A stretch of 64,000 bases of DNA from Bacteriovoracia bacterium (GTDB taxonomy: Bacteria; Bdellovibrionota; UBA1018; JBFWNL01), in contig JBFWNL010000001.1 in NCBI GenBank assembly GCA_050251055.1, positions 683,825 through 747,824 on the forward strand, written 5' to 3'. The position numbers and the translations under genes are program-made. Of this stretch, positions 1 to 64,000 are shown piece by piece. Below the pieces are notes generated by a model. The model was not told the origin of the DNA. It was given only the letters and a program-made list of their open reading frames with translations, and did not search any database. Numbering within the stretch: the first letter of the stretch is position 1; every line of letters begins with the position of its first letter.

Positions 1-389
1 CCTTCGCAGTAGTAGCTCATACAAGAATCGGTATGGCCCGGCGTCGCCAGCGCTTTGAGAGAAAAACGCCCGAAGCGAAGCTCGTCACCGTCTTTGAGCG
101 CGATGTCCGCGCAGCCGACTTTTGCCGCCGCTGCGATCGCCGTGCGCGCTCCCGTGCGCTTCTTCAACTCCCCGGCGCCCGTGACATGGTCGGCGTGCAA
201 ATGGGTGTCGATTGCGTAGAGCAGCTTCAATCCCGCTTCCGTGATCCACTTGTAGTCGCGCTCGATCATTTCCAAGACCGAATCGATGATCACGGCTTCG
301 CCCGTTTGTCCGTCGGCAAGTAGATAGGTATAGGTCGAAGTCTCTGGCTCAAATAACTGGAAAAAAACATACGGGGCGGGCGCGAGCAT
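1..389 (-). CDS. MBL-fold metallo-hydrolase, ETHE1-like persulfide dioxygenase (runs off the left window edge)
   Basis: Translated by hand from ATG at 389: [26 protein letters not shown]...[12 protein letters not shown]...[37 protein letters not shown] and TPGHT are ETHE1/PDO motifs. Not in the ORF track because there is no stop inside the window. Confidence 0.88.
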
Positions 390-463
390 GGGACTACTTT
401 AGCGAAGGGTTCGCGACGCATCCAGGCCTTTGCGCAGGTTTTGCCAAATTCGTGACGCCCACT

Positions 464-513
464 TTGACAAGCGCTTTAACTTTCGTCACACTGAGTAATG
501 GGTCCAAGGAGGA
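464..513 (+). promoter_or_regulatory. Candidate sigma70 promoter and RBS of the cold-shock gene
   Basis: TTGACA (464-469), 17-nt spacer, CACACT (487-492, weak -10). AGGAGG-type Shine-Dalgarno at ~507-513 ahead of ATG 524. Confidence 0.4.
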
Positions 514-523
514 CCCCGAACGC

Positions 524-727
524 ATGGCATTTGGAAAAGTGAAATGGTTCAATGACGCAAAAGGATTTGGCATGATTGAAGGCAAAGATGGGCGCGAAGT
601 TTTCGTCCACTACAGCGCCATCCAAAAAGAAGGCTACAAGACCCTAAACGAAGGGCAAGAGGTGGAATTCGACCTCTACGAGGGACAAAAAGGTCCCCAA
701 GCCCAGAACGTTCAGCGGATCGTTTAA
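524..727 (+). CDS. Cold-shock protein (CspA family)
   Basis: [15 protein letters not shown] (RNP1), VFVHYSAI (RNP2), [20 protein letters not shown]; 67 aa. Confidence 0.96.
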
Positions 728-826
728 GCGGCTTTTCTCAGTAAAAACGGCAGCTTTACCCCCCAAGGGTTCATTTGACTAAAAATGACGCCTATTGTAT
801 TTTGCGTCATCTTGTTGAGGAACCTT

Positions 827-1576
827 ATGGCATTCGCACGCGCTTCATTTCTGATTCCCCTCACCCTAGCGTCCGGCCTGACGCTGGTCGGCCTCTCGAG
901 CTGCGGCATGCCCGACCCCACCCTGGGGACGAGCTGCTCCACCGAAGTAGTGAAGGTGTATCAAGACCTGAAGGATGCCGAGCAGCGGGTGGAACAAGCC
1001 TTGGGTCGCTATCAGAACCTGCAGAACAAGCCGGCAGCGCAGCTCAAGCGCCTGGAAACCTCCCAACGTATCCAATTCGATCGTAAGCGCAACGAAATCG
1101 CGGCGACGAACCTTATGGAAGCCGCTTCGCAAATAGAACCGCTAAATGCGGCGGCTGAAAAACTCGCCACGCATGGGGAAAAGCCCTGCGCGGTGTACAA
1201 CCCCAATACCTCCACCAGCATCGTGGTGAAAGTAGGCAAGGTATCCCAATCCGCGAAGGCGCGCGCCGGGCAGTTAAAACCCCTACTCGACCCCATCGGA
1301 GAGATCTACCTTAAGTCCAAGGACGCGGGCTGCGGGGTTAGCCTCGAGCAAGGCCCCGTGTGCGACGGCGCCGCCTCGCCCGAGCAAACGGAAGCCCGCC
1401 GAGCGCTCCCGGCGTTTGTGAACGAGCAGGCGAAGAAGGCGCTGGCCGCCGTGCCGACTTCGGCCGACGACCAGTTCGCCGCCGAAGTCAAAGCCCTGTA
1501 CCTGGTGCGCTTCCTGGAGAAAATGCGGGACCGCACCCAAGCGGGGGTAGCGGCCGTCTCCGAATACGAATTCTAG
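827..1576 (+). CDS. Hypothetical lipoprotein, helical/coiled-coil
   Basis: Hydrophobic N-terminus ending in lipobox LSSC. The start may instead be 785. No family recognised. Confidence 0.65.
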   Translation: MAFARASFLIPLTLASGLTLVGLSSCGMPDPTLGTSCSTEVVKVYQDLKDAEQRVEQALGRYQNLQNKPAAQLKRLETSQRIQFDRKRNEIAATNLMEAASQIEPLNAAAEKLATHGEKPCAVYNPNTSTSIVVKVGKVSQSAKARAGQLKPLLDPIGEIYLKSKDAGCGVSLEQGPVCDGAASPEQTEARRALPAFVNEQAKKALAAVPTSADDQFAAEVKALYLVRFLEKMRDRTQAGVAAVSEYEF

Positions 1577-1588
1577 AACGGGTAACCG

Positions 1589-3040
1589 CTAACGAGTCGA
1601 AGTCTTGCCGTGAATATGGTTCACGGCGTTCAACGCGGCCGTTTTGTAAGCCTCGGCCAGCGTCGGGTAATTCACGACATTGCGAATAAAATAGTGCACA
1701 TCCCCGCCTAGGTTCATCACGGCCTGGCCGATGTGGATGAGATCAGCCGCGCTATCGCCCAAAATGTGCACGCCTAGAACCTTCAGGGTTTGACGATCGA
1801 CCGCGAGCTTCAATATCCCCCAGCGATCGCCCACGATTTGACCGCGCGCGAGCTCTTTATAGCGGGCCTTGCCGACCACGAAATCCACCTTTTTTTGCTT
1901 CAACTCTTCTTCCGTACGCCCGACCATCGAAATTTCGGGAATGGTATAAATTCCGTAGGGGTAGTTCTCCGGCATTTCGGTCGTGGCGAGTTCGCCCGTG
2001 ATCTGAAAGGCGTGGCAACAGGCAATGCGTCCCTGCTCCATGCTGGTGGACGCAAGCGCCGGCTGACCGACGACGTCCCCCACCGCATAAATACTGGGGA
2101 CCGCCGTGCGGAAACTGCGATCCACTTTAATCAAGCCTCGCTCGTCGGCCTGTAGCCCCGCCTTCGCCAAGCCTAAATCGGTGGTGTTGCCGAAACGCCC
2201 GAGCGCGACCATCATCGTTTCGGCTTCGACGACTTTGCGGCCGTGCTTTTCGCTATTAAAGGTGACCCGTACGGTGCGCTCGCTCCCCTTCTCCAATACT
2301 TCCACCTTCTCGGTTTCGTACTCGAGCAAAACGTGCATGTCGTGGTGACTGAAACGCTCCAGCAACGCACCGACGATCTCGCGATCGACGCTCGCCAAGA
2401 TCTCGTGCCGACGATCCACGAGGGTGACCTGGGTACCGGCGGTGGCAAACATACTGGCGTACTCGCAACCAATCACGCCCGCGCCCAGCACGATCATGGA
2501 TTTCGGCGTGCGCTTCAGGGTGAGAATGTTATTGCTATCAAACACGCCCTTGCCATTGACGGGAATGTTCTTCGGCGCCACGGGCCCCGCTCCGACCGCG
2601 ATGATGACGATGTCCCCTTGAATGGTCTCCCGCTTTTTCGGGGAGACGATTTCAATCTCGTTGGGGGATAAAAAGGACGCGGTTCCGTGGAACATCTGGA
2701 TGCGATTTCGCGTCAGTTGATTGAAGATAATCTGCGATTCCACGCTCACGACCCGGTCGCGCCGCCGCAGCAGGCGCTCCATCTCGGGCAGATCGGCGTG
2801 CTTGGTGGCCCCCCGCGCGTCGATTTCCTGTCCGAGCGCTCCTCGCGAGCCTAGCGAGTAGCGATACACGGACTCACGAAAAGACTTAGAAGGAAGCGTG
2901 CCGAAGTGCACGCAACCGCCGCCAAACGCGGAGTACTTTTCGATGATCGCGACTTTCTTCCCGGCCTTCGCGCCTTGCAGCGCTGCCTTTTGACCTGCGG
3001 GACCGGAACCGATGACGATCAAATCGAAGTGCATATCCAT
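1589..3040 (-). CDS. sthA: Soluble pyridine nucleotide transhydrogenase
   Basis: IGSGPAGQKAA; GGGCVHFGTLPSKS (CxxxGT without the second Cys, typical of SthA); GAGVIGCEYASMF; PYGIYTIPEIS; NYPTLAEAYK. Confidence 0.92.
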   Translation of the reverse strand: MDMHFDLIVIGSGPAGQKAALQGAKAGKKVAIIEKYSAFGGGCVHFGTLPSKSFRESVYRYSLGSRGALGQEIDARGATKHADLPEMERLLRRRDRVVSVESQIIFNQLTRNRIQMFHGTASFLSPNEIEIVSPKKRETIQGDIVIIAVGAGPVAPKNIPVNGKGVFDSNNILTLKRTPKSMIVLGAGVIGCEYASMFATAGTQVTLVDRRHEILASVDREIVGALLERFSHHDMHVLLEYETEKVEVLEKGSERTVRVTFNSEKHGRKVVEAETMMVALGRFGNTTDLGLAKAGLQADERGLIKVDRSFRTAVPSIYAVGDVVGQPALASTSMEQGRIACCHAFQITGELATTEMPENYPYGIYTIPEISMVGRTEEELKQKKVDFVVGKARYKELARGQIVGDRWGILKLAVDRQTLKVLGVHILGDSAADLIHIGQAVMNLGGDVHYFIRNVVNYPTLAEAYKTAALNAVNHIHGKTSTR

Positions 3041-3177
3041 TTTAGATTCTCGCGGGGGGAGCTAGGGCCCGTCAATGATTGTTGTCACCGAGCGACGGAA
3101 AATCAGAAAAAAGAGCCGATTTCCCGCTTCCCGACCCCCGCTTGACACATTTAGTCGAAATCAGTATTTAGGCCGCC

Positions 3178-3657
3178 ATGAGATGGGTCGTAGCGACGAT
3201 GGTGGGGATCGGAATGTTAGCCAATGGCGTGCTCGCGGATGCGGCCGTGAGCAAAACCAAGTCCGCAAAGACGCGACTGGCGCCGAAAACGGCGAAAACG
3301 GTGCGGCCAAATCCGAAGCTCGCCGTAACCAAAAAATCCAAGACAACAAAGTCCACGGTCAAAAAAATGGCCAAGCCGACTCGACCAGCGAAGACCGGGG
3401 CCACCCGCCCGGCCGCCACTCCCGCAGGTAACCCGCGGGTGAGTAAGCCTAACTCGCGCGAACCTCGCAAGGCACTCAACCTGGTGGCGCTCACCCGGGG
3501 AAATTCGAAACTCTACTTTCAACGTGGAGTGAACTCGATGGTGAACTCCACGCGAGCCGAGCTACCCTCGACCACGGACGCGGTCCGCGAAGGCAATCTG
3601 CGCCGCACGGGCGGCACGGGGTACGAAGTTTTTTCCACGAATACCATTAAGGAATAG
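3178..3657 (+). CDS. Hypothetical secreted Lys/Thr/Ala-rich basic protein
   Basis: Signal peptide (MRWVVATMVGIGMLANGVLA-DA) followed by a low-complexity KT/AK-rich tract. TTGACA lies 36 nt upstream. Confidence 0.6.
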   Translation: MRWVVATMVGIGMLANGVLADAAVSKTKSAKTRLAPKTAKTVRPNPKLAVTKKSKTTKSTVKKMAKPTRPAKTGATRPAATPAGNPRVSKPNSREPRKALNLVALTRGNSKLYFQRGVNSMVNSTRAELPSTTDAVREGNLRRTGGTGYEVFSTNTIKE

Positions 3658-3678
3658 GTAGCCAAAGCGCGCAAGCGC

Positions 3679-4815
3679 TTAAGCCGCGCGCTCTTTCTTC
3701 TGCAAAGCCAAGAACCACTCCGGCGCCGTGAACTTATCGCGCGTGAACGGAATGCGGTTCACCTCGATCTCGTCCATGAACGAAGGCACGTACCCAGTGG
3801 GCACGATTTCGCCCACGATCTTGCCGTCGGCGCCACGGCCCCGCTGGACGAATTGGTAGATGCTGCGCACCTCGTACCGGCCACGATCATCGAGCTCGGG
3901 TAAGATCTCGGCGATGTCGACGACCTTGCGGGTTCCGTCGCTCATGCGCTTGATCTGCGCCACGATATGAATGGCGGAGGCGATCTGCCGGCGAATCGCC
4001 TGCGCGGGCACGTGGGAGTCGCCCATCATGGCGAGCGTTTCCAAACGTACGAGCGCGTCGTAAGGCGAGTTCGCGTGGGTCGTTCCCATCGAGCCCCCGT
4101 GGCCCGTGTTCATGGCGTTGATCAGATCGAGCGACTCCGGCCCGCGCACTTCCCCGACGACAATGCGATCGGGGCGCAGACGGAGGGCGCTACTGACGAG
4201 GTCACGCACGCTCACCTCGCCCTTGCCATCGGCGCGCGCGGCCTTAGTCTCGAAGTAGACGACGTGATCGGTGTGAATTTTCAACTCTGAAGAATCCTCG
4301 ATGATGAGCAGACGTTGGTTGCCCGGAATGCGCGAGCCCAAGACGTTGAGGAAAGTCGTCTTACCCGAACCCGTGCCGCCCGAAATAATCACGTTCTTAG
4401 CGAGATACACGCAGACATCGAGGAAACGTGCGGCATCTTTACTAATGGAGCCCCGATTGATGAGATCGACAAACGACGGCACGCCCTTTTGGAATTTCCG
4501 GATAGAGAGCGTGGTCCCCCGGCGCGCGCAGGGGGGAAAGACGGCGGCGATCCGGCTGCCGTTGGGGAGCCGGGCGTCGAGCCTAGGATTTTCGTCGTCG
4601 ATGCGGCGGCCCACGAACTGGGCGATGTTGCGCACGGCGGCCTGCAAGGACTGTTCGTCTTTGAATTGGGCCGGGGTCTTCTCGATCAACCCCTTTTTTT
4701 CGATGAAGATTTCCTTGGGCCCGTTGATCATGATCTCGGAAACGGCGTCGTCATCCAAGAACTCCTTCACGGGAGCGAGAAAGGTGGCGATGGAATCTTC
4801 GAAAATGGAACTCAC
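3679..4815 (-). CDS. cpaF: CpaF/TadA family pilus assembly ATPase
   Basis: [21 protein letters not shown], Walker [48 protein letters not shown]. Confidence 0.93.
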
Positions 4816-4866
4816 GGGCGGGTCTCTCCTCGGCCTAGGCGCAAGCCTAAATACTTAAAATACCAC

Positions 4867-5511
4867 TCAGTTCAACGCGTTGTTCGAAGCCATCTCCTTC
4901 ACCACGAGATTGCCCTCCATGCCGTTGACCGGGCAGTAAAAGCGGTACTGGCCGGGGAACTTCGGCGTGAAAGTGATCTCTTCGATCTTCTTGGAGCTGA
5001 CCTGTTTGCGAACGTTGAACGAGTCCATCATGATGCAAAGGGTATCTTTCGACGCCCCCGTGATGAACATGCGCACGGGGATGTCGCGCGTGACGAAAAC
5101 GGTTTTCGGGAAAAAACCCAAATCGCTCGCGATCAGCGCAACCTCTTGAATGCCGCGACGTTTGTTCGGCACGAGATCAGCGGGATTGCTCCCCTGACCG
5201 GGGACGCCTTCGCTGGCGGCCAGACCGTTTTGTCCATCGGGTTGGGACATGCGGGGATTCGGCGCGAGCACCAGGCCGGCCGGACTGCGGTCGGGCTCCG
5301 ATTCCTTCGCCGTGGCCATCTTCAAGGGATGCACAGGTGCCGCACCGAAAGCCGACGGCGGATATTCCGTATCATCGGTCGACGGCGGCTCCGCCGGCGA
5401 AAGAATCACTCCCGCCACCGAAGGCAGGGCGATACAAAACGCAAAGATCATTATAATCGCCGCGCTCAGAGCGGCGGAGACCGTGGAGACTAGGGTTTTA
5501 TTCCGTTCCAT
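4867..5511 (-). CDS. Membrane-anchored/secreted cupredoxin-domain protein
   Basis: N-terminal TM/signal, Pro-rich linker, then GFFPKTVFVTRDIPV...FTPKFPGQYRFYCPVNGMEGNLVV (Cupredoxin_1-like C-terminus). Confidence 0.75.
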   Translation of the reverse strand: MERNKTLVSTVSAALSAAIIMIFAFCIALPSVAGVILSPAEPPSTDDTEYPPSAFGAAPVHPLKMATAKESEPDRSPAGLVLAPNPRMSQPDGQNGLAASEGVPGQGSNPADLVPNKRRGIQEVALIASDLGFFPKTVFVTRDIPVRMFITGASKDTLCIMMDSFNVRKQVSSKKIEEITFTPKFPGQYRFYCPVNGMEGNLVVKEMASNNALN

Positions 5512-5710
5512 AGAAAATCCTCTACCTTCTCTATCGGGTCAGGACTGACGCAGCTAAAGACCTATCCGTATGCTCGCCCAGGTTTTCCCTACGAGCGTCA
5601 GAAGCACAGCATCAAAATCGAGTCATTTATTTGGCGGGTGATAAAAAAACTCGACCTCCGGCCCACCCGGTCTAAAATACGGGGGTTTGCTACTGAAGGG
5701 GGAAATGAAT

Positions 5711-7255
5711 ATGGCCTGGGTACGGAAGTCTCGTGTTTTCGTAATTTTTCTAGGACTGTTGTCGCTAGGTTCGAAGAGTTCGGAAGACCAAGGATTCCGC
5801 TTCCAAGCCGGCAAGTGCGTGAATGCCCGCGGGGAAACCGGACTGAACCCCTCCTACCTCGGACAATGCGGTGACTTGCGGGGAAGCGCTTTCGGACGTT
5901 TAGACTTTGATCGCATCGACTTGCGCGGCTCCGACTTCAGCAATGCCGAACTGGGTAAAGTGACTTTTCGCGGTGCCCAGTTGGAAGGAACCAAATGGGA
6001 TTCCGCTTCCCTGCAGGGCGTGGATTTCTCGGAAGCAAACCTAACCGGGTCCGTCTTTACCGGCAGTCGTTTCAGCCGAGTCGTGATGGGGGCCGCGACG
6101 CTTGACGGCGCCGACTTCTCCCGCTCGACCTGGAAGGACAGTGAAATTTCGTACTGTGAGTGGAACAAAGCCCGTTTTACGAAGGCAGTCTTCGAGAGCA
6201 CCACGTTCGAGGAACTCTCCTTCGGCAACGCCTCGTTCGCGGAGGCCCGATTCTCGAGCCCGGTTTTTAAGCAATGCGTTTTCCGGGGAGTTTCAGCCGA
6301 AAATGCCACCTTTATCGGGGTGAACCTACGACGAGCGGACTTTCGCGGGGCGAACCTAAAGGGGGTTCAGCTAATACGCGCCCCGTTGGAAGAGGCCGGA
6401 TTTGAAGACGCCGACCTCACGCTGGCCAGCTTTCGCTTCGCGACGCTGGCGCGTGCGCGATTCACCAAAGCGAAGTTAGCGGGCACCGACTTCGCTTACG
6501 CAGACTTAACCGGAGCCAGCACGGAAGGCGCGGTTTGGACCGATGCCACTTACAACCGGCGGACGAAGCTGCCTTTCCCCGAGGCCGACGCCAAGACCTT
6601 GGGCATGAAAGAGATCCAAACGCACGTGGCGCGTCTCTATTACAATCCGCGCCACGTGGACTCGGGAGCATCCACCACCGACAACGAACCCTTCACCCTC
6701 TGGGAAACAATCAAGCAGTTCGAGGATTCGGCGCAATTCACGGACTACTCGTTGGGCGCGCTCAAAAAGACCCTGGGCGAAAGCACCGTCGTGATCTTTC
6801 CGGAGTTTGAGATCGGCGATCCGAATTCGGATTTCGGAACCGAGCATCGGAACGCTTTGAAAGAGTACGTGATGAACGGAGGGCGACTGGTGTTTCACGG
6901 CGACGCCAATAACCGCGCCAATGTTCTCATCGCCAATGTCTTCGGCTTGAAGGTACCAACCCGAATGAGTCCAGCGGCCGAACAGACCCTGCAGGTGGAA
7001 GCCGCCAAGGAAACTCTTTTCGAGGGGACGAGCACCCAAGCCTTGAGCGTAAACAACCAAACATCTTGCCTCACTGGGTTATCCGATACCGTGAAGGCCA
7101 TCTACAAAACCCCGCAGTGCGCAACCGTTACCCTTTATGCCGCCGGCAAGGGCACCGTGATTTTCTTAGGCTACGATTGGTTTAATGCGAAGCCCGCCGG
7201 GGGCCAAGATGGCGGCTGGGTGGACACGCTCATTCGTGTCGCCGGCCCAAACTAG
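5711..7255 (+). CDS. Secreted pentapeptide-repeat protein with a C-terminal alpha/beta domain
   Basis: Signal peptide, Cys pair, long A(D/N)(L/F)xx repeats (ANLTG, ADFRG, ANLKG, ADLTL, ADLTG) at ~5880-6550. The C-terminal domain (LKEYVMNGGRLVF...GKGTVIFLGYDW) resembles GATase-like/ThuA folds. Confidence 0.85.
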   Translation: MAWVRKSRVFVIFLGLLSLGSKSSEDQGFRFQAGKCVNARGETGLNPSYLGQCGDLRGSAFGRLDFDRIDLRGSDFSNAELGKVTFRGAQLEGTKWDSASLQGVDFSEANLTGSVFTGSRFSRVVMGAATLDGADFSRSTWKDSEISYCEWNKARFTKAVFESTTFEELSFGNASFAEARFSSPVFKQCVFRGVSAENATFIGVNLRRADFRGANLKGVQLIRAPLEEAGFEDADLTLASFRFATLARARFTKAKLAGTDFAYADLTGASTEGAVWTDATYNRRTKLPFPEADAKTLGMKEIQTHVARLYYNPRHVDSGASTTDNEPFTLWETIKQFEDSAQFTDYSLGALKKTLGESTVVIFPEFEIGDPNSDFGTEHRNALKEYVMNGGRLVFHGDANNRANVLIANVFGLKVPTRMSPAAEQTLQVEAAKETLFEGTSTQALSVNNQTSCLTGLSDTVKAIYKTPQCATVTLYAAGKGTVIFLGYDWFNAKPAGGQDGGWVDTLIRVAGPN

Positions 7256-7285
7256 GCTGACTTCATTGTCAGGGCACGATTGCCG

Positions 7286-8509
7286 TCAAATATTCGCTAA
7301 CATACGCGCCAAGTACTCGGCCCCAATTTTCTCGGGCGAATAGTGGGCGGCGTACTCCAGCGCCGCGCGCGAAAGGTTTTCCCGGTCTTTCTCGGATGTG
7401 AGGAGTCGGCGAATCTGGCGTGCGCAGTCCTCGGGATCGCCCGTGTGGAAGAACGCCAGGCATCCCGGCTGGCGTCGCTCGATCTCTTTATTTAATGGGA
7501 GGTCGGAAGCGAGGATCGGCGCTCCCCTGCCTAGCGCTTGGGCCAACGAGCCCGAGCCCGTCGTCTCCAAAAAGGGCGCGAGCACTAGATCCGCGCGCGC
7601 ATAGTAATCATCGATAAAATCTTTTTGCACGAACCCGCTCACGGAAACGCGGTCGCCCAGCTCCAGAGCCCGCGCGGTTCCCAGGCAGCTCTCCATATAA
7701 TGATAGTCGGCCGTGCGTCGGGCGCCTCCCGCGAGCACCAGGTGTACGTCCCGCTCCAAATGCTCGAGCGCCCGGACCGCGAGGTCCTGGCCTTTTTCTG
7801 GCGAGAAAAACCCAAACACCATGACCGTCTTGCGCGCCGGCTCGCCGGGCGCCAAACGATGCGGCGTAATCACGGGGTGCTTCGCCGCGTTTCGGATCTT
7901 CCATTCGGTTTCAGGCGAGAGCTTTGTATTTCGGAGCCCCTCACCGGCGGGCGCTAAGGCAGGCACGAAGTGCGGGATGACCGTGACCTTGGGGCAACCC
8001 GAGGCGCGGACGTCACTTACCTGCAACTCGGAATGTACGATCACCTCGTCCAGGACGCCCCACGTTTCCTCGCTCCAGGCCCGGCGCATGCGCGGCATAA
8101 GCAGGTGGTTCGCGAGCACCCGCAGCGGCGCCTGCAGACCTCGCCCGCGCGTGGGAAAAACGTAGTCGCGCGCGAGCACGTTATGGGCGGTAGCGATGAG
8201 CTTCGCACGCGGCAGGCGGGCGCGGACGGCCTTCACGACCCGCGGAAAAAGATAGCGGGGCGGGCGCTTCCCGCCCCAGATGCCATACTCGTGCTGGAAG
8301 ATCACCACGTCGGGGCTTAAACGCGCGAGACTCTCCACCCAGGCCGCGACCTGCCCCCGGCGGCGCAGCTCATCGATCGGATGCAGCTCGATGGCGTATC
8401 CCGCAGGCAAAGCCGTTTTCGCAGCTGCCCGCACGGCGGGCAAAATGATCTTGGAATAGTCGGCAATCCCGCAGGTTTTATTCCAAGTCGATACCCACGC
8501 GACTTTCAC
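7286..8509 (-). CDS. Glycosyltransferase family 4
   Basis: TCGIADYS, QHEYGIW, FGFFSPEKG, ADLVLAPF...GSGSLAQALGRGAPILASDLP. Confidence 0.9.
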   Translation of the reverse strand: MKVAWVSTWNKTCGIADYSKIILPAVRAAAKTALPAGYAIELHPIDELRRRGQVAAWVESLARLSPDVVIFQHEYGIWGGKRPPRYLFPRVVKAVRARLPRAKLIATAHNVLARDYVFPTRGRGLQAPLRVLANHLLMPRMRRAWSEETWGVLDEVIVHSELQVSDVRASGCPKVTVIPHFVPALAPAGEGLRNTKLSPETEWKIRNAAKHPVITPHRLAPGEPARKTVMVFGFFSPEKGQDLAVRALEHLERDVHLVLAGGARRTADYHYMESCLGTARALELGDRVSVSGFVQKDFIDDYYARADLVLAPFLETTGSGSLAQALGRGAPILASDLPLNKEIERRQPGCLAFFHTGDPEDCARQIRRLLTSEKDRENLSRAALEYAAHYSPEKIGAEYLARMLANI

Positions 8510-9549
8510 AAACGGGCCCTCCCACGCGCGCGTACCAGCGGCTCGGCGGCGGATAGACAGCGCTCAGCGACGTTCCGCCAGCTCAACAGGAGCGGACGAT
8601 TCACCTGCGCGCGTGCCTGGCGCGCGGCTGGATCGTTCGGAAGCCGGTAAGCCTGCTCCACGGCCTGGGCCAAAGGGTCCGCTCGAAGTTCCTTCACCAC
8701 GAAAACTCCCTGGAGTCCCTTCGGAAGCTCGGTCACAGCTCCCACCTCCGTCACGACGATGGGCACGCCTTCGGCGAGGGTTTCAAGCACCACGATTGAA
8801 TATCCCTCATACCGAGAGGGCGCAATCACGGCCCGCGCGCGCCGCAGGAGCGCCACCACGCCGGTCGGGTCCAAGCGTCCCGTTTCCAAGATTTGCGGGC
8901 TGGGTGAAAATCCCTCACCCGGCGCGGCCACGAGCCGCAGGTGCGTGTTCCGGCGCAACATCTCGGCCAACACGTCGGTCCCCTTCACGGGATCGGCGCC
9001 GCGGCCCACGAAAAAGAGAAAATCGCCGTGCTCGTCCAAGCGCGGGCCCAAATCCGGCGGCAACCGCGACGGCATCCCACTCGGCGCGGTATCCCAACCA
9101 TTTCCACAGACCACCCCTCTCTTCCCGATTTTCAAGGCCCACCGGAAGAGTGAGACGCGCTCGCGTACGCAGCACACGAGATCCGCCGCCGAAACCGATG
9201 CGACTTCACGCGCGTACGCGAGATAGCCGCCCGGCCATGTATACTCACCGCAGGCGCGCATGCGCTCCCAAGTCGAGCCATGCAAGGTCACGATCCGTAA
9301 AGGACCGGCCTGGCCTAGCCGCGCGCGAAGCTTCTTTCCGGCGGGCTCCCACATCGCCCGTCCGTGGGGCAGAAGGCTTCCATGAGTGTGAATCACGTCC
9401 CAGCGCGGATCAGAAAGGTCACGCGGGTCGTGAGAGAGACTCGCTTCCACGCCCAGTCCCCGCAGCTCTTCCGCCAAACGCCGGGCATGGACTTCCACGC
9501 CTCCCAGGCCTTTGGCTAAATCCACGTTCGCCCATTGCAGCCAGCGCAT
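8506..9549 (-). CDS. Glycosyltransferase family 4
   Basis: True start MRWLQW at 9549 (upstream part of the track ORF overlaps the next gene). GGVEVH, DVIHTHG, FVGR...KG, PSRYEGYSIVVLETLAEGVPIV. Confidence 0.88.
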   Translation of the reverse strand: MRWLQWANVDLAKGLGGVEVHARRLAEELRGLGVEASLSHDPRDLSDPRWDVIHTHGSLLPHGRAMWEPAGKKLRARLGQAGPLRIVTLHGSTWERMRACGEYTWPGGYLAYAREVASVSAADLVCCVRERVSLFRWALKIGKRGVVCGNGWDTAPSGMPSRLPPDLGPRLDEHGDFLFFVGRGADPVKGTDVLAEMLRRNTHLRLVAAPGEGFSPSPQILETGRLDPTGVVALLRRARAVIAPSRYEGYSIVVLETLAEGVPIVVTEVGAVTELPKGLQGVFVVKELRADPLAQAVEQAYRLPNDPAARQARAQVNRPLLLSWRNVAERCLSAAEPLVRARGRARL

Positions 9550-10913
9550 TACCTCGCGCCCCCGGCCGTGCGCGGTCCCACGAGCATCGCGAGTACAAGC
9601 AGGGAATACACTCCGCCCACGGCGATATTTCCATAGGCCGCTCCGGTGAATCCCCCATCCGTTCCCAAGAGTGGGCCGAAGAGGCGGATCGCGAGCGTAT
9701 AGATGAAAATCGCGGCAAATATCCAAACGAAGGAGGTGCGCCAGAAAAATTCCTGGGCCGATCGCCGCAAAACTAGCCATGTGTTCAGCGGAAGGCTGAG
9801 GGTCAGGAGAGCCGAACCTATGACCATACAAATCAACCAGCTTCGCATCACGGCTTGCTCCGTAAGCTCCCAGCGACCTCGCGAGAGAAGGCGCAAAACC
9901 CACGGCGAAGCAATCGCGAACGCAGCGACCTGGCCAATCCCCAACGCAAAAAACAGCCAAGTGAAACGACGGACCTCCAGTCGCTCCCGCGCCGGAGGGA
10001 CCTGCGTGTTGCGCCCCAGCCAAATGGAAAAATAATTGCCGATCGCCAGCGGCAGGGCCTGGGAAAAGTTGGCGAGCTTCAAGGTCGAGGCGTAGAGGCC
10101 AATCTCGCGCGCGGGCAGTCCCAAGGCGCCGAGGATGAAAATATCCATCGTCTGCACCCAACCCCAGATCACGCCCGAAAGATGCTGCCAAAGGGAGAAG
10201 CTACCGATCACCCGCCGCAGGATCGGCCAAACCTCAGCCGTCGCTACTCCCTCTGCCGGAATGCCGGCTTCCCGCTGGGCTTCGCGCGCGGACAAATAAG
10301 CCCAAAGCGCCGTCGCGGCCGCCGAAATCCCCGCCGAGGCACCCAGCGCAAGGAAAAGAGCTTTGGACGGTACGGCACCCCAAATCAGCAACGAAAGCAC
10401 CGTCAGCCCCAAAAGCGTTCCCTTCTGAAAGAGCGTGAGCTGGTTGAGACGCTTGAGCTTCAGAGAGATCCGCAAAAACTCCCGGTCTGGGCCCGACCAT
10501 TGAGGCCCGATCATCAAAAACACCGCCCAGAGGCTCACGCCTAAGCCCAGGTACGGATGGCCGGCCGGAACCGTAAGCCAACTCAGTAAGAACGCGATTA
10601 CCAAACACACGGGAAACTTCCCGTAAGCGAAGCGTCGAAACACGGCCAAGTGCCGGCCTAAGGTCCCTTCCGCGCGCCAGCGTTCGAAATCGCGGTAGAG
10701 CGCCGTTTCGGGACAAAGCAAGAAGAGCAGCACGGGCGCCACCCAAGCCTGGGCCAGGGCTAGCGCGGAAAAGCTTTCGGGAGAAAGCCAGGCGATGAGA
10801 AGCAGAGACGTAGCCGCATCCATCACGCGCGTGAGCACGTGCTCGACCGTATTCAAAACGCCGCTTTTGAGCCACGATGGGGCCGGCGATGGCGGGGGTT
10901 TCACTTCAGTCAT
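9549..10913 (-). CDS. wzx: Wzx-like oligosaccharide flippase
   Basis: About 12 TM segments; MDIFILG...EIGLYA typical of polysaccharide flippases; ATGA overlap with the upstream GT2. Confidence 0.65.
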   Translation of the reverse strand: MTEVKPPPSPAPSWLKSGVLNTVEHVLTRVMDAATSLLLIAWLSPESFSALALAQAWVAPVLLFLLCPETALYRDFERWRAEGTLGRHLAVFRRFAYGKFPVCLVIAFLLSWLTVPAGHPYLGLGVSLWAVFLMIGPQWSGPDREFLRISLKLKRLNQLTLFQKGTLLGLTVLSLLIWGAVPSKALFLALGASAGISAAATALWAYLSAREAQREAGIPAEGVATAEVWPILRRVIGSFSLWQHLSGVIWGWVQTMDIFILGALGLPAREIGLYASTLKLANFSQALPLAIGNYFSIWLGRNTQVPPARERLEVRRFTWLFFALGIGQVAAFAIASPWVLRLLSRGRWELTEQAVMRSWLICMVIGSALLTLSLPLNTWLVLRRSAQEFFWRTSFVWIFAAIFIYTLAIRLFGPLLGTDGGFTGAAYGNIAVGGVYSLLVLAMLVGPRTAGGAR

Positions 10914-11995
10914 CGGCGCTTCAATCTTAACGCGGCTTGCAGCCAAAGACTACGCCTAGGATCAGTTTGGCGGAGAATCTGGCGCGCGAGCCACGCCCCC
11001 ACCGGCATGGTGAAAAGGGGCCCGGCCGCGCGCACGGCCCGCACTTTCAGGCGATCCACGCCGCCGAAACCCGCGAGATCATCGCCCGTGAACTCGCGCG
11101 CAAGCACCTCGAGACGGTAGCCCGCGGACTTTTCCATCGTACCGCGCGCGCAGCGGTTGAGCTCGGCTTGGAACTGGTCGAGGCGGCGCAGAGCATCGGC
11201 CCGACGTTGGTCTGCGGGAGAGAGTGGGCTACGGTCCGCGTACCCACCCAGCACTTCAAAATAATCCGAAGCCCCCGTACGAGCCTGGTCATAACGCGCG
11301 CTCGCCTGCGCGGCTTCGAAGCGCACTTGAATCAGGGGATCCGGCAAAACCGCCATCCGATAGCGGGAAAAGAGCACCCGCAGAAAAAACTCCACGTCGC
11401 CACTTTGCGGGAAGCGCGTGGAAAAATCCCCCAGTTCCTGAAAAATAGAGCGACGATAAAGCGCGGAAGGCGCGAGAAAAAAAGAATTCCCGTGCAGTGA
11501 GAGGTGTCGATAAACCTGCGCCGGATCGAGGAGCGGATGCGCGAGCCCGTCCGGCAACTTCACGGGCCAGAGGACTTCATCCCGGCTGCCGATCCCGGTG
11601 CCGACGGCGGTAACCACGCCGAGCTCGGGATGTTGCTCGAAGAGTTCGATCTGACGGGTGACAAGGGCGGGGTCATACAGATCGTCGGCGTGAAAGAATC
11701 CCACGTAAGGCGCCGTAGATTCAGCAAGGCAGACGTTCATGTGCTCAAAAATACCCGGCGCCCAGCCCGGGCGACGCACTCGCACCTCGAGCCCCCGATT
11801 TGCCGTCAAAAAAGGCAACAGACGCTCCAGGCTTCCGTCGGAGGAGCCATTTTCAGAAACGATGACTTTTTTTGCGAGATAAGTTTGATCTAAGACCGAC
11901 TCAACGCTAGCGACGACCGTCGAGGCCTTTTGGTAGCTCAGCACGAAGAGATCGACGTAGGGCGTCATCAGTGGATGATCTTTACATTTCGCCAT
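10910..11995 (-). CDS. Glycosyltransferase family 2
   Basis: SVESVLDQTY, ENGSSDGS, FFHADDLY (DxD-like), GDVEFFLR. Confidence 0.9.
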   Translation of the reverse strand: MAKCKDHPLMTPYVDLFVLSYQKASTVVASVESVLDQTYLAKKVIVSENGSSDGSLERLLPFLTANRGLEVRVRRPGWAPGIFEHMNVCLAESTAPYVGFFHADDLYDPALVTRQIELFEQHPELGVVTAVGTGIGSRDEVLWPVKLPDGLAHPLLDPAQVYRHLSLHGNSFFLAPSALYRRSIFQELGDFSTRFPQSGDVEFFLRVLFSRYRMAVLPDPLIQVRFEAAQASARYDQARTGASDYFEVLGGYADRSPLSPADQRRADALRRLDQFQAELNRCARGTMEKSAGYRLEVLAREFTGDDLAGFGGVDRLKVRAVRAAGPLFTMPVGAWLARQILRQTDPRRSLWLQAALRLKRR

Positions 11996-12016
11996 GAAAT
12001 AGGCAAGTTGGAGCGC

Positions 12017-13024
12017 ATGTCAGGGTCCACTCCCGCACCTGCCCCCGTACTCGTGACGGGTGGCGCCGGTTACATCGGCAGTCACACCTGCAAGGCCTTG
12101 GCGCGCGCGGGCTACCTGCCCGTCACCTACGACAATCTCGAAACCGGTTTTCGTCACAACGTGAAGTGGGGACCCCTCGAGGAAGGCGATATCCTCGACG
12201 GTACCCGATTACGCGAGGTACTCGCCCGCTACCCATTCGTGGCCGCCCTTCACTTCGCGAGCCTTGTGCGCGTGGATGAGTCCGTGGCGCAGCCAGAGAA
12301 GTATCGGCGGGCGATCGTAGACGGGTCGCGCACGCTCGTGGACGCGCTGCTCGAGACGGGTGTAAGCAAGCTGGTTTTTTCCAGCACGGCCGCGGTGTAC
12401 GGAGCGCCCGAGCTTGCGCCAGGGATACTCATTCGCGAGGACCATCCCAAGGCGCCCATCAATCCTTACGGTCAGTATAAGTGGGAAGTGGAACAGTACC
12501 TCGAAGCCGCCACCACGCGTGGCCTACGCTCGGTGCGGCTGCGCTACTTCAACGCCGCCGGTAGCGATCCGGATGGCGAGCTGACGGAGGAACACAACCC
12601 GCCGTTGCATCTGATTCCAATCATATTCCGCGCCCTGCGGGATGATAAGCCGTTTACGATTTTTGGCGAGGACTATCCCACCAAGGATGGGACCTGTGTG
12701 CGGGACTACATCCATGTCTCCGATTTGGCCGAGGCCCACTTGCTGGCTTTGAAGTACCTGGATGACGCGGGAGCAAGCGCGCCACTCACGCGTGCTTTCA
12801 ACCTGGGGACTGGCGCCGGCTACTCCGTGCGGCAAATTGTGGACGCTTGCCGGAAAACTGCGGCAAAACCGCTGGAAGTGCGGGTAGGCCCCCGGCGGGC
12901 GGGCGATCCGCCTTCGCTGATTGCGGACTCAAGTGGCGCCCAGCGCGAACTCCGGTGGCATCCCCGTCACTCGAGCTTGCCGGAAATCGTGGGATCGGCG
13001 TGGCGAAACACGGCGGGACGTTAG
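12017..13024 (+). CDS. galE: UDP-glucose 4-epimerase
   Basis: VTGGAGYIGSH, FSSTAAVYG, PINPYGQYK, LRYFNAAG, DYPTKDGTCVRDYIHVSDLA, RRAGDP. Confidence 0.92.
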   Translation: MSGSTPAPAPVLVTGGAGYIGSHTCKALARAGYLPVTYDNLETGFRHNVKWGPLEEGDILDGTRLREVLARYPFVAALHFASLVRVDESVAQPEKYRRAIVDGSRTLVDALLETGVSKLVFSSTAAVYGAPELAPGILIREDHPKAPINPYGQYKWEVEQYLEAATTRGLRSVRLRYFNAAGSDPDGELTEEHNPPLHLIPIIFRALRDDKPFTIFGEDYPTKDGTCVRDYIHVSDLAEAHLLALKYLDDAGASAPLTRAFNLGTGAGYSVRQIVDACRKTAAKPLEVRVGPRRAGDPPSLIADSSGAQRELRWHPRHSSLPEIVGSAWRNTAGR

Positions 13025-13782
13025 AAGCGCCAAACCGAGAGCAGGGATTGGCCGAGCGGTAAACGCAACACCTTATGGGCAAAGTCGTCGAACGGCGCCA
13101 CCCACGGACAGATTTTTTCGAAGGCTTCTACCGCGCCAGCGCCGATTTCTTTCTTTTTTAGCACTCGCCCCATCATCCACCAGCCCGGCAGGCCCACGGC
13201 GTTGAAGTAGCGCATCTCCTCGATGCGGGCATCGGGCGCGTGCGTGCGGGCAAGTTTGCGTAACATACCGGCGCTGTAACGGCGGAAGTGGCCAAAGGCC
13301 TGATCAACGCTGCCAAACGCCCACGGATGGGCGGGCACGAACAAGATCAAGCGGCGGGGGCCCAAGGCCTGAGAGTTTCGCAGAATCTGCGCTTGAGCGG
13401 CGATGGCGCGGCCATCGTCCTGAATGTGCTCGAGCATGTTGAAAGAAACGATGGTGTCTAGATTTTCGCTCGCAAACCGGGCGGGGTCGTCCTGCAGGAG
13501 GTCGAAGCGGTCGGTGGAAATTTTCTTCTGCAGGTCGGGGGCGTGCCACGTCGCGAGGTCACGTTGGAGGATTTCTAAGAGGCTCGCCTCGTACTCCGTA
13601 AGGATGAGGCGTTCGCGCACGGGCAAATGACGCGACATGTTGCCAATGCCGGCGCCCATTTCCAAAATACGCTGTCCCAAGTAGGGCTGCACGGCCGAGG
13701 TCGCCCACTTTTGGTAGGCGTGGGCGCGGGAGAGGGATTGGAGCTCAAAGGGAACGGTGGCGGAGAGAGAATCGGCCGACAT
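13021..13782 (-). CDS. Class I SAM-dependent methyltransferase
   Basis: ILEMGAGIGN (motif I), NMLEHIQDD, VPAH...DQAFGHFRRYS. Confidence 0.85.
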   Translation of the reverse strand: MSADSLSATVPFELQSLSRAHAYQKWATSAVQPYLGQRILEMGAGIGNMSRHLPVRERLILTEYEASLLEILQRDLATWHAPDLQKKISTDRFDLLQDDPARFASENLDTIVSFNMLEHIQDDGRAIAAQAQILRNSQALGPRRLILFVPAHPWAFGSVDQAFGHFRRYSAGMLRKLARTHAPDARIEEMRYFNAVGLPGWWMMGRVLKKKEIGAGAVEAFEKICPWVAPFDDFAHKVLRLPLGQSLLSVWRF

Positions 13783-13886
13783 GGCGGTGACCGTATGCGA
13801 GCGATGACGGGTTTTCAAGCGATTTAGCCTTGTCGATCCATCGTGGACCTTGTCCAAGGTCGCCAGGTCGGGTAAGGATCTCTAAC

Positions 13887-14651
13887 GTGAGCGCCCAAAA
13901 ACTGTCCATCGTCATTCCGGTCTATAACGAGGAAAAACACCTGCGCGAAGTCGTGCACTTCCTGATGGAGTCACCCTGTCCCATCGAACGCGAGTGGATC
14001 TTCATCGACGACTGCTCCCGAGACGGCAGCCTGGCAATCTTGGAAGAGCTGTCCAAACAGTACAGCTTCCGCGTGATTCGCCAGAATCCCAATCAAGGCA
14101 AAGGCGCCGCGGTCATCCGGGGATTCCAGGAGGCCACCGGCGACATCATCATGATCCAGGACGCGGATTTCGAGTATGACCCCCGCGACGTGCCCGCATT
14201 GCTGATCCCAATCCTCGAGAACAAAGCGGACGTGGTCTACGGCAGCCGCTTCAAGAAAAGCGCCTACCAAGTCCACCGCACCTACCACTACTTCGTGAAC
14301 CGTTTTCTCACCGTGATGAGCAACCTGATGTCGGGCATCTACCTGACCGACATGGAAACCTGCTACAAGATCTTCCGCGCCGACATCTTGAAGGCGATGA
14401 ACCTGAAATCCCAGCGCTTCGGCATCGAAGTGGAGCTTACCGCTTACCTCGCGAAAGTGCGGCCAAGGATATACGAACTTCCCATAAACTATTACCCGCG
14501 CACCCAACTACAGGGGAAGAAGATCAACTGGAAGGATGGCGTGGCGGCGCTTTGGCATCTGATGCGCTTCAATTGGTTCACCCCCGTCGATCGGGCTTAT
14601 ACCCGGTTGCCGGAGCATTACTTCCAACGAGCAATCAAGCAATTCACATGA
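13887..14651 (+). CDS. Glycosyltransferase family 2, DPM1/polyprenol-phosphate glycosyltransferase-like
   Basis: LSIVIPVYNEE, IDDCSRDGS, NQGKGAA, QDADFEYDP, VYGSRF, TDMETCYK, FGIEVE, GKKINWKDG. Confidence 0.92.
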   Translation: MSAQKLSIVIPVYNEEKHLREVVHFLMESPCPIEREWIFIDDCSRDGSLAILEELSKQYSFRVIRQNPNQGKGAAVIRGFQEATGDIIMIQDADFEYDPRDVPALLIPILENKADVVYGSRFKKSAYQVHRTYHYFVNRFLTVMSNLMSGIYLTDMETCYKIFRADILKAMNLKSQRFGIEVELTAYLAKVRPRIYELPINYYPRTQLQGKKINWKDGVAALWHLMRFNWFTPVDRAYTRLPEHYFQRAIKQFT

Positions 14652-15970
14652 ATGCGCCCAAGCGCCCGACGTTGGATTGGATCGTGGCGATCATCCTTGC
14701 CCTGGGAATCCTCCCCTCCTTCACAGCCGGAACTCGCGCGCTCGCCGAGCTTTCCCCCGTTTTCGGGATCGCCGGACCCTTAAACGCAGTCAAACTCGGA
14801 ATCCCGATATTGCTTTACTACGCTTGGACACGACGAAAGGAGATGCCGAAACATGCCCGCACCCTTGGAATCGCCGCCGTCTTGATCGGCTCCGCTAGTA
14901 CGCTCGTAGCGGCGATTCCTTGCGAGATGCCGACCGCTTTCCTACGAGATTGGGCCGCCACCCTCTTCGGAGGGCTGGCCGGATTCTGCCTTTGTTTACT
15001 ACCCAAGCGGCCAGCGAGTTTCGTGCTCTACGCGATTGCCGCCTTGGTACTTGGCTCCGCGGCATTAGACTTGGTCTCACCATCGGCCGTGGACTGGCTG
15101 CTGCAAAATTTCTTCGATCCTAAGACGAACGCTCAATATGTTTCAGAGAGTAAGCACCGGTTGCTCGGCGGCATTTTCGGAAAACAGTCTTTGGCCAAGC
15201 TGCTCGCTTGGGTACCTGCGCTGGTCGCCCTCGCCTGGGTCCGTACGCGCGCGGTCCGTACCTTTCCGCCCGGACCCGCATCCGCGATACTAGCACTTTC
15301 GTTCGCCTGTATATCGCTCAGTTTAGCGACCACTCAACGCGGGCCGTTTGTGGCGGGCATCGCAGGCCTTGCCATCGCTATTGTTCATTACCTACGCCAT
15401 CACCGTGTGCCGAGCCTGAGCCGTAAGCGGTTATGGGCCGCCTTCGCGGGAGGCCTTGCCATCTGCGTCGCTGCTGCGTTCCTGATCTTACCGACCGACA
15501 TCCTTTCGGTACGCCTGAAGTCCCTCCTCTGGCTAAACCAGGGTGTGGAACCCAGCTCCCTGGGTTACACCGCCGACGGGAACCGAGACATGCGGATCCG
15601 CGCTACACTCTTTTCACTCGATAAGATTCGACAAAACCCGCTGGGCGACGCCTGTATTCCCTGGAACGACTTCAATGTGTATGCTCTCGAGTTTAGCCAC
15701 GCCCACAGCTTGATCCTCGAGCAACTTCGCTCGCGCGGTTGGATCTGGGGAATCCTACATCTTCTCCTCTGGGTCCTCGCTTGGCTGCGGGCTTGGCGCG
15801 ATCCAACCCTGGAGGCGACATTGATCCTTGCCGCCGTCACCACGACCTGGGTGTTAGGCCTCTTTGACCACCCCTGGTGGGTCATCAATCAGGCGATGGT
15901 GCTGAGCTTCATCCTCTTCAGCGGCCTGGCCTGCGGAAAGCCGACCCCAGAGCCACGCAACCAGTCATAG
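14648..15970 (+). CDS. O-antigen ligase/polymerase-like (Wzy_C) membrane protein
   Basis: Polytopic; TTQRG motif, periplasmic loop with R...NPLG and HAHS, C-terminal LFDHPW. Start at 14648 overlaps the GT2 stop (ATGA). Confidence 0.65.
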   Translation: MNAPKRPTLDWIVAIILALGILPSFTAGTRALAELSPVFGIAGPLNAVKLGIPILLYYAWTRRKEMPKHARTLGIAAVLIGSASTLVAAIPCEMPTAFLRDWAATLFGGLAGFCLCLLPKRPASFVLYAIAALVLGSAALDLVSPSAVDWLLQNFFDPKTNAQYVSESKHRLLGGIFGKQSLAKLLAWVPALVALAWVRTRAVRTFPPGPASAILALSFACISLSLATTQRGPFVAGIAGLAIAIVHYLRHHRVPSLSRKRLWAAFAGGLAICVAAAFLILPTDILSVRLKSLLWLNQGVEPSSLGYTADGNRDMRIRATLFSLDKIRQNPLGDACIPWNDFNVYALEFSHAHSLILEQLRSRGWIWGILHLLLWVLAWLRAWRDPTLEATLILAAVTTTWVLGLFDHPWWVINQAMVLSFILFSGLACGKPTPEPRNQS

Positions 15971-16039
15971 CGCCCTTCGGTTCGCATCCGCTGCCTAAAT
16001 TCCCTTGCCGTTCGGTCCCGAGCAGTTTATTCAAGCCCA

Positions 16040-17053
16040 ATGTCCAACACTAAACGCGCATTAATTACCGGAATTACTGGGCAAGATGGCTCATACCTGA
16101 CTGAACTACTCTTAGAAAAGGGGTACGAAGTTCACGGTCTCATCCGCCGCTCGAGCTCTTTTAATACGGGTCGTATCGACCACCTTTACCAAGATCCCCA
16201 CATCCACGGTACCCGGCTCTTCCTCCATTACGGCGACCTTTCCGATTCCACCGGATTGAACCGCGTACTCCGGAAAATCAAACCGAACGAGATCTACAAT
16301 CTCGGCGCCCAAAGCCATGTGAAAGTCAGCTTCGACGTTCCGGAATACACCGCCGACATCACTGGTACCGGTACGATCCGCCTGCTCGACGCGATCCTCG
16401 ATACCGGCATCGACACCAAGTTCTACCAAGCCTCTAGCTCCGAAATGTTCGGCAAAGTGATGGAAGTCCCCCAGAAGGAAACCACGCCCTTTTATCCGCG
16501 CAGTCCATACGGTTGTGCGAAGGTTTACTCTTATTGGATCACGGTGAACTACCGGGAAGCCTACAATATCCACGCTTCGAATGGGATTCTGTTCAACCAC
16601 GAGTCCCCGCGCCGCGGACAAACCTTCGTCACCCGTAAGATCACGCGCGCCTTGGGCGAGATTCTCGCGGGACGCCAAAAGGACCTCTACCTCGGCAATC
16701 TCGATGCCAAGCGCGACTGGGGTCACGCCAAGGACTACGTCGAAGCCATGTGGCTCATGCTCCAGGCTCCGCAGGGTGACGACTACGTGGTCGCCACCGG
16801 CGAAACGCATTCCGTCCGCGAATTCCTGGAGCTTGCCTTCGGATTCGTAGGGCTGGATTGGAACAAGCACGTGAAAATCGATCCGAAGTATTTCCGCCCG
16901 ACCGAAGTGGATCTCCTCATCGGAGACGCGACGAAAGCCAAGCAGAAGCTCGGCTGGAAACCGAAGATCTCCTTCCCCGAACTCGTGAAAGTGATGGTCG
17001 CCGAGGACGTTCGTAAAGCCGGGCTGGATCCACTCAAATACATGGTAAAATAG
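16040..17053 (+). CDS. gmd: GDP-mannose 4,6-dehydratase
   Basis: [73 protein letters not shown]. Confidence 0.97.
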
Positions 17054-17059
17054 CGGCTC

Positions 17060-18493
17060 ATGCTCAAGAACCGCGCCGAGCAAATCCATGTCCTGGTTCG
17101 CTCCATGGATGTCGTCCTTTGCGCGGCCGCTTTCGTCACCGCTTACTATTTGCGCGATGCCCGGATCTTCGACTTGGGGTTGGGTACGCTTCCCGCTATC
17201 GAATCACTCACGTGGATGCTCGGGGCAAGCGTAGTCATCCATTTCATCCTTTACCCCGCTTTTGGGTTTTACCAATCGCTAAGGCTCAAGCGTATTTCCG
17301 ATATCATCTTGATGGTGATGAAAGCGGCGCTCGCGGAAGTCGCGATTCTAGGGAGCCTCATTTTTATACTGCAGGCCAAGACCACGTCGCGTTACTTTTT
17401 TGTGCTTTTTCTTGGACTCAACTATGCATTCATCCTAGTTGAACGCCTCTCCGCGCGCATCGCGCTCTCCTCGGTGCGCCGGCGCGGATACAACTATAGA
17501 CGCGTGTTGATTGCCGGTACGGGTGTAAACGCCCGCCGCGTGATTGAGAGTCTGCATCGTAATCGGCACTGGGGTTATTTACCAAGCGGTCTACTACGTG
17601 AGCAAAGCTCACCGCTTCCGGAAGGACCGGGCTCTCTCGATGGCGTTCCGGTGGTAGGCACGGTCGCCGACTTGGAAAAACTCATCCATGAAATCGCCGT
17701 AGACGAAGTATACTTTGCGCTCGACCGTATCGACTCCGACGAAGTGAGCCGACAGGTTACCCTCTGTGAAACGCTCGGCATCCCGGCCCGCTTCTCGCTT
17801 GCGCTTTTTGATCTTCCCGCCTCGAAAGTCACGTTTTCCACGCTGGATCACTTACCCATCGTGACTTTCTACCGTAACCTAATGACCCCGTTCGAAGCGC
17901 TCATTAAGCGCTCCACAGATATCTTCATCTCGATCATTGGCCTCCTCATCACTGGCGCCGTCCTACCCTGGATCGCCTGGCGCATCCGTCGCGAAAGCCC
18001 GGGATCGGTCATCTTCAAGCAGGTCCGGGTCGGCGAAAACGGCCGGCGATTCAAATGCTACAAATTCCGCACGATGTATTTGGACGCCGAAGCACGCAAG
18101 CACGAACTCGCAGGGAAGAACCAAATGCAGGGTCCGATCTTTAAGATCGACAACGATCCGCGCATCACCCCGTTTGGGGCCTTTCTGCGTCGAACCTCGC
18201 TTGATGAGCTTCCTCAGTTCTTCAATATCCTGCGCGGGGATATGAGCGTGGTCGGCACGCGTCCGCCGACGCCCGATGAAGTAAGCCGCTATGAAACACA
18301 CTTCCGCCGGCGCCTCAGTATCCGGCCAGGCCTTACCGGACTTTGGCAGGTCAGCGGAAGGAATCAAATCACGCGTTTTGAAGATATCTTAGCCTTGGAT
18401 CTTCAGTATATCGATCGCTGGTCTATTTGGCTCGATTTTCAGATCATCGCGCGCACGATTTGGGTGACCCTCTTCGGTCGGGGAGCCTACTGA
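17060..18493 (+). CDS. Undecaprenyl-phosphate sugar-1-phosphate transferase (WcaJ/WbaP-type initiating enzyme)
   Basis: Four N-terminal TMs plus Bac_transf domain: KRSTDI, YKFRTM, DPRIT, LRRTSLDELPQFFNILRGDMSVVGTRP, PGLTGLWQVSGRN. Confidence 0.93.
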   Translation: MLKNRAEQIHVLVRSMDVVLCAAAFVTAYYLRDARIFDLGLGTLPAIESLTWMLGASVVIHFILYPAFGFYQSLRLKRISDIILMVMKAALAEVAILGSLIFILQAKTTSRYFFVLFLGLNYAFILVERLSARIALSSVRRRGYNYRRVLIAGTGVNARRVIESLHRNRHWGYLPSGLLREQSSPLPEGPGSLDGVPVVGTVADLEKLIHEIAVDEVYFALDRIDSDEVSRQVTLCETLGIPARFSLALFDLPASKVTFSTLDHLPIVTFYRNLMTPFEALIKRSTDIFISIIGLLITGAVLPWIAWRIRRESPGSVIFKQVRVGENGRRFKCYKFRTMYLDAEARKHELAGKNQMQGPIFKIDNDPRITPFGAFLRRTSLDELPQFFNILRGDMSVVGTRPPTPDEVSRYETHFRRRLSIRPGLTGLWQVSGRNQITRFEDILALDLQYIDRWSIWLDFQIIARTIWVTLFGRGAY

Positions 18494-19270
18494 ATGGGTG
18501 CCGAGACCATGGCCAACCATACGCGGGTGATCGGCGTACGGATCTCGCGCCGCAGCCTTAGCGAAACCCTAGAAGCCGTACTTCGCCGCGTTTCGGAAAA
18601 ACGGGGTGGCTTTGCCTGCTTCGTGAACGTACATTTAGCAACAGAGTACCAAAGCAATCCCGCTCTCCGTTCAGCCCTCGATGAAGCGTGGTTGAATGCG
18701 GCCGACGGCGTACCCCTGAAATGGGTGTCGCGGCTCAAGGGGCAAGCCGTACGCAGTCGTGTCTGCGGTCCCGACTTTTTCCGTCTCTTTTTAGAGACTC
18801 AAAACGACTACGAAATGGCTTTTTTGGGCTCGACGCCGTCCGTGTTAAAGGCACTCGCGAGTCACTTCGGATTGTCTCACGTCCCTGCCTACAGTCCCCC
18901 AATCCGGGGCTTCTCGGTAGCCAACGCCAAAGAAGACTGGGAAGCATTGCTGGATCGATGCCCCGGCCGCCGCCCGCCCGCCGTGGTGTGGGTCGGCCTG
19001 GGCGCACCAAAGCAGGAACTCTGGATGCAGGCGGTGTCCCGTATCGCTCCCCAGACTCTTTTCTTCGGGGTCGGAGCCGCCTTTGACTTCTTGTCCGGCA
19101 ACAAACCACGCGCCCCGAAGTGGATGCAACGAGCCGGGCTGGAATGGCTCCATCGGCTGGGTAGCGAGCCCGGTCGCCTGTGGAGGCGCTACCTCACGAC
19201 GAATACACGCTTTGTTTGGCTAGCGACCCGCGATATTCTGGGGTCATGGCCACCCGGCCGATCAGGATGA
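18494..19270 (+). CDS. WecG/TagA/CpsF family glycosyltransferase (GT26)
   Basis: ADGVPL, RVCGPD, VWVGLGAPKQE, GVGAAFDF, RAPKWMQRAGLEWLHRL...EPGRLWRRY. Confidence 0.93.
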   Translation: MGAETMANHTRVIGVRISRRSLSETLEAVLRRVSEKRGGFACFVNVHLATEYQSNPALRSALDEAWLNAADGVPLKWVSRLKGQAVRSRVCGPDFFRLFLETQNDYEMAFLGSTPSVLKALASHFGLSHVPAYSPPIRGFSVANAKEDWEALLDRCPGRRPPAVVWVGLGAPKQELWMQAVSRIAPQTLFFGVGAAFDFLSGNKPRAPKWMQRAGLEWLHRLGSEPGRLWRRYLTTNTRFVWLATRDILGSWPPGRSG

Positions 19271-20463
19271 AGGTACTCGTCGCCCACAACTCCTACCAAG
19301 TACCCGGCGGGGAAGATATTGCCGTCGAAAACGACCTCACGCTTTTGCGCTCCCAAGGTCATGAAGTGGATGCGTACTTTGTTTCGAATCTGTCGATCGG
19401 AACTCCCGGTAACAGCTCGGCAAGGGTCGCGCGGGAACTCACGCACTCCGCGCGGCAATACGCCCTAATTGTCGATCGTCTCGCGCAGTTTCGGCCCGAT
19501 GTCGTCCATGTCCACAACACTTTTCCATTGATCACGCCTGCGATCTACCTAGCTTGCGCCGACGCGGGGATACCCGTTGTGCAAACCCTGCACAACTATC
19601 GTCCGCTCTGCGCAAATGCACTCCTGCTACGTGATGGAAAACCCTGCGACCTTTGCGTAACCGCTTCCCCCTATATAGGAAGCTGGTTCGGCTGCTACCG
19701 AGGCTCGCGCTTAGCAACGCTTCCCGTCTCGCACCTGATTGCCCAGCAACGCCGCACGGACGGCTGGCGCCACATAAGGCGCTTCATCGCTCCATCTACG
19801 TTCGTGAAGCAAAAATTCATCGCCGGGGGATTCCCTGCCCATAAGATTACCGTAAAGCCGCATTACGTTCCCGATCCGTTTCCCAACTGGAGCTCGAGGC
19901 CAGACCCAGACTCTGCGGGACCGTCTTTCGTTTACGTAGGGCGGTTGAGCGCGGAGAAAGGCGTGACCCATTTGCTCGGTGCTTGGCGTGAACTTCCTCG
20001 GAATTTCCGTCTGAAAATGCTCGTTCGCCGACCCGCGAACCCGTCCGGTGAATTTACCGAATTCCTACGGGAGATCGAAGCGGCGCGCGGCGCGGGACTC
20101 GCCATTGAACTCGTCGAATCGGCGGATCGCACCGAACTCTTCCGGCAGATTCACGCGGCCGATTTTTCAATTCACCCGTCTCTTTGTTACGAAACATTTG
20201 GGCTGAGCGTGGCAGAATCTTTCGCTTCCGGCACGCCGACGATTGTTACCCGTCACGGCGCCTTGGCCGAGCTCGTGGCGGAGAATCAAACGGGTTTCTT
20301 GGTGCCGCCCCACGATGCTCCCACCTTGGCAAAGACGCTGCAACGGGCGGCCCAGGCGGACCGGGCAAAAATGTCGGCGGAGTCGCGCGCGTACTTCGAG
20401 GCGCATTTCACGCCAAAGCACCAGATCCAGGCCTTACTGGAGATTTATCGTGCCCCCCTCTAA
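19267..20463 (+). CDS. Glycosyltransferase family 4
   Basis: HNSYQVPGGED, HVHNTFPLITP, QTLHNYRPLC, YVGRLSAEKG, PSLCYETFGLSVAE. Confidence 0.92.
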   Translation: MKVLVAHNSYQVPGGEDIAVENDLTLLRSQGHEVDAYFVSNLSIGTPGNSSARVARELTHSARQYALIVDRLAQFRPDVVHVHNTFPLITPAIYLACADAGIPVVQTLHNYRPLCANALLLRDGKPCDLCVTASPYIGSWFGCYRGSRLATLPVSHLIAQQRRTDGWRHIRRFIAPSTFVKQKFIAGGFPAHKITVKPHYVPDPFPNWSSRPDPDSAGPSFVYVGRLSAEKGVTHLLGAWRELPRNFRLKMLVRRPANPSGEFTEFLREIEAARGAGLAIELVESADRTELFRQIHAADFSIHPSLCYETFGLSVAESFASGTPTIVTRHGALAELVAENQTGFLVPPHDAPTLAKTLQRAAQADRAKMSAESRAYFEAHFTPKHQIQALLEIYRAPL

Positions 20464-22103
20464 CGGGGAGTTACCCGCCAGATCGACCAAAGACCCCATT
20501 CCTCTTTCGTCAAATAGGCGGAAAGGTATGGTGTACAGGGACGGGGACTATCCCAACAACGCTCGCCCTCCTGGGGAATTTGCACCAACAAGCCACTCGC
20601 GGTAGGCGCGGTCATCAAGGCGGGCGTCTCAAGTCTGGGATGGTTTTGGAATAAATCGGAGACATTTAGGTTCCGGGCGTTGTACCCGACTAGGCCGACA
20701 AAGCAGGTGGCCGGTAGCGCGAGCGCCCAACGAAGACGGACTAGGTAAACGAGGGGCTCGCGTACCCAGAACGCCCAGCCCCAGATGAAGACAAGAACAC
20801 CCATCAAAACGAGCGGAGCTAGTCCAAACCGGACATCCGGGCCCTTCAGGAACCAAAAACCCAACCCGAAAACATTCGCTGCCAACCCCCTGCCCAGTGC
20901 GCGGCTATCTAATCCACGGCTAGAACGCCTAAAAAACCGGGCGGCGCTGGCGAGCGCGAGGCCCGCGGCCAGATAGGCCGCTACCGCCCAGATGAGACGC
21001 TGTTCAAGAAATGTTCGCCACCACTTCGGCAGCCAGCCCCACCCGACCAACGCGTCGGAAATCGGCGCTCCTGGCGCCTTGGCCCAGGCTTCAATCACCC
21101 TCTGCATTTCGCTGACAGCATCGATGGGTACGCTCCATGAAAACGAGCTGATACAGCTCGCCGGGAGCGGATAGACAGCACAGCCCGATTGCAGAAAGCC
21201 TCGCAAACACCAAAATACCCCCGCGGCGATTAAGATCAGTAACCACTTCCGATGAGTGAGGGTGTCCCGAAGAGCTCCCGCGATCAGGGGGAAGAGGACG
21301 ATCGGTAGCGCCGAGACCTTCACGAAAATCGCCAAAACGGCTAAACGAAGGCTGGCGAGTGCCAAACCTGGCCCACCGCTCTCCAGCGCACGTAACGCTT
21401 GGAGTACACAGTAAAAGGATGTCGCCACCGCGGGAAAATCATTCGATGGCCCTGCCAGTAGGCCGATCATCAATCCTCGGCTGAGGGAAAGCATCAGTAA
21501 AATAGAAAACGCATAAAGGCGAGAAACACCACGATGGGGATCGTTCCGCCCCCCCACTACACCTTCGAGCAAGCCTACCACCAAACAAAACGCAATCAGC
21601 GCATTCGCGGAGAATACTGGGGCTAGTCCCAATCCAGGGAGACCAAGCGACGCCGCCCAGGGAAACCAAAGGGAGTTAAAACCGAAGCGCCCGTGCAAGT
21701 TAGCCAATCCCCAGGCAACGGGGCCGTCGCCGCTCCAAAGAACCGCCTGTAGATGGTACAACCCAGTGTCGTAAGAAACCGGCGAAGCGACCACCGACAA
21801 CGACAAGGCGACAGCGATCAAAAGTCCAACGACGTAAGTGGCCAATCGGTTCGCGCCGATCCGGGTCCAAGCCCGATAGCGCACGCAAAAAAGCCATCCC
21901 GCGATGAGCATGATCATGCAGTAGAGCGGAGAAATCGCGGCGAAAAAATTCCAAACCGTGGCTGCAATAACTAATCCGAATATGCCGTCGAAAGCCGGAC
22001 GAGCAACGCCGTCCCCCGCCAGAGTACCGGGTGCGCGCATTCGTCGCTCAAGCCAGATCCCCCAACCTACGAGGGCGGGAAACCAGGCCAGTAGAGTGAT
22101 CAA
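20460..22103 (-). CDS. Polytopic membrane protein, LIC_10190-like (putative GT-C)
   Basis: YDTGLYHLQ, GLANLHGRFGFNS, SGCAVYP, PDVRF, CWDSPRPCTPY; paralog of 52689..54344. Confidence 0.75.
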   Translation of the reverse strand: MITLLAWFPALVGWGIWLERRMRAPGTLAGDGVARPAFDGIFGLVIAATVWNFFAAISPLYCMIMLIAGWLFCVRYRAWTRIGANRLATYVVGLLIAVALSLSVVASPVSYDTGLYHLQAVLWSGDGPVAWGLANLHGRFGFNSLWFPWAASLGLPGLGLAPVFSANALIAFCLVVGLLEGVVGGRNDPHRGVSRLYAFSILLMLSLSRGLMIGLLAGPSNDFPAVATSFYCVLQALRALESGGPGLALASLRLAVLAIFVKVSALPIVLFPLIAGALRDTLTHRKWLLILIAAGVFWCLRGFLQSGCAVYPLPASCISSFSWSVPIDAVSEMQRVIEAWAKAPGAPISDALVGWGWLPKWWRTFLEQRLIWAVAAYLAAGLALASAARFFRRSSRGLDSRALGRGLAANVFGLGFWFLKGPDVRFGLAPLVLMGVLVFIWGWAFWVREPLVYLVRLRWALALPATCFVGLVGYNARNLNVSDLFQNHPRLETPALMTAPTASGLLVQIPQEGERCWDSPRPCTPYLSAYLTKEEWGLWSIWRVTPR

Positions 22104-22126
22104 GACGCTGAAGATAAGGCCCCCTC

Positions 22127-24157
22127 TTATTTATCTAGAAAGGCGACGAACGCCGGCGGCACCAACAGGGCACAATCGTGAGTCAACTCCAACCCGCGAT
22201 AAGTTACGACTTGCGATGCGTCGCGAGCCTGAACGAGATCTGGAAAACGTTTCGCGGAAGGACCGCAAGCGTCGCCAACCGCGACTTCGTTCTCCCAGAA
22301 CAGCACGACCTTGAGATCGGCCCGCATCCGCACCGCTAGTTTTTCGCCGCGAATTCCGTCGGCTCTCAAGGCATTCACATCGATGAAGTTCGCTTCTTTC
22401 AGGGACGGAGGCACCTTGCTCAGACGTCGCCCTAGCCGTTTGGCCAGCAACGGAAAGCCTTCCGCCAACACGCCGATGTTTCGGTGATCGACACTGACAT
22501 TGCGTAGAAGAAACTGGGCATCCCGCCGGACCCGGTGGAAATCCCGTGCCTTGCGGGCGCCGATGTTCTTTAGGGCAGCGTTTTCACCATAGAGGTTCTC
22601 CATGGCCTCCTTATAGACGCCCATCCAACCACCATAAACGTTGTCGAACCAGTAGTGATCCTGCCAGCCATAGTACTGAAGATAGTCGTCCGCCCGTCCG
22701 CGTGTCCCGCATGCGTGCGCCCCGACGATCAAGGACAGGACTGCCAACGCCCAGGAGAGACTCACCGGCCAGGTGAACTGCGTGGCCGCGGGTCGCCGCG
22801 CCGGCCAAGCTAGCGCGAGTAAGCAGAACCCAACCACGAGTGGAAAGGGCTCCAGCCAGACTAAATCTTGCATTCGGTCCGTGCGAGTTCCGAAAGCGGT
22901 GTTTAAAACGACCAATCCCTCGAGACCTAGCGCCAGCGCCACCCGTCCCCGTTCTCGCACTCGTCGCGAAGCCAGGAAAACAAAGAATGCGGCCAAGTTG
23001 GCGCCAAAAATCCACGGGTACAGCGCGACCTGATCTACGAGGGTGCTCCAGAATCCCTCCCACGTACGGATTTGAACCGACGCCGGGATCCGCACAAAGA
23101 GCATCTTGAAGTCATAAAGAAAGTATTTTGCCCCCATGCGCGGGGAAAGGTAGACAAAAAAGTGGAGCGCGAATGAAGCAAAAACCCCGCTCATGACGAG
23201 GGTGATCGAGCGAACCATTCCTTCCCAAGGGCGATATGCGCGCCAACGTGGGCCAAGATAAACGGCAAGCGCTAAACCGACCAAGAGCAAGGCCATCGCT
23301 TTAGCGAAGAGATTTATCTTGAAGGACTCATGAAATGTCCCGAGATCAAACGGAATCGGGACCCGATAGGCGACGAACAAACAAACCAAGAAGAATCCCA
23401 AATTCCCGGCAGCGAGCCAACGCCACATCTGGCGCCCGAACCGATGGCGTTCCGGGATTTGAACCAACTCCGCCATCGTAACCCGATTAAACTGGGCGAA
23501 CACGAAAAGCATCAAGGGTACGGCCGCCAAGATGAAGATGGGCTGGATTTTGGTCAAGAACGCCAGTCCCAACGCGACTCCGCCCAAAAAAACACCGCCC
23601 AATCGCCCAACGGGGCGCGCCGCGCGTACGGCGCAGGCCAGTGCGAACCAGCCAGCGGCGAGAAACAGCATCCCATAGATTTCGGAGCGGACCAACGTCG
23701 CGTGAAAGAGGCCGCCCTCGAGTAAGCCAAAGAGCAGGAGCAGCCACACCCGCGCCCCGCCGGTGAGTCGAAAGGCGCGGACGACCGCGGCCCACATGAA
23801 AAACACCGTAGCGAGCGCAACTGCAGGCGAAAGCTTGCGGATAAAGTCGGTGTGCTCCGCCATCGCCGCCATGGGATTGAGAGCGACCTTGAGATCGGGA
23901 TAGTCAAATACGGAGAGTTCGCCCCAAAGCTGCACGAAACGCTGGGCCCACGCCACAAGGAAATATAGGCCAAAGCTTGGATGATTTAAGTGCACCGGGG
24001 TCTGGCCACTTTGAATGATGAGAGTGTCGATGGAAACCGTGAGATCCATGTCCCACGCGAAATAATACGGATAACTCGCGTAAAGCCGAAAGTAGACGAA
24101 GTACAAGCTAACGGCGACCAGGCCGAGGACTACATTCTCCCAGGCGCGTTTGGTCAT
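22127..24157 (-). CDS. Large polytopic membrane protein, putative GT-C glycosyltransferase
   Basis: First TM followed by WDMD and HLNHP loop, many TMs, soluble C-terminal domain. Confidence 0.6.
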   Translation of the reverse strand: MTKRAWENVVLGLVAVSLYFVYFRLYASYPYYFAWDMDLTVSIDTLIIQSGQTPVHLNHPSFGLYFLVAWAQRFVQLWGELSVFDYPDLKVALNPMAAMAEHTDFIRKLSPAVALATVFFMWAAVVRAFRLTGGARVWLLLLFGLLEGGLFHATLVRSEIYGMLFLAAGWFALACAVRAARPVGRLGGVFLGGVALGLAFLTKIQPIFILAAVPLMLFVFAQFNRVTMAELVQIPERHRFGRQMWRWLAAGNLGFFLVCLFVAYRVPIPFDLGTFHESFKINLFAKAMALLLVGLALAVYLGPRWRAYRPWEGMVRSITLVMSGVFASFALHFFVYLSPRMGAKYFLYDFKMLFVRIPASVQIRTWEGFWSTLVDQVALYPWIFGANLAAFFVFLASRRVRERGRVALALGLEGLVVLNTAFGTRTDRMQDLVWLEPFPLVVGFCLLALAWPARRPAATQFTWPVSLSWALAVLSLIVGAHACGTRGRADDYLQYYGWQDHYWFDNVYGGWMGVYKEAMENLYGENAALKNIGARKARDFHRVRRDAQFLLRNVSVDHRNIGVLAEGFPLLAKRLGRRLSKVPPSLKEANFIDVNALRADGIRGEKLAVRMRADLKVVLFWENEVAVGDACGPSAKRFPDLVQARDASQVVTYRGLELTHDCALLVPPAFVAFLDK

Positions 24158-24954
24158 GCGGCGACGCCAGCGCTTGGTCGAAAAAATTCGCGATAAACCG
24201 CGTAAATCATGCCAATGCAGAGCCCCAGTAAGGCACCCAAGCCGGCGAAATAGGGGTAGCGAGGGCTCACCGGTCGGTCGCTCAACGAAGGCGGATCCAC
24301 CACCTCGGACGCTTTCACTCCCACCCCATTCATCATCATTTCGGTCGAGAAGCGTGCACGCTCGAGCTTGGCGATCTCCGCCAGCAGTGTCCCTTTGTGC
24401 ATTGCGATCGCGGCCCCGAGCGCGGCATCGCGTCCGGAGGCGCTATCCAATCGCTTGTCGAGATTCTCCACCAACGCGCGCTGTTTCGCGACGTCTTGAC
24501 GAAGGGTATCGATATAGCTTTGATAAGCATTAGTGAATGCGTCGTACCGTTTTTGGTGGGCAGCCAACAATTTCTTCACGGCTTGTTCCACGGCATCCTT
24601 TGCCGCTTGCGGGTTGGCGGCCTTACCAATCAAGGTAATAAAGGAATCAGCGGAACGGGCGTCGAGCCTCACCCCTCCGCTACCTTCCGTCGAAGCTGTC
24701 CGCACGCGCTCGATAGCGAGGGCCATGGGTTCGATGGGATAAGGTACCATGCGTTCGGTCACCTGCTCCATTGCTCCGACCTTGCCGATTTCAATCACGG
24801 CTTTGCTGGCGTAAAGCGTCGGGCGGGTCAGCGCGGTCACGACCCCTACGACCGCGCCGACCGCGGCAAAAACCGCGATGGTTTTCCACTGCTTGCACAG
24901 TACGTTGCCCAACTCCATAAAGCCGATTTCTTGAGTAACTGCTCGCGTGTTCAT
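24154..24954 (-). CDS. wzz: Wzz-like chain-length determinant / polysaccharide co-polymerase
   Basis: EIGFMEL...KQWK plus TM, P-x-Y-x-S motif, coiled coil, PVSPR plus Gly-rich C-terminal TM. Confidence 0.8.
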   Translation of the reverse strand: MNTRAVTQEIGFMELGNVLCKQWKTIAVFAAVGAVVGVVTALTRPTLYASKAVIEIGKVGAMEQVTERMVPYPIEPMALAIERVRTASTEGSGGVRLDARSADSFITLIGKAANPQAAKDAVEQAVKKLLAAHQKRYDAFTNAYQSYIDTLRQDVAKQRALVENLDKRLDSASGRDAALGAAIAMHKGTLLAEIAKLERARFSTEMMMNGVGVKASEVVDPPSLSDRPVSPRYPYFAGLGALLGLCIGMIYAVYREFFRPSAGVAA

Positions 24955-24990
24955 GTGATTCGAATTATATAACTCGTCGAAAAAAGTCCA

Positions 24991-26274
24991 CTAAACAGTG
25001 TGCCCCCTATAACTGAAAATCAAGCTAATCAGCAGGACCACCGGCAACATAAAAGAAGGATATTCGAGCCAGTTGTCCGAAAGGCACAAGACGGGCACCA
25101 AGACCAGGAGACCAAACCCGACGAAGCGTAGTGCTTCGGATGCGACAACTTGAGAAAGCCGCATGCCTAGCGCCAGAGCCGCTAGGACCACTATTAACAG
25201 ACCCACCAATCCCAACTCCATGACCCACGATTGCACAGATTGAAAGGGCTGCTGCAAGACCCCATCCTGATAGGGGATGCTGCGGCTGATACGGTTCCAA
25301 AGCGGGTAGATGTTCTCGTAAGTGGCCTCGCTCATCGACACCGGCAGGTCACCCGCCTGATCGGAAAGGTATTCGCCGGTAAGAATCATCGCCGCCCGAC
25401 TGGAATACTGCCCCAAACCCGCACCGAAGATCATCTGTGTACCGTGCTCCGACAGATAGTTCCAGCTACGTTGCACGGCTCGCGCCTTGCCGAGCCGCAG
25501 CTCTTCTCCCGACACTAACGCTCCGAACGTCACGCGCAGCGTTTTCTCCAGGTACTCGAGATTATCGCGCTGAGTGTATCCGAAAACCAGGAAACCCAAG
25601 ATCCCGGCCACCACCACCACCCCGCGCAGCCGCCACATGCGACCCAAGGGGGACCAAAGGACGATAACGCCCACCGCCGCGAAAAACAGCACGCTGACGA
25701 AAATCGCCGAACCATAAATCGCGCCCAGGACCGATGCCACCACTCCCGGCAGCACGTAAAAAGCGCGAAAGCCAAAACCGTAGGCGCACATCAAGACAAA
25801 GGCTTGCAGCCAGAGCTTCACCACCAGCAGATGGGAGTGCGTAAGCAACGTTCCCACCACAGCGTCGCCATCACCGCCGTATCGGAAGATAAAAGTCCCC
25901 TGCATAAGGTAGAGCTGGGCTAAACCGAGCATGAATTCAAAAATCGACGTGAACGCGAGCGCGGCTACCATGACGTGGAACAATCGTTCCGGGTTTCGCC
26001 AGCGCCAACCCAATAGAGCGAGCGAACCATACGTGAGAAGTCCAAGCGCGAAGTTGAGCGGCAGGAAATCCTCGGCATGCCAAAGCGCCCCCAGTAGGAT
26101 CAACGCAATAAAAGCGAAATTCACCAACCACCCGTAACGACCCCACCGCAACCGCCCGCTCAGTAGGCCATAGAAAAGCACGACGAGCGGCAAACCGTAA
26201 ACCACGCCCTGAAGCGCGCCCTTCACTGGAAACCAGCTGACTAATATAAGCGATAAGAAAAGCAGGGTTTCCAT
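24991..26274 (-). CDS. Wzy-like polymerase / polytopic membrane protein
   Basis: Start METLLF at 26274, abutting the GT2 stop. About 10-11 TMs with a periplasmic loop FGAGLGQYSSRA...ELGLVG; lies directly upstream of wzz. Confidence 0.6.
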   Translation of the reverse strand: METLLFLSLILVSWFPVKGALQGVVYGLPLVVLFYGLLSGRLRWGRYGWLVNFAFIALILLGALWHAEDFLPLNFALGLLTYGSLALLGWRWRNPERLFHVMVAALAFTSIFEFMLGLAQLYLMQGTFIFRYGGDGDAVVGTLLTHSHLLVVKLWLQAFVLMCAYGFGFRAFYVLPGVVASVLGAIYGSAIFVSVLFFAAVGVIVLWSPLGRMWRLRGVVVVAGILGFLVFGYTQRDNLEYLEKTLRVTFGALVSGEELRLGKARAVQRSWNYLSEHGTQMIFGAGLGQYSSRAAMILTGEYLSDQAGDLPVSMSEATYENIYPLWNRISRSIPYQDGVLQQPFQSVQSWVMELGLVGLLIVVLAALALGMRLSQVVASEALRFVGFGLLVLVPVLCLSDNWLEYPSFMLPVVLLISLIFSYRGHTV

Positions 26275-27095
26275 CAGCCGCGCTTCCACCAAATCCAGAT
26301 CGGCTGCAGTAGCCGGTTGAGCGGCGAAGCCTTCACGCGCTTGAGTAGGCGCAGCTCGGCGACTTTGGCCGCCCACTCCCCTTCGTTTCGCCAGCGCTGA
26401 ACGGGGTTGAGTTTCGGCGCGAGTAACTCCCGCGAGATCTCGCGAAACTCCGCCATCGACTGTCCCCAACGGACATCGGAGACGCCGCCGGCGTCCACCC
26501 GCGCCAGGCACTCCGTGCGCATGCGCGCACGCGCGCCGCCCACGTACGCCCGTACCAAGTGCTCGTAATCGCCCGCGATCGGATAGCGATCGGAGTAAGC
26601 GCCCATGCGAGCGAACAACTCTCGTCGATAAATCACCGCCTGGTGGCATACCCGATTGTAGCCCAGCAGGTTACCCAGGAAGCTCCCGCGAGGGCGCGTG
26701 GCGTAGCGTAACCGCCCTCCCTGCCAGCGCTCGGCCGCGCCGATCACCAGGTCGAGCTTCGCGTCGCGCGCGAACTCCCCCAGGAAGTCGAGCGCTACCC
26801 GCGCGTCGGCCGCGCGGTCGCCCCCGTTCAAAAACCAAAGCTGGTCCCCTTCGGCCTCCGCGATGCCGTCGTTCATGGCGGTATAGACGCCGCGAGCCTC
26901 GCGCACCACGTGCTTAAGCGGCCAATTCTTCAACCCCGCGATCACCCCGGCGTTCACGGCGGGTGAACCGTCGACGATCACGTGCTGCCAACGTCGACCG
27001 CGTCCGGCGCACGTAGCCGCGAACGGCTCGAGCGACGCGCAGGTAGCGGCCAGGGCATTCGGATCATTATATGTGATAGTGATGATCGAAAGCAT
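26274..27095 (-). CDS. Glycosyltransferase family 2 (WcaE-like)
   Basis: LSIITITYN, VIVDG, GVYTAMNDG, FLNGGD, CHQAVIY, AGDYE, GGVS. Confidence 0.9.
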   Translation of the reverse strand: MLSIITITYNDPNALAATCASLEPFAATCAGRGRRWQHVIVDGSPAVNAGVIAGLKNWPLKHVVREARGVYTAMNDGIAEAEGDQLWFLNGGDRAADARVALDFLGEFARDAKLDLVIGAAERWQGGRLRYATRPRGSFLGNLLGYNRVCHQAVIYRRELFARMGAYSDRYPIAGDYEHLVRAYVGGARARMRTECLARVDAGGVSDVRWGQSMAEFREISRELLAPKLNPVQRWRNEGEWAAKVAELRLLKRVKASPLNRLLQPIWIWWKRG

Positions 27096-27106
27096 TGCGC
27101 AAACCT

Positions 27107-27940
27107 TTAAGACGTCATCACCGTTTGCAAGCTACGCTTCAGCAAGCGAGCTGAATTCAAGAGCTTCGCCGAGGCCGAGGGCGAATACTTCAAGATCAAA
27201 GTCAAATGACAGCGCAGGTTATTCGAGGAACGGATACTGAAGAGATCCTTGAACTTCGACCAAGCAGGACGGGGTGGCTGCCCACCCAGGCCGGCGCGGT
27301 CTTTGTGATAGACAGCGGCCTGCCGGGACATCAGCAACCGGTAACCCGCGCGTTTAGCCCGAATAAAAAACTCCATATCCGCCGCGTAATGCGGGAGCGT
27401 CGTCTGATCGAATAACCCCAGGCGCCGAAAAAGCTCGATCGGAATCAGCGTGCCCCGACACGCGAGCGTGTCGACCTCGATCCAAGGCGGCGACTCCGCG
27501 TACGGGACCTTATTAAAAAGATACTTCTGCCAGTCGATGCGATAGCCGCTGTCTTCGACGTGGTTGCGCTCAAAAAAGTTCCGCGCCACCGAGCCCACGA
27601 CCGCGCGATCCTGGGATACCGAAACGTCCATGAGCGTCTGCAGGAAGTCGGGACCGAACTCCGTGTCATCGTTCAAAGTCATTACGTAATCACCGTCCTG
27701 CGCGCGCTCCAGGATGTGGCGCAGGCCGGCGTTCATGGATTTCGTCCACCACCAATCGCCGGGTCCGCGTAGGACTTGCACGTCCGGAAACTCGGCGCGA
27801 ATCGCGTCCCCCGATCCATCGGTGGAACCATCATCGAAGATCACCACCCGAAACGCCGGGCCTTTGAGCGCGGAAATGCAGCGCAAGCACTCCAACGTCA
27901 GCGCTTTGCGGTTATAGATGGCGAATAGGATGTAAACCAT
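27107..27940 (-). CDS. Glycosyltransferase family 2 (rhamnosyltransferase-like)
   Basis: DDGSTDGS, WWTKSMNAG, LNDDT, GLFD...PHYAADMEF. Confidence 0.9.
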   Translation of the reverse strand: MVYILFAIYNRKALTLECLRCISALKGPAFRVVIFDDGSTDGSGDAIRAEFPDVQVLRGPGDWWWTKSMNAGLRHILERAQDGDYVMTLNDDTEFGPDFLQTLMDVSVSQDRAVVGSVARNFFERNHVEDSGYRIDWQKYLFNKVPYAESPPWIEVDTLACRGTLIPIELFRRLGLFDQTTLPHYAADMEFFIRAKRAGYRLLMSRQAAVYHKDRAGLGGQPPRPAWSKFKDLFSIRSSNNLRCHLTLILKYSPSASAKLLNSARLLKRSLQTVMTS

Positions 27941-27961
27941 CGTGTTACTCTTAGGTCGCCC

Positions 27962-28828
27962 CTAGGTCTCGCTAATACGCAGGAGGTATTGACCATATTC
28001 GGTCTTCGCCATGCCTTCGCCGAGCGCCTTGAGCGCGCCGCGATCAATGAAGCCCATGCGGTAGGCGACTTCCTCGGGACAGCCGATTTTCAACCCTTGG
28101 CGGGTTTCGACCGTATGGATGAACATGCCGGCCTGCAGGAGGGACTCGTAAGTTCCGGTATCCAGCCACGCCAATCCGCGGCCCAGGAGCTCCACCTTTA
28201 AATCCCCCCGCTCCATGTACAAGCGGTTGAGGTCGGTGATCTCGAGCTCGCCGCGCCCCGAAGGCCGCACGCGCTTGGCCATCTCGACCACGTCGCGATC
28301 GTAGAAATAGATTCCCGGCACGGCGTAGTTGGACTTCGGCTTCGCCGGTTTTTCTTCGAGCGAAAGCACCTTGCCGTCTTTGGCGAATTCCACGACGCCG
28401 TAGTTCTGCGGATCACGGGTCGGATAACCGAAGATGGTCGCACCTTTTTTCAGGGTCGCGGACCGCGCCAGGAGATCACTGAACCCGTGGCCATAGAAAA
28501 GATTGTCGCCCAAGACCAAACAAGCCGAATCACCGGCGAGGAATTCCTCCCCGAGCAAGAACGCCTCCGCCAGCCCACGTGGCGCGCTCTGGGTCGCGTA
28601 CTCGATGCGAATGCCCCACTTCGAGCCGTCGCCCATCAGGCGCTGAAACGCCGGACCATCCTGCGGCGTCGTGATGACCAGGATTTCCTTCATGCCCGCG
28701 AGCATCAACGTCGTCAGCGGGTAGTACACCATCGGCTTGTCGTAAATCGGCAAGAGCTGTTTGCTCGTGCCCAAGGTGATGGGATGCAGGCGGGTGCCGC
28801 TGCCTCCGGCCAAGATGATTCCCTTCAT
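27962..28828 (-). CDS. rfbA: Glucose-1-phosphate thymidylyltransferase
   Basis: MKGIILAGGSGTRLHP, SKQLLPIYDKPM, LGDNLFYG, EEKP, RGELEITD, WLDTGT. Confidence 0.97.
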   Translation of the reverse strand: MKGIILAGGSGTRLHPITLGTSKQLLPIYDKPMVYYPLTTLMLAGMKEILVITTPQDGPAFQRLMGDGSKWGIRIEYATQSAPRGLAEAFLLGEEFLAGDSACLVLGDNLFYGHGFSDLLARSATLKKGATIFGYPTRDPQNYGVVEFAKDGKVLSLEEKPAKPKSNYAVPGIYFYDRDVVEMAKRVRPSGRGELEITDLNRLYMERGDLKVELLGRGLAWLDTGTYESLLQAGMFIHTVETRQGLKIGCPEEVAYRMGFIDRGALKALGEGMAKTEYGQYLLRISET

Positions 28829-29817
28829 GCCATTCGCTCCAAGTACCACTTCACGGTGGCGCGCAGTTGTCCTTCGAATTCACCTGCCGGACGCCAACCC
28901 AGCTCCTCGCGCACGCGCGTGGAATCGATCGCATAGCGGAAGTCGTGCCCCAGGCGATCGGTCACGAACTGGATCAGGTTCGCGTAGTCGCCTTGCGGGC
29001 CCTTTCCCACCAGCTCGTTCAACGACTGGCAGATGGTCTCCACCATCTTGATGTTTTCAAGCTCGTGTTCGGCGCCGATGTTGTAAACGCCGCCCGCCTG
29101 ACCGCGCTTGAACACACGCGTGATCGCGTCGCAGTGATCGGTGACGTAGAGCCAATCGCGCTTGTTCTTACCGTTTCCGTAGACCGGGATCGGCTGACCT
29201 TTCAAGGCGGTGCGGATCACGGTCGGGATGAGCTTTTCGGCGTGCTGGTGCGGGCCGAAGTTGTTCGAGCAATGCGTGATCATCACGCGCATGCCGTAAG
29301 TGACGTGATAGGCGCGCGCGAAGTGATCGGACGCGGCCTTCGACGCCGAGTAAGGCGAGTTCGGCGCGTACGGGGTTTTCTCCGTGAAGACCCCGGTCGG
29401 GCCCAGGCTGCCGTACACTTCGTCCGTGGAAACATGCACGAACGGTGGAGCCTTGAGGTCGCCGGTCAGCCAAAGCTGGCGGCACTCTTCCAAGAGGTTG
29501 AACGTCCCCACGACGTTCGAGTTAACGAACGCCTGCGGGTCCTTGATCGAATTATCGACGTGGGACTCGGCCGCGAGATGGATCACGCCTTCGGGGCGGA
29601 ACGCCTGTACGGCTTCCTTCACCCGTGCCCGGTCCACCAGATCCACTTGCTGGAATTGGTAGGCGGGACTCCCCGCGACGCCTTTCAGGTAATCCAGATT
29701 GGAGGCATAACCCAGTTTATCGAGGTTCAGGATTTGGTCGCCCGGCGATTCCTTGATCCACTGCAAAATCAGGTGGGAACCAATGAATCCGGCGCCTCCA
29801 GTAACGAGAATTCGCAT
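28825..29817 (-). CDS. rfbB: dTDP-glucose 4,6-dehydratase
   Basis: VTGGAGFIGS, HLAAESHVD, HVSTDEVYG, PNSPYSASKA, CSNNFGP, EKLIP, GHDFRYAID. Confidence 0.97.
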   Translation of the reverse strand: MRILVTGGAGFIGSHLILQWIKESPGDQILNLDKLGYASNLDYLKGVAGSPAYQFQQVDLVDRARVKEAVQAFRPEGVIHLAAESHVDNSIKDPQAFVNSNVVGTFNLLEECRQLWLTGDLKAPPFVHVSTDEVYGSLGPTGVFTEKTPYAPNSPYSASKAASDHFARAYHVTYGMRVMITHCSNNFGPHQHAEKLIPTVIRTALKGQPIPVYGNGKNKRDWLYVTDHCDAITRVFKRGQAGGVYNIGAEHELENIKMVETICQSLNELVGKGPQGDYANLIQFVTDRLGHDFRYAIDSTRVREELGWRPAGEFEGQLRATVKWYLERMA

Positions 29818-29899
29818 GAAAAGTTAAATAACCGCCGGCACTTCCGGTGGCAAAGAAAAACCGCCTCGTAGGATCAGACACCCAATATCACGCGATGCG

Positions 29900-31384
29900 T
29901 CACAGCCCGAATTCGTATACCGACACCTTCGGGGTGGAAAATACTTCTTTAAAGCCATGCTGGCCGGGGTCCGGCAGTTTCATTCCCGTCATTAAGACAC
30001 AGGGACTCTTTTTCTTTAACTCCTCGGCCGTATAGCCATGGTCGTTAAATTGAACGAAGACTCGCCCCTCCCCGTTGTAAAACAACGCCTCCGGATACAG
30101 CCGATTCAAGTGCCACGAAAAGCGGTTAGCCAGGATATCGCCCAACCGAAACGCGGCGGGCACCCCAGACCCCAGATAAGTCGTGCCTTGCCGGCACTCC
30201 GGGCGGTTTTGGAGATACTGCGTCAACTGCTCCTCCGCGCGTACGTACTCCCGCTTTTCCGAAACGCCACGATAGTGCCCGACCGCGCCCACCAACAAAG
30301 TGCCGGCGACAAGCCAAGGCAACGGACGCCGGCTCTGAGCCGCCTGAGTTAAGTGCCGAGCGCAGAGCCACGCCAAGATCACGAACGAAGGCAGTAGATA
30401 GTGAGGCGCGGGATGCTTCAATACGACCAGAAACTGGAGAGTGCAGGCGATTACCGCTCCCACGAAGAACCGATCCCGCCGTCCATGAGCAATAATGAAG
30501 AACCAGGCACCGCCCAAGAGGCAGTAGAATTCCGGAATTTTACCGGCCAAGGAAATGAAATGACTACCCAGGGCCTTGAAATCAACGAAGCCCGCGTCGC
30601 CGCTACCGTACCTACCGGTGTGCGTCAGCAAGGATGAGAGCCAGAGCTGGAGCCGATCCAACTGCGACGAAATGGGCAAGAGCCAGCAAACCATGAAAAC
30701 AACCAGAAACAACCAGAACCACAACGTCCGGCGTTGACGTCCGGAAAAGGTCGGCCAGACGAGCAGTGGCAGGAAAACGACCTTGCTGGATATCGCGGTC
30801 GCGCCCGCGAGCGCCGCGCGCCACCCCGGCTTGAATGGCAAACCGGGCGCAGGCTCCATGAAATACGCGAAGAGCAGGGTCGCCAACACCAAAGTCTGCT
30901 CCGCGGTGAACTGATGGAGCAAATCCATCAGCGTCGGCGAAGATAACAGGCACAGCGCGAAGAAAAACGAAAAGGAATCCTGCGTCCGCCCGGAAGTCCG
31001 GCGATGGATCCAAAGCAATAAAAACGCGAAGGCAATCCGAAAGACCCAAGAGACCGTGGATAAATAAGCCTCCGGCGACTTCAGCACCGCCGAGGTGATG
31101 TCCTCGCGTTCGCTACCCACTGCCCGGGCGATTCCGTAGTGCACCCCCATCGCGACCGCCCCCACGATCTGGGCCGGCGTACCGGGATGATCGACGTAAC
31201 GGGCTTGATCCCGATTCAAAATCGTCAAGGAGCTGAGCAGATAGCCGTAATCGGGATCGGAATTCGCGCCGAGATAGACGGGGCCGCTCACCACGCGATA
31301 GCCGGAAACCACCACCATGATGGCCAGCCAGGCGCCGAAGAAGCGGGCGTTGGATGGGCTCAGGCCAAAACGCGAAAGCAACAA
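29900..31384 (-). CDS. Polytopic membrane protein, putative GT-C glycosyltransferase
   Basis: TM1 followed by DPDYGYL and DHPGTP loop; HTGRYGSG; KHPAPHYLLP. Confidence 0.65.
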   Translation of the reverse strand: MLLSRFGLSPSNARFFGAWLAIMVVVSGYRVVSGPVYLGANSDPDYGYLLSSLTILNRDQARYVDHPGTPAQIVGAVAMGVHYGIARAVGSEREDITSAVLKSPEAYLSTVSWVFRIAFAFLLLWIHRRTSGRTQDSFSFFFALCLLSSPTLMDLLHQFTAEQTLVLATLLFAYFMEPAPGLPFKPGWRAALAGATAISSKVVFLPLLVWPTFSGRQRRTLWFWLFLVVFMVCWLLPISSQLDRLQLWLSSLLTHTGRYGSGDAGFVDFKALGSHFISLAGKIPEFYCLLGGAWFFIIAHGRRDRFFVGAVIACTLQFLVVLKHPAPHYLLPSFVILAWLCARHLTQAAQSRRPLPWLVAGTLLVGAVGHYRGVSEKREYVRAEEQLTQYLQNRPECRQGTTYLGSGVPAAFRLGDILANRFSWHLNRLYPEALFYNGEGRVFVQFNDHGYTAEELKKKSPCVLMTGMKLPDPGQHGFKEVFSTPKVSVYEFGL

Positions 31385-31387
31385 CGC

Positions 31388-32485
31388 TCAGCCCATCCGG
31401 AACTGATTCGCCACCTGGATCACGCGATCCTGGATCTCGGTCGTCATTTCCGGATAGATCGGCAACCCGAGCGCACGCTCGCAGATCCTCTCGACGTTCG
31501 GAAGCGCGCCCGGACGATGCCCCAGGAAGCGATTGGCTTCTTGCAGGTGCAAAGGCACCGGGTAGAAAACCGTGGTCTGAATCTGATGGGCTTCAAAATG
31601 CGCGCGCAAGGCCGCGCGATCGACCTTCGTCCGCGGGACGAAGAGATGGAAGCAGGATTTCGCACCCGGCGTGATGACCTGGTAGTCGAACAAGCGGGGA
31701 TCGAGCTCAGCTTGGTAGCGCTTCGCCATGCGAGCGCGGTTCTCATTCATCTCGTCGAGATGGCGCAGCTTCACGCGCAGGATCGCCGCCTGCATTTCGT
31801 CGAGGCGGCTATTGATGCCGGTAATATCGATGTGATCGCGATCCACCATGCCGTACATGCGCATGCGCTTGAGGCGCGCGGCCATTTCGGCATCGGGAGT
31901 GACGATCATTCCGCCGTCGCCGTAAGCCCCCAAATTCTTCGTGGGATAGAAGCTGAACACGCCGAACTCGCCGATGGAACCGGCCGGCTTGCCGCCCAGG
32001 CTCGCGCCGTGCGCCTGCGAGGCGTCCTCAATGACCGGCAGCTTGCCGACGAGCTTGCGCAGGGCCAAGACGTCCACGAAGTTGCCAAAGATATGCACGG
32101 GCATGATCGCCTTCGTACGCGGGGTGATCGCGGCCGGAATTTTGGTGATGTCGATGAGATAAGTATTCGGATCCACGTCCACGAAAACAGGCTTCGCACC
32201 GGCATCGATGATGGCCGACACGGTCGGGATCGCGGTGTAAGCCGTGGTGATCACTTCGTCGCCCGCGCCGATGCCCAAGGCCATCAGACAGAGCGTGAGG
32301 GCATCCGTCGCGTTCGCGACCCCTACCCCGTGCCCGGCGTGCACGTAATCGGCGAATTCGCGCTCGAAGGCCGAGACTTCGGGGCCCAGGATGTAGTTCC
32401 CGGAGCACAGCACGCGATCGACGGCGGCATGAATTTCTTTATCGTAACGTTGGTACTGGGGAATCAGGTCGCAGCGTAGAATCAT
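31388..32485 (-). CDS. DegT/DnrJ/EryC1/StrS family PLP aminotransferase (FdtB-like)
   Basis: YILGPEV, IEDASQAHGA, SFYPTKNLGAYGDGG, NSRLDEMQAAILRVKL. Confidence 0.93.
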   Translation of the reverse strand: MILRCDLIPQYQRYDKEIHAAVDRVLCSGNYILGPEVSAFEREFADYVHAGHGVGVANATDALTLCLMALGIGAGDEVITTAYTAIPTVSAIIDAGAKPVFVDVDPNTYLIDITKIPAAITPRTKAIMPVHIFGNFVDVLALRKLVGKLPVIEDASQAHGASLGGKPAGSIGEFGVFSFYPTKNLGAYGDGGMIVTPDAEMAARLKRMRMYGMVDRDHIDITGINSRLDEMQAAILRVKLRHLDEMNENRARMAKRYQAELDPRLFDYQVITPGAKSCFHLFVPRTKVDRAALRAHFEAHQIQTTVFYPVPLHLQEANRFLGHRPGALPNVERICERALGLPIYPEMTTEIQDRVIQVANQFRMG

Positions 32486-32507
32486 AAAGTTTTCTTTCCC
32501 AAGGGTG

Positions 32508-33590
32508 TTACCCCGACGACTTCGGAGAAACCAGATTTTTGCGGATAGCGCGCCACGTCTTGAGCACGGGGGCCGGCACGATCCGTTTCACCAACCGCGA
32601 AGAGACGGGCCAGGCGTGGGAAGCCAGCGTCTCTAGCCACGCCCGCTTCCACGTCCGCCCAATACTTTGACTTAATGAGTCAGGCAATCCCGCCGCGCGG
32701 GCCACCCGATCTAGGCGTAACGCTCGTAGCGCCAGGGGAAGCTTGGCCTCGAAGAAAGCCGGATCCCGCAAACTCACGTCGGCGACCGAGCCCAAGGCGA
32801 TCTTCATTAAGGAATGCATAATATCGGACGCGAGGGGTTGCACGCGCGGATGCCGAAGCGCCGGTACAGCTTTCCGCACCAGGTTCGTGCCCGCTTGGCG
32901 GCGAAGCTCCACATGCTGGTTGGCGAAGGAAAAAGACGTCGCGTGATCGCGGAACCAGGCCTGAGGTTTTTCGAAGTAAACGACCTCATCGACCGCGGTC
33001 GCGGCTTTCAAGAACAGCATGTACTCGCCGAAGAGCCCGCGACCCGCCGGGTGCTCGCTCACGTCTACGTAGCCGCCCAACTCGCGCAGCAGGTCGATCT
33101 CGTAAACCCCCATCGAACCGATCGCGGGAACACGATACGCCAGGGCGTCCGCCGCGAACCGCGCCGCGGGAATCCGGCGATATTCGCCGACTCCTTTCGT
33201 CGCGAGCGCTGGCGCGGGCCCGCCATGCCAAGCCTGGAAATTTCCGTATACGACCCGCGCGCCTTCGGAGATCGCACGGTGGGCGTTGGCCAAGAAAAAA
33301 GGCGCATAGAGATCGTCGTCGGCCAGCCAGGTGAAATACTTCCCCTGCGCGAGCTCGAGCAGGCGATTCATATTCCCCCACTCGCCCAAGTTCTTCGGAT
33401 GATTAATGATCCGAAAACGGTCGTCGCCCACCAGATCCAGGGCTTCAGGGGTCAGCGTGCGCGTGACGAGGTCGTTGCCAATGAGGACTTCGAAGTCCGT
33501 GAAGTTCTGGGCGCGGATCGACGCGATGGTTTCTTTCAAGAGCGCGAGGCGGTCGTAAGTGGTGACGCCGACCGAAAAGAAGGGGCTCAA
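32508..33590 (-). CDS. Glycosyltransferase family 2
   Basis: FSVGVTTYDR, AQNFTDFEVLIGND, NLG...N, WLADDDLY. Likely TTG start overlapping the sulfotransferase stop. Confidence 0.88.
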   Translation of the reverse strand: MSPFFSVGVTTYDRLALLKETIASIRAQNFTDFEVLIGNDLVTRTLTPEALDLVGDDRFRIINHPKNLGEWGNMNRLLELAQGKYFTWLADDDLYAPFFLANAHRAISEGARVVYGNFQAWHGGPAPALATKGVGEYRRIPAARFAADALAYRVPAIGSMGVYEIDLLRELGGYVDVSEHPAGRGLFGEYMLFLKAATAVDEVVYFEKPQAWFRDHATSFSFANQHVELRRQAGTNLVRKAVPALRHPRVQPLASDIMHSLMKIALGSVADVSLRDPAFFEAKLPLALRALRLDRVARAAGLPDSLSQSIGRTWKRAWLETLASHAWPVSSRLVKRIVPAPVLKTWRAIRKNLVSPKSSG

Positions 33591-34450
33591 AGCTTGTAGT
33601 TCCACCGGGAGGCGATCTCGCCGCAAACTTCGCGGAAGACCTTCTGGTGCAAGGGACCGAAGTGGTTCTGGTAATCCCCGACCACGCCCTTGCGAAACGC
33701 CACGTTGCCCTTTTCTTCGCTGCCTTTGCGCCGGCCCGTGAGGCTTTCAAACGAAAAAACTTCAATCGCTTCGTCGATCAAGGCGTCGGACGCCTCGAAG
33801 TCGAGGTATTTCAAAATAGATTTCAACGCGGCCTTCGGATCCGAATGCAATGACTCGTAAGTCACTTTGTACGTGATGGAGATCTGTTCCCAAGCCTCAT
33901 AGAACCCGCGCCAGCGCTTCGCCGTCACGTAGGCGTACGCGAGCTTGGAGCGTAAGAGCGACATCTTCAACGCCCGCAGGGGGTTCAAGCGCTCGCGTAG
34001 GCTGGGTCCCGCCACCGCGCCCGGGGCGTCGCGGCCGATCAGCATCGTTTGCGCGCCGGTTTCCACGTCGGTGCCCGTTTCGTTGCGCACGATCGCGCGC
34101 GCCTGGCCCGACACGGCCACGTCGCGCGGATCGCGCGCGAGCAAGATCACCTTATCGGTCAGGCTGAAGTACGGATCGGGAAGCTCGTGGGTCTTGATCA
34201 CCATCGAGTACTTCGTCTTCTCGCGTCCGGGCAGGTTGCCCTGCGTGAGCGCGAGCGCCTTCGCGTTGCTGGAAAAAATAATCCCGCGCAGGAAAGTATA
34301 AGGCTCGATGTAACGCGCGTTTAGGATGTAGCAAAGCATGTAGCTGAGCCATCCCTGTCCGGAGCGGCCAAAGTCGGCGATGAGGATCACGCGGTCGGAA
34401 CCGTTGAGGAAGGGATGCTTGACGTTGCCGGGCTTGTTCTCTCGAGTCAT
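33587..34450 (-). CDS. PAPS-dependent sulfotransferase
   Basis: 5'-PSB-like GRSGQGW, KTH, 3'-PB RDPRDVAVS, YESL, C-terminal FRKGVVGDY (RKGxxGD motif). Confidence 0.88.
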   Translation of the reverse strand: MTRENKPGNVKHPFLNGSDRVILIADFGRSGQGWLSYMLCYILNARYIEPYTFLRGIIFSSNAKALALTQGNLPGREKTKYSMVIKTHELPDPYFSLTDKVILLARDPRDVAVSGQARAIVRNETGTDVETGAQTMLIGRDAPGAVAGPSLRERLNPLRALKMSLLRSKLAYAYVTAKRWRGFYEAWEQISITYKVTYESLHSDPKAALKSILKYLDFEASDALIDEAIEVFSFESLTGRRKGSEEKGNVAFRKGVVGDYQNHFGPLHQKVFREVCGEIASRWNYKL

Positions 34451-34466
34451 AAAGTCTAATAAAAAA

Positions 34467-34518
34467 TGGGTAAAATCAGGGGTTTATGGCGCATCTTAGT
34501 GGGTTTTACCCAGTAAAA
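34467..34518. promoter_or_regulatory. Inverted repeats in an AT-rich divergent intergenic region (candidate regulator site)
   Basis: TGGGTAAAA (34467-34475) pairs with TTTTACCCA (34504-34512); nested TTTTAC-cca-GTAAAA (34504-34518). Confidence 0.35.
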
Positions 34519-34553
34519 ACAACACAAAAAAACTGGACTGGGCCAGAATCCGC

Positions 34554-35198
34554 ATGCTACCTCCTAAGCAATCCATGAAACCCGCGATGATGTCCCCTCT
34601 CAAGCTAAACCTCGGTTGCGCATCGCGCCCCCTACCGGGTTACATCAATATCGATCTCGACGACGTCGCGACGATGAAGCGCCGCTACCCCAACATCCAG
34701 ATCCCCGATCTGCCCATTTACCAATACGACATCTTCAAGCTGCCTTACGCCGATGGTACCGTCGACGAGGCCCGCGCCGACGCGTTCATCGAGCATCTCT
34801 CCTTTCTGGAAGAATCCAAGTTCTTCTACGAAATGAAGCGCATCCTCAAGCCCGGCGGCAAACTCTGCTTCTGCGTGCCGGACTTCGAGAAGGCGGTCGA
34901 GCAATGGCTGAAAGCCAAAGACGACTGGAAGGACTTTTACCGGTGCGACGACGAGGCCATCGCCCAGGCGCATTGGTTCGGAAACTATTCCTACACCACG
35001 GAAAACCGCTGGGGATACCTCACCGCTTCCATCTTTGGGCCGCAGAATTCCCCCGGTCAGTTCCATAAGAACGCGTACACCGCGCGGAAAATCCGGGCGA
35101 TCATGAAGAAGCTCGAGTTTAAGGAACCCAGCATCACGCCATCGCGCTGGAAGGGCGATCGCGACCACATGCTCGACGTGGTGGCGGAAAAAGCCTAA
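34554..35198 (+). CDS. SAM-dependent methyltransferase-like protein
   Basis: KLNLGCA...GYINID, FIEHL, RILKPGG, VPDFE. Confidence 0.82.
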   Translation: MLPPKQSMKPAMMSPLKLNLGCASRPLPGYINIDLDDVATMKRRYPNIQIPDLPIYQYDIFKLPYADGTVDEARADAFIEHLSFLEESKFFYEMKRILKPGGKLCFCVPDFEKAVEQWLKAKDDWKDFYRCDDEAIAQAHWFGNYSYTTENRWGYLTASIFGPQNSPGQFHKNAYTARKIRAIMKKLEFKEPSITPSRWKGDRDHMLDVVAEKA

Positions 35199-35215
35199 GG
35201 CCGCCGCCGTATCAG

Positions 35216-36151
35216 TTAAGCGCGCAGTCCCCGCAACAAATCAACCGTATCGGAAATTCCGCGATGGATATCACCTTGGGCGCGGAAGCCCTTCGCTTGG
35301 AAGCGCGCGCACGAAACTTCGTACGAGAGCTGGTTCATGATCTGGGTCTCGACGAAGTTGATCGTCAGGTCCGGTACGAACCCGCGGATCACATCGGTGA
35401 TCTGCCGCACGGTGTAGTTGCCCGTCAGAACGTTATAGATGCGGCGATCGAAGATCCGCTCGCGCAGGATGAGTTCGATCGCGTTCACGGCGTCGCCCAC
35501 GTCCAGGTAAGGCCGCTTCTGGTCATACGCGGTTTTCCAAACCGTAAGTGGCTTACCCGTCACGGCCTGCCAGCAGAACTTATTGACCGCAGTGTGGAAG
35601 CGAATACCCGGCGAGATCCCGAAAATCGTACCGAAGCGGCAGACGATGAAAGGCAGCTCGGCTTTCTTTCCCAGCTCCGCGAGTAGGCGCTCTTCTTTAA
35701 GCTTCGTCTCCGCGTAAGGGCTTTGGGGATTCAGGTCGGACTCGGGACAGTCTTCATCGACCAACTCCGCCGCCGAACCGTAAACACTGGTCGACGAAAG
35801 GTAGAGCAACGGCACGCGCTGGCGCACGCACTCGTCGGCCACGCGCTGGGTGCCATAAAAGTTATTGCGCTCGACCTCGGCCTGGTTTTCGAAGCTGCCC
35901 GCGGCATTCGTGATCGCCGCGAGATGCAGGACAAAGTCAGCGCCCTTCACGAGCGGGCCAAGATCGATCTTCGTGACGTCGCCTTCGGTAAACCGATAGC
36001 GGACGCCTTCCGGTAGGTTGAAAAGCGAGCAGTAGCGCTGCGCCGACATATCATCGATGAGCGTAAGCTCCATCCCGGGAAACCGGGCCGGTAGCTCGCG
36101 AATCACGCGGGAGCCAATGTGCCCCAAGGCTCCGGTAACCAGGATTTTCAC
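35216..36151 (-). CDS. NAD-dependent epimerase/dehydratase (extended SDR; possible NDP-sugar 4-ketoreductase)
   Basis: VTGALGHIGS, HLAAIT, SSTSVYG, PQSPYAETK (YxxxK), RFGTIFG. Confidence 0.88.
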   Translation of the reverse strand: MKILVTGALGHIGSRVIRELPARFPGMELTLIDDMSAQRYCSLFNLPEGVRYRFTEGDVTKIDLGPLVKGADFVLHLAAITNAAGSFENQAEVERNNFYGTQRVADECVRQRVPLLYLSSTSVYGSAAELVDEDCPESDLNPQSPYAETKLKEERLLAELGKKAELPFIVCRFGTIFGISPGIRFHTAVNKFCWQAVTGKPLTVWKTAYDQKRPYLDVGDAVNAIELILRERIFDRRIYNVLTGNYTVRQITDVIRGFVPDLTINFVETQIMNQLSYEVSCARFQAKGFRAQGDIHRGISDTVDLLRGLRA

Positions 36152-36588
36152 GAGCGCGCTCCCTTCGCCTGCCCGCGGCGCCAGGCCAAGAACCCGTCGT
36201 AGTCCCGCAGGTAGTCAGACTCGTCATAATACTTGTCCGTGAGGACCATCAGCATCGTCCCTTCGTCCAGATAGGTTTGCTCCCCCCACACGGACGGCGG
36301 CAGATAGGCGCCCTGATCGGGCGAATCAAGGCGCAACGTACGCTTCTCTTTTCCGTCGTCGAAAACCAGGTCGCAGCGGCCACGAATGCAAATCAGAAAC
36401 TGCTGGCATTCTTTGTGGGCGTGCTTGCCGCGCAGGGCGCCGCCCGGAGTACCGTAGACGTAGAAAATGCGCTTAATGTCGAACGGGACGTTCCGCAGCT
36501 CCTCAAGCGCCACCAGGTAGCCGTTGGCTTCGGTGCCTATGCGCTTGAAGCGCTCGTGCTTGACGTCTTTTACCGTTTTCAGACCCAC
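36148..36588 (-). CDS. FdtA/QdtA family dTDP-4-keto-6-deoxyhexose 3,4-ketoisomerase (cupin)
   Basis: VPFDIKRIFY, RGKHAHK, YDESDYLRDY. Confidence 0.88.
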   Translation of the reverse strand: MGLKTVKDVKHERFKRIGTEANGYLVALEELRNVPFDIKRIFYVYGTPGGALRGKHAHKECQQFLICIRGRCDLVFDDGKEKRTLRLDSPDQGAYLPPSVWGEQTYLDEGTMLMVLTDKYYDESDYLRDYDGFLAWRRGQAKGARS

Positions 36589-36609
36589 GCCACCGTCCCT
36601 CTTTGGCCC

Positions 36610-37848
36610 CTAGGCCGTGATGACCTGTACCTTCGGGACATACACGATCCACTTGCCGCCACTTTCCCGAAAGTCCTGCTCCTTGGCCGTAATCTCCTTG
36701 AAGTGGTTCCAGCCAAAGAGCAGCCCGTAGTCGGGATACTGCTCGCGGAACTTCTCGGAAGCCAGGATCGGGATGTGCTTGCCCGGGCTGAACTTACCCT
36801 GCTTGATAGGGGTCGAATCGCCGATGAACTCGATTAGGTCGGGAGTCAAATTGCAGTAGTTGATCACGGTCGTGCTCTTGGAAGTCGCCGCGTAACCGAC
36901 GACGCGTTTGCCCTGCTGCTTGAGATCAACCAGGAGCTGGCGGAGCTCGCGCTTCGACGTCTCGCAGTTCTCACGGAAGCGTTCGTAGGTCTCCGCCTTA
37001 TCGAGGCCGAGCTTCTTCTCAAACTCGACCTGCTCGCGCACGCGCTCGGAAACCGCTTGCACGCCCTTGCGCTTGATCACGTAGCGCATCGAACCCCCAT
37101 GGGTCGTCTGCGGCTCGACGTCCACGATCTCCATGCCGTACTGGCCGAACATGTGGCCGACGGAGGCGACGGAATACAGGAACACGTGCTCGTCGTAAAT
37201 CTGGTCATAGGAAGTCTTCTGGATGACGTCGCCCAGGTACGGGTCTTCGAACATCACGGTGCCGTCCGGCCTCAACAACACGTCAATACCTTCAAGCACC
37301 GAATGAATATAGCCGATGTGGCACATCACGTTCGCCGCCAGGAAGGCGTCCGCTTGCCCATTTTGGCTCACGATCCAGCGCGCGGTCTCGGCGTCGAAGA
37401 AGCGGGAGACGGTGTTTATGCCGCGGCCGATGGCGACGTCGGCGACGTTCTTCGAGGGCTCGATGCCCAGGTGGCGGATCTTCTTCTCGGCGAAGTTCTT
37501 GAGCATCACGCCGTCGTTGCTGCCGATCTCGACCACGAAAGGATCCTTCGCCTCGAGGTAATCCTTCATTACGTGGTCGGCGAACTCCTTGAAGTGGATC
37601 GCCATGTGCTGGGACGTTCCCGAAAAGAACGCATAGTTCTCGTTAAACATGCGTTCGCGGTCCGGTTGCTCCATCAGCTGCACCATCTTGCAGTGTGAAC
37701 AGAAACCCACCTGCATCTCGAAGAAGTACTCGCGAGAGAAATCTTCGGGCTTTAGGAACCCATTAGCGATCGGCTGCTGCCCATAAGAGATGAACGGACT
37801 CACCGGGGCTTTACAGACTAAACATGGTTTTTCTTGCTTCGGATTCAA
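36610..37848 (-). CDS. NDP-hexose C-methyltransferase (TcaB9/NovU-type, Zn-binding)
   Basis: CLVC...CSHCKMVQL zinc site, VEIGSNDG, ANVMCHI, FEDPYLGD, DQIYDEH, HGGSMR, GYAATSKS, PDYGLLFGWNH. Confidence 0.92.
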   Translation of the reverse strand: MNPKQEKPCLVCKAPVSPFISYGQQPIANGFLKPEDFSREYFFEMQVGFCSHCKMVQLMEQPDRERMFNENYAFFSGTSQHMAIHFKEFADHVMKDYLEAKDPFVVEIGSNDGVMLKNFAEKKIRHLGIEPSKNVADVAIGRGINTVSRFFDAETARWIVSQNGQADAFLAANVMCHIGYIHSVLEGIDVLLRPDGTVMFEDPYLGDVIQKTSYDQIYDEHVFLYSVASVGHMFGQYGMEIVDVEPQTTHGGSMRYVIKRKGVQAVSERVREQVEFEKKLGLDKAETYERFRENCETSKRELRQLLVDLKQQGKRVVGYAATSKSTTVINYCNLTPDLIEFIGDSTPIKQGKFSPGKHIPILASEKFREQYPDYGLLFGWNHFKEITAKEQDFRESGGKWIVYVPKVQVITA

Positions 37849-37883
37849 TTTCCGTCTCCTTCAAATAAAAACTAAGCGCGACG

Positions 37884-39782
37884 TCAACTGCAGCTCCGGC
37901 TGCTGACCTTCGCTAAAATGCCTTCCAAAATTTCCAACGCCTCACGGAACCCTTGTCCGCGGTTCAGGTGCCCTTGCCAAATTTCCGGGATAAAACCGGT
38001 ATCTAGGCGATTCATGATCGCGAACAACGACGCGAAGTCGAGATCGCCTTGGCCGATCTGCACACCCTCGCCGGTCGAACCTTTCGAATCGGAAACATGC
38101 AGATAGGCGATGTGATCCAAGATGCGTTTCGTGAAGTCTTGCATGGAAATGCCGGCGTGGTGGCAGTAAAGGCCGGCGTGGGAGGTGTCGAAGCAAATCC
38201 CCCAACCCATGTCCTTCGCGAACTGGGCGATCTCGCCCGCGTCCATGAACACGGTGTTGTACCACTGACCGCCGAAGTACCAAGGCAGGGGGGGCATGTT
38301 CTCGACCAGGAGTTGCGTGCCCTCCGAAGGCATGGCTTCTAGGTTCTTCTTCAGAAGCTTATACTGATCGGTCTTATTGGATTCGGTCGGTTGGGCAAAA
38401 TGCCCGCCCGGATGCACGACCACGCGCGGACCGCGGGGATCTTTCATGCCCTTGAACTTGGGCGCGAGTTCACGCGCCAAATTCAACGTCCGCTTGAGCA
38501 TTTCGCGGCTGAGCTCGGTGATCGCGGCGTCGCTCGAGGTGAAGTCAATGAGCTGGTCCTTATAATACTCGGGCGCGTGCACGACTAAGTCTTGTTCGAA
38601 CGTTCCCGCCGGTAGCCTATAGTCTTCGAGGTCCCGCCAAGTCAGATGGATCTCCACCAAACCCGGCTTGACGTCCAAGAACTCCTGGAAGTCGTTCAGG
38701 CGCCCCACGATCCCCCACTTCTTGGGAATAGAATAGGTACGCGGCTTCGCGGCCGGTCCGTCGACGACATCCTGCCGGAAAATATAATCGTCCGCCGATA
38801 GGGCGCGATTCAGGGTCTTACCCAGGAAGTAATCAAGATCCATGGGCGAAACGCCCTTGGCCGGCGTCTTCGATGACAGATCGCCCGCCGTCAGCCGGTG
38901 GCCGACGGGCAGGTCCTTCGCCGCGACGAGCGACTTCGCCAAGCTGATGCGGTTATTCTTCTCGCCCTGGTTGTAAACCTTCTCGGCTTTGCCCAGGGAC
39001 TCTTCGGCGACACGGACAGCATCGACCATTTCCTTGAACTCGGTAAAATTGAGCGACGAACGATGATCGGGACCGGACTGGTTGCGGTCACGCGTGATGT
39101 GGCGCTCGATGATGTCGGCGCCCAGGCCCAGCGCGGCCACGGTGGGAACAAAGCCCTGCTCATGGCCGGAATAGCCCACCCGCACGCCCGTGATCTGGCG
39201 AAGCACCGGGATGTAGCGCAGGTTCAGATCGCTGAAGGAAGCGGGATAAGTGCTGTTACAATGCAGGAGCGCGAAATCCGCGCCGCGCGACTTGAGATAT
39301 CCGACGACCTGCTTGATCTCGGCTTCCTCGCTCATCCCGGTCGAGAGGATGATCGGGCGGTTGAACTCCGTGATCTTCTCGAGCAGCGGCCGGTTCGTGA
39401 AGTCGGGCGAACCCACCTTGAAGATCCCCATGCCGATGCCGTTCAGGAACTCGGCCGATTTGACGTCGAACGGCGTCGCAAAGAAATCGATGTCAAAACC
39501 TTTCGCGTACGCGAAGAGCTCCTTCATTTGATCGTAGCTAAGATGCGCCTTACGCAGCTCCGCCAGCAGGTACTGCGTCCCCTGCTCCGCTTTGCGCGAA
39601 TCGGCCAACACCTGCTTGGTATAGAGCGTGTCGAGATCCCGCAACTGGGTCTTCACGGCGTCGGCGCCAGCTTCCGCCGCACCCTTAATCAGCGCCTTGG
39701 CTTCATCCATGCTGCCGTTATGGTTAATTCCAACCTCGGCGATGATGTAGACGCCGCGCTTGGATTTATACCGGGTGCTCAT
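37884..39782 (-). CDS. NeuB-family (sialic/nonulosonic acid) synthase with SAF domain, fused to a C-terminal xylose-isomerase-like TIM barrel
   Basis: IAEVGINHNG, ADAVK, LSTGMS, LHCNSTYP, GYSGHE, IERHIT, DHRSSL, SAF (KSLVAAKDL...). Then VHAPEY, LVENMPP, FDTSHA, LHVSDS, IPEIWQGH. Confidence 0.9.
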   Translation of the reverse strand: MSTRYKSKRGVYIIAEVGINHNGSMDEAKALIKGAAEAGADAVKTQLRDLDTLYTKQVLADSRKAEQGTQYLLAELRKAHLSYDQMKELFAYAKGFDIDFFATPFDVKSAEFLNGIGMGIFKVGSPDFTNRPLLEKITEFNRPIILSTGMSEEAEIKQVVGYLKSRGADFALLHCNSTYPASFSDLNLRYIPVLRQITGVRVGYSGHEQGFVPTVAALGLGADIIERHITRDRNQSGPDHRSSLNFTEFKEMVDAVRVAEESLGKAEKVYNQGEKNNRISLAKSLVAAKDLPVGHRLTAGDLSSKTPAKGVSPMDLDYFLGKTLNRALSADDYIFRQDVVDGPAAKPRTYSIPKKWGIVGRLNDFQEFLDVKPGLVEIHLTWRDLEDYRLPAGTFEQDLVVHAPEYYKDQLIDFTSSDAAITELSREMLKRTLNLARELAPKFKGMKDPRGPRVVVHPGGHFAQPTESNKTDQYKLLKKNLEAMPSEGTQLLVENMPPLPWYFGGQWYNTVFMDAGEIAQFAKDMGWGICFDTSHAGLYCHHAGISMQDFTKRILDHIAYLHVSDSKGSTGEGVQIGQGDLDFASLFAIMNRLDTGFIPEIWQGHLNRGQGFREALEILEGILAKVSSRSCS

Positions 39783-40761
39783 GAGCGTAATCCTTTTCCA
39801 AGCCTTGCTGGAACTTCATTTCGAACTGGATCATGCGATCGAGCATCTGCTCCAGATCGACGGTCGGTTTCCAGCCCAGATCCTGGCGGATCTTCGCGCT
39901 CGAGCCGTACACGGCGAGCGGCTCGTGCAACCGGAAGTACCGGGGATCCGCCTGCACGTGTTTCTCGAAATCGAGCCCCAGGCGGCCGAACACGGAGCGC
40001 AGCACGTGCTCGAGCGAGTACGATTGACCAGTGCAGATCAGGTAATCTTCGGGCTTGGCGGCCTTGAGCATGCGCCAGCAGGCATCCACGTAATCGGGCG
40101 CGTAACCAAAATCGCGAATCACGCTCGCATTACCGAACTGCAAGGTCTTTTCCTTGCCGAGCTTGATACGGACGGCGGCGCGGACCGCCTTCTTCGCCGC
40201 GAAGTTCTCGTGACGCCGGGGCGACTCGTGATTGAAGAACACGCCATTCACGGCGAAAAGTCCGTAGTTGCGCCGGTACGACGTCACCATATGGTGCGCG
40301 TAAGCCTTGGTGCAGCCGTACGGGTTATACGGCGCGAGCGGGGTCGCTTCCGTCAGCGGCGTATCGCCCGACGGATAGAAAATCTCGGAGCTCGACGCTT
40401 GGAAGTAGCGGATGGAGCGATCGACCTTCAGGATCGCCTCTAACAAATGCGTGGGAATCACGCCCGAAGCGCGGAAGGTCTCGTCCACCATCTCCCACGA
40501 CTTGCTGACGTAGACCTGCCCGGCGAAATTATAAACCTCGGTAGGCTTCACGGCCGCCAGGATTTCGGCTAGGTGGTGCGTTTCGTAGGACGAGTCCACG
40601 AGCTCGATCTTGCCTTCGAGGTGAGCGATGTTCAGCGAGAACCGGCGCGCAGGATCGCGCGTGATGCCGACGACGCGATAGCCGTTCTTCAGCAGGAGCT
40701 CTGACAGGTACGACCCGTCTTGGCCCGAGATCCCCGTAATGAGCGCGACCGGCTTTGCCAT
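39766..40761 (-). CDS. GDP-mannose 4,6-dehydratase family protein (second, divergent paralog)
   Basis: [45 protein letters not shown]. Confidence 0.85.
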   Translation of the reverse strand: MAKPVALITGISGQDGSYLSELLLKNGYRVVGITRDPARRFSLNIAHLEGKIELVDSSYETHHLAEILAAVKPTEVYNFAGQVYVSKSWEMVDETFRASGVIPTHLLEAILKVDRSIRYFQASSSEIFYPSGDTPLTEATPLAPYNPYGCTKAYAHHMVTSYRRNYGLFAVNGVFFNHESPRRHENFAAKKAVRAAVRIKLGKEKTLQFGNASVIRDFGYAPDYVDACWRMLKAAKPEDYLICTGQSYSLEHVLRSVFGRLGLDFEKHVQADPRYFRLHEPLAVYGSSAKIRQDLGWKPTVDLEQMLDRMIQFEMKFQQGLEKDYAHEHPV

Positions 40762-41447
40762 CACCAGGCCGTCCATCCGCCGTCGACGGGATACACACCG
40801 CCGGTGCAGTAAGAGGAGTCTTCCGCGACGAGAAACCGAACCAGGCCGGTGATTTCGTCGGCTTCCGCCATGCGGCCCATGGGCGTGCGCTCCGAATAAG
40901 CGCGCATGAACTTGTCATCCTGCTGATGCCGGATCCCGCCCGGCACGACGCAGTTCACGCGGATCTTCGGCGCCCAGTGCGTGGAGAGGTGCCGCGTGAG
41001 CTGCACGACCGAGGCCTTGGAAATTCCGTAGCCCAGATGCTTCTCGCCATCGTCATAGAGCGTGGGAATCGGCGAAGTCACGCCGTAAACCGAGGAAAAA
41101 TTCACGATCGACCCTTGCTTATTCACCCGGGCGAACTCGCGACAGACCGAAAAGAGCGTGATCACGTTCGTCTCGAAATACTCGCGCAAGCTATCCAGCG
41201 TGATGTCCATCAGGCGCGTAGCCGGGCGCTGTCCGCCCGCCGCCACGTGATCGACCATCGCAAACAAGTTCACGAGCCCATCGGCCGGGTTCGCCGCGAA
41301 CCACTCGCGGACGAACTTCGGATCGCGCAGGTCGTGCCCGAGAGCGAGGTCGAGTGCCAACACTTCGAACTCCGTCGCCAGCTTCGGGGTCAGGGCGCGG
41401 CCCACGATCCCGCGGGAACCGGCGATGATGACGCGTTTTCTCTTCAT
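40761..41447 (-). CDS. Short-chain dehydrogenase/reductase (PtmA-like)
   Basis: AGSRGIVG, NFSSVYG, YGISK (YxxxK), IRVNCVVPGG, PMGRMA, VDGGWTAW. Confidence 0.9.
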   Translation of the reverse strand: MKRKRVIIAGSRGIVGRALTPKLATEFEVLALDLALGHDLRDPKFVREWFAANPADGLVNLFAMVDHVAAGGQRPATRLMDITLDSLREYFETNVITLFSVCREFARVNKQGSIVNFSSVYGVTSPIPTLYDDGEKHLGYGISKASVVQLTRHLSTHWAPKIRVNCVVPGGIRHQQDDKFMRAYSERTPMGRMAEADEITGLVRFLVAEDSSYCTGGVYPVDGGWTAW

Positions 41448-42664
41448 TTCCCTTTGAACTTCTTGATCGTCTTACGCAGCACTTCGGCCTTCGTTTCGGC
41501 CAGGCGTACATCGCGATAGTTGGTCTTGAACTGCATCAAGCGCTTCTGGATGCGTTCCGCGACCGGGCAAAGCCCCGGGGCGTAGGAAACATCCTGATAG
41601 ATCTGTGGCATGCGCGAGACAAACTTGCGTTCGGCGATCAGCGGTTCCAAATAAGGCACCGACCAGGCACCGTAGATCCCATCGCCGCCTTCTTGAATGT
41701 AGGCTTTGCGGAAATCCTGCCAGCTCACACCGATCGCTTCTTCGCCGTGATAGACGACGCCGAGCGTGTAGTACGAGTTATGGAAGCCGTCCGGCGTCTT
41801 CTGCGGGACAAGGTAGTCGCATTCCGACATAACATCCATGAAGAGCTTCGCGGATTTGATCCGCAGGTCCACCAAGTATTCCACCTGTTCGAGTTGCGCC
41901 ATCGCGACCGCCGCGCAGAATTCCGGCAGGCGGTAGTTCCAACCCAGCGAATCGTGACGTTTGTAATTCGGGTCTTGGAAGACGTCCTGGTTTAAGCGGG
42001 TGCGGCCTTCGGAAGCACGCAGGTTTTTAAACCCATGCCCGCCGATCTTGCGTACCTTCTCGGCCAGGGCTTCGCTGTCGGTGATGAGCATGCCGCCCTC
42101 ACCGCAGGAAAGATGCTTGGTGTTCTCGAAGCTGAAGCTCGCGAGATCGCCGAACGTGCCGGCCAGCTGGCCCTTGTAGGTACCGAGCACGCACTGGGCG
42201 TTGTCTTCGATCACGGGAATATTATGCTTGCGCGCGATCTTCATGATCGGGTCCATGTCGGCCGGCAATCCGTAGAGCGAGACCGGCATGATGGCCTTGG
42301 TCTTCTTCGTGATCTTGCGCTCGAGATCGGCCGGATCCATGTTGAAGGTTTCCGCATCCACGTCGCAGAACACCGGGACCGCATTCGCGTGGAACGTAGA
42401 AGTGGTGTCCATGATCACGGTCAACGCCGGCGATATGACTTCATCACCCGCTTGCACCCCTACTGCTTCGAGGGCCGCATGCAAGGTAGCCGTGCCGGAG
42501 TTAAACGCCACCGCGTATTTCGTGTTAAATTTTTCGGCGAAAGCCTTTTCCAAAGTCTGCACCCAAGTGCCGCTCGTGGCGGACCAGGATTCGGAGCCCA
42601 ACACCTTCGTCAGGTATTCCAGCTCGTTGCCTAGGTACTTGGAGGGATTTTCAATTTTTTGCAT
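41444..42664 (-). CDS. DegT/DnrJ/EryC1/StrS family PLP aminotransferase
   Basis: NSGTATLHAAL, IEDNAQ, SFSFENTKHLSCGEGG, GWNYRL. Confidence 0.92.
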   Translation of the reverse strand: MQKIENPSKYLGNELEYLTKVLGSESWSATSGTWVQTLEKAFAEKFNTKYAVAFNSGTATLHAALEAVGVQAGDEVISPALTVIMDTTSTFHANAVPVFCDVDAETFNMDPADLERKITKKTKAIMPVSLYGLPADMDPIMKIARKHNIPVIEDNAQCVLGTYKGQLAGTFGDLASFSFENTKHLSCGEGGMLITDSEALAEKVRKIGGHGFKNLRASEGRTRLNQDVFQDPNYKRHDSLGWNYRLPEFCAAVAMAQLEQVEYLVDLRIKSAKLFMDVMSECDYLVPQKTPDGFHNSYYTLGVVYHGEEAIGVSWQDFRKAYIQEGGDGIYGAWSVPYLEPLIAERKFVSRMPQIYQDVSYAPGLCPVAERIQKRLMQFKTNYRDVRLAETKAEVLRKTIKKFKGK

Positions 42665-43427
42665 TCCAGTTCTCCTTCAGGACTAACTTGGTCTTGGCGA
42701 CTTGGTTGTTTTTCCATTGCTCATGGAGATGACGGTTCAAGCCGATCACTTCGGGATGCTGATCCAGGTAAGCCACGATGTCGCGCAACCCGAAAGCGGG
42801 CTTCTGCGGCTTCAGCGCCTTCACGACGGCGTCGAAGAAGCGGAAGTCGTCTTCGTAATCCAGGGTCATGCGGATATCGTCACGGCAGAACACCGGGTCG
42901 GGCTTCTGCAGCAGCTCGTTGCGGAAAAGACCGGTGTCCTTGAAGTACACCCACATCATTTCGGTTTCTTCCGTGGCCTTGATCTCGCAAACCTTCTGGA
43001 GGGCGGCGGCGGAAATTCCGTAAGTGAAAGCGCCGCAAATTACTTCCGGGCTCTCGATGAAGTCGGCACCGGTACGATCGTGCTGATCAAACGCTTGATC
43101 CATGAGTTCGGGCTCGCAAAACAGATCATCGCCGTCGGCGGTTACGAAGAAGTCGACGCCGTTGGCTTTACAGGCCCCGTTCCAGCGCTCGAGCTTGTCC
43201 TTCACGCTGCCTCGAAAAACCCGCACGCCGTTCTTTTCGGCGAGCTGGCAAAGCACGTCGTCTTCCGGCAGCGTCGTCGTGCAAAGAACCACGAAATTCG
43301 CACGCTTGGAGCGTAAGGCCCGTTGCATCACGTATTCGATCGTGGTGAGGCCCATGATCGTCTTCAATGCCTTCTGAGCCAAGCGCGAAGACCCCGTTCT
43401 TACGGTAATAAATATGGCTTTGGTCAC
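42651..43427 (-). CDS. Acylneuraminate/Kdo-type cytidylyltransferase (SpsF-like)
   Basis: VRTGSSRLAQK, FRGS...DKLER, DGDDLF, RMTLDYEDD. Confidence 0.88.
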   Translation of the reverse strand: MTKAIFITVRTGSSRLAQKALKTIMGLTTIEYVMQRALRSKRANFVVLCTTTLPEDDVLCQLAEKNGVRVFRGSVKDKLERWNGACKANGVDFFVTADGDDLFCEPELMDQAFDQHDRTGADFIESPEVICGAFTYGISAAALQKVCEIKATEETEMMWVYFKDTGLFRNELLQKPDPVFCRDDIRMTLDYEDDFRFFDAVVKALKPQKPAFGLRDIVAYLDQHPEVIGLNRHLHEQWKNNQVAKTKLVLKENWNAKN

Positions 43428-43555
43428 GGTGAGGTTTTACTCATTTAGCCGAGGAAATGACAACCGTTTTGCATCATTTACAGGCACCGATACTTGACTA
43501 TTTCCATTTAGTAGTTGGCTTGTCCATCGCATTCAGCTAACCCTAAATCATCCCC

Positions 43556-45310
43556 ATGCCACGCATACACGAACTGACTCAGTTTTTAGGTAAAAAGACG
43601 CTTTGGCTCATGGTCATGGGCGTCTTCACCGGCATAACGCTATTTGGCATCGAAATTTTTTTCGCGCAAACGATCGACGTTTTCCTGCAGGCGATTGGCG
43701 GCACGCCGGTCGAGTCGATCGCCCGTTCTTTTCTCATCACCTGGCTCCCCTTAAACGGATTCACGAGCGTCTTGGTGTTACTCGGGACTTTGGGCGCGAT
43801 CCGCGGCCTACTCCAATGCGCGCAAGTTTACTTTCCCAGCCTCACGGCCGAAGAGCAACGCTTCGTCCATCGCGGTCGCGTCTTACACTGGGCCTTTCGC
43901 AGTCATTCCGCCAATAGCGGCGAGATCATGACTTTATTCAGCGATACGACTTCGGGCGCGGCGACCGCGATCTTGAGCGTACAAGCTTTGGCCGCCCTGA
44001 TTCCCGTCGCCCTGCTGCTCTGGGTAGGCTTGCTTCAGATCGCGATGATGCCTACCCTGATCGTCACCGGCTGCTTGGCGCTACTCGCGTTGGGGCTGAA
44101 GGCGCTCGATTCCATCACCCAACGCGCGGGCGTGCAGGTTGCGCGCGAAGGCGCCGCGATCAACGCCAACGTCCTGGCTAATATTAAAAACCTGCTGCTA
44201 ATGCAGATTTACGGGACCGAAGCCAAGGAAGCGAATCGCGTGGAGGCAAGCCTCGCGAACTACTATCGCCACAGTCATCTCCAGCTCGTGCTCATGAGCG
44301 CGAAGTACGCCATCCCGCAGATCTTCGGCGTCGTCCTCATCTGCATCATCACCGCGGCCGCGCTCCAAGGCCCGGATCGTCTACCGGCCGGCGTGCTGAT
44401 CGCCTATTTTTACCTGTTCGTGCGTTTCGTGCAGAACGTTTCGGAAATCCTGCGGCAGCTCTCTTTCATCGAATACTACAAGCCGCACCTCGTCCGCATG
44501 TTCGGCTGGTGGAAACAGAATGGGCAAGCCGCCCAAGCCTTACGGTTGGCGGTCCCATCCGCGCAGGTCCCTCCCCTACTCACCGGCCCGGGCGGCACGG
44601 GTTGGCGCCTTAAAGAGGTCGAGTTCCGCTATCCCGACGCGGCGGCTCCCGTGCTCCAAAAACTTTCGGCGGAGATCGCCCCGGGCGAAACGTTCGTGAT
44701 CGTGGGCCCTTCCGGATCCGGCAAGTCGACGCTCGTGTCTTTGCTTCTAGGTAACCTTCAACCCAGCTCGGGGGATGTGAAACTCGTCGTGAAAGACGAG
44801 AAAGGTACGGAAAACTTCCCGCTCGCCGAGGTGCGTGCTCGTTTCTTAAAAACCGTCGGTTACGTCGGTCCCGAGAGCTTCCTGCTCGCCGGCACAATCC
44901 TGGAAAACCTGACGTATGGTTTGGATCAGATGCCTAACCCCGCGCAGATTGAGCGCGCCCTGCAGACGGCGGAATGCCAATTCGTGTTCGAACTCCCCAA
45001 GGGCACGGCCCATCTGATTTCCGAGCAAGGCCAGGGGTTGTCCGCCGGCCAGAAGCAACGTCTCGCCCTGGCGCGCGCCCTCTTGCGTAATCCCACAACA
45101 CTGATCTTGGACGAGGCGACGGCGAATCTCGATCTCGAGACAGAACAACGGCTCGTGAACACTTTAAAGAAGCTCAAGCACAAGATGACCATCATCGGCG
45201 TCACGCATCGCCAAGCGCTGCTCGAAATCGCCGACCATACGTTGCGTCTGGAAGAATCTACTCAAACAGCGGGTGGCCCGCGGCCACGAATTCCCGCAAA
45301 AACTCTTTAA
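43556..45310 (+). CDS. ABC exporter, fused permease/ATP-binding (MsbA/PglK-like)
   Basis: N-terminal TMD; Walker A GPSGSGKST, signature LSAGQKQR, Walker B LILDEATANLD, THR switch. Confidence 0.92.
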   Translation: MPRIHELTQFLGKKTLWLMVMGVFTGITLFGIEIFFAQTIDVFLQAIGGTPVESIARSFLITWLPLNGFTSVLVLLGTLGAIRGLLQCAQVYFPSLTAEEQRFVHRGRVLHWAFRSHSANSGEIMTLFSDTTSGAATAILSVQALAALIPVALLLWVGLLQIAMMPTLIVTGCLALLALGLKALDSITQRAGVQVAREGAAINANVLANIKNLLLMQIYGTEAKEANRVEASLANYYRHSHLQLVLMSAKYAIPQIFGVVLICIITAAALQGPDRLPAGVLIAYFYLFVRFVQNVSEILRQLSFIEYYKPHLVRMFGWWKQNGQAAQALRLAVPSAQVPPLLTGPGGTGWRLKEVEFRYPDAAAPVLQKLSAEIAPGETFVIVGPSGSGKSTLVSLLLGNLQPSSGDVKLVVKDEKGTENFPLAEVRARFLKTVGYVGPESFLLAGTILENLTYGLDQMPNPAQIERALQTAECQFVFELPKGTAHLISEQGQGLSAGQKQRLALARALLRNPTTLILDEATANLDLETEQRLVNTLKKLKHKMTIIGVTHRQALLEIADHTLRLEESTQTAGGPRPRIPAKTL

Positions 45311-47474
45311 TCGGCGGCGCGACCATGTGGGCCGGCACGCCCGCCGCGCTCAGGATCGCCTCGCGCACCTGGGTCGCGCTCAAAGACTCACGGCGCGAAG
45401 CCGGGTGAGCGCAACTCTCGGTCACTTGCCCACAATCCGCGCAGTAGTAAGCGGCTTCAAATAGGATCGGCTGGATGCCGATGTCGCCTAGTTTACCGAA
45501 AATTTCCTGGGAAGCGTTGGCGGAATAATAATTCCCGACGCCCGTGTGATCGCGGCCCACCACGATGTGGCTGCAGCCGAAGTTCTTGCGGCAGATCGCG
45601 GTGAAGGCGGCTTCGTGCGGGCCCGCGTAGCGCGGATACGTATTGAATACTCCCAAGACCGCCGGATACGGGGCATAGAGATCTTCCTTCAAGGCGACGT
45701 CATACGCGCCCAAGATCGCCGGCGCCGTGAAGTCACCCGCTTTTTTTGGCCCGATCACGGGGCTGATGAAGAGCGCGTCCGCGTTCGCGCGCTTGAGCGC
45801 CTCACGCTGGATAAAGAGATGGCCCGCGTGCACGATGTTGCGGGTATGGAACGCCACGATCGTCCGCCAGCCCATCGTCGAAAAGAGCTTGCGCGACTGG
45901 CGCGGAGTCAGAAAATGCGGGGACGGCGCGGCGGAGCGCTCGAACGCCCGGAAAACCTCGCCGCTGATAATAAACTTACCCTTATCCCGAAAAGCCGTGA
46001 ACCCGGGATGCTTCTGATCGTGGGTACCGAACCAGCGCTCGCCGACGGAGACGAGGTCGATCTCCTCGACGGCCGCGACTTTAAGGTATCCACAGGCACG
46101 CGCTTCCCCGGGCGCCTGGAGCGCAACCCATTGGCCCGCTTTCACCGCCGGCTTATCCACCGACTGCAGGAGAATCGGCATCGTCCAGATCTCGCCGCTC
46201 GCGCAGCGGTTATCGTCGACGACACGCGCGAGCTCGGCCGCGCCCATGAAGTGCTTAATCGGCGAATAGACGCCTTCCACGATCTGCAGGACGTCGAGCG
46301 CCGTGCGCTCATCGATCGCGAGCTTTGGCCAGGTGGCGGCATTCGCCACGGTTTGACCGGGCGGTGTCGGTTGCTCGACCAGCGTTCCTCCGTGGGGCGC
46401 GATCAATCCGCCGTCGGAGCTACTTCGAATGAATTGGAGCGTGGTCTGATCGCTCCCCGCTTGGACTTGACCCGCGTAGCTGCCCACTTCGCGGATCGTC
46501 TGGCGGATCATGCGTACCGATTCGACGGGGTACTTCCCGATCGCGGTTTCGGCGGCGAGCACCAAGCCCGAGGCGCCGTTTAAGAGCGTGTTGGTTACGT
46601 CGTTAATCTCGGCGCGGGTGGGCTGAAGATTGTTGAACATGCTTTCGAGGAGGTTCGTGGCCACATAAGTGGGCGTACCGGCCGCGGTCGCGCATTGAGT
46701 GATGTATTTTTGGGCAAGCCCGATCTTCCAGATGTCCACATCGCGCGAGAGGTCGCCGCGGTCGATGAGAATGGCGTCGCTGACGCCCAAGATCTCGGCC
46801 AAGTTGGCGAGCGCGGCCGTGCTTTCGACCTTTGAAATGATCGTGACGGGACAGCCGAAAAACTCGCGCAGCCACTTCACATCGGCGCCCCGAGAAGCGA
46901 ACGAAAACGCCACGTGTTTTAGCCCGTGCTGCTTGGCAATGGCGAGCGCGGCCCGGTCTTTTTCGGTGAAGGGCGGCAGTTCGACCAGACGGTCCAGGCT
47001 TACCCCTTTGTTGCTGCCCACTAACCCGCCCGCTAGCACGCGGCCGTGCGCTCCTTGAGCATCCACGGCCGTGACTTGAATCACCGCGGAGTTGAAATCC
47101 AGATGCAAGACATCTCCCGCATGCAGGAGCTGCGCGGGATCGATGGGATAAAGCGGGATCACGGAATCGGTGCCGGTTTCTTGCGCGCCGACGAACCGTA
47201 CGCTCGCTCCCCGCCTAAGGGTGGTGGTCCCTTCTCCCATACGGCCGGTACGGATCTGTGCGCCTTCGGTATCCACACAAAGGGGCTTCTTCGTCCACTG
47301 CGAGACGTTGCGGATAATCTCCGGCAGTTTCTCGGCCGGGGTGTGAGACATATTGATGCGAAAGACATCCACCCCTTCGCGATCCATCGCCTCGACTTTA
47401 CGGCGATCCATGGACGCGGGTCCTAGGGTCACCAGCAATTGAATATCGGCGGGCTTTTCTACCGGAAGCTTCAT
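45258..47474 (-). CDS. Fusion of a pyruvate kinase-like domain (aa ~1-331) and sulfate adenylyltransferase/ATP sulfurylase (aa ~357-738)
   Basis: PK motifs: TLGPAS, RINMSH, IRTG, SKVE, RGDL, ATNLLESM, PTRAE, ETAIGKYPVE. Sat motifs: LIAPHGGTLV, GVYSP, FHTRN..HAGH, KKAGD, RYAGPHEA, RKNFGCSH..VGRDH.GVG, CxxC...CxH. One uninterrupted frame. Confidence 0.92.
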   Translation of the reverse strand: MKLPVEKPADIQLLVTLGPASMDRRKVEAMDREGVDVFRINMSHTPAEKLPEIIRNVSQWTKKPLCVDTEGAQIRTGRMGEGTTTLRRGASVRFVGAQETGTDSVIPLYPIDPAQLLHAGDVLHLDFNSAVIQVTAVDAQGAHGRVLAGGLVGSNKGVSLDRLVELPPFTEKDRAALAIAKQHGLKHVAFSFASRGADVKWLREFFGCPVTIISKVESTAALANLAEILGVSDAILIDRGDLSRDVDIWKIGLAQKYITQCATAAGTPTYVATNLLESMFNNLQPTRAEINDVTNTLLNGASGLVLAAETAIGKYPVESVRMIRQTIREVGSYAGQVQAGSDQTTLQFIRSSSDGGLIAPHGGTLVEQPTPPGQTVANAATWPKLAIDERTALDVLQIVEGVYSPIKHFMGAAELARVVDDNRCASGEIWTMPILLQSVDKPAVKAGQWVALQAPGEARACGYLKVAAVEEIDLVSVGERWFGTHDQKHPGFTAFRDKGKFIISGEVFRAFERSAAPSPHFLTPRQSRKLFSTMGWRTIVAFHTRNIVHAGHLFIQREALKRANADALFISPVIGPKKAGDFTAPAILGAYDVALKEDLYAPYPAVLGVFNTYPRYAGPHEAAFTAICRKNFGCSHIVVGRDHTGVGNYYSANASQEIFGKLGDIGIQPILFEAAYYCADCGQVTESCAHPASRRESLSATQVREAILSAAGVPAHMVAPPIKEFLREFVAAGHPLFE

Positions 47475-48004
47475 ACGAAGGCCTCTCCACCCGAGCCGGT
47501 CGGCACCCGGCTCAACACGTGTTTCACCAAGGCTTGGCCGATCTCTTCACGCGATGTCTTTTCGGTGTCAAAAGTAAACTCCGGATTGGCCGGGACTTCA
47601 AAAGGGTCGTCGATACCGGTGAAATTCTTAATCTCCCCCGCCCGGGCGCGAAGATAAAGCCCTTTAGGGTCCCGCTGCTCACAAACCTCCAATCGGGTGG
47701 CGAGATAAACTTCCGTGAAATCTTTGCACATGCCCCGCACGGCCGCACGCGCTTCGGCATACGGCGAAATAAACGAAGCGACCACCACCACGCCGTGCTT
47801 CTCGAGCATGCTCGCCACGTACCCCGCGTACTTGATGTGCCGGTCGCGGTCAGTGCGCGTAAACGACGTTTCGGGAAACACCGCACGAATGGCATCCCCG
47901 TCGAGGTGCTCCACGCGCAGTCCCTTGTCCTTCAGTTGACCCGTAACATAAGTCGCCAGGGTCGTTTTTCCGGAGCCTGAAAGCCCGGTTAGCCAAACTA
48001 CCAT
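47471..48004 (-). CDS. cysC: Adenylyl-sulfate (APS) kinase
   Basis: WLTGLSGSGKTT, LDGD.IR, SFISPY, RDPKGLY..ARAGEIKNFTGIDDPFE; ATGA overlap with the fusion gene. Confidence 0.95.
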   Translation of the reverse strand: MVVWLTGLSGSGKTTLATYVTGQLKDKGLRVEHLDGDAIRAVFPETSFTRTDRDRHIKYAGYVASMLEKHGVVVVASFISPYAEARAAVRGMCKDFTEVYLATRLEVCEQRDPKGLYLRARAGEIKNFTGIDDPFEVPANPEFTFDTEKTSREEIGQALVKHVLSRVPTGSGGEAFV

Positions 48005-48092
48005 TGTGGGCGGATATTAGTTTGGCGGCTTCGCCCTCGTCAAGCTTGGAAATCCTTGAGTTTTCCCAGGGTTTCCCAGATGATGACGCTCC

Positions 48093-48620
48093 ATGAAGTT
48101 TATTGAGTCGCCACTCACGGGCGTGTGGACCATCGAAGCCGAGACCTTTCGGGACGAGCGCGGGTCGTTTTCCCAGGTCTTTCTGACCGAGGAGTTCAGG
48201 CAACATAAACTCGAGACCGAGTTCGGCCAGTGGAGCCTTTCGGACAACGAGATCCGGGGAACGCTTCGCGGGATGCACTTCCAGAAACCTCCGTTCGCCC
48301 AGGGCAAGCTGATCCAATGCGTACGTGGGTCTATTTTTGATGTCGCGATCGACTTGCGCGAAGGTTCACCCACTTTCCGAAAGTGGTGGGGAACCGAAAT
48401 CAGCGCGAAGAACAACCGCATGCTGCACATCGCGCCCGGCTTCGCCCATGGTTTCATCACGCTGGAAGATCACACCTGCGTCTACTACCATCTGTCGAAG
48501 ACCTACACGCCCGATAGCCAGAGCGGGATTCGCTGGGATGACCCGAAGATCGGCATCCATTGGCCGCTGAATCCCACGCGTGTTTCGGATCGCGATCGCG
48601 CGTACCCGTTGCTCAAGTAG
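48093..48620 (+). CDS. rfbC: dTDP-4-dehydrorhamnose 3,5-epimerase
   Basis: DERGSF, GTLRGMHFQ, QGKL, DVAIDLREGSPTF, GFAHGF, GIRWDDP. Confidence 0.95.
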   Translation: MKFIESPLTGVWTIEAETFRDERGSFSQVFLTEEFRQHKLETEFGQWSLSDNEIRGTLRGMHFQKPPFAQGKLIQCVRGSIFDVAIDLREGSPTFRKWWGTEISAKNNRMLHIAPGFAHGFITLEDHTCVYYHLSKTYTPDSQSGIRWDDPKIGIHWPLNPTRVSDRDRAYPLLK

Positions 48621-49830
48621 TTCCGAGTTGATCGATCAGATAGTCGGCGATCGCAAGCGACGCCGTTGCTCCAGGGCTTGGCGCATTCAGTAGATGAAGC
48701 GCGCGCTCGGCTCTTTCGATACGAAAATCTTGAATCAACTGACCGCTCCCATCCATCGCTTGGGCGCGGATGCCGGAGTGCCCGGCTTCCAAATCTTCGG
48801 GTTGGATCTCCGGGACGAGTCGCTGCAACGCCCGACAAAACGCCGACCGACTGAGCGATTGCTTCAGCTCTGAAGCGATCATCGCGCGATGCCGACTGGC
48901 GAACCGGTATAACCCCGAAAAAAAAACCGCCTCTCCGAAATCCGCCAAATTGAAATCGCGCTTCCCGTAGCCTTCCCGCGCGAGCGACAAGATCGCGTTC
49001 GGCCCCGCATCGAGCGATCCGTCGATCCGACGGGTGAAATGCACGCCTAAAAAAGGAAACTTTGGATCTGGCAGTGGATAAAGGAGATGCCTCACCAGAT
49101 GCTTACGCGATTCCTTCACGCGGAAATAATCACCGCGAAACGGGACGATTCGTACCGCGGGCTCCAAGCCCGCCGAACGGGCCACCCGATCACATTGCAA
49201 TCCCGCGCAGTTGATCAGATGCGAAGCGCGAAAATCCCCGCACGTGGTGGCGACTACGTGGCCGTGGCCGGCACCGGGCCGCTCCCGGTGGAAACCACGT
49301 GCTTCGGCGCCGACGATCACCTCGCCCCCGGCCTCGCCGATCTTCTGGGCCAAACGACTCGCGACTTCGCGATAGTCCACGATACCCTCCTCGGGAACGT
49401 GCAGGGCACCCAGTCCCCGAGCGTGGGGTTCGATCTCTCCGATCTCCTCCGCCTGGAGCAGCCGCAAGCCGCGCAGCCCATTCTGCTGACCGCGCTCCAT
49501 CGTCGCGGGCAGGCGGGCTAGCTCTTCGGAGGTCGTGGCTACCATCAGTTTTCCGCAGATTTCGTGGGGAATCGAATTTTCGCGACAGAACTCGACCATC
49601 TGACGGACGCCATTGACGGCGAGCCGGGCCTTTAACGAACCGGGCACATAGGAAAGACCGGCATGGAGCACTCCGCTGTTATGCCCCGTCTGATGTTGGC
49701 CTACTTGAGGTTCTTTTTCGAGGACGCGCACGAAGGTGGCGGGATCACGCCGCTGCAGGCGATAGGCGGTGGCCAAGCCAATGATGCCACCCCCTATAAC
49801 TGCCACCGACCGACTCAAGCGCGTATCCAC
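48613..49830 (-). CDS. lhgO: L-2-hydroxyglutarate oxidase
   Basis: IGGGIIG, HQTGHNSGVLHAG..Y.PGSLKA, PFRGDY, YPLPDPKFPFLGVHFTR, GPNA, GIRAQA, NAPSPGATASLAI. Confidence 0.9.
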   Translation of the reverse strand: MDTRLSRSVAVIGGGIIGLATAYRLQRRDPATFVRVLEKEPQVGQHQTGHNSGVLHAGLSYVPGSLKARLAVNGVRQMVEFCRENSIPHEICGKLMVATTSEELARLPATMERGQQNGLRGLRLLQAEEIGEIEPHARGLGALHVPEEGIVDYREVASRLAQKIGEAGGEVIVGAEARGFHRERPGAGHGHVVATTCGDFRASHLINCAGLQCDRVARSAGLEPAVRIVPFRGDYFRVKESRKHLVRHLLYPLPDPKFPFLGVHFTRRIDGSLDAGPNAILSLAREGYGKRDFNLADFGEAVFFSGLYRFASRHRAMIASELKQSLSRSAFCRALQRLVPEIQPEDLEAGHSGIRAQAMDGSGQLIQDFRIERAERALHLLNAPSPGATASLAIADYLIDQLGTT

Positions 49831-50744
49831 TCTTTGATTCGGAATAGGACGTCATGCATTGACCACCCCAGCACGGGGGTAAGGCCAGCGTCGAAAGTTA
49901 GTCGATACCTACGCACCTGAGCGAGAGCGCGCCCCAATGCTTCCAGGTAAGGGGGATAAATAAACTGTTTCGCGCCACCAGGTAATCGGTACCCCTCCGC
50001 CTTCACGAAGCTTCCATCTTTGCGCCAACGAAGTGCGTGAAAATGACAGAATACCACGGCCGTGCCGTCGACGCAGGGCCCTTCGGTTATATCATAGTTA
50101 AAGAAATTCCAAGGCGCTACCCCCCCCCCTAAATGTTGCAAAACGTGCACACCGGGAAAACGCGTCTTCCAGTCGTCTAGGTATTTCTGGTCGCCAAACT
50201 TGCCATCCTCCGCACGGGCAAAACACCACTCAAGACACCGTGCTTTCCACCAGTCTAGTGCGGCTAGACCTCGATCGTCATGACGAAAACCCATGAACTG
50301 CACGCAGTAAACACCGCTGGTCAATGAATGATCGTACTTAGGAGTATAACGATGTTCGGTTAAGAGAACCGAGGAGCCCGACTTAGCGAACTCAACCAAT
50401 AATGGCTCCACCGAAGAAAAGAAAAAGAGATCGGCGTCCAGATAAATCACGGAACCAAGACTCAGCTTACGTAGACAGTGGTCAATAATCGACGGCGTGC
50501 AAGTCCAGCAATACTCCGCCACATTCCGGCCCGACTTCACGCTCAAAAGCTCCGGCGTTTCAAACTCGTTCGCACCCACCGGGGTCACGCCGGGCAGCGG
50601 ATAATGGCTCAAATATTGAAACGATTCGTCATCCAGGCAAAACGCCCAAACGCGGCTTTCGGGAGAATACCGATGCAAGGACTCCATCATCGCGATCGCG
50701 CGCGTGAGGTAAACGGAATTAAACAGCGTACAGAAGTTTTTCAC
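49815..50744 (-). CDS. Putative GT-A fold glycosyltransferase containing a poly-G tract
   Basis: GTG start overlapping the upstream stop. FCTLFNSVYL, EYCWTCTP, YLDADL (DxD), GKFGDQKYLDDW, HLGGGVAPWN, HFH. Confidence 0.8.
   Translation of the reverse strand: MKNFCTLFNSVYLTRAIAMMESLHRYSPESRVWAFCLDDESFQYLSHYPLPGVTPVGANEFETPELLSVKSGRNVAEYCWTCTPSIIDHCLRKLSLGSVIYLDADLFFFSSVEPLLVEFAKSGSSVLLTEHRYTPKYDHSLTSGVYCVQFMGFRHDDRGLAALDWWKARCLEWCFARAEDGKFGDQKYLDDWKTRFPGVHVLQHLGGGVAPWNFFNYDITEGPCVDGTAVVFCHFHALRWRKDGSFVKAEGYRLPGGAKQFIYPPYLEALGRALAQVRRYRLTFDAGLTPVLGWSMHDVLFRIKEWIRA
50120..50129 (-). repeat. G10 homopolymer (C10 on + strand) inside the glycosyltransferase
   Basis: Coding strand TTA GGG GGG GGG GTA = L-G-G-G-V. 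Confidence 0.9.
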
Positions 50745-51403
50745 GCGCCCATTTCCAAGTGATAAATCGACGTAATCGCAAGCAACCCCGGGAACTTCTG
50801 CACGAGCCCCTGTTTCCACCCCGTACGCGAACTGCCGAGATGACGGCGATCCAAGATACGCCAACCCTGGGCAGCGACGTAGTCCTCAAAGTCGCGAACG
50901 CCGAGCTGATGGATATGACCGGTGGAATGCCAATCGTAGCCAAAAAGCAAGGGATGCGGCATGCGCCCGTGACAGAGCAGGTCCCACCGATTGGACCAGT
51001 GGCCGAAATTTGGGAAGGAAATGATCTGGCGGCGCGCGACGCGCTTCATTTCGGACATGAGCACTTCCGGGAACATCACCATCTGCACGGTGACGTTGCA
51101 GACCGCGTAGTCGAAAGAACCGGACGTGACATCCTTTAGGGGCTGATCGATCGACCCCTGGTTGACCTGCAGTCCTTTGCGGCGCGCCGACTCCACGCCG
51201 GAAGCCGAGAGCTCGATTCCCTGCCCCGCACACTGCTTCCCGTCGCGCAGCTTCGCCAAGAGCGCGCCGTCACCACAACCCAAGTCCAATACGCGGGCGC
51301 GCGGAGGAACCCAATCGGAGATGACCGGGTACTCGGCCCGGTCGTCGTGCGAGTCAGGTGCGTAAAAATAGTTCCGATTGTCGGTGGAATTCATCGGTGC
51401 CAA
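50741..51403 (-). CDS. MetW-like SAM-dependent methyltransferase
   Basis: VLDLGCGDG, IISFPNFGHW..R, GRMP, HIH. Confidence 0.85.
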   Translation of the reverse strand: MAPMNSTDNRNYFYAPDSHDDRAEYPVISDWVPPRARVLDLGCGDGALLAKLRDGKQCAGQGIELSASGVESARRKGLQVNQGSIDQPLKDVTSGSFDYAVCNVTVQMVMFPEVLMSEMKRVARRQIISFPNFGHWSNRWDLLCHGRMPHPLLFGYDWHSTGHIHQLGVRDFEDYVAAQGWRILDRRHLGSSRTGWKQGLVQKFPGLLAITSIYHLEMGA

Positions 51404-51474
51404 CCAGCCCTAGATACCCAAAAAGCCTTGGGAAAACAATTGACTTCACGCGGCCATGATGATGCTTTTCATTC

Positions 51475-52701
51475 GTGAAGCTCTTGCGCCTTTCCGCCTC
51501 CTATCCTCGCTATTTGGCTAATTTCTACGCCAAGCACGCCGGCCTAGCGGACGCCCCTTATGACACACAAAGTCTTGAACTCGCGAAAGACGCGTTCGGC
51601 TGGGCAGACTTTTGGACGAACAGCCTGCCCAAGCACGGGTACGAAGTTTTGGAAATCGTGGCCAACGCCCAGTTCGCACAAAGGGCCTGGGCACGCGAAT
51701 ACGTGCCTCGGTTAGCGGACGCATCGACGCTTACCATAGCGACTGAACAGGTAAAACAGGTTCGACCCGACATACTTTGGATCTGCGACGTCGAGTTTTT
51801 CGGTACCGATTGGGTGCGCGAGATCCGCGCGGCCTGTCCATCCATTCAACTCGCCATCGCCTGGATGGGAACGCCCGCATACGAGGGAATTGCCGGGCTC
51901 GATGCGTTCGATGGGATTCTCTCGTGCGTGCCCGAGATCGTGACCGACCTCCGGAAGCGGGGACACCGCTCCGATCATCTTCACCATGCTTTCGACGCCC
52001 GTATCTACGACCGCACCCACGCGAACGCGGAAGGCAGCCTGCCGCTCACGTTCGTCGGCCAAGTCCATCGTGAAAAGGGCTTTCACCTGCGGCGCGAAGA
52101 ACTCCTGCTCAAACTCGTGAATCAAGTCCCGCTGCAGCTCTATAGTCCGTCTTCCCAAGTGAACCTGAAAGACATTGCCAAGGCCTACGTGAAGCAAGCC
52201 GCCTACGCCAGCGCCCAAGCACTGCAAAGCCTCGGCGTCTCCAAAGATCGCGTCGCCCTCCTGCCAGGCTTGAAGAACATCGCGCACCGGTCGTCCAAGC
52301 CTCTCGTCCCCGTAGACCTTCGTCTGTTGAGATTCCTGCGCCCGGGTGTATTCGGGCTCGAGATGTTCCAGATTTTGCGGAACTCGCTCGTCTCGTTGAA
52401 CGTGCACATCGACGCTTCGCCGCGCTCCGCTTCCAATATGCGGCTTTTCGAAGCCACCGGCATGGGCTCGTGCCTACTGACAGAGTGGCGAGAAAACCTA
52501 GGTGAGCTATTCACGTTAGATACGGAAGTCGTGACTTACCGTTCGCCCGAAGAATGCCGCGAAAAAGCGCGCTGGCTCATAGACCATCCGCAGGATGCGA
52601 CTCGCATCGGCGAAGCCGGGCGTAAGCGCACGCTCACCGCGCACCAGTTCCAGCATCGCGCCCCGCGTCTGGATCAAATTCTGAAACAATGGCTCCCTTA
52701 G
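51475..52701 (+). CDS. CgeB-family glycosyltransferase (Glyco_trans_1_2)
   Basis: LTFVGQ, VFGLEMF, SLNVHID...SNMRLFEATGMGSCLLT, GRKRTLTAHQF. Confidence 0.85.
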   Translation: MKLLRLSASYPRYLANFYAKHAGLADAPYDTQSLELAKDAFGWADFWTNSLPKHGYEVLEIVANAQFAQRAWAREYVPRLADASTLTIATEQVKQVRPDILWICDVEFFGTDWVREIRAACPSIQLAIAWMGTPAYEGIAGLDAFDGILSCVPEIVTDLRKRGHRSDHLHHAFDARIYDRTHANAEGSLPLTFVGQVHREKGFHLRREELLLKLVNQVPLQLYSPSSQVNLKDIAKAYVKQAAYASAQALQSLGVSKDRVALLPGLKNIAHRSSKPLVPVDLRLLRFLRPGVFGLEMFQILRNSLVSLNVHIDASPRSASNMRLFEATGMGSCLLTEWRENLGELFTLDTEVVTYRSPEECREKARWLIDHPQDATRIGEAGRKRTLTAHQFQHRAPRLDQILKQWLP

Positions 52702-54344
52702 GCACCTTTCTACTCATGACGATCGTCACCGCAGGATTCGCCTTCTCCTTTTGGGGCTGGGGAGCCGGGGCCGCACGCGGGTTGAAGCTCCCTTCGTATG
52801 TGGAGGGCCTGCTCGGGATTTTTGTCGTCGGATTTATCACCTTGTTTTTGAATTTTTTTATCCCGATCTCGCCCTTCATCTCGTCAGCAATCACCGCCGT
52901 GGGGGCGGGCTCTGGAATCTTGGTGCTGAAAAAGTCCGGTCCAAAGGCGCGCTCTGGATACGGGACGGAGTTCGCGTACGTTGGATTTTTCTTGCTCGTT
53001 TTCTTGGCTTGGTCGCAGGCTTCAGCCGTCGTGTACGACACCGGGCTCTACCATTTGCCGATCTTGAAGTGGAAGCAGGACTTCGCGACCCCGCTCGGCG
53101 TCGTACATCTGCATAGCCGGCTTGCCACCAACTCGGTCTGGTTCGCGGCCGCGGCTTCCACCTTGCTTCCCGACCTGGGTGTGGATCCGGCGTTCTGCCT
53201 CAACATCCTCTTCGCCGCGTTCACCGCGCGCCTTCTGTTGCTCGCGTCCCCGAACGACGGGACCATTATCAGCTTTTGGCTAGGTGGACTAATGCTCCTC
53301 TGTCTCGTCCTCTTCAATGGCCCGCTCGCTTTCGTAGGCTCCGTCTCCAACGACTTACCCACGAATTTACTTCCGTTGATCTGCGTCTTTTTAGCTGTGC
53401 GCAGCTGGGAACAACGGCGCTATGATCCCGCACTTCCGCTCTTTGCGGTTTTAAGCACCACGATCAAGGCCTCCGGAGCCTTGAACGTTTTGATTTGCCT
53501 CCCCCCACTCGTTTTGCTCGGCATGAATGCGGTGAAAGCCACCCTCGCTTCCCAAATCTGGCGAACCCTCGCGTTCCTGGGCGGCTGCTTGATCCTGTGG
53601 TGCACATACGGAATCCTCACTTCGGGCTGCCTCGTCTATCCGTTCTCGGGCACTTGTCTCTACGCCCTACCCTGGAGCGCCACGCCCGCCGACGTCGCCG
53701 GCGAAATGGGGGCGATCAAAGCCTGGGCCCGCTCGCCGTTTGGTCACCCCGACGTCGTGCTAAAAGACTGGGCTTGGCTGCCCGCTTGGTGGGCGAGCTT
53801 CAATGATCTTCCTTTGATTCGAGCTACAGCTATCTTGGGGGTAGTAGGCGCCTTGGGCATACTGGCGAAGAGCCTGCTTCGTAAGGCGCCCTTCCCGCGA
53901 TTGATTTTGGGATTGGGTGTGGCGCTCGTGGTGCCGCTCGCCGCCTGGTTCATCTCGGCGCCCGACCCACGCTTTGCCTTTGGGTATTTCCTAGCGCTCG
54001 GCTGCTTGCCGGCCGCCTGGGTTTTCGCGAAAACCGCGGGCAAGCGGCTCGCCTACTATGCTCCGCTCGGGATCCTCGCGATCTGTGCCCTGACCGGCCT
54101 CACCAAGTTGAATCGCGCATGGCCGACCCAACTCAAAAGCGCGACTTTGCCCCTAGCCGCCCACGACGGCACTCAGGGCAAAGTCTCCCTCATGAAAGCC
54201 GGGGGAATCGAGCTCAAACAACCTGTAGGAACCGATCAATGCTGGATGCAAACGCCCCCGTGCACGCCCTACGTACGCAAGGGGTGGACCGGGGTGATGC
54301 ACGGGTATCACATGATTTTCACCCGCGTCGAACCCGCGATCTGA
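52689..54344 (+). CDS. Polytopic membrane protein, LIC_10190-like (putative GT-C)
   Basis: YDTGLYHL, LHSRLATNS, SGCLVYP, PDPRF, CWMQTPPCTPY; paralog of 20460..22103. Confidence 0.75.
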   Translation: MAPLGTFLLMTIVTAGFAFSFWGWGAGAARGLKLPSYVEGLLGIFVVGFITLFLNFFIPISPFISSAITAVGAGSGILVLKKSGPKARSGYGTEFAYVGFFLLVFLAWSQASAVVYDTGLYHLPILKWKQDFATPLGVVHLHSRLATNSVWFAAAASTLLPDLGVDPAFCLNILFAAFTARLLLLASPNDGTIISFWLGGLMLLCLVLFNGPLAFVGSVSNDLPTNLLPLICVFLAVRSWEQRRYDPALPLFAVLSTTIKASGALNVLICLPPLVLLGMNAVKATLASQIWRTLAFLGGCLILWCTYGILTSGCLVYPFSGTCLYALPWSATPADVAGEMGAIKAWARSPFGHPDVVLKDWAWLPAWWASFNDLPLIRATAILGVVGALGILAKSLLRKAPFPRLILGLGVALVVPLAAWFISAPDPRFAFGYFLALGCLPAAWVFAKTAGKRLAYYAPLGILAICALTGLTKLNRAWPTQLKSATLPLAAHDGTQGKVSLMKAGGIELKQPVGTDQCWMQTPPCTPYVRKGWTGVMHGYHMIFTRVEPAI

Positions 54345-54364
54345 TCTTCGTTCTATGGTTCCGG

Positions 54365-55312
54365 TTAATGTTTCGGCAAAATCGCGGCGTACTCGGCCCA
54401 AAATTCGGCGGGGAAAGCTCGCCGCAAATTTTCCGTTCCCGCCGACGGGGGAGCGGGATTCGCCGCCGCGGAGTTTCCCCAAGTGACCGGACAGGGCGGC
54501 AGAGCCATCGCGCGCACGAGGAGCATCTCGTTCACGAACTCCACCCACTCCCGAACGCTGCAGACCACCCCGGTCGGGCGGACCACCTGCGTACCACCCC
54601 GGTCAAAATCACGCGCGGCCTGAATGTATCCGCGAGCAAGGTCCGCCACCGATAGATTGTGCATCGTCGCCTGCGGTGCTTCGACTTTCAAAACCGCATC
54701 CGCCGCGGAGCTGGCTTGGGCGATGCGGATCATTTGCGGAATCAGACGATCATCATTCTCGAGCGGGCCCACCGGATTCGGAATGATCACTTTCGAGAGG
54801 GTGAGTTCGGGAGCACTCAGTTTTTGCAGCTCGTGCCAAACCCGCTGCTTGCTCAGCGCATAAGGCGTGGGAGTACCGGTCGCCCCCGACTCCTCCGGTT
54901 CAATCGCCGTGCCCGAGTAGATGATCCCTTTAGCCGGGACCGCCTTCAACGCCCGCACCAAGCCACCCAAGGGGGGGATCCCGACCGCATCCGCCCGGGC
55001 GACGTCATAGTCAGGCCGCCGGAACTTCTCCATGAAGTGGTGGTGATGAATCCAAATCGCCGGTTGGTTTTCCTGCACCCAACGGGCGAAATCGCCCCGC
55101 TCGGCCACTAGTCCGTAGTGGACCGTCCCGTACCGAGAGAATACGTCGAGCCGCGCCTGCTTCAGACCCAGGTAAGCCGCTTTAGGTTCCGAACAAAGAC
55201 CCGCTACCTCGTACCCTTCCTCCTTCAAAGCACGTGCGATCCACACCGCTGAAAAGGAGGAAGCGGCGGTGATCGCAACGAGCTTGGAGCGTGGATTCGA
55301 CCGGGTCGTCAT
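54365..55312 (-). CDS. Atypical NAD-dependent epimerase/dehydratase-family protein
   Basis: Degenerate Rossmann loop ITAASSFSA; YSGT, TPYALSK (YxxxK), IPNPVGP. Confidence 0.65.
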   Translation of the reverse strand: MTTRSNPRSKLVAITAASSFSAVWIARALKEEGYEVAGLCSEPKAAYLGLKQARLDVFSRYGTVHYGLVAERGDFARWVQENQPAIWIHHHHFMEKFRRPDYDVARADAVGIPPLGGLVRALKAVPAKGIIYSGTAIEPEESGATGTPTPYALSKQRVWHELQKLSAPELTLSKVIIPNPVGPLENDDRLIPQMIRIAQASSAADAVLKVEAPQATMHNLSVADLARGYIQAARDFDRGGTQVVRPTGVVCSVREWVEFVNEMLLVRAMALPPCPVTWGNSAAANPAPPSAGTENLRRAFPAEFWAEYAAILPKH

Positions 55313-55431
55313 GACTAAGTTAGTCGCATCTTTTGCTTGCAGTTTCAATCGGTTCGACAGCGGAGGTGGCGCCACGCAGCAACTCGGATTGCATCGCGAC
55401 AAGAGTCTTGAGGGGGCGCCCCCAAGAAGGT

Positions 55432-56058
55432 ATGACCGTTTTTATGGAGCCACTCTCGAACTGCATGACCCCGGAGGTCATCGCCAAGATCAACCATTTC
55501 ATCGACGAGAACTTCCCTTATCAGGACGCCAAGTTCGTGTTCCAGGACCCAAAATTCCGCGATTTTTTCGTGGCGAATATCTCGCCCGAAATCCGCGCTT
55601 ACATTAAACCCGAGAGTTACATCGTTCTTCGCATGATCAAGCCCCGGGGCGGGGTCCATGCGTACGATTTCCATTTCGACAACTACGCTCAGACTATCCT
55701 CGTGCCGCTCATGACGCCCGATGCGCATCAAAACGGGGACCTCTTGCTTCGGCACCATACACGCGGAGCCCCACGCTTTATTCTGATGCATATCTGGCAG
55801 AAGTTTCTTTTCCAAAACACCCTGGCCCTGAAGCTCTGGTCCTGGCTCGCCACGAAGGAACGTTTCTTTCGCCGGGTCCGGGTAAAGCCGGGAAGCGCGC
55901 TCGTATTCGACGGCTCCCGATCGCTCCACGGAAACATGCCAGTGCAGGCGGGAGAGCGGCGATCGGTGCTGATCCATAACCAGAAATTGTTCAGCGGGTC
56001 GAAAGCCGTGGAATGGATCGAAGGCTATAGCCAGTATCGCAAACAGAAGGCCCAATAA
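55432..56058 (+). CDS. Hypothetical protein with 2OG-Fe(II) oxygenase-like motifs
   Basis: FHFD (HxD), NGDL, PGSALVFDG..SLHG (distal His), RRS. Family assignment is inferred. Confidence 0.55.
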   Translation: MTVFMEPLSNCMTPEVIAKINHFIDENFPYQDAKFVFQDPKFRDFFVANISPEIRAYIKPESYIVLRMIKPRGGVHAYDFHFDNYAQTILVPLMTPDAHQNGDLLLRHHTRGAPRFILMHIWQKFLFQNTLALKLWSWLATKERFFRRVRVKPGSALVFDGSRSLHGNMPVQAGERRSVLIHNQKLFSGSKAVEWIEGYSQYRKQKAQ

Positions 56059-56064
56059 CCCGCT

Positions 56065-57063
56065 ATGTCCGAGCAACTTACTTGTTTTCCATCCACTCAG
56101 CAGGTAAAGAAAGGCATGTCTTTGCCCCTGGAATCCCAGGCAGATTACAGTGACGTCGCGGTCCTGCTTCCCTGCTACAATGAGGAAATCACCATCGCCA
56201 AGGTCGTCGCCGATTTCCGCACACACCTTCCGGGCGCCAAGATCTACGTCTTTGACAATAATTCCAACGACCGTACCTCCGAGCGCGCGCGCGGAGCCGG
56301 CGCGACCGTCGTCCCTTCTCCGAAGCAGGGCAAGGGATGCGTCGTACGTCACATGTTCGATACGGTGGAAGCGACGATCTACCTCATGGCCGACGGCGAT
56401 GACACTTATCCAGCTAAGTCGGCCCCCCAGCTGATCCAGGAATGCCGCGGCGGCGTGGATATGGTGGTGGGCATTCGCATGGAGTCGTACGACCAGTCCG
56501 CCTCCCGTCGTTTCCACAAATTCGGAAATCACTTAGTGGCGCGCCTGATCTCTTTGTCCTTCTCGACGAAAGTCACGGACGTGCTGTCGGGCTTCCGTGC
56601 GTTCTCGCGGTCATTCGTGAAGTCCGTACCGCTCGTGTCGGTGGGATTCACGATCGAAACCGAGATGACGATGCAAGCGGTGGCGAAGGGATTTTCGCTT
56701 CGGGAAATTCCCATCGAATACGGCGCCCGTCCCGAAGGCAGCTTTTCTAAACTTCGTACTTACAGCGACGGCACAATCGTGCTCGCCACCATCGTCGATA
56801 TTTTCAAGAACTATAAACCACTCACCTTCTTCGGGGGACTCTGCGTCCTGCTCGGCGTGATTTCTGCGATCGTTGGCTCAGCCCCGGTTATGGACTTCTT
56901 CACCACGGGGGTAGTGGTGCACGTTCCACGCGCAGTGCTCGCCGCCGCGCTGGCTATCATGGCCATGCTCTCGCTGGGCATCGGCCTTATCTTGGACTCT
57001 ACCTGCAAATACCACCACGAGACGTTTACGCTCTGGCGTCGCGTCCTCACCCAAAGCAAATGA
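56065..57063 (+). CDS. Glycosyltransferase family 2, polyprenol-phosphate (GtrB/DPM-like) with two C-terminal TMs
   Basis: LPCYNEE, DNNSND, QGKG, DGDDTY, DVLSGFRAFSR, GFTIETE, RPEGSFSKL. Confidence 0.92.
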   Translation: MSEQLTCFPSTQQVKKGMSLPLESQADYSDVAVLLPCYNEEITIAKVVADFRTHLPGAKIYVFDNNSNDRTSERARGAGATVVPSPKQGKGCVVRHMFDTVEATIYLMADGDDTYPAKSAPQLIQECRGGVDMVVGIRMESYDQSASRRFHKFGNHLVARLISLSFSTKVTDVLSGFRAFSRSFVKSVPLVSVGFTIETEMTMQAVAKGFSLREIPIEYGARPEGSFSKLRTYSDGTIVLATIVDIFKNYKPLTFFGGLCVLLGVISAIVGSAPVMDFFTTGVVVHVPRAVLAAALAIMAMLSLGIGLILDSTCKYHHETFTLWRRVLTQSK

Positions 57064-57746
57064 AACCAGAAGCATACACGGGCGTAGAAAACCTAGAAAC
57101 AATGTCACTGGCGGTGAACTATAACCAGTTTCTCGTTTCCGAAATCCTTCGCCACGGCCACTCGGCAACCACGTCCTTGGACTTCGGCGCCGGCACGGGC
57201 ACCTTTTCTGGGGCCTTAAGTCGCCACGGCCTGAAAGTGACCTGTTTGGAGCCAGATGAAGAGCTGAGCCGCCGCCTGCGTGCCCAGGGCATGGCCGTCT
57301 GCTCGCGAGTCGAGGATCTCCCCGCCGGACATTTCGACTTCGTTTACTCATTGAACGTGCTGGAGCACATCGAGCACGATCTCGAGGCGCTCCGCCAGCT
57401 CAAGAGCCGCCTCAAGCCGGGCGGTACGTTCTACTTCTACGTACCGGCCTTCAACGTGCTTTTCTCGAGCATGGACCGCAAAGTGGGCCACTTCCGCCGC
57501 TACACCAAAAGTGGCCTCATTCGCGTGGCCACCGAAGCGGGGCTTAAGGTGGAACGCGCGGGTTACGTGGACTCCGTCGGCTTTTTGGTCGCGTTGCTTT
57601 TCCGCTTCATCGGCAATGACGACGGCGAAATCAATCCTGGCATGCTGAAAATCTACGACCGCTTCGTGTTTCCCGTCAGCCGGGTGCTCGACTTCTTGTG
57701 CCGGCCGTTCTTCGGCAAGAATGTATATATTTCTGGAAAAATCTAA
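57060..57746 (+). CDS. Class I SAM-dependent methyltransferase
   Basis: LDFGAGTG, NVLEHIEHD, VPAF...DRKVGHFRRYT; same subfamily as 13021..13782. Confidence 0.88.
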   Translation: MKPEAYTGVENLETMSLAVNYNQFLVSEILRHGHSATTSLDFGAGTGTFSGALSRHGLKVTCLEPDEELSRRLRAQGMAVCSRVEDLPAGHFDFVYSLNVLEHIEHDLEALRQLKSRLKPGGTFYFYVPAFNVLFSSMDRKVGHFRRYTKSGLIRVATEAGLKVERAGYVDSVGFLVALLFRFIGNDDGEINPGMLKIYDRFVFPVSRVLDFLCRPFFGKNVYISGKI

Positions 57747-57755
57747 AGGCCGCGT

Positions 57756-59288
57756 CTAAAGGTCAGGCTTCAACCGGACTTCGAGCCCGCAATGGCGCAC
57801 CGGAACCATACCGTTCGTCGGCGGCTGGTCGGAGATCGCGAATTCTCCGTTTAACTGCGTAATGTATTGGACTTTGCCAGGTTCCGCCGCTGGCCACCCA
57901 CAACGTTTCAATTCGCGGCCGAGATCGACCACGATGTTCATCGGCTGCTCCCAACCGTATTCGCGACCGGTGAAGACGTACGGACGCAGCTCCCCGCTCC
58001 AAGGCAGGCACGCCTTCCCGGCCGGGCTGGCCGTCGCTTCATACTTCATCACGAATTCTCCGGCGTACTCGTGCGTCCGATGCAAGATGCGGCCGCAGTA
58101 CGCGAGGAGACCAACGATCGCCAAAGCCTGCGCCCCGCGCAGGAGCAGCGGATGGGAAACGCGTGCGCGGACCAGTTCGACCACTCCGTACAGGCCGAGG
58201 AGCACGAAGAACGCGCGCACGAAGACGAGATAAAGGAACATGCGCTGGATGAAATGGTATTTATACAGAATCACCGCCACGGCAGTGGCGGCAAAAACTC
58301 CGATAAAGAACCAAGAAAGCGCGCCCAAGGCGAAGAGCTGGCGTTCCCTAGCGTTCCAGCTCGAACGCCGGCGAAAAAGCACGCACACATACGCCATGCC
58401 CGCCACCAAGAGGAGGTTGAAAGGCATTGCAAACAATCCGTCTTGCCAGAGCAGGCTGCGCACGGAGTGGATTTGATCCCAGTTCAGCGGGCCGGCCGCC
58501 GAACCGGCGCAGAAACCCGCGTGGCGCGAATAAAAGAGGCCGATGGCGGCAAAAATGGCGCCAGAGATTCCGAAGTATCGGAAGGCTTTGCGTCCGCCGG
58601 AGCCATCCATCACGAGTGAAAGCATTCCGAGTACGAAACAGCACACTCCTACCTGCATCCAGCCGGGGTTGGACGTGAAAGTCAGCAGAAAGCTTGCACC
58701 CGCAAACCAGAGCTTATCTCCACGAGTGATCTCGCCCCAGGACTTCCGGCTAAGACGCACCGTCAGCGCAACTACGAGCATGAAGAACCCCATCCACAGG
58801 GAGTAAGGACGGGTCTCGGTCGTGTAAAAGTGAAAGATCATTCGCTGCCCTACCAGCGCGAGCGCGAATAGCCCGTAAGACCAGCCTAGCAAAGTTGCGC
58901 CGACATAGACCACAGAGGCCATTGCCACGAAGCCCGCCGCGAGCGGTTCTATGCGGTAAGTGAGCAGAATCGAGTCGTCGAAGTCGCGGGTGCCATGCGA
59001 GACCGCGCGCTGGATGATGTGATGGAGCGGCGGAACGTTGCACGCGTTGGGGGCGCCACGGACAAAAAATTTGGAATACGGGTACGCGCAGGTATCGTAA
59101 ATTTCGAAACCCTCGTCCTGCCAAAAGGGCTTGTGCTGCGCGATTCGGGCTTCCTGATAGCTGAGTACGGTCAACATGATCAGAGTGAGGACGCAGAAGA
59201 CTGCCGATCGTCGGGACAACCTGAGCTTCGAAATCATAGATATCCGATCTTTACTAGAAAAACTCAGGCGTGGGTACTGGTTGCTCAA
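57756..59288 (-). CDS. GT-C fold membrane glycosyltransferase (GT39/ArnT-like)
   Basis: TM1 followed by PFWQDE, PPL, ETRPYSL; about 11 TMs. The start may be ~59238. Confidence 0.65.
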   Translation of the reverse strand: MSNQYPRLSFSSKDRISMISKLRLSRRSAVFCVLTLIMLTVLSYQEARIAQHKPFWQDEGFEIYDTCAYPYSKFFVRGAPNACNVPPLHHIIQRAVSHGTRDFDDSILLTYRIEPLAAGFVAMASVVYVGATLLGWSYGLFALALVGQRMIFHFYTTETRPYSLWMGFFMLVVALTVRLSRKSWGEITRGDKLWFAGASFLLTFTSNPGWMQVGVCCFVLGMLSLVMDGSGGRKAFRYFGISGAIFAAIGLFYSRHAGFCAGSAAGPLNWDQIHSVRSLLWQDGLFAMPFNLLLVAGMAYVCVLFRRRSSWNARERQLFALGALSWFFIGVFAATAVAVILYKYHFIQRMFLYLVFVRAFFVLLGLYGVVELVRARVSHPLLLRGAQALAIVGLLAYCGRILHRTHEYAGEFVMKYEATASPAGKACLPWSGELRPYVFTGREYGWEQPMNIVVDLGRELKRCGWPAAEPGKVQYITQLNGEFAISDQPPTNGMVPVRHCGLEVRLKPDL

Positions 59289-59470
59289 ATCTGCGTAAAA
59301 TTACCTTAAGCGCGCAACTCAGCGCGGCATGCCGTACCAATCCTTTGAAAACCCTTTCGAAAAACACCTAACAAGCTGCAATCATGGTCTGGTGCACCGC
59401 TTGATTGGGCACCGGCCAGGCTATAGGATGCGAACGACGGTTTCGTGCTAGGTCTATTGGAGAACACCCA

Positions 59471-62400
59471 CTAGCTTAACGGAGTAACCCTAAAATCGAT
59501 TTGCGGTCTAGGGTGCCGATGAAGTGCCCGTAAGAAAGCCGTTGCCTTTTCAATATCGGTAATCAACGCGCAACCGAATTGAACCGCCGTCCGGCGCACC
59601 AGAACGTCCCGGCGGATTTCCGAAGGATCGAAGTTCTTCGGCACATTGATAACCAGATCTACTTGCTTCTTCTGGATGATCTGCCCGGCGTCGATTTCCC
59701 CCGGGCGGCCCTCCCCTGGCCAGGGAACGCTCATCACCTCATAACCTTCACCCTTAAGATGCCGGGCGGTGCCCGGGGTAGCGTAGATTTTGACGTCCAG
59801 TTTCCTGAGAATCTCCATCACCGACAGGAACTTCCGCTTCTCCTCCGCCGTACCCGAGCTCACCAGCACTCCTACTTTGGGCCTCCGGATGCCGGTCGCC
59901 TGCAATGCCAATAAGAGCGCTTCATCCAAATCAGCGCCTACGCAACCCACCTCGCCAGTAGAAGTCATTTCGACGCCCAGAACGGGATCGGCTCCGGCTA
60001 AACGATTGAAGCTGAACATCGCAGCCTTCACCCCAATCCGTTCGGACTTCGTGGGCGGCACGGCTGGGGACCTTCCGATCAGGACATCGGTCGCGTACTG
60101 CGCTAACGGAATTTGCGTCACCTTGGAAACGAACGGAAAGGACCGCGAAGCGCGGGCATTGCATTCAATGACCAAAAGTTCGCCGGCTTTGTGCATGAAC
60201 TGGATATTAAACGGCCCGTTCAGCCGAAGCTGCGCGCAAATACGCTCGCCCGCGTCTAAAATCCGCACACGCGTCGCTGGGTCTATCTTCTGCGGAGGCA
60301 GAACCAGGGTCGCGTCGCCCGAGTGAATACCTGCGTTCTCGATATGTTCACTGACCACGGCGGCGATCATGCGTCCGCTCTGTGCGACGCCATCTAACTC
60401 GAGCTCGATGGCGTCGGTAATGAATTCGGACACCACCACGGGATGCTCGGCGGAAACATCCGCAGCAAGCGAAAGCGCCCGCTCCAACGACGGCCAGTCG
60501 TAGACCACGTTCATCGCGGCGCCGGAAAGCACGAAGCTCGGACGCACGATGACGGGGAAACCGGCCTTATCGATAAATGGCTTGATGTCGTTCAGCTGGG
60601 CCGCCGAGATCCAACGAGGCTGACGAACTTCGGCCTTATCCAGGATATCGGAAAAGATCTGACGGTCCTCCGCCCGGCGAATGGTCTCAGAGTCGTGACC
60701 CAGTATGCGAATCCCCGCAGCCGTCAACGAAGCAGCCAGGCGGTTCGGCAGCTGGCCGCCCATGGAAACCACCACTCCAGTCGGGGTTTCCAGATCAGCG
60801 ACATCCAGCACGCGCTCGAAGCTCACCTCGTCGAAGTAGAGGCGGTCAGAGCTGTTGTGGTCCGTCGAGACGGTTTCCGGGTTACAATTGAGAACCACAC
60901 TGCGCCAGCCCTCCGCGCGAAGTCTCTGTGAGCACTCCACCGCACACCAGTCGAACTCCACGCTGGTGCCGATACGATAGGTACCGCTGCCGAGTACCAA
61001 CGCGGTCTCAGACTTGCCGTCGGACGCCACCAGGTCATTGAATTGTCCCCCGTACGTCAGATAAAGGTAGTTCGACGTCGAAGGATACTCGGCCGCGGTG
61101 GTATCGATTTTCTTCACGACCGGCGCGACACCCAAAGCTTTGCGGCGCCGGCGCAAAATCAAGGATGCCTCCCGGATCTCGGTTTCGGTTGGCATGTCCG
61201 GGCCGGTGCGGAGATAAATCCCGGCTATCTGCTCGTCGCTGAAACCCGCAGATTTCCAGCAGCGCCATTGGTCGGGTGTGACCCCGACGAAATCCAGAGC
61301 GAGGTCACCCGTCACCCGCAATGCTTGGAGATCCCGTTCGATCGCCACGATTTTTTCCAGCGAAGCCAGGAACCATTTGTCGATTCGAGTGAGCTCGAAT
61401 ATCTCTTCGCGCGGATACCCGGCCCTGAAGGCTTGCATCAGCTCCAGCAGACGATTGTCCGTCGCGATCTTCAGGCTCGCGAAAAGCTCTCCGCGCTCCT
61501 TAAATTTCTGCGGCAAACTGAGGCCTTCGGGGCGCTCGGTGACCATGCGAAAGGCTTTCTGCAAGGTCTCCGGAAACGACCGACCGATGGCCATGACTTC
61601 GCCGACGGATTTCATCGCGGAACCGATCGTGCGGTCGGCGCCCCTAAACTTCACTAGGTCCCACCGGGGGATCTTGACGGCAATGTAATCCAGCGCGGGC
61701 TCGTAGAATGCCTTAGTCACGCCCGTGACCGGATTGGTCAACTCGAGTAAGGTATGGCCCAACACGACTTTTGCCGCGATCGCGGCGATGGGATAGCCGG
61801 TCGCCTTGCTCGCGAGCGCGCTCGAACGGGACAGCCGTGCGTTCACTTCGATGACGAAAAATTCCGACGAATCGGGGCTGAGCGCGTATTGAACGTTGCA
61901 CTCACCCAGGATCTCGAGGTGCTCGGCGATACGGAAGGCCGCGTTCCGCAGGCGTTGATACTCCTCATCGTCGAGGGTCTGACTTGGGGCCACGACGATG
62001 GAGTCGCCGGTGTGGATCCCCATCGGGTCGAAGTTCTCCATGTTGCAGATCGCGATCGTGTTACCGGCTGTGTCGCGCATGATCTCGTATTCGATTTCCT
62101 TCCACCCACGCAGCGATTTCTCGATCAAGACCTGGGGCGAGGACGCGAGCGCGCTCTCCACGAGGCGGCGAAGCTGCGTTTCGTCTTCCGCAAACCCGCT
62201 GCCTAACCCACCCAAGGCGAAGGCCGCTCGGCAAATCACCGGAAACCCGATGGCGCGTCCGGCGTCCAGTGCCTGATCGACCTCGGTGACGACCGCGCTG
62301 GGTGGCACCGGGATCTCGATCTCGCGCATGGCTTTCGCGAAGAGATCCCGGTCCTCCGTGATGCGTAGGGACCCGAGATCCGTGCCCAGATTGCGCAAGT

Positions 62401-62752
62401 TATAGCGAGAAAACATCCCTTGTTCTTCCATCTTAATGGCGCAATTAAGGGCCGTCTGGCCGCCAAAACCGGCGACGACAGCGTCCGGTTTCTCGGCCTG
62501 GATCACCTTCTCGACCCATTCCGGTTCAACGGGGTAAAGATAGACTTTGGTATGAGGGCGCTGGTTCGTCTGCACCGTGGCGATATTCGGGTTCACGATC
62601 ACCACGTCGATGCTCTCTTCGTGAAATGACTTCAGTGCTTGCGTGCCGGAGTAATCAAACTCCCCGGCTTGCCCGATGGAAAGCCCGCCGGAGCCTAAGA
62701 GCAGGACCTTAGGCCTTCGTCCGAGCTCAAGGAGCCAAGGATGCGCGGGCAT
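59471..62752 (-). CDS. carB: Carbamoyl-phosphate synthase large subunit
   Basis: GSGGLSIGQAGEFDYSG, NPNIATVQT, GIHTGDS, EVNARLSRSSALASKATGYP, NCNPETVSTD, RASRSFPFVSK, MGS domain. GAGGA RBS before ATG 62752. Confidence 0.97.
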   Translation of the reverse strand: MPAHPWLLELGRRPKVLLLGSGGLSIGQAGEFDYSGTQALKSFHEESIDVVIVNPNIATVQTNQRPHTKVYLYPVEPEWVEKVIQAEKPDAVVAGFGGQTALNCAIKMEEQGMFSRYNLRNLGTDLGSLRITEDRDLFAKAMREIEIPVPPSAVVTEVDQALDAGRAIGFPVICRAAFALGGLGSGFAEDETQLRRLVESALASSPQVLIEKSLRGWKEIEYEIMRDTAGNTIAICNMENFDPMGIHTGDSIVVAPSQTLDDEEYQRLRNAAFRIAEHLEILGECNVQYALSPDSSEFFVIEVNARLSRSSALASKATGYPIAAIAAKVVLGHTLLELTNPVTGVTKAFYEPALDYIAVKIPRWDLVKFRGADRTIGSAMKSVGEVMAIGRSFPETLQKAFRMVTERPEGLSLPQKFKERGELFASLKIATDNRLLELMQAFRAGYPREEIFELTRIDKWFLASLEKIVAIERDLQALRVTGDLALDFVGVTPDQWRCWKSAGFSDEQIAGIYLRTGPDMPTETEIREASLILRRRRKALGVAPVVKKIDTTAAEYPSTSNYLYLTYGGQFNDLVASDGKSETALVLGSGTYRIGTSVEFDWCAVECSQRLRAEGWRSVVLNCNPETVSTDHNSSDRLYFDEVSFERVLDVADLETPTGVVVSMGGQLPNRLAASLTAAGIRILGHDSETIRRAEDRQIFSDILDKAEVRQPRWISAAQLNDIKPFIDKAGFPVIVRPSFVLSGAAMNVVYDWPSLERALSLAADVSAEHPVVVSEFITDAIELELDGVAQSGRMIAAVVSEHIENAGIHSGDATLVLPPQKIDPATRVRILDAGERICAQLRLNGPFNIQFMHKAGELLVIECNARASRSFPFVSKVTQIPLAQYATDVLIGRSPAVPPTKSERIGVKAAMFSFNRLAGADPVLGVEMTSTGEVGCVGADLDEALLLALQATGIRRPKVGVLVSSGTAEEKRKFLSVMEILRKLDVKIYATPGTARHLKGEGYEVMSVPWPGEGRPGEIDAGQIIQKKQVDLVINVPKNFDPSEIRRDVLVRRTAVQFGCALITDIEKATAFLRALHRHPRPQIDFRVTPLS

Positions 62753-63860
62753 GCGTCCTCGCTTCTTCAACAAAATCCCGGACAATCCACTCCGTGTCGC
62801 GAGGGCCGCCGGCCGCCTCCGGATGGAACTGCACCGACCGGAACGGCTTGGTGCGATGCTTAATGCCTTCGATGGTCCCGTCGTTTACGTTCTCAAACCA
62901 GGTTTCCCATTCGGAGGTCGCAGAAGTGTGCTCGATAACAAAGCCATGATTCTGGCTGGTCATGAACCCACGGTCCGTGCCGGTAAGCCGCACGGGCTGG
63001 TTGTGGCTGCGATGCCCATAAGGCATACGAACCGCACGTCCGCCGGACGCGAGCGCCATGATTTGATGGCCTAGGCAAATCCCGAGTACGGGACGTGTCC
63101 CGCTCAGCAAAACCCGAACCCGAGCGACGAGATCGCCCGTTTTCACCGGATCCCCGGGCCCGTTGCTCAGTATCCAAGCATCGCAGTCGACCGTACTGAA
63201 GTCGGTGTCCCACGGTAGCAGCTCGATTTCGCAGTCGGCCTGGCTCAAGAGCTGGCGGACGATGTTCCACTTCACGCCACAGTCTATTACCGCGAGCTTC
63301 AAGTTCCCGCTGCCTAAACGTACGCGATCTTTTCGCGACACGGAAGGGAGCAGATTGGTGCCCGTCGGATTGTAAAAACCGTCGCGGGAATAAAAAGCCG
63401 TCGCTTCGGTAGCGCCTTCCGGCTCGATCCGCGCCAACACGGTCCCTTGGCCGCGGATGATATGAACAAGCTGGCGCGTATCTACGCCCACAATCCCGGG
63501 ACAATTCTGGGACCGGAGCCATTCGTCCAGCGACTCCAAGCTGCGCCAATGAAAGGCGTCCGTGCAGTCGCCATGCACGACGACCGCGGACGCGTGGATG
63601 CGCTCGCTCTCGAATGCCCGTGATCCGGTTAAGCCGGTATTTTCGGGGACCCCGTAGTTACCGATCATCGGATAGGCAAATACGAGTACCTGGCCGTAAT
63701 AAGAAGGGTCGGTGAGGGTTTCCGCATAACCCACCATGCCGGTCGTAAAAACAAGCTCCCCGCTGGAACGCAAAGGCGCACCGATACTCCAGCCCTCAAA
63801 GGAGTCCCCCGTGGCCAAAGTCAGTCGGCAGGGGCTACGTTTTAGCGAATCTCGTTGCAT
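62727..63860 (-). CDS. carA: Carbamoyl-phosphate synthase small subunit
   Basis: GELVFTTGMVGY...TDPSY, SNGPGDP, GICLGHQ (catalytic Cys), SQNHG, VQFHPE. Confidence 0.97.
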   Translation of the reverse strand: MQRDSLKRSPCRLTLATGDSFEGWSIGAPLRSSGELVFTTGMVGYAETLTDPSYYGQVLVFAYPMIGNYGVPENTGLTGSRAFESERIHASAVVVHGDCTDAFHWRSLESLDEWLRSQNCPGIVGVDTRQLVHIIRGQGTVLARIEPEGATEATAFYSRDGFYNPTGTNLLPSVSRKDRVRLGSGNLKLAVIDCGVKWNIVRQLLSQADCEIELLPWDTDFSTVDCDAWILSNGPGDPVKTGDLVARVRVLLSGTRPVLGICLGHQIMALASGGRAVRMPYGHRSHNQPVRLTGTDRGFMTSQNHGFVIEHTSATSEWETWFENVNDGTIEGIKHRTKPFRSVQFHPEAAGGPRDTEWIVRDFVEEARTHARASLAP

Positions 63861-64000
63861 TAAGGTCTCGGAAAAATCTCGAATTTTTTGTGACCCCCAT
63901 AACTATCTTCGGTCGTGGTGGAGCACAAGCGTTATTGATTATGACACTCCGCGTATAATACACGATCGGGCGCGCTTTTTTGTGGTCGTGGCCCGGGAGA

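Follow-up and report, generated by a model that had tools for sequence, protein, structure and literature searches.

A pyruvate kinase–ATP sulfurylase fusion encoded with APS kinase in a bacterial glycan cluster: a candidate PEP-driven module for PAPS synthesis

Architecture of the cysC–PK-Sat locus

The locus lies on the minus strand, as do all features given below, of the window (the whole 64,000-nucleotide stretch of Bacteriovoracia DNA that was analyzed) and consists of two genes predicted to form an operon. The first, cysC (47471..48004; P0002, 177 aa), encodes an APS kinase recognized by both PF01583 (4.9e-51; 173.2 bits against a cut-off of 21.1) and TIGR00455 (187 bits against 138.7), whose P-loop reads GLSGSGKT at residues 7-14. 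The second (45258..47474; P0001) has an ATG start and encodes 738 aa in which pyruvate kinase (PK) precedes ATP sulfurylase (Sat).

Within this fusion, residues 12-320 (46515..47441) make up the A barrel and B lid of PK without its C domain (PF00224, 6.6e-59); because the profile is matched in one stretch, from position 5 to 328 of 328 (200.1 bits against the Pfam cut-off of 30), the B/lid domain is taken to be present. A poorly conserved linker of about 37 residues (321-357; 46404..46514), which has no Pfam match and whose family consensus is mostly 'x', leads to the PUA-like N-terminal domain of Sat (residues 358-507; 45954..46403; PF14306 (PUA_2), 1.2e-27) and on to the catalytic domain (residues 522-728; 45291..45911; PF01747, 1.3e-61). 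ORF list and Pfam agree with the preliminary description, which had read a PK barrel, a B domain and a complete Sat in one 738-aa frame; the start of Sat that it had placed near residue 357, LIAPHGGTLV, is found at residues 356-365, and the C-terminal PK domain, said to be absent with Sat in its place, gives no match in P0001 (PF02887, E ≤ 0.01). The exact sequence is modeled in the ESM Atlas with a pTM of 0.62 and a pLDDT of 0.85.

The two genes are joined by a translational coupling signal that can be read directly from the sequence (47471..47488): in the ATGA at 47474-47471 the TGA of cysC overlaps the ATG of the fusion, and GGAGAGG at 47488-47482 precedes that ATG with a 7-nt spacer, confirming the overlap and coupling described earlier. 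Just upstream of cysC, a promoter-like site (TTGACG-18-TAATAT; 48014..48043) is a weak candidate, with one such site found against 0.9 expected, and the promoter and terminator scan detected nothing above shuffles.

That the frame might be an artefact of assembly or of a frameshift joining two genes is a reading of negligible probability, and for practical purposes it is refuted. Logan contigs from two runs, covering 45000-48084 and 45000-48200, reproduce the stretch letter for letter and without gaps, so that the fusion is not an assembly accident, and they span the linker, where the preliminary description had wanted the reads checked, without stop, frameshift or difference; as both runs come from one study and are possibly the source samples, this evidence is independent of the assembler and not of the data. 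PK, PUA_2 and ATP-sulfurylase domains moreover occur together in a single protein in all 120 clusters listed, the query's own included, and both enzymes share one frame in each of the 80 best genome loci. Nothing in the composition of the gene stands out, its GC3 being 0.755 where the genes of the window have 0.707 ± 0.063; a recent horizontal transfer, judged by the same composition, was rejected since no anomaly is seen.

Genomic context in the host

In the host genome (completeness 93.5%), the fusion is the sole ATP sulfurylase found by a Pfam search and cysC the sole PF01583 match, and genes for sulfate reduction were looked for and not found (no match to the PAPS_reduct family, CysH/CysD, or to NIR_SIR sulfite reductase). 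A sulfotransferase gene, P0497 (33587..34450), the genome's only PF00685 match, lies 11 kb from the fusion within the same glycan cluster and is the presumed consumer of PAPS; the PF13469 sulfotransferase family has no match in the genome. The pair of cysC and PK-Sat therefore looks like a dedicated PAPS supply, and the surface-glycan setting proposed for it is borne out by the sulfotransferase-bearing cluster around it. The unit cannot be called self-contained, as had been suggested, since pyrophosphatase, PAP phosphatase and sulfate transporter are all missing from the cluster. A second, full-length PK (PK and PK_C, PF02887 1.2e-31) is encoded on contig 7 and is 31% identical to the PK of the fusion. 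Despite the unremarkable composition of the gene, no more than 2 of 116 genomes within the order carry the fusion, and these two are 50% identical.

Distribution of the fusion and linkage to sulfation genes

The fusion belongs to a large family found in CPR, DPANN, Bacteroidota, Planctomycetota, Proteobacteria and others; 574 stretches of species-representative genomes contain relatives, which databases list as 'pyruvate kinase' or 'sulfate adenylyltransferase'. One carrier, Pseudaminobacter soli HC19 (L066), is in culture. No paper on the PK-Sat architecture was found in the literature searched, in keeping with the earlier remark that no characterized example was known.

Other arrangements of the same parts accompany it. 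PK-Sat-CysC triple fusions occur (P0003, 944 aa; L079, 918 aa; L082, 930 aa), as do PK-CysC fusions whose PK is of the same clade (P0256 and P0351), and in 7 of 27 Sat-less loci a stand-alone barrel of some 337 aa lies immediately next to cysC. Of 11 annotated loci with a stand-alone barrel, 8, L162 among them, have a sulfotransferase gene or cysC as its neighbor; the absence of a sulfation gene from the remaining 3 of 11 counts against a role in PAPS supply. This occurrence of one C-domain-less PK clade, alone beside cysC and sulfotransferase genes or fused to CysC or Sat-CysC, is newly described here.

Linkage was counted over the best 80 genome loci, with cysC identified by tblastn and sulfotransferases by HMM followed by Pfam; an iterated APS-kinase HMM pulled in every fusion by way of the triple fusions and was not used for counts. 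In 45 of the 80 loci cysC is present, lying directly downstream of the fusion in 32, directly upstream, as here, in 4, adjacent on the opposite strand in 2 and elsewhere in 7. A Pfam-supported sulfotransferase is found in 44/80 loci, and in 30 of the 49 whose flanks each extend 5 kb or more; among the 44 HMM candidates put to Pfam, five (L012:10854, L013:10353, L021:11260, L046:383 and L052:6710) have no Pfam sulfotransferase family at E ≤ 0.01 and are not counted, and L061 was left out of the Pfam check. The preliminary description had proposed looking for such genes around homologs: one or the other is present in 60/80 loci, cysC, fusion and sulfotransferase follow each other directly in 10, and a CysQ-like gene is found in 13/80. 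The 20 loci with neither gene within the retrieved flanks count against a role in PAPS supply.

Where cysC is absent from the locus, a strong APS kinase is encoded elsewhere in 28 of 35 genomes; 5 of the same 35 have no APS kinase match and 2 a marginal one, all of these being metagenome-assembled genomes of unknown completeness. Overall, APS kinase is found in 73/80 carrier genomes, which disfavors the idea that PK substitutes for it. A tie to the PEP-using synthase NeuB was likewise rejected, NeuB being present in 11/80 and 2/80 loci; because the former number is so low, PK appears to follow sulfation and not PEP-using sugar synthesis. In the host's own glycan cluster, NeuB is the PEP consumer.

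A separate clade of pyruvate kinases

The PK module of P0001 has all the catalytic and ligand-binding residues expected of the enzyme (R39, N41, S43, D68, R75, K156, K215, E217, D241, T273 and E309), which correspond to R72, N74, S76, D112, R119, K206, K269, E271, D295, T327 and E363 of rabbit PK. K215, E217, D241, T273 and E309, among others, are invariant in 120/120 fusions, and 38 positions, including all eleven above and H44, carry the same residue at ≥90% conservation in 61 C-domain-less and 24 canonical PKs.

In a FastTree phylogeny, all 61 C-domain-less PKs group in a single clade (SH-like 0.96), apart from the 24 canonical PKs of fusion-bearing genomes (1.0), and a long, supported branch sets the clade off from housekeeping PKs. 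Eight positions, conserved within each of the two clades, distinguish them (C-domain-less/canonical: A72/P, F127/D, D238/A, S243/G, N274/Q, L275/M, V305/M and A307/S), and Q73 contrasts with K or E in canonical PKs. Compared with canonical pyruvate kinase (EC 2.7.1.40), the fusion thus shares the A barrel, the B lid and every catalytic and ligand residue but differs in lacking the C domain, in belonging to another clade and in the eight fixed substitutions; its alignment to the PK chains 5wrp and 2e28 is confined to residues 12-329, and it scores 242.6 bits with TIGR01064, below the NCBIfam equivalog cut-off of 306.4. Because the C domain is absent, the module has no known allosteric site. The fused PK is, by these criteria of sequence, a member of a separate C-domain-less clade that keeps all catalytic residues and that is newly described here.

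Fungal ATP sulfurylase carries an APS-kinase-like domain that acts as a PAPS sensor, and degenerate kinase domains on Sat therefore have a precedent. By analogy, PK could be catalytically idle and serve as a PEP/ADP sensor or an oligomerization scaffold for Sat, an idea with which the loss of the tetramer-forming, regulatory domain would agree. We consider this quite improbable, since the catalytic Lys, Glu, Asp and Thr and the nucleotide-binding Arg and Lys are ≥90% conserved over 61 sequences from very distant phyla, and since 7 of 30 carrier genomes have no PK match besides the fusion.

Neighboring genes do fuse, and an ordinary second PK could have been joined to Sat neutrally or selfishly, without functional coupling. 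Nothing specific speaks for this very improbable reading, which is already disfavored by the linkage of the PK clade to sulfation genes in four architectures as well as when alone, by the long branch that parts it from housekeeping PKs, and by the retention of this clade in 68 or more representative clusters (50% identity).

Substitutions at the sulfate contacts of Sat

The motifs of the Sat module are H543-T-R545-N546, H549xxH552, G575xxK578xxD581 and G640-R-D-H643-T644, of which R545, N546, HxxH, GxxKxxD and GRDH are kept and (nearly) invariant in 120 fusions. His543, itself invariant in 120/120 fusions, replaces the Gln of QXRN, and Thr644 replaces the Ala that follows GRDH; this pair of changes is found in 106 of 119 sequences compared, and the fusion loci show it in their Sat motifs as well. 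PMC3779200 names these motifs of Sat and describes the QXRN and GRD loops as strictly conserved, with the Gln of QXRN and the Ala after GRDH hydrogen-bonding the sulfate of APS, so that His and Thr would occupy two of the three sulfate contacts.

The best solved matches (residues 359-729), the ATP sulfurylases of Methanothermococcus thermolithotrophicus (8a8d, 9.3e-67) and Thermus thermophilus (1v47, 5.3e-65), have the same PUA-like and catalytic domains and share HxxH, GxxKxxD and GRD with the fusion, but they read FQTRN and GRDHAG where the fusion reads FHTRN and GRDHTG, and both are homo-oligomeric Sat enzymes without PK. P0465, a CysC-Sat fusion from the same search, also has Gln/Ala at these contacts, unlike PK-Sat. 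Like the PK part, the Sat part falls below NCBIfam cut-offs (TIGR00339, 247.2 against 322.95; NF003166, 318.1 against 387). The exchange of Gln/Ala for His/Thr at the predicted sulfate contacts of the fused Sat is newly described here.

Several of the eight clade-specific PK substitutions flank catalytic residues, and the substrate of the module may for this reason be altered. The barrel could then be a PK descendant whose reaction has changed, with PEP or ATP serving to modify a different acceptor in the sulfation pathway, while the His/Thr Sat that co-varies with it could handle a modified anion or intermediate. The substitutions in both modules, Q73, the sub-equivalog PK score and the carriers in which no APS kinase was detected are in line with such a change. 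It is nevertheless unlikely, because no residue with a known role in binding PEP, Mg, K or nucleotide has been lost, APS kinase is so frequent among carrier genomes, and the usual neighbors are PAPS-type sulfotransferases and CysQ-like genes. Moreover, P0416 joins a full-length PK, with PK_C, to the same type of Sat, its PK having a mixed signature and falling outside both clades.

A related, decidedly speculative proposal is that the trimmed PK and the His/Thr Sat are a co-evolved pair, which would hand over nucleotide directly within a PK-Sat-CysC particle or would let PEP drive the activation of sulfate or a related anion directly; if so, they would represent a novel means of covering the cost of the most unfavorable step of sulfur activation. 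This proposal rests on fixed changes next to both active sites, namely the PK changes A to D, G to S, Q to N and S to A together with the Gln-to-His and Ala-to-Thr changes of Sat.

A putative ADP-recycling module for PAPS synthesis

The synthesis of PAPS, the universal sulfate donor, is held back at two points: the first step is unfavorable, and the second is inhibited by ADP and APS. With the above alternatives weighed, the PK module probably contributes by PEP-driven removal of the ADP produced by CysC and by local supply of ATP. cysC and PK-Sat would then form a translationally coupled two-gene operon making PAPS for the sulfotransferase of the surface-glycan cluster: the Sat domain would convert ATP and sulfate to APS and PPi, CysC would turn APS into PAPS with release of ADP, and the N-terminal PK module, having lost the allosteric, tetramerizing C domain, would regenerate ATP from that ADP and PEP. 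The gain would be kinetic and local, not thermodynamic, in that ADP would be cleared before APS kinase locks in a dead-end E-ADP-APS complex and both sites that consume ATP would stay well supplied with it, however the housekeeping PK is regulated at the time; because the cell already has another PK, such a benefit would depend on proximity. Domain anatomy, residue conservation, genomic linkage and the negative search for sulfate-reduction genes are observations, from which we infer that PK is active, that proximity is an advantage, that CysC and the fusion associate physically and which glycan is sulfated.

The preliminary description had assigned to PK both the recycling of ADP from CysC and the feeding of ATP to the unfavorable Sat step. 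The first part is supported by the conserved PK residues, the PK-CysC fusions and the barrels directly beside cysC; the evidence ties PK less to the second than to CysC. PPi, which is the limiting product of the Sat step, is left untouched by PK, and this counts against ADP recycling as an explanation.

According to PMC9885120, PAPS synthesis in vitro comes almost to a halt if no PK/PEP module is present, APS kinase then being caught as E-ADP-APS. These cascades combine sulfurylase, APS kinase, PK and PEP on the same ADP-removal rationale as is proposed here, but they consist of engineered separate enzymes with added pyrophosphatase, whereas the natural PK and Sat are joined covalently, in a cluster without pyrophosphatase. 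If the proposal is correct, the fusion could serve as a compact catalyst for making PAPS enzymatically, a process to which PK/PEP regeneration at present has to be added separately.

Among natural systems, the bifunctional PAPS synthases of NF004040, such as Aquifex aeolicus Sat-CysC and human PAPSS1/2, also make PAPS with a Sat-type sulfurylase and an APS kinase, but on one polypeptide; here CysC is encoded by a separate, upstream coupled gene and PK occupies the N terminus of Sat, and the fusion (171.6) and CysC (177.3) score far below the NF004040 cut-off of 669. Dedicated PAPS supply adjoining glycan or lipid sulfotransferase genes, as here, is also known from rhizobial NodP/NodQ-NodH and mycobacterial CysDNC-Stf0. 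The sulfurylase of those modules is the GTPase-driven CysD/CysN, with the push coming from GTP hydrolysis and not from PEP, and the CysD family has no match in the host genome.

If true, a family of enzymes with its own PEP-driven ATP-recharging module would show a microbial answer to the limits of PAPS synthesis and, within the literature searched, would be without precedent as an example of an ATP-forming enzyme of glycolysis used as a dedicated biosynthetic accessory. The database names of proteins in many carrier genomes would then need correcting, and the fusion would flag sulfated surface glycans in uncultured CPR, DPANN, Omnitrophota and Planctomycetota.

As for PPi, a comparison covering membrane H+-PPase and family-I soluble PPase found the former in 43/50 carriers and the latter in 12/50. 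A PPi economy specific to carriers is not shown by these numbers, as 54 of the 61 genomes of one carrier's order have H+-PPase anyway. The host genome has the same pattern as most carriers.

A pyruvate kinase-ATP sulfurylase fusion coupled to cysC

Two minus-strand ORFs, encoding a 177-aa APS kinase (cysC, 47471..48004) and the 738-aa PK-Sat fusion (P0001, 45258..47474), are joined by an ATGA overlap between the end of cysC and the start of the fusion, with a Shine-Dalgarno-like GGAGAGG inside cysC, 7 nt ahead of the fusion ATG. Pfam assigns fusion residues 12-320 to the pyruvate kinase (PK) barrel, in one stretch that covers profile positions 5-328 of 328 and therefore includes the B lid, followed by PUA_2 (residues 358-507) and ATP-sulfurylase (residues 522-728) domains; PK_C is not matched in the 738 residues. 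Among solved structures, PKs 5wrp and 2e28 align through their A and B domains with residues 12-329, and the Sat enzymes of M. thermolithotrophicus (8a8d, 9.3e-67) and T. thermophilus (1v47) with residues 359-729; no part of the fusion matches a PK C domain. ORFs and Pfam thus bear out, in every detail, the preliminary description of a PK barrel with B domain, a Sat domain, an absent PK C domain and an ATGA-coupled cysC. The 177-aa protein is an APS kinase by Pfam and exceeds the NCBIfam equivalog cut-off; both fusion halves stay under the NCBIfam whole-protein cut-offs for PK and Sat, as expected of a divergent, two-part protein. The fusion gene and a convergent ABC exporter gene (43556-45310, plus strand) share 53 nt at their 3' ends (45258-45310).

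The frame across the linker, singled out for checking in the preliminary description, held: Logan contigs from two runs of one landfill-metagenome study span 45000-48084 and 45000-48200 with 0 differences and 0 gaps. Since the landfill samples may be the source of this DNA, the agreement controls the assembler, not the data. As to the Pfam architecture, which was to be checked according to the same description, a search with the full-length protein gave PK + PUA_2 + ATP-sulfurylase in every one of the 120 listed clusters, one being that of the query itself and the 119 others 42-52% identical to it; the chance that the fusion is an artefact is vanishingly small.

Spread of the fusion

Three of the clusters listed additionally contain APS kinase (P0003, 944 aa; P0025, 910 aa; P0115, 906 aa), and the databases name the relatives either 'pyruvate kinase' or 'sulfate adenylyltransferase'. 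With one genome per species, relatives, possibly including unfused forms, occur in at least 574 of at least 607 pattern-matched stretches, and all of the best 80 genome loci span query residues ≤30 to ≥715. Of the 150 representatives listed at 50% identity, drawn from 1.84 billion proteins, 68 have single matches from residue ≤61 to ≥640; ESM Atlas clusters with the PK-Sat architecture have 76, 53 and 104 members. Carriers include Saccharibacteria, Staskawicz-, Nealson- and Colwellbacteria, Woese- and Pacearchaeota, Bacteroidetes, Ignavibacteria, Planctomycetes with anammox genera, Omnitrophota, Verrucomicrobiota, Nitrospina, Marinimicrobia, Gemmatimonadota, Chloroflexi, and Delta-, Alpha- and Gammaproteobacteria, with one cultured isolate, Pseudaminobacter soli HC19. 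Within the window's own order the fusion is present in only 2 of 116 genomes, the host (G000) and G101, whose fusions are 50% identical; that of G101 also lies in a glycan cluster, with a convergent cysC 9 bp apart. In the other genomes of the order, the only matches are a housekeeping PK (30-38% identity) or an unlinked Sat gene, and composition gives no sign of recent transfer of the fusion.

A separate clade of C-domain-less pyruvate kinases

Across the 120 fusions, R39, N41, S43, H44, D68, R75, K156, K215, E217, D238-R239-G240-D241, T273, E289, D292 and E309 are invariant or nearly so. Correspondence to rabbit PK was set by motif and by alignments to solved chains; we take the equivalents to be R72, N74, S76, H77, D112, R119, K206, K269, E271, D295, T327 and E363. 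We compared 61 C-domain-less PKs (41 of the 120 fusions, taken as the query plus one in every three of the others; 18 stand-alone barrels; and 2 PK-CysC fusions) with 24 canonical PKs (the host's own and one each from 23 carriers, second copies in G163 and G011 being left out). At 38 positions, including R39, N41, S43, H44, D68, R75, K156, K215, E217, D241, T273 and E309, the same residue is ≥90% conserved in both groups; the catalytic machinery is thus intact. The second shell differs: eight positions are conserved within each group but differ between them (C-domain-less/canonical: A72/P, F127/D, D238/A, S243/G, N274/Q, L275/M, V305/M, A307/S). Q73 (window 47256-47258) is fixed in the C-domain-less clade, and the compared canonical PKs have Lys there in 79%; the position carries Glu in K+-dependent and Lys in K+-independent PKs. 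That the PK module has a changed reaction is unlikely.

None of the 120 matches listed for a search with the PK part only has PK_C (precomputed Pfam), and many are whole proteins of ~330-350 aa encoded on contigs as long as 716 kb; the two that combine PK with APS kinase, P0256 and P0351, were confirmed by Pfam. A midpoint-rooted FastTree (LG+gamma) of the PKs, built from 329 columns and 85 sequences, places all 61 C-domain-less PKs in a single clade (SH-like 0.96) apart from the 24 canonical ones (1.0), with branch lengths of 0.43 and 0.49. One subclade (0.97) holds all 41 fusion PKs and two stand-alone sequences, the other 16 stand-alone and both PK-CysC sequences falling outside it; a fusion-only node is without support (0.08). 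A second PK is found in 23 of 30 carriers (331-422 bits versus 191-260 for the fusion), and the fusion is the sole PK in 7, five of which have genomes of 0.6-0.8 Mb. At L179, L180, L183 and L184, the second PK is of canonical type (340-365 bits) and is placed with canonical PKs by the tree, in frames of only 340-363 aa.

An altered sulfate-binding signature in the Sat part

Where Sats 8a8d and 1v47 have FQTRN and GRDHAG, the fusion has FHTRN and GRDHTG. H543 is invariant in all 120 fusions and T644 is present in at least 90%; the 119 matches listed for the Sat part only, many of them fragments of fusions, comprise 105 His+Thr, 1 His+Ser, 5 His+Ala and 8 Gln+Ala. Some unfused Sats encoded on long contigs, such as P0123 and P0144, are of the His/Thr type as well, and across 160 loci all Sat motifs in or beside PK fusions have His, the sole Gln/Ala case being a separate Sat gene before a stand-alone barrel (L122). 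According to PMC3779200, hydrogen bonds to the sulfate oxygens of APS come from this Gln, from the Arg two positions later and from the Ala backbone NH, in loops strictly conserved among the enzymes compared there, so that two of three sulfate contacts have been replaced, together, in the Sat lineage of the fusion. Sulfate could still be bound through the His N-H and the same backbone N-H, and the PAPS-type neighbours speak for sulfate as the substrate; its affinity, product inhibition or the specificity may have changed.

Sulfate activation in the host genome

The cysC-fusion operon is enclosed by a surface-glycan cluster of ~30 kb that contains GT2 and GT1-like transferases, two DegT aminotransferases, FdtA, a C-methyltransferase, RmlA/RmlC-type genes, a CMP-nonulosonic-acid operon with a NeuB fusion, and an ABC exporter. 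Its sulfotransferase (33587-34450, minus strand; Pfam) carries a GRSGQGW loop and LLARDPRDVAVS, which we take to be the motifs by which PAPS sulfotransferases bind the 5'-phosphosulfate and the 3'-phosphate. Across the assembly (3.77 Mb in 21 contigs, 93.5% complete), the fusion is the sole ATP sulfurylase, the window cysC the sole APS kinase and the cluster sulfotransferase the sole PF00685 match (a family matched in only 2 of 14 well-known control genomes); the PK family is matched twice, by the fusion and by a full-length PK with PK_C on contig 7. PAPS_reduct (CysH/CysD), NIR_SIR sulfite reductase and PF13469 have no match in this assembly, and the single sulfurylase and APS kinase, the cluster sulfotransferase and the absence of the two reductive families argue that sulfate activation most likely serves sulfation and does not feed cysteine synthesis.

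The assembly has one Inositol_P (CysQ/SuhB-type) gene and one membrane H+-PPase (G000:C5:37106-39220), both elsewhere in the genome, and neither SulP nor a family-I pyrophosphatase was found in it. Of the candidate self-contained PAPS-generating unit initially proposed, dedication to sulfation therefore stands and self-containment does not, with no SulP and with the CysQ/SuhB-type gene and H+-PPase elsewhere. Among 50 carriers, 43 have a membrane H+-PPase and 12 a family-I soluble PPase; 54 of 61 genomes of one carrier's order have H+-PPase anyway, so that these counts show no specific link to the fusion.

Six long ORFs of the cluster match no Pfam family at E≤0.01 (28867-29871 and 52689-54344, plus strand; 29900-31384, 49815-50864, 55345-56532 and 57756-59288, minus strand). 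The NeuB + SAF synthase (37884-39782, minus strand) is fused to a xylose-isomerase-like barrel, PF01261, which also occurs as a stand-alone gene near the fusion at L030.

Gene neighbourhoods and the role of the PK module

The neighbourhood analysis suggested in the preliminary description found cysC or a Pfam sulfotransferase in 60 of the 80 best genome loci. Of the 80, 45 have cysC: immediately downstream in the same orientation in 32 (two of them fused), immediately upstream as in the window in 4, adjacent on the other strand in 2 and elsewhere in the locus in 7. A sulfotransferase (Pfam E≤0.01) is present in 44 of the 80, and in 30 of the 49 loci having ≥5 kb on both sides; fusion, cysC and sulfotransferase follow one another with no intervening gene in 10 (L009, L011, L014, L017, L018, L039, L042, L059, L073, L083). 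A CysQ-like gene occurs in 13 of the 80, and glycan genes in 13 of 15 fully annotated loci. Where the locus lacks cysC (35 carriers), the genome has a strong APS kinase at another place in 28, a marginal match in 2 and no match in 5.

The 20 loci in which the retrieved flanks show neither gene come mostly from Alphaproteobacteria (L030, L035, L043, L050, L051, L056, L063, L067 and L070); NeuB and CMP-transferase genes are common in such loci, and at L030 a sulfatase-family gene (PF00884) directly follows the fusion (L030:10151-11881). At L036 (10166-12382), the APS kinase domain takes up just the N-terminal ~150 residues of a 738-aa protein, and the ~580 that follow have no Pfam match at E≤0.01.

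Recruitment with an alignment of stand-alone barrels gave 80 metagenome loci: 49 PK-Sat fusions, 29 stand-alone barrels, whose matched part is followed by a stop codon after 5-110 residues, and 2 truncated at the edge of a contig. cysC is directly adjacent in 7 of the 27 stand-alone loci having no Sat. Among 11 stand-alone loci annotated with Pfam, 8 have a sulfotransferase adjoining the barrel or close to it (L115, L152, L156 with two, L163, L165) or APS kinase (L143, L152, L155; L162 by tblastn), and L110, L132 and L137 show neither.

Sat converts ATP and sulfate into APS and PPi, a strongly unfavourable step; CysC converts APS and ATP into PAPS and ADP; and PK makes ATP and pyruvate from ADP and PEP. 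The comparative data, through the PK-CysC fusions and the stand-alone PKs beside cysC without Sat, link the trimmed PK to CysC no less closely than to Sat; a neutral fusion of PK and Sat is very improbable. A study of human PAPSS1 reports that, when the PK/PEP module was left out, there was practically no PAPS peak and ADP accumulated (PMC9885120). Together with the PK-CysC tie, this argues that the PK module probably serves PAPS synthesis by scavenging ADP and supplying ATP locally, and that loss of the C domain would have freed it from glycolytic regulation. With its catalytic residues intact the module would be an active PK, and its being fused or adjacent suggests that proximity matters; a silent sensor or scaffold is a rather improbable role.

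Related architectures

A literature search over the main text of openly available papers returned none on a PK-sulfurylase or PK-APS-kinase fusion, in keeping with the preliminary description, which knew of no characterised PK-Sat fusion; a Nitrospinota genome paper does not mention such a fusion in the passages covered. The single parts are textbook enzymes and the closest known class is that of PAPS-synthesising systems; we know of no earlier description of their combination, of the separate PK clade or of the His/Thr Sat.

In P0416 (859 aa), a PK that still has PK_C is joined to a His/Thr-type Sat; its PK part, of mixed signature (PPKDDSELMS), falls outside both PK clades, and the protein could be an intermediate or an independent fusion. 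PF01663 (type I phosphodiesterase / nucleotide pyrophosphatase) is found ahead of PK-Sat and, in a separate 61-member family, joined directly to Sat; sulfurylases bearing it include P0419 (1151 aa) and an ESM Atlas cluster of 881-aa proteins.
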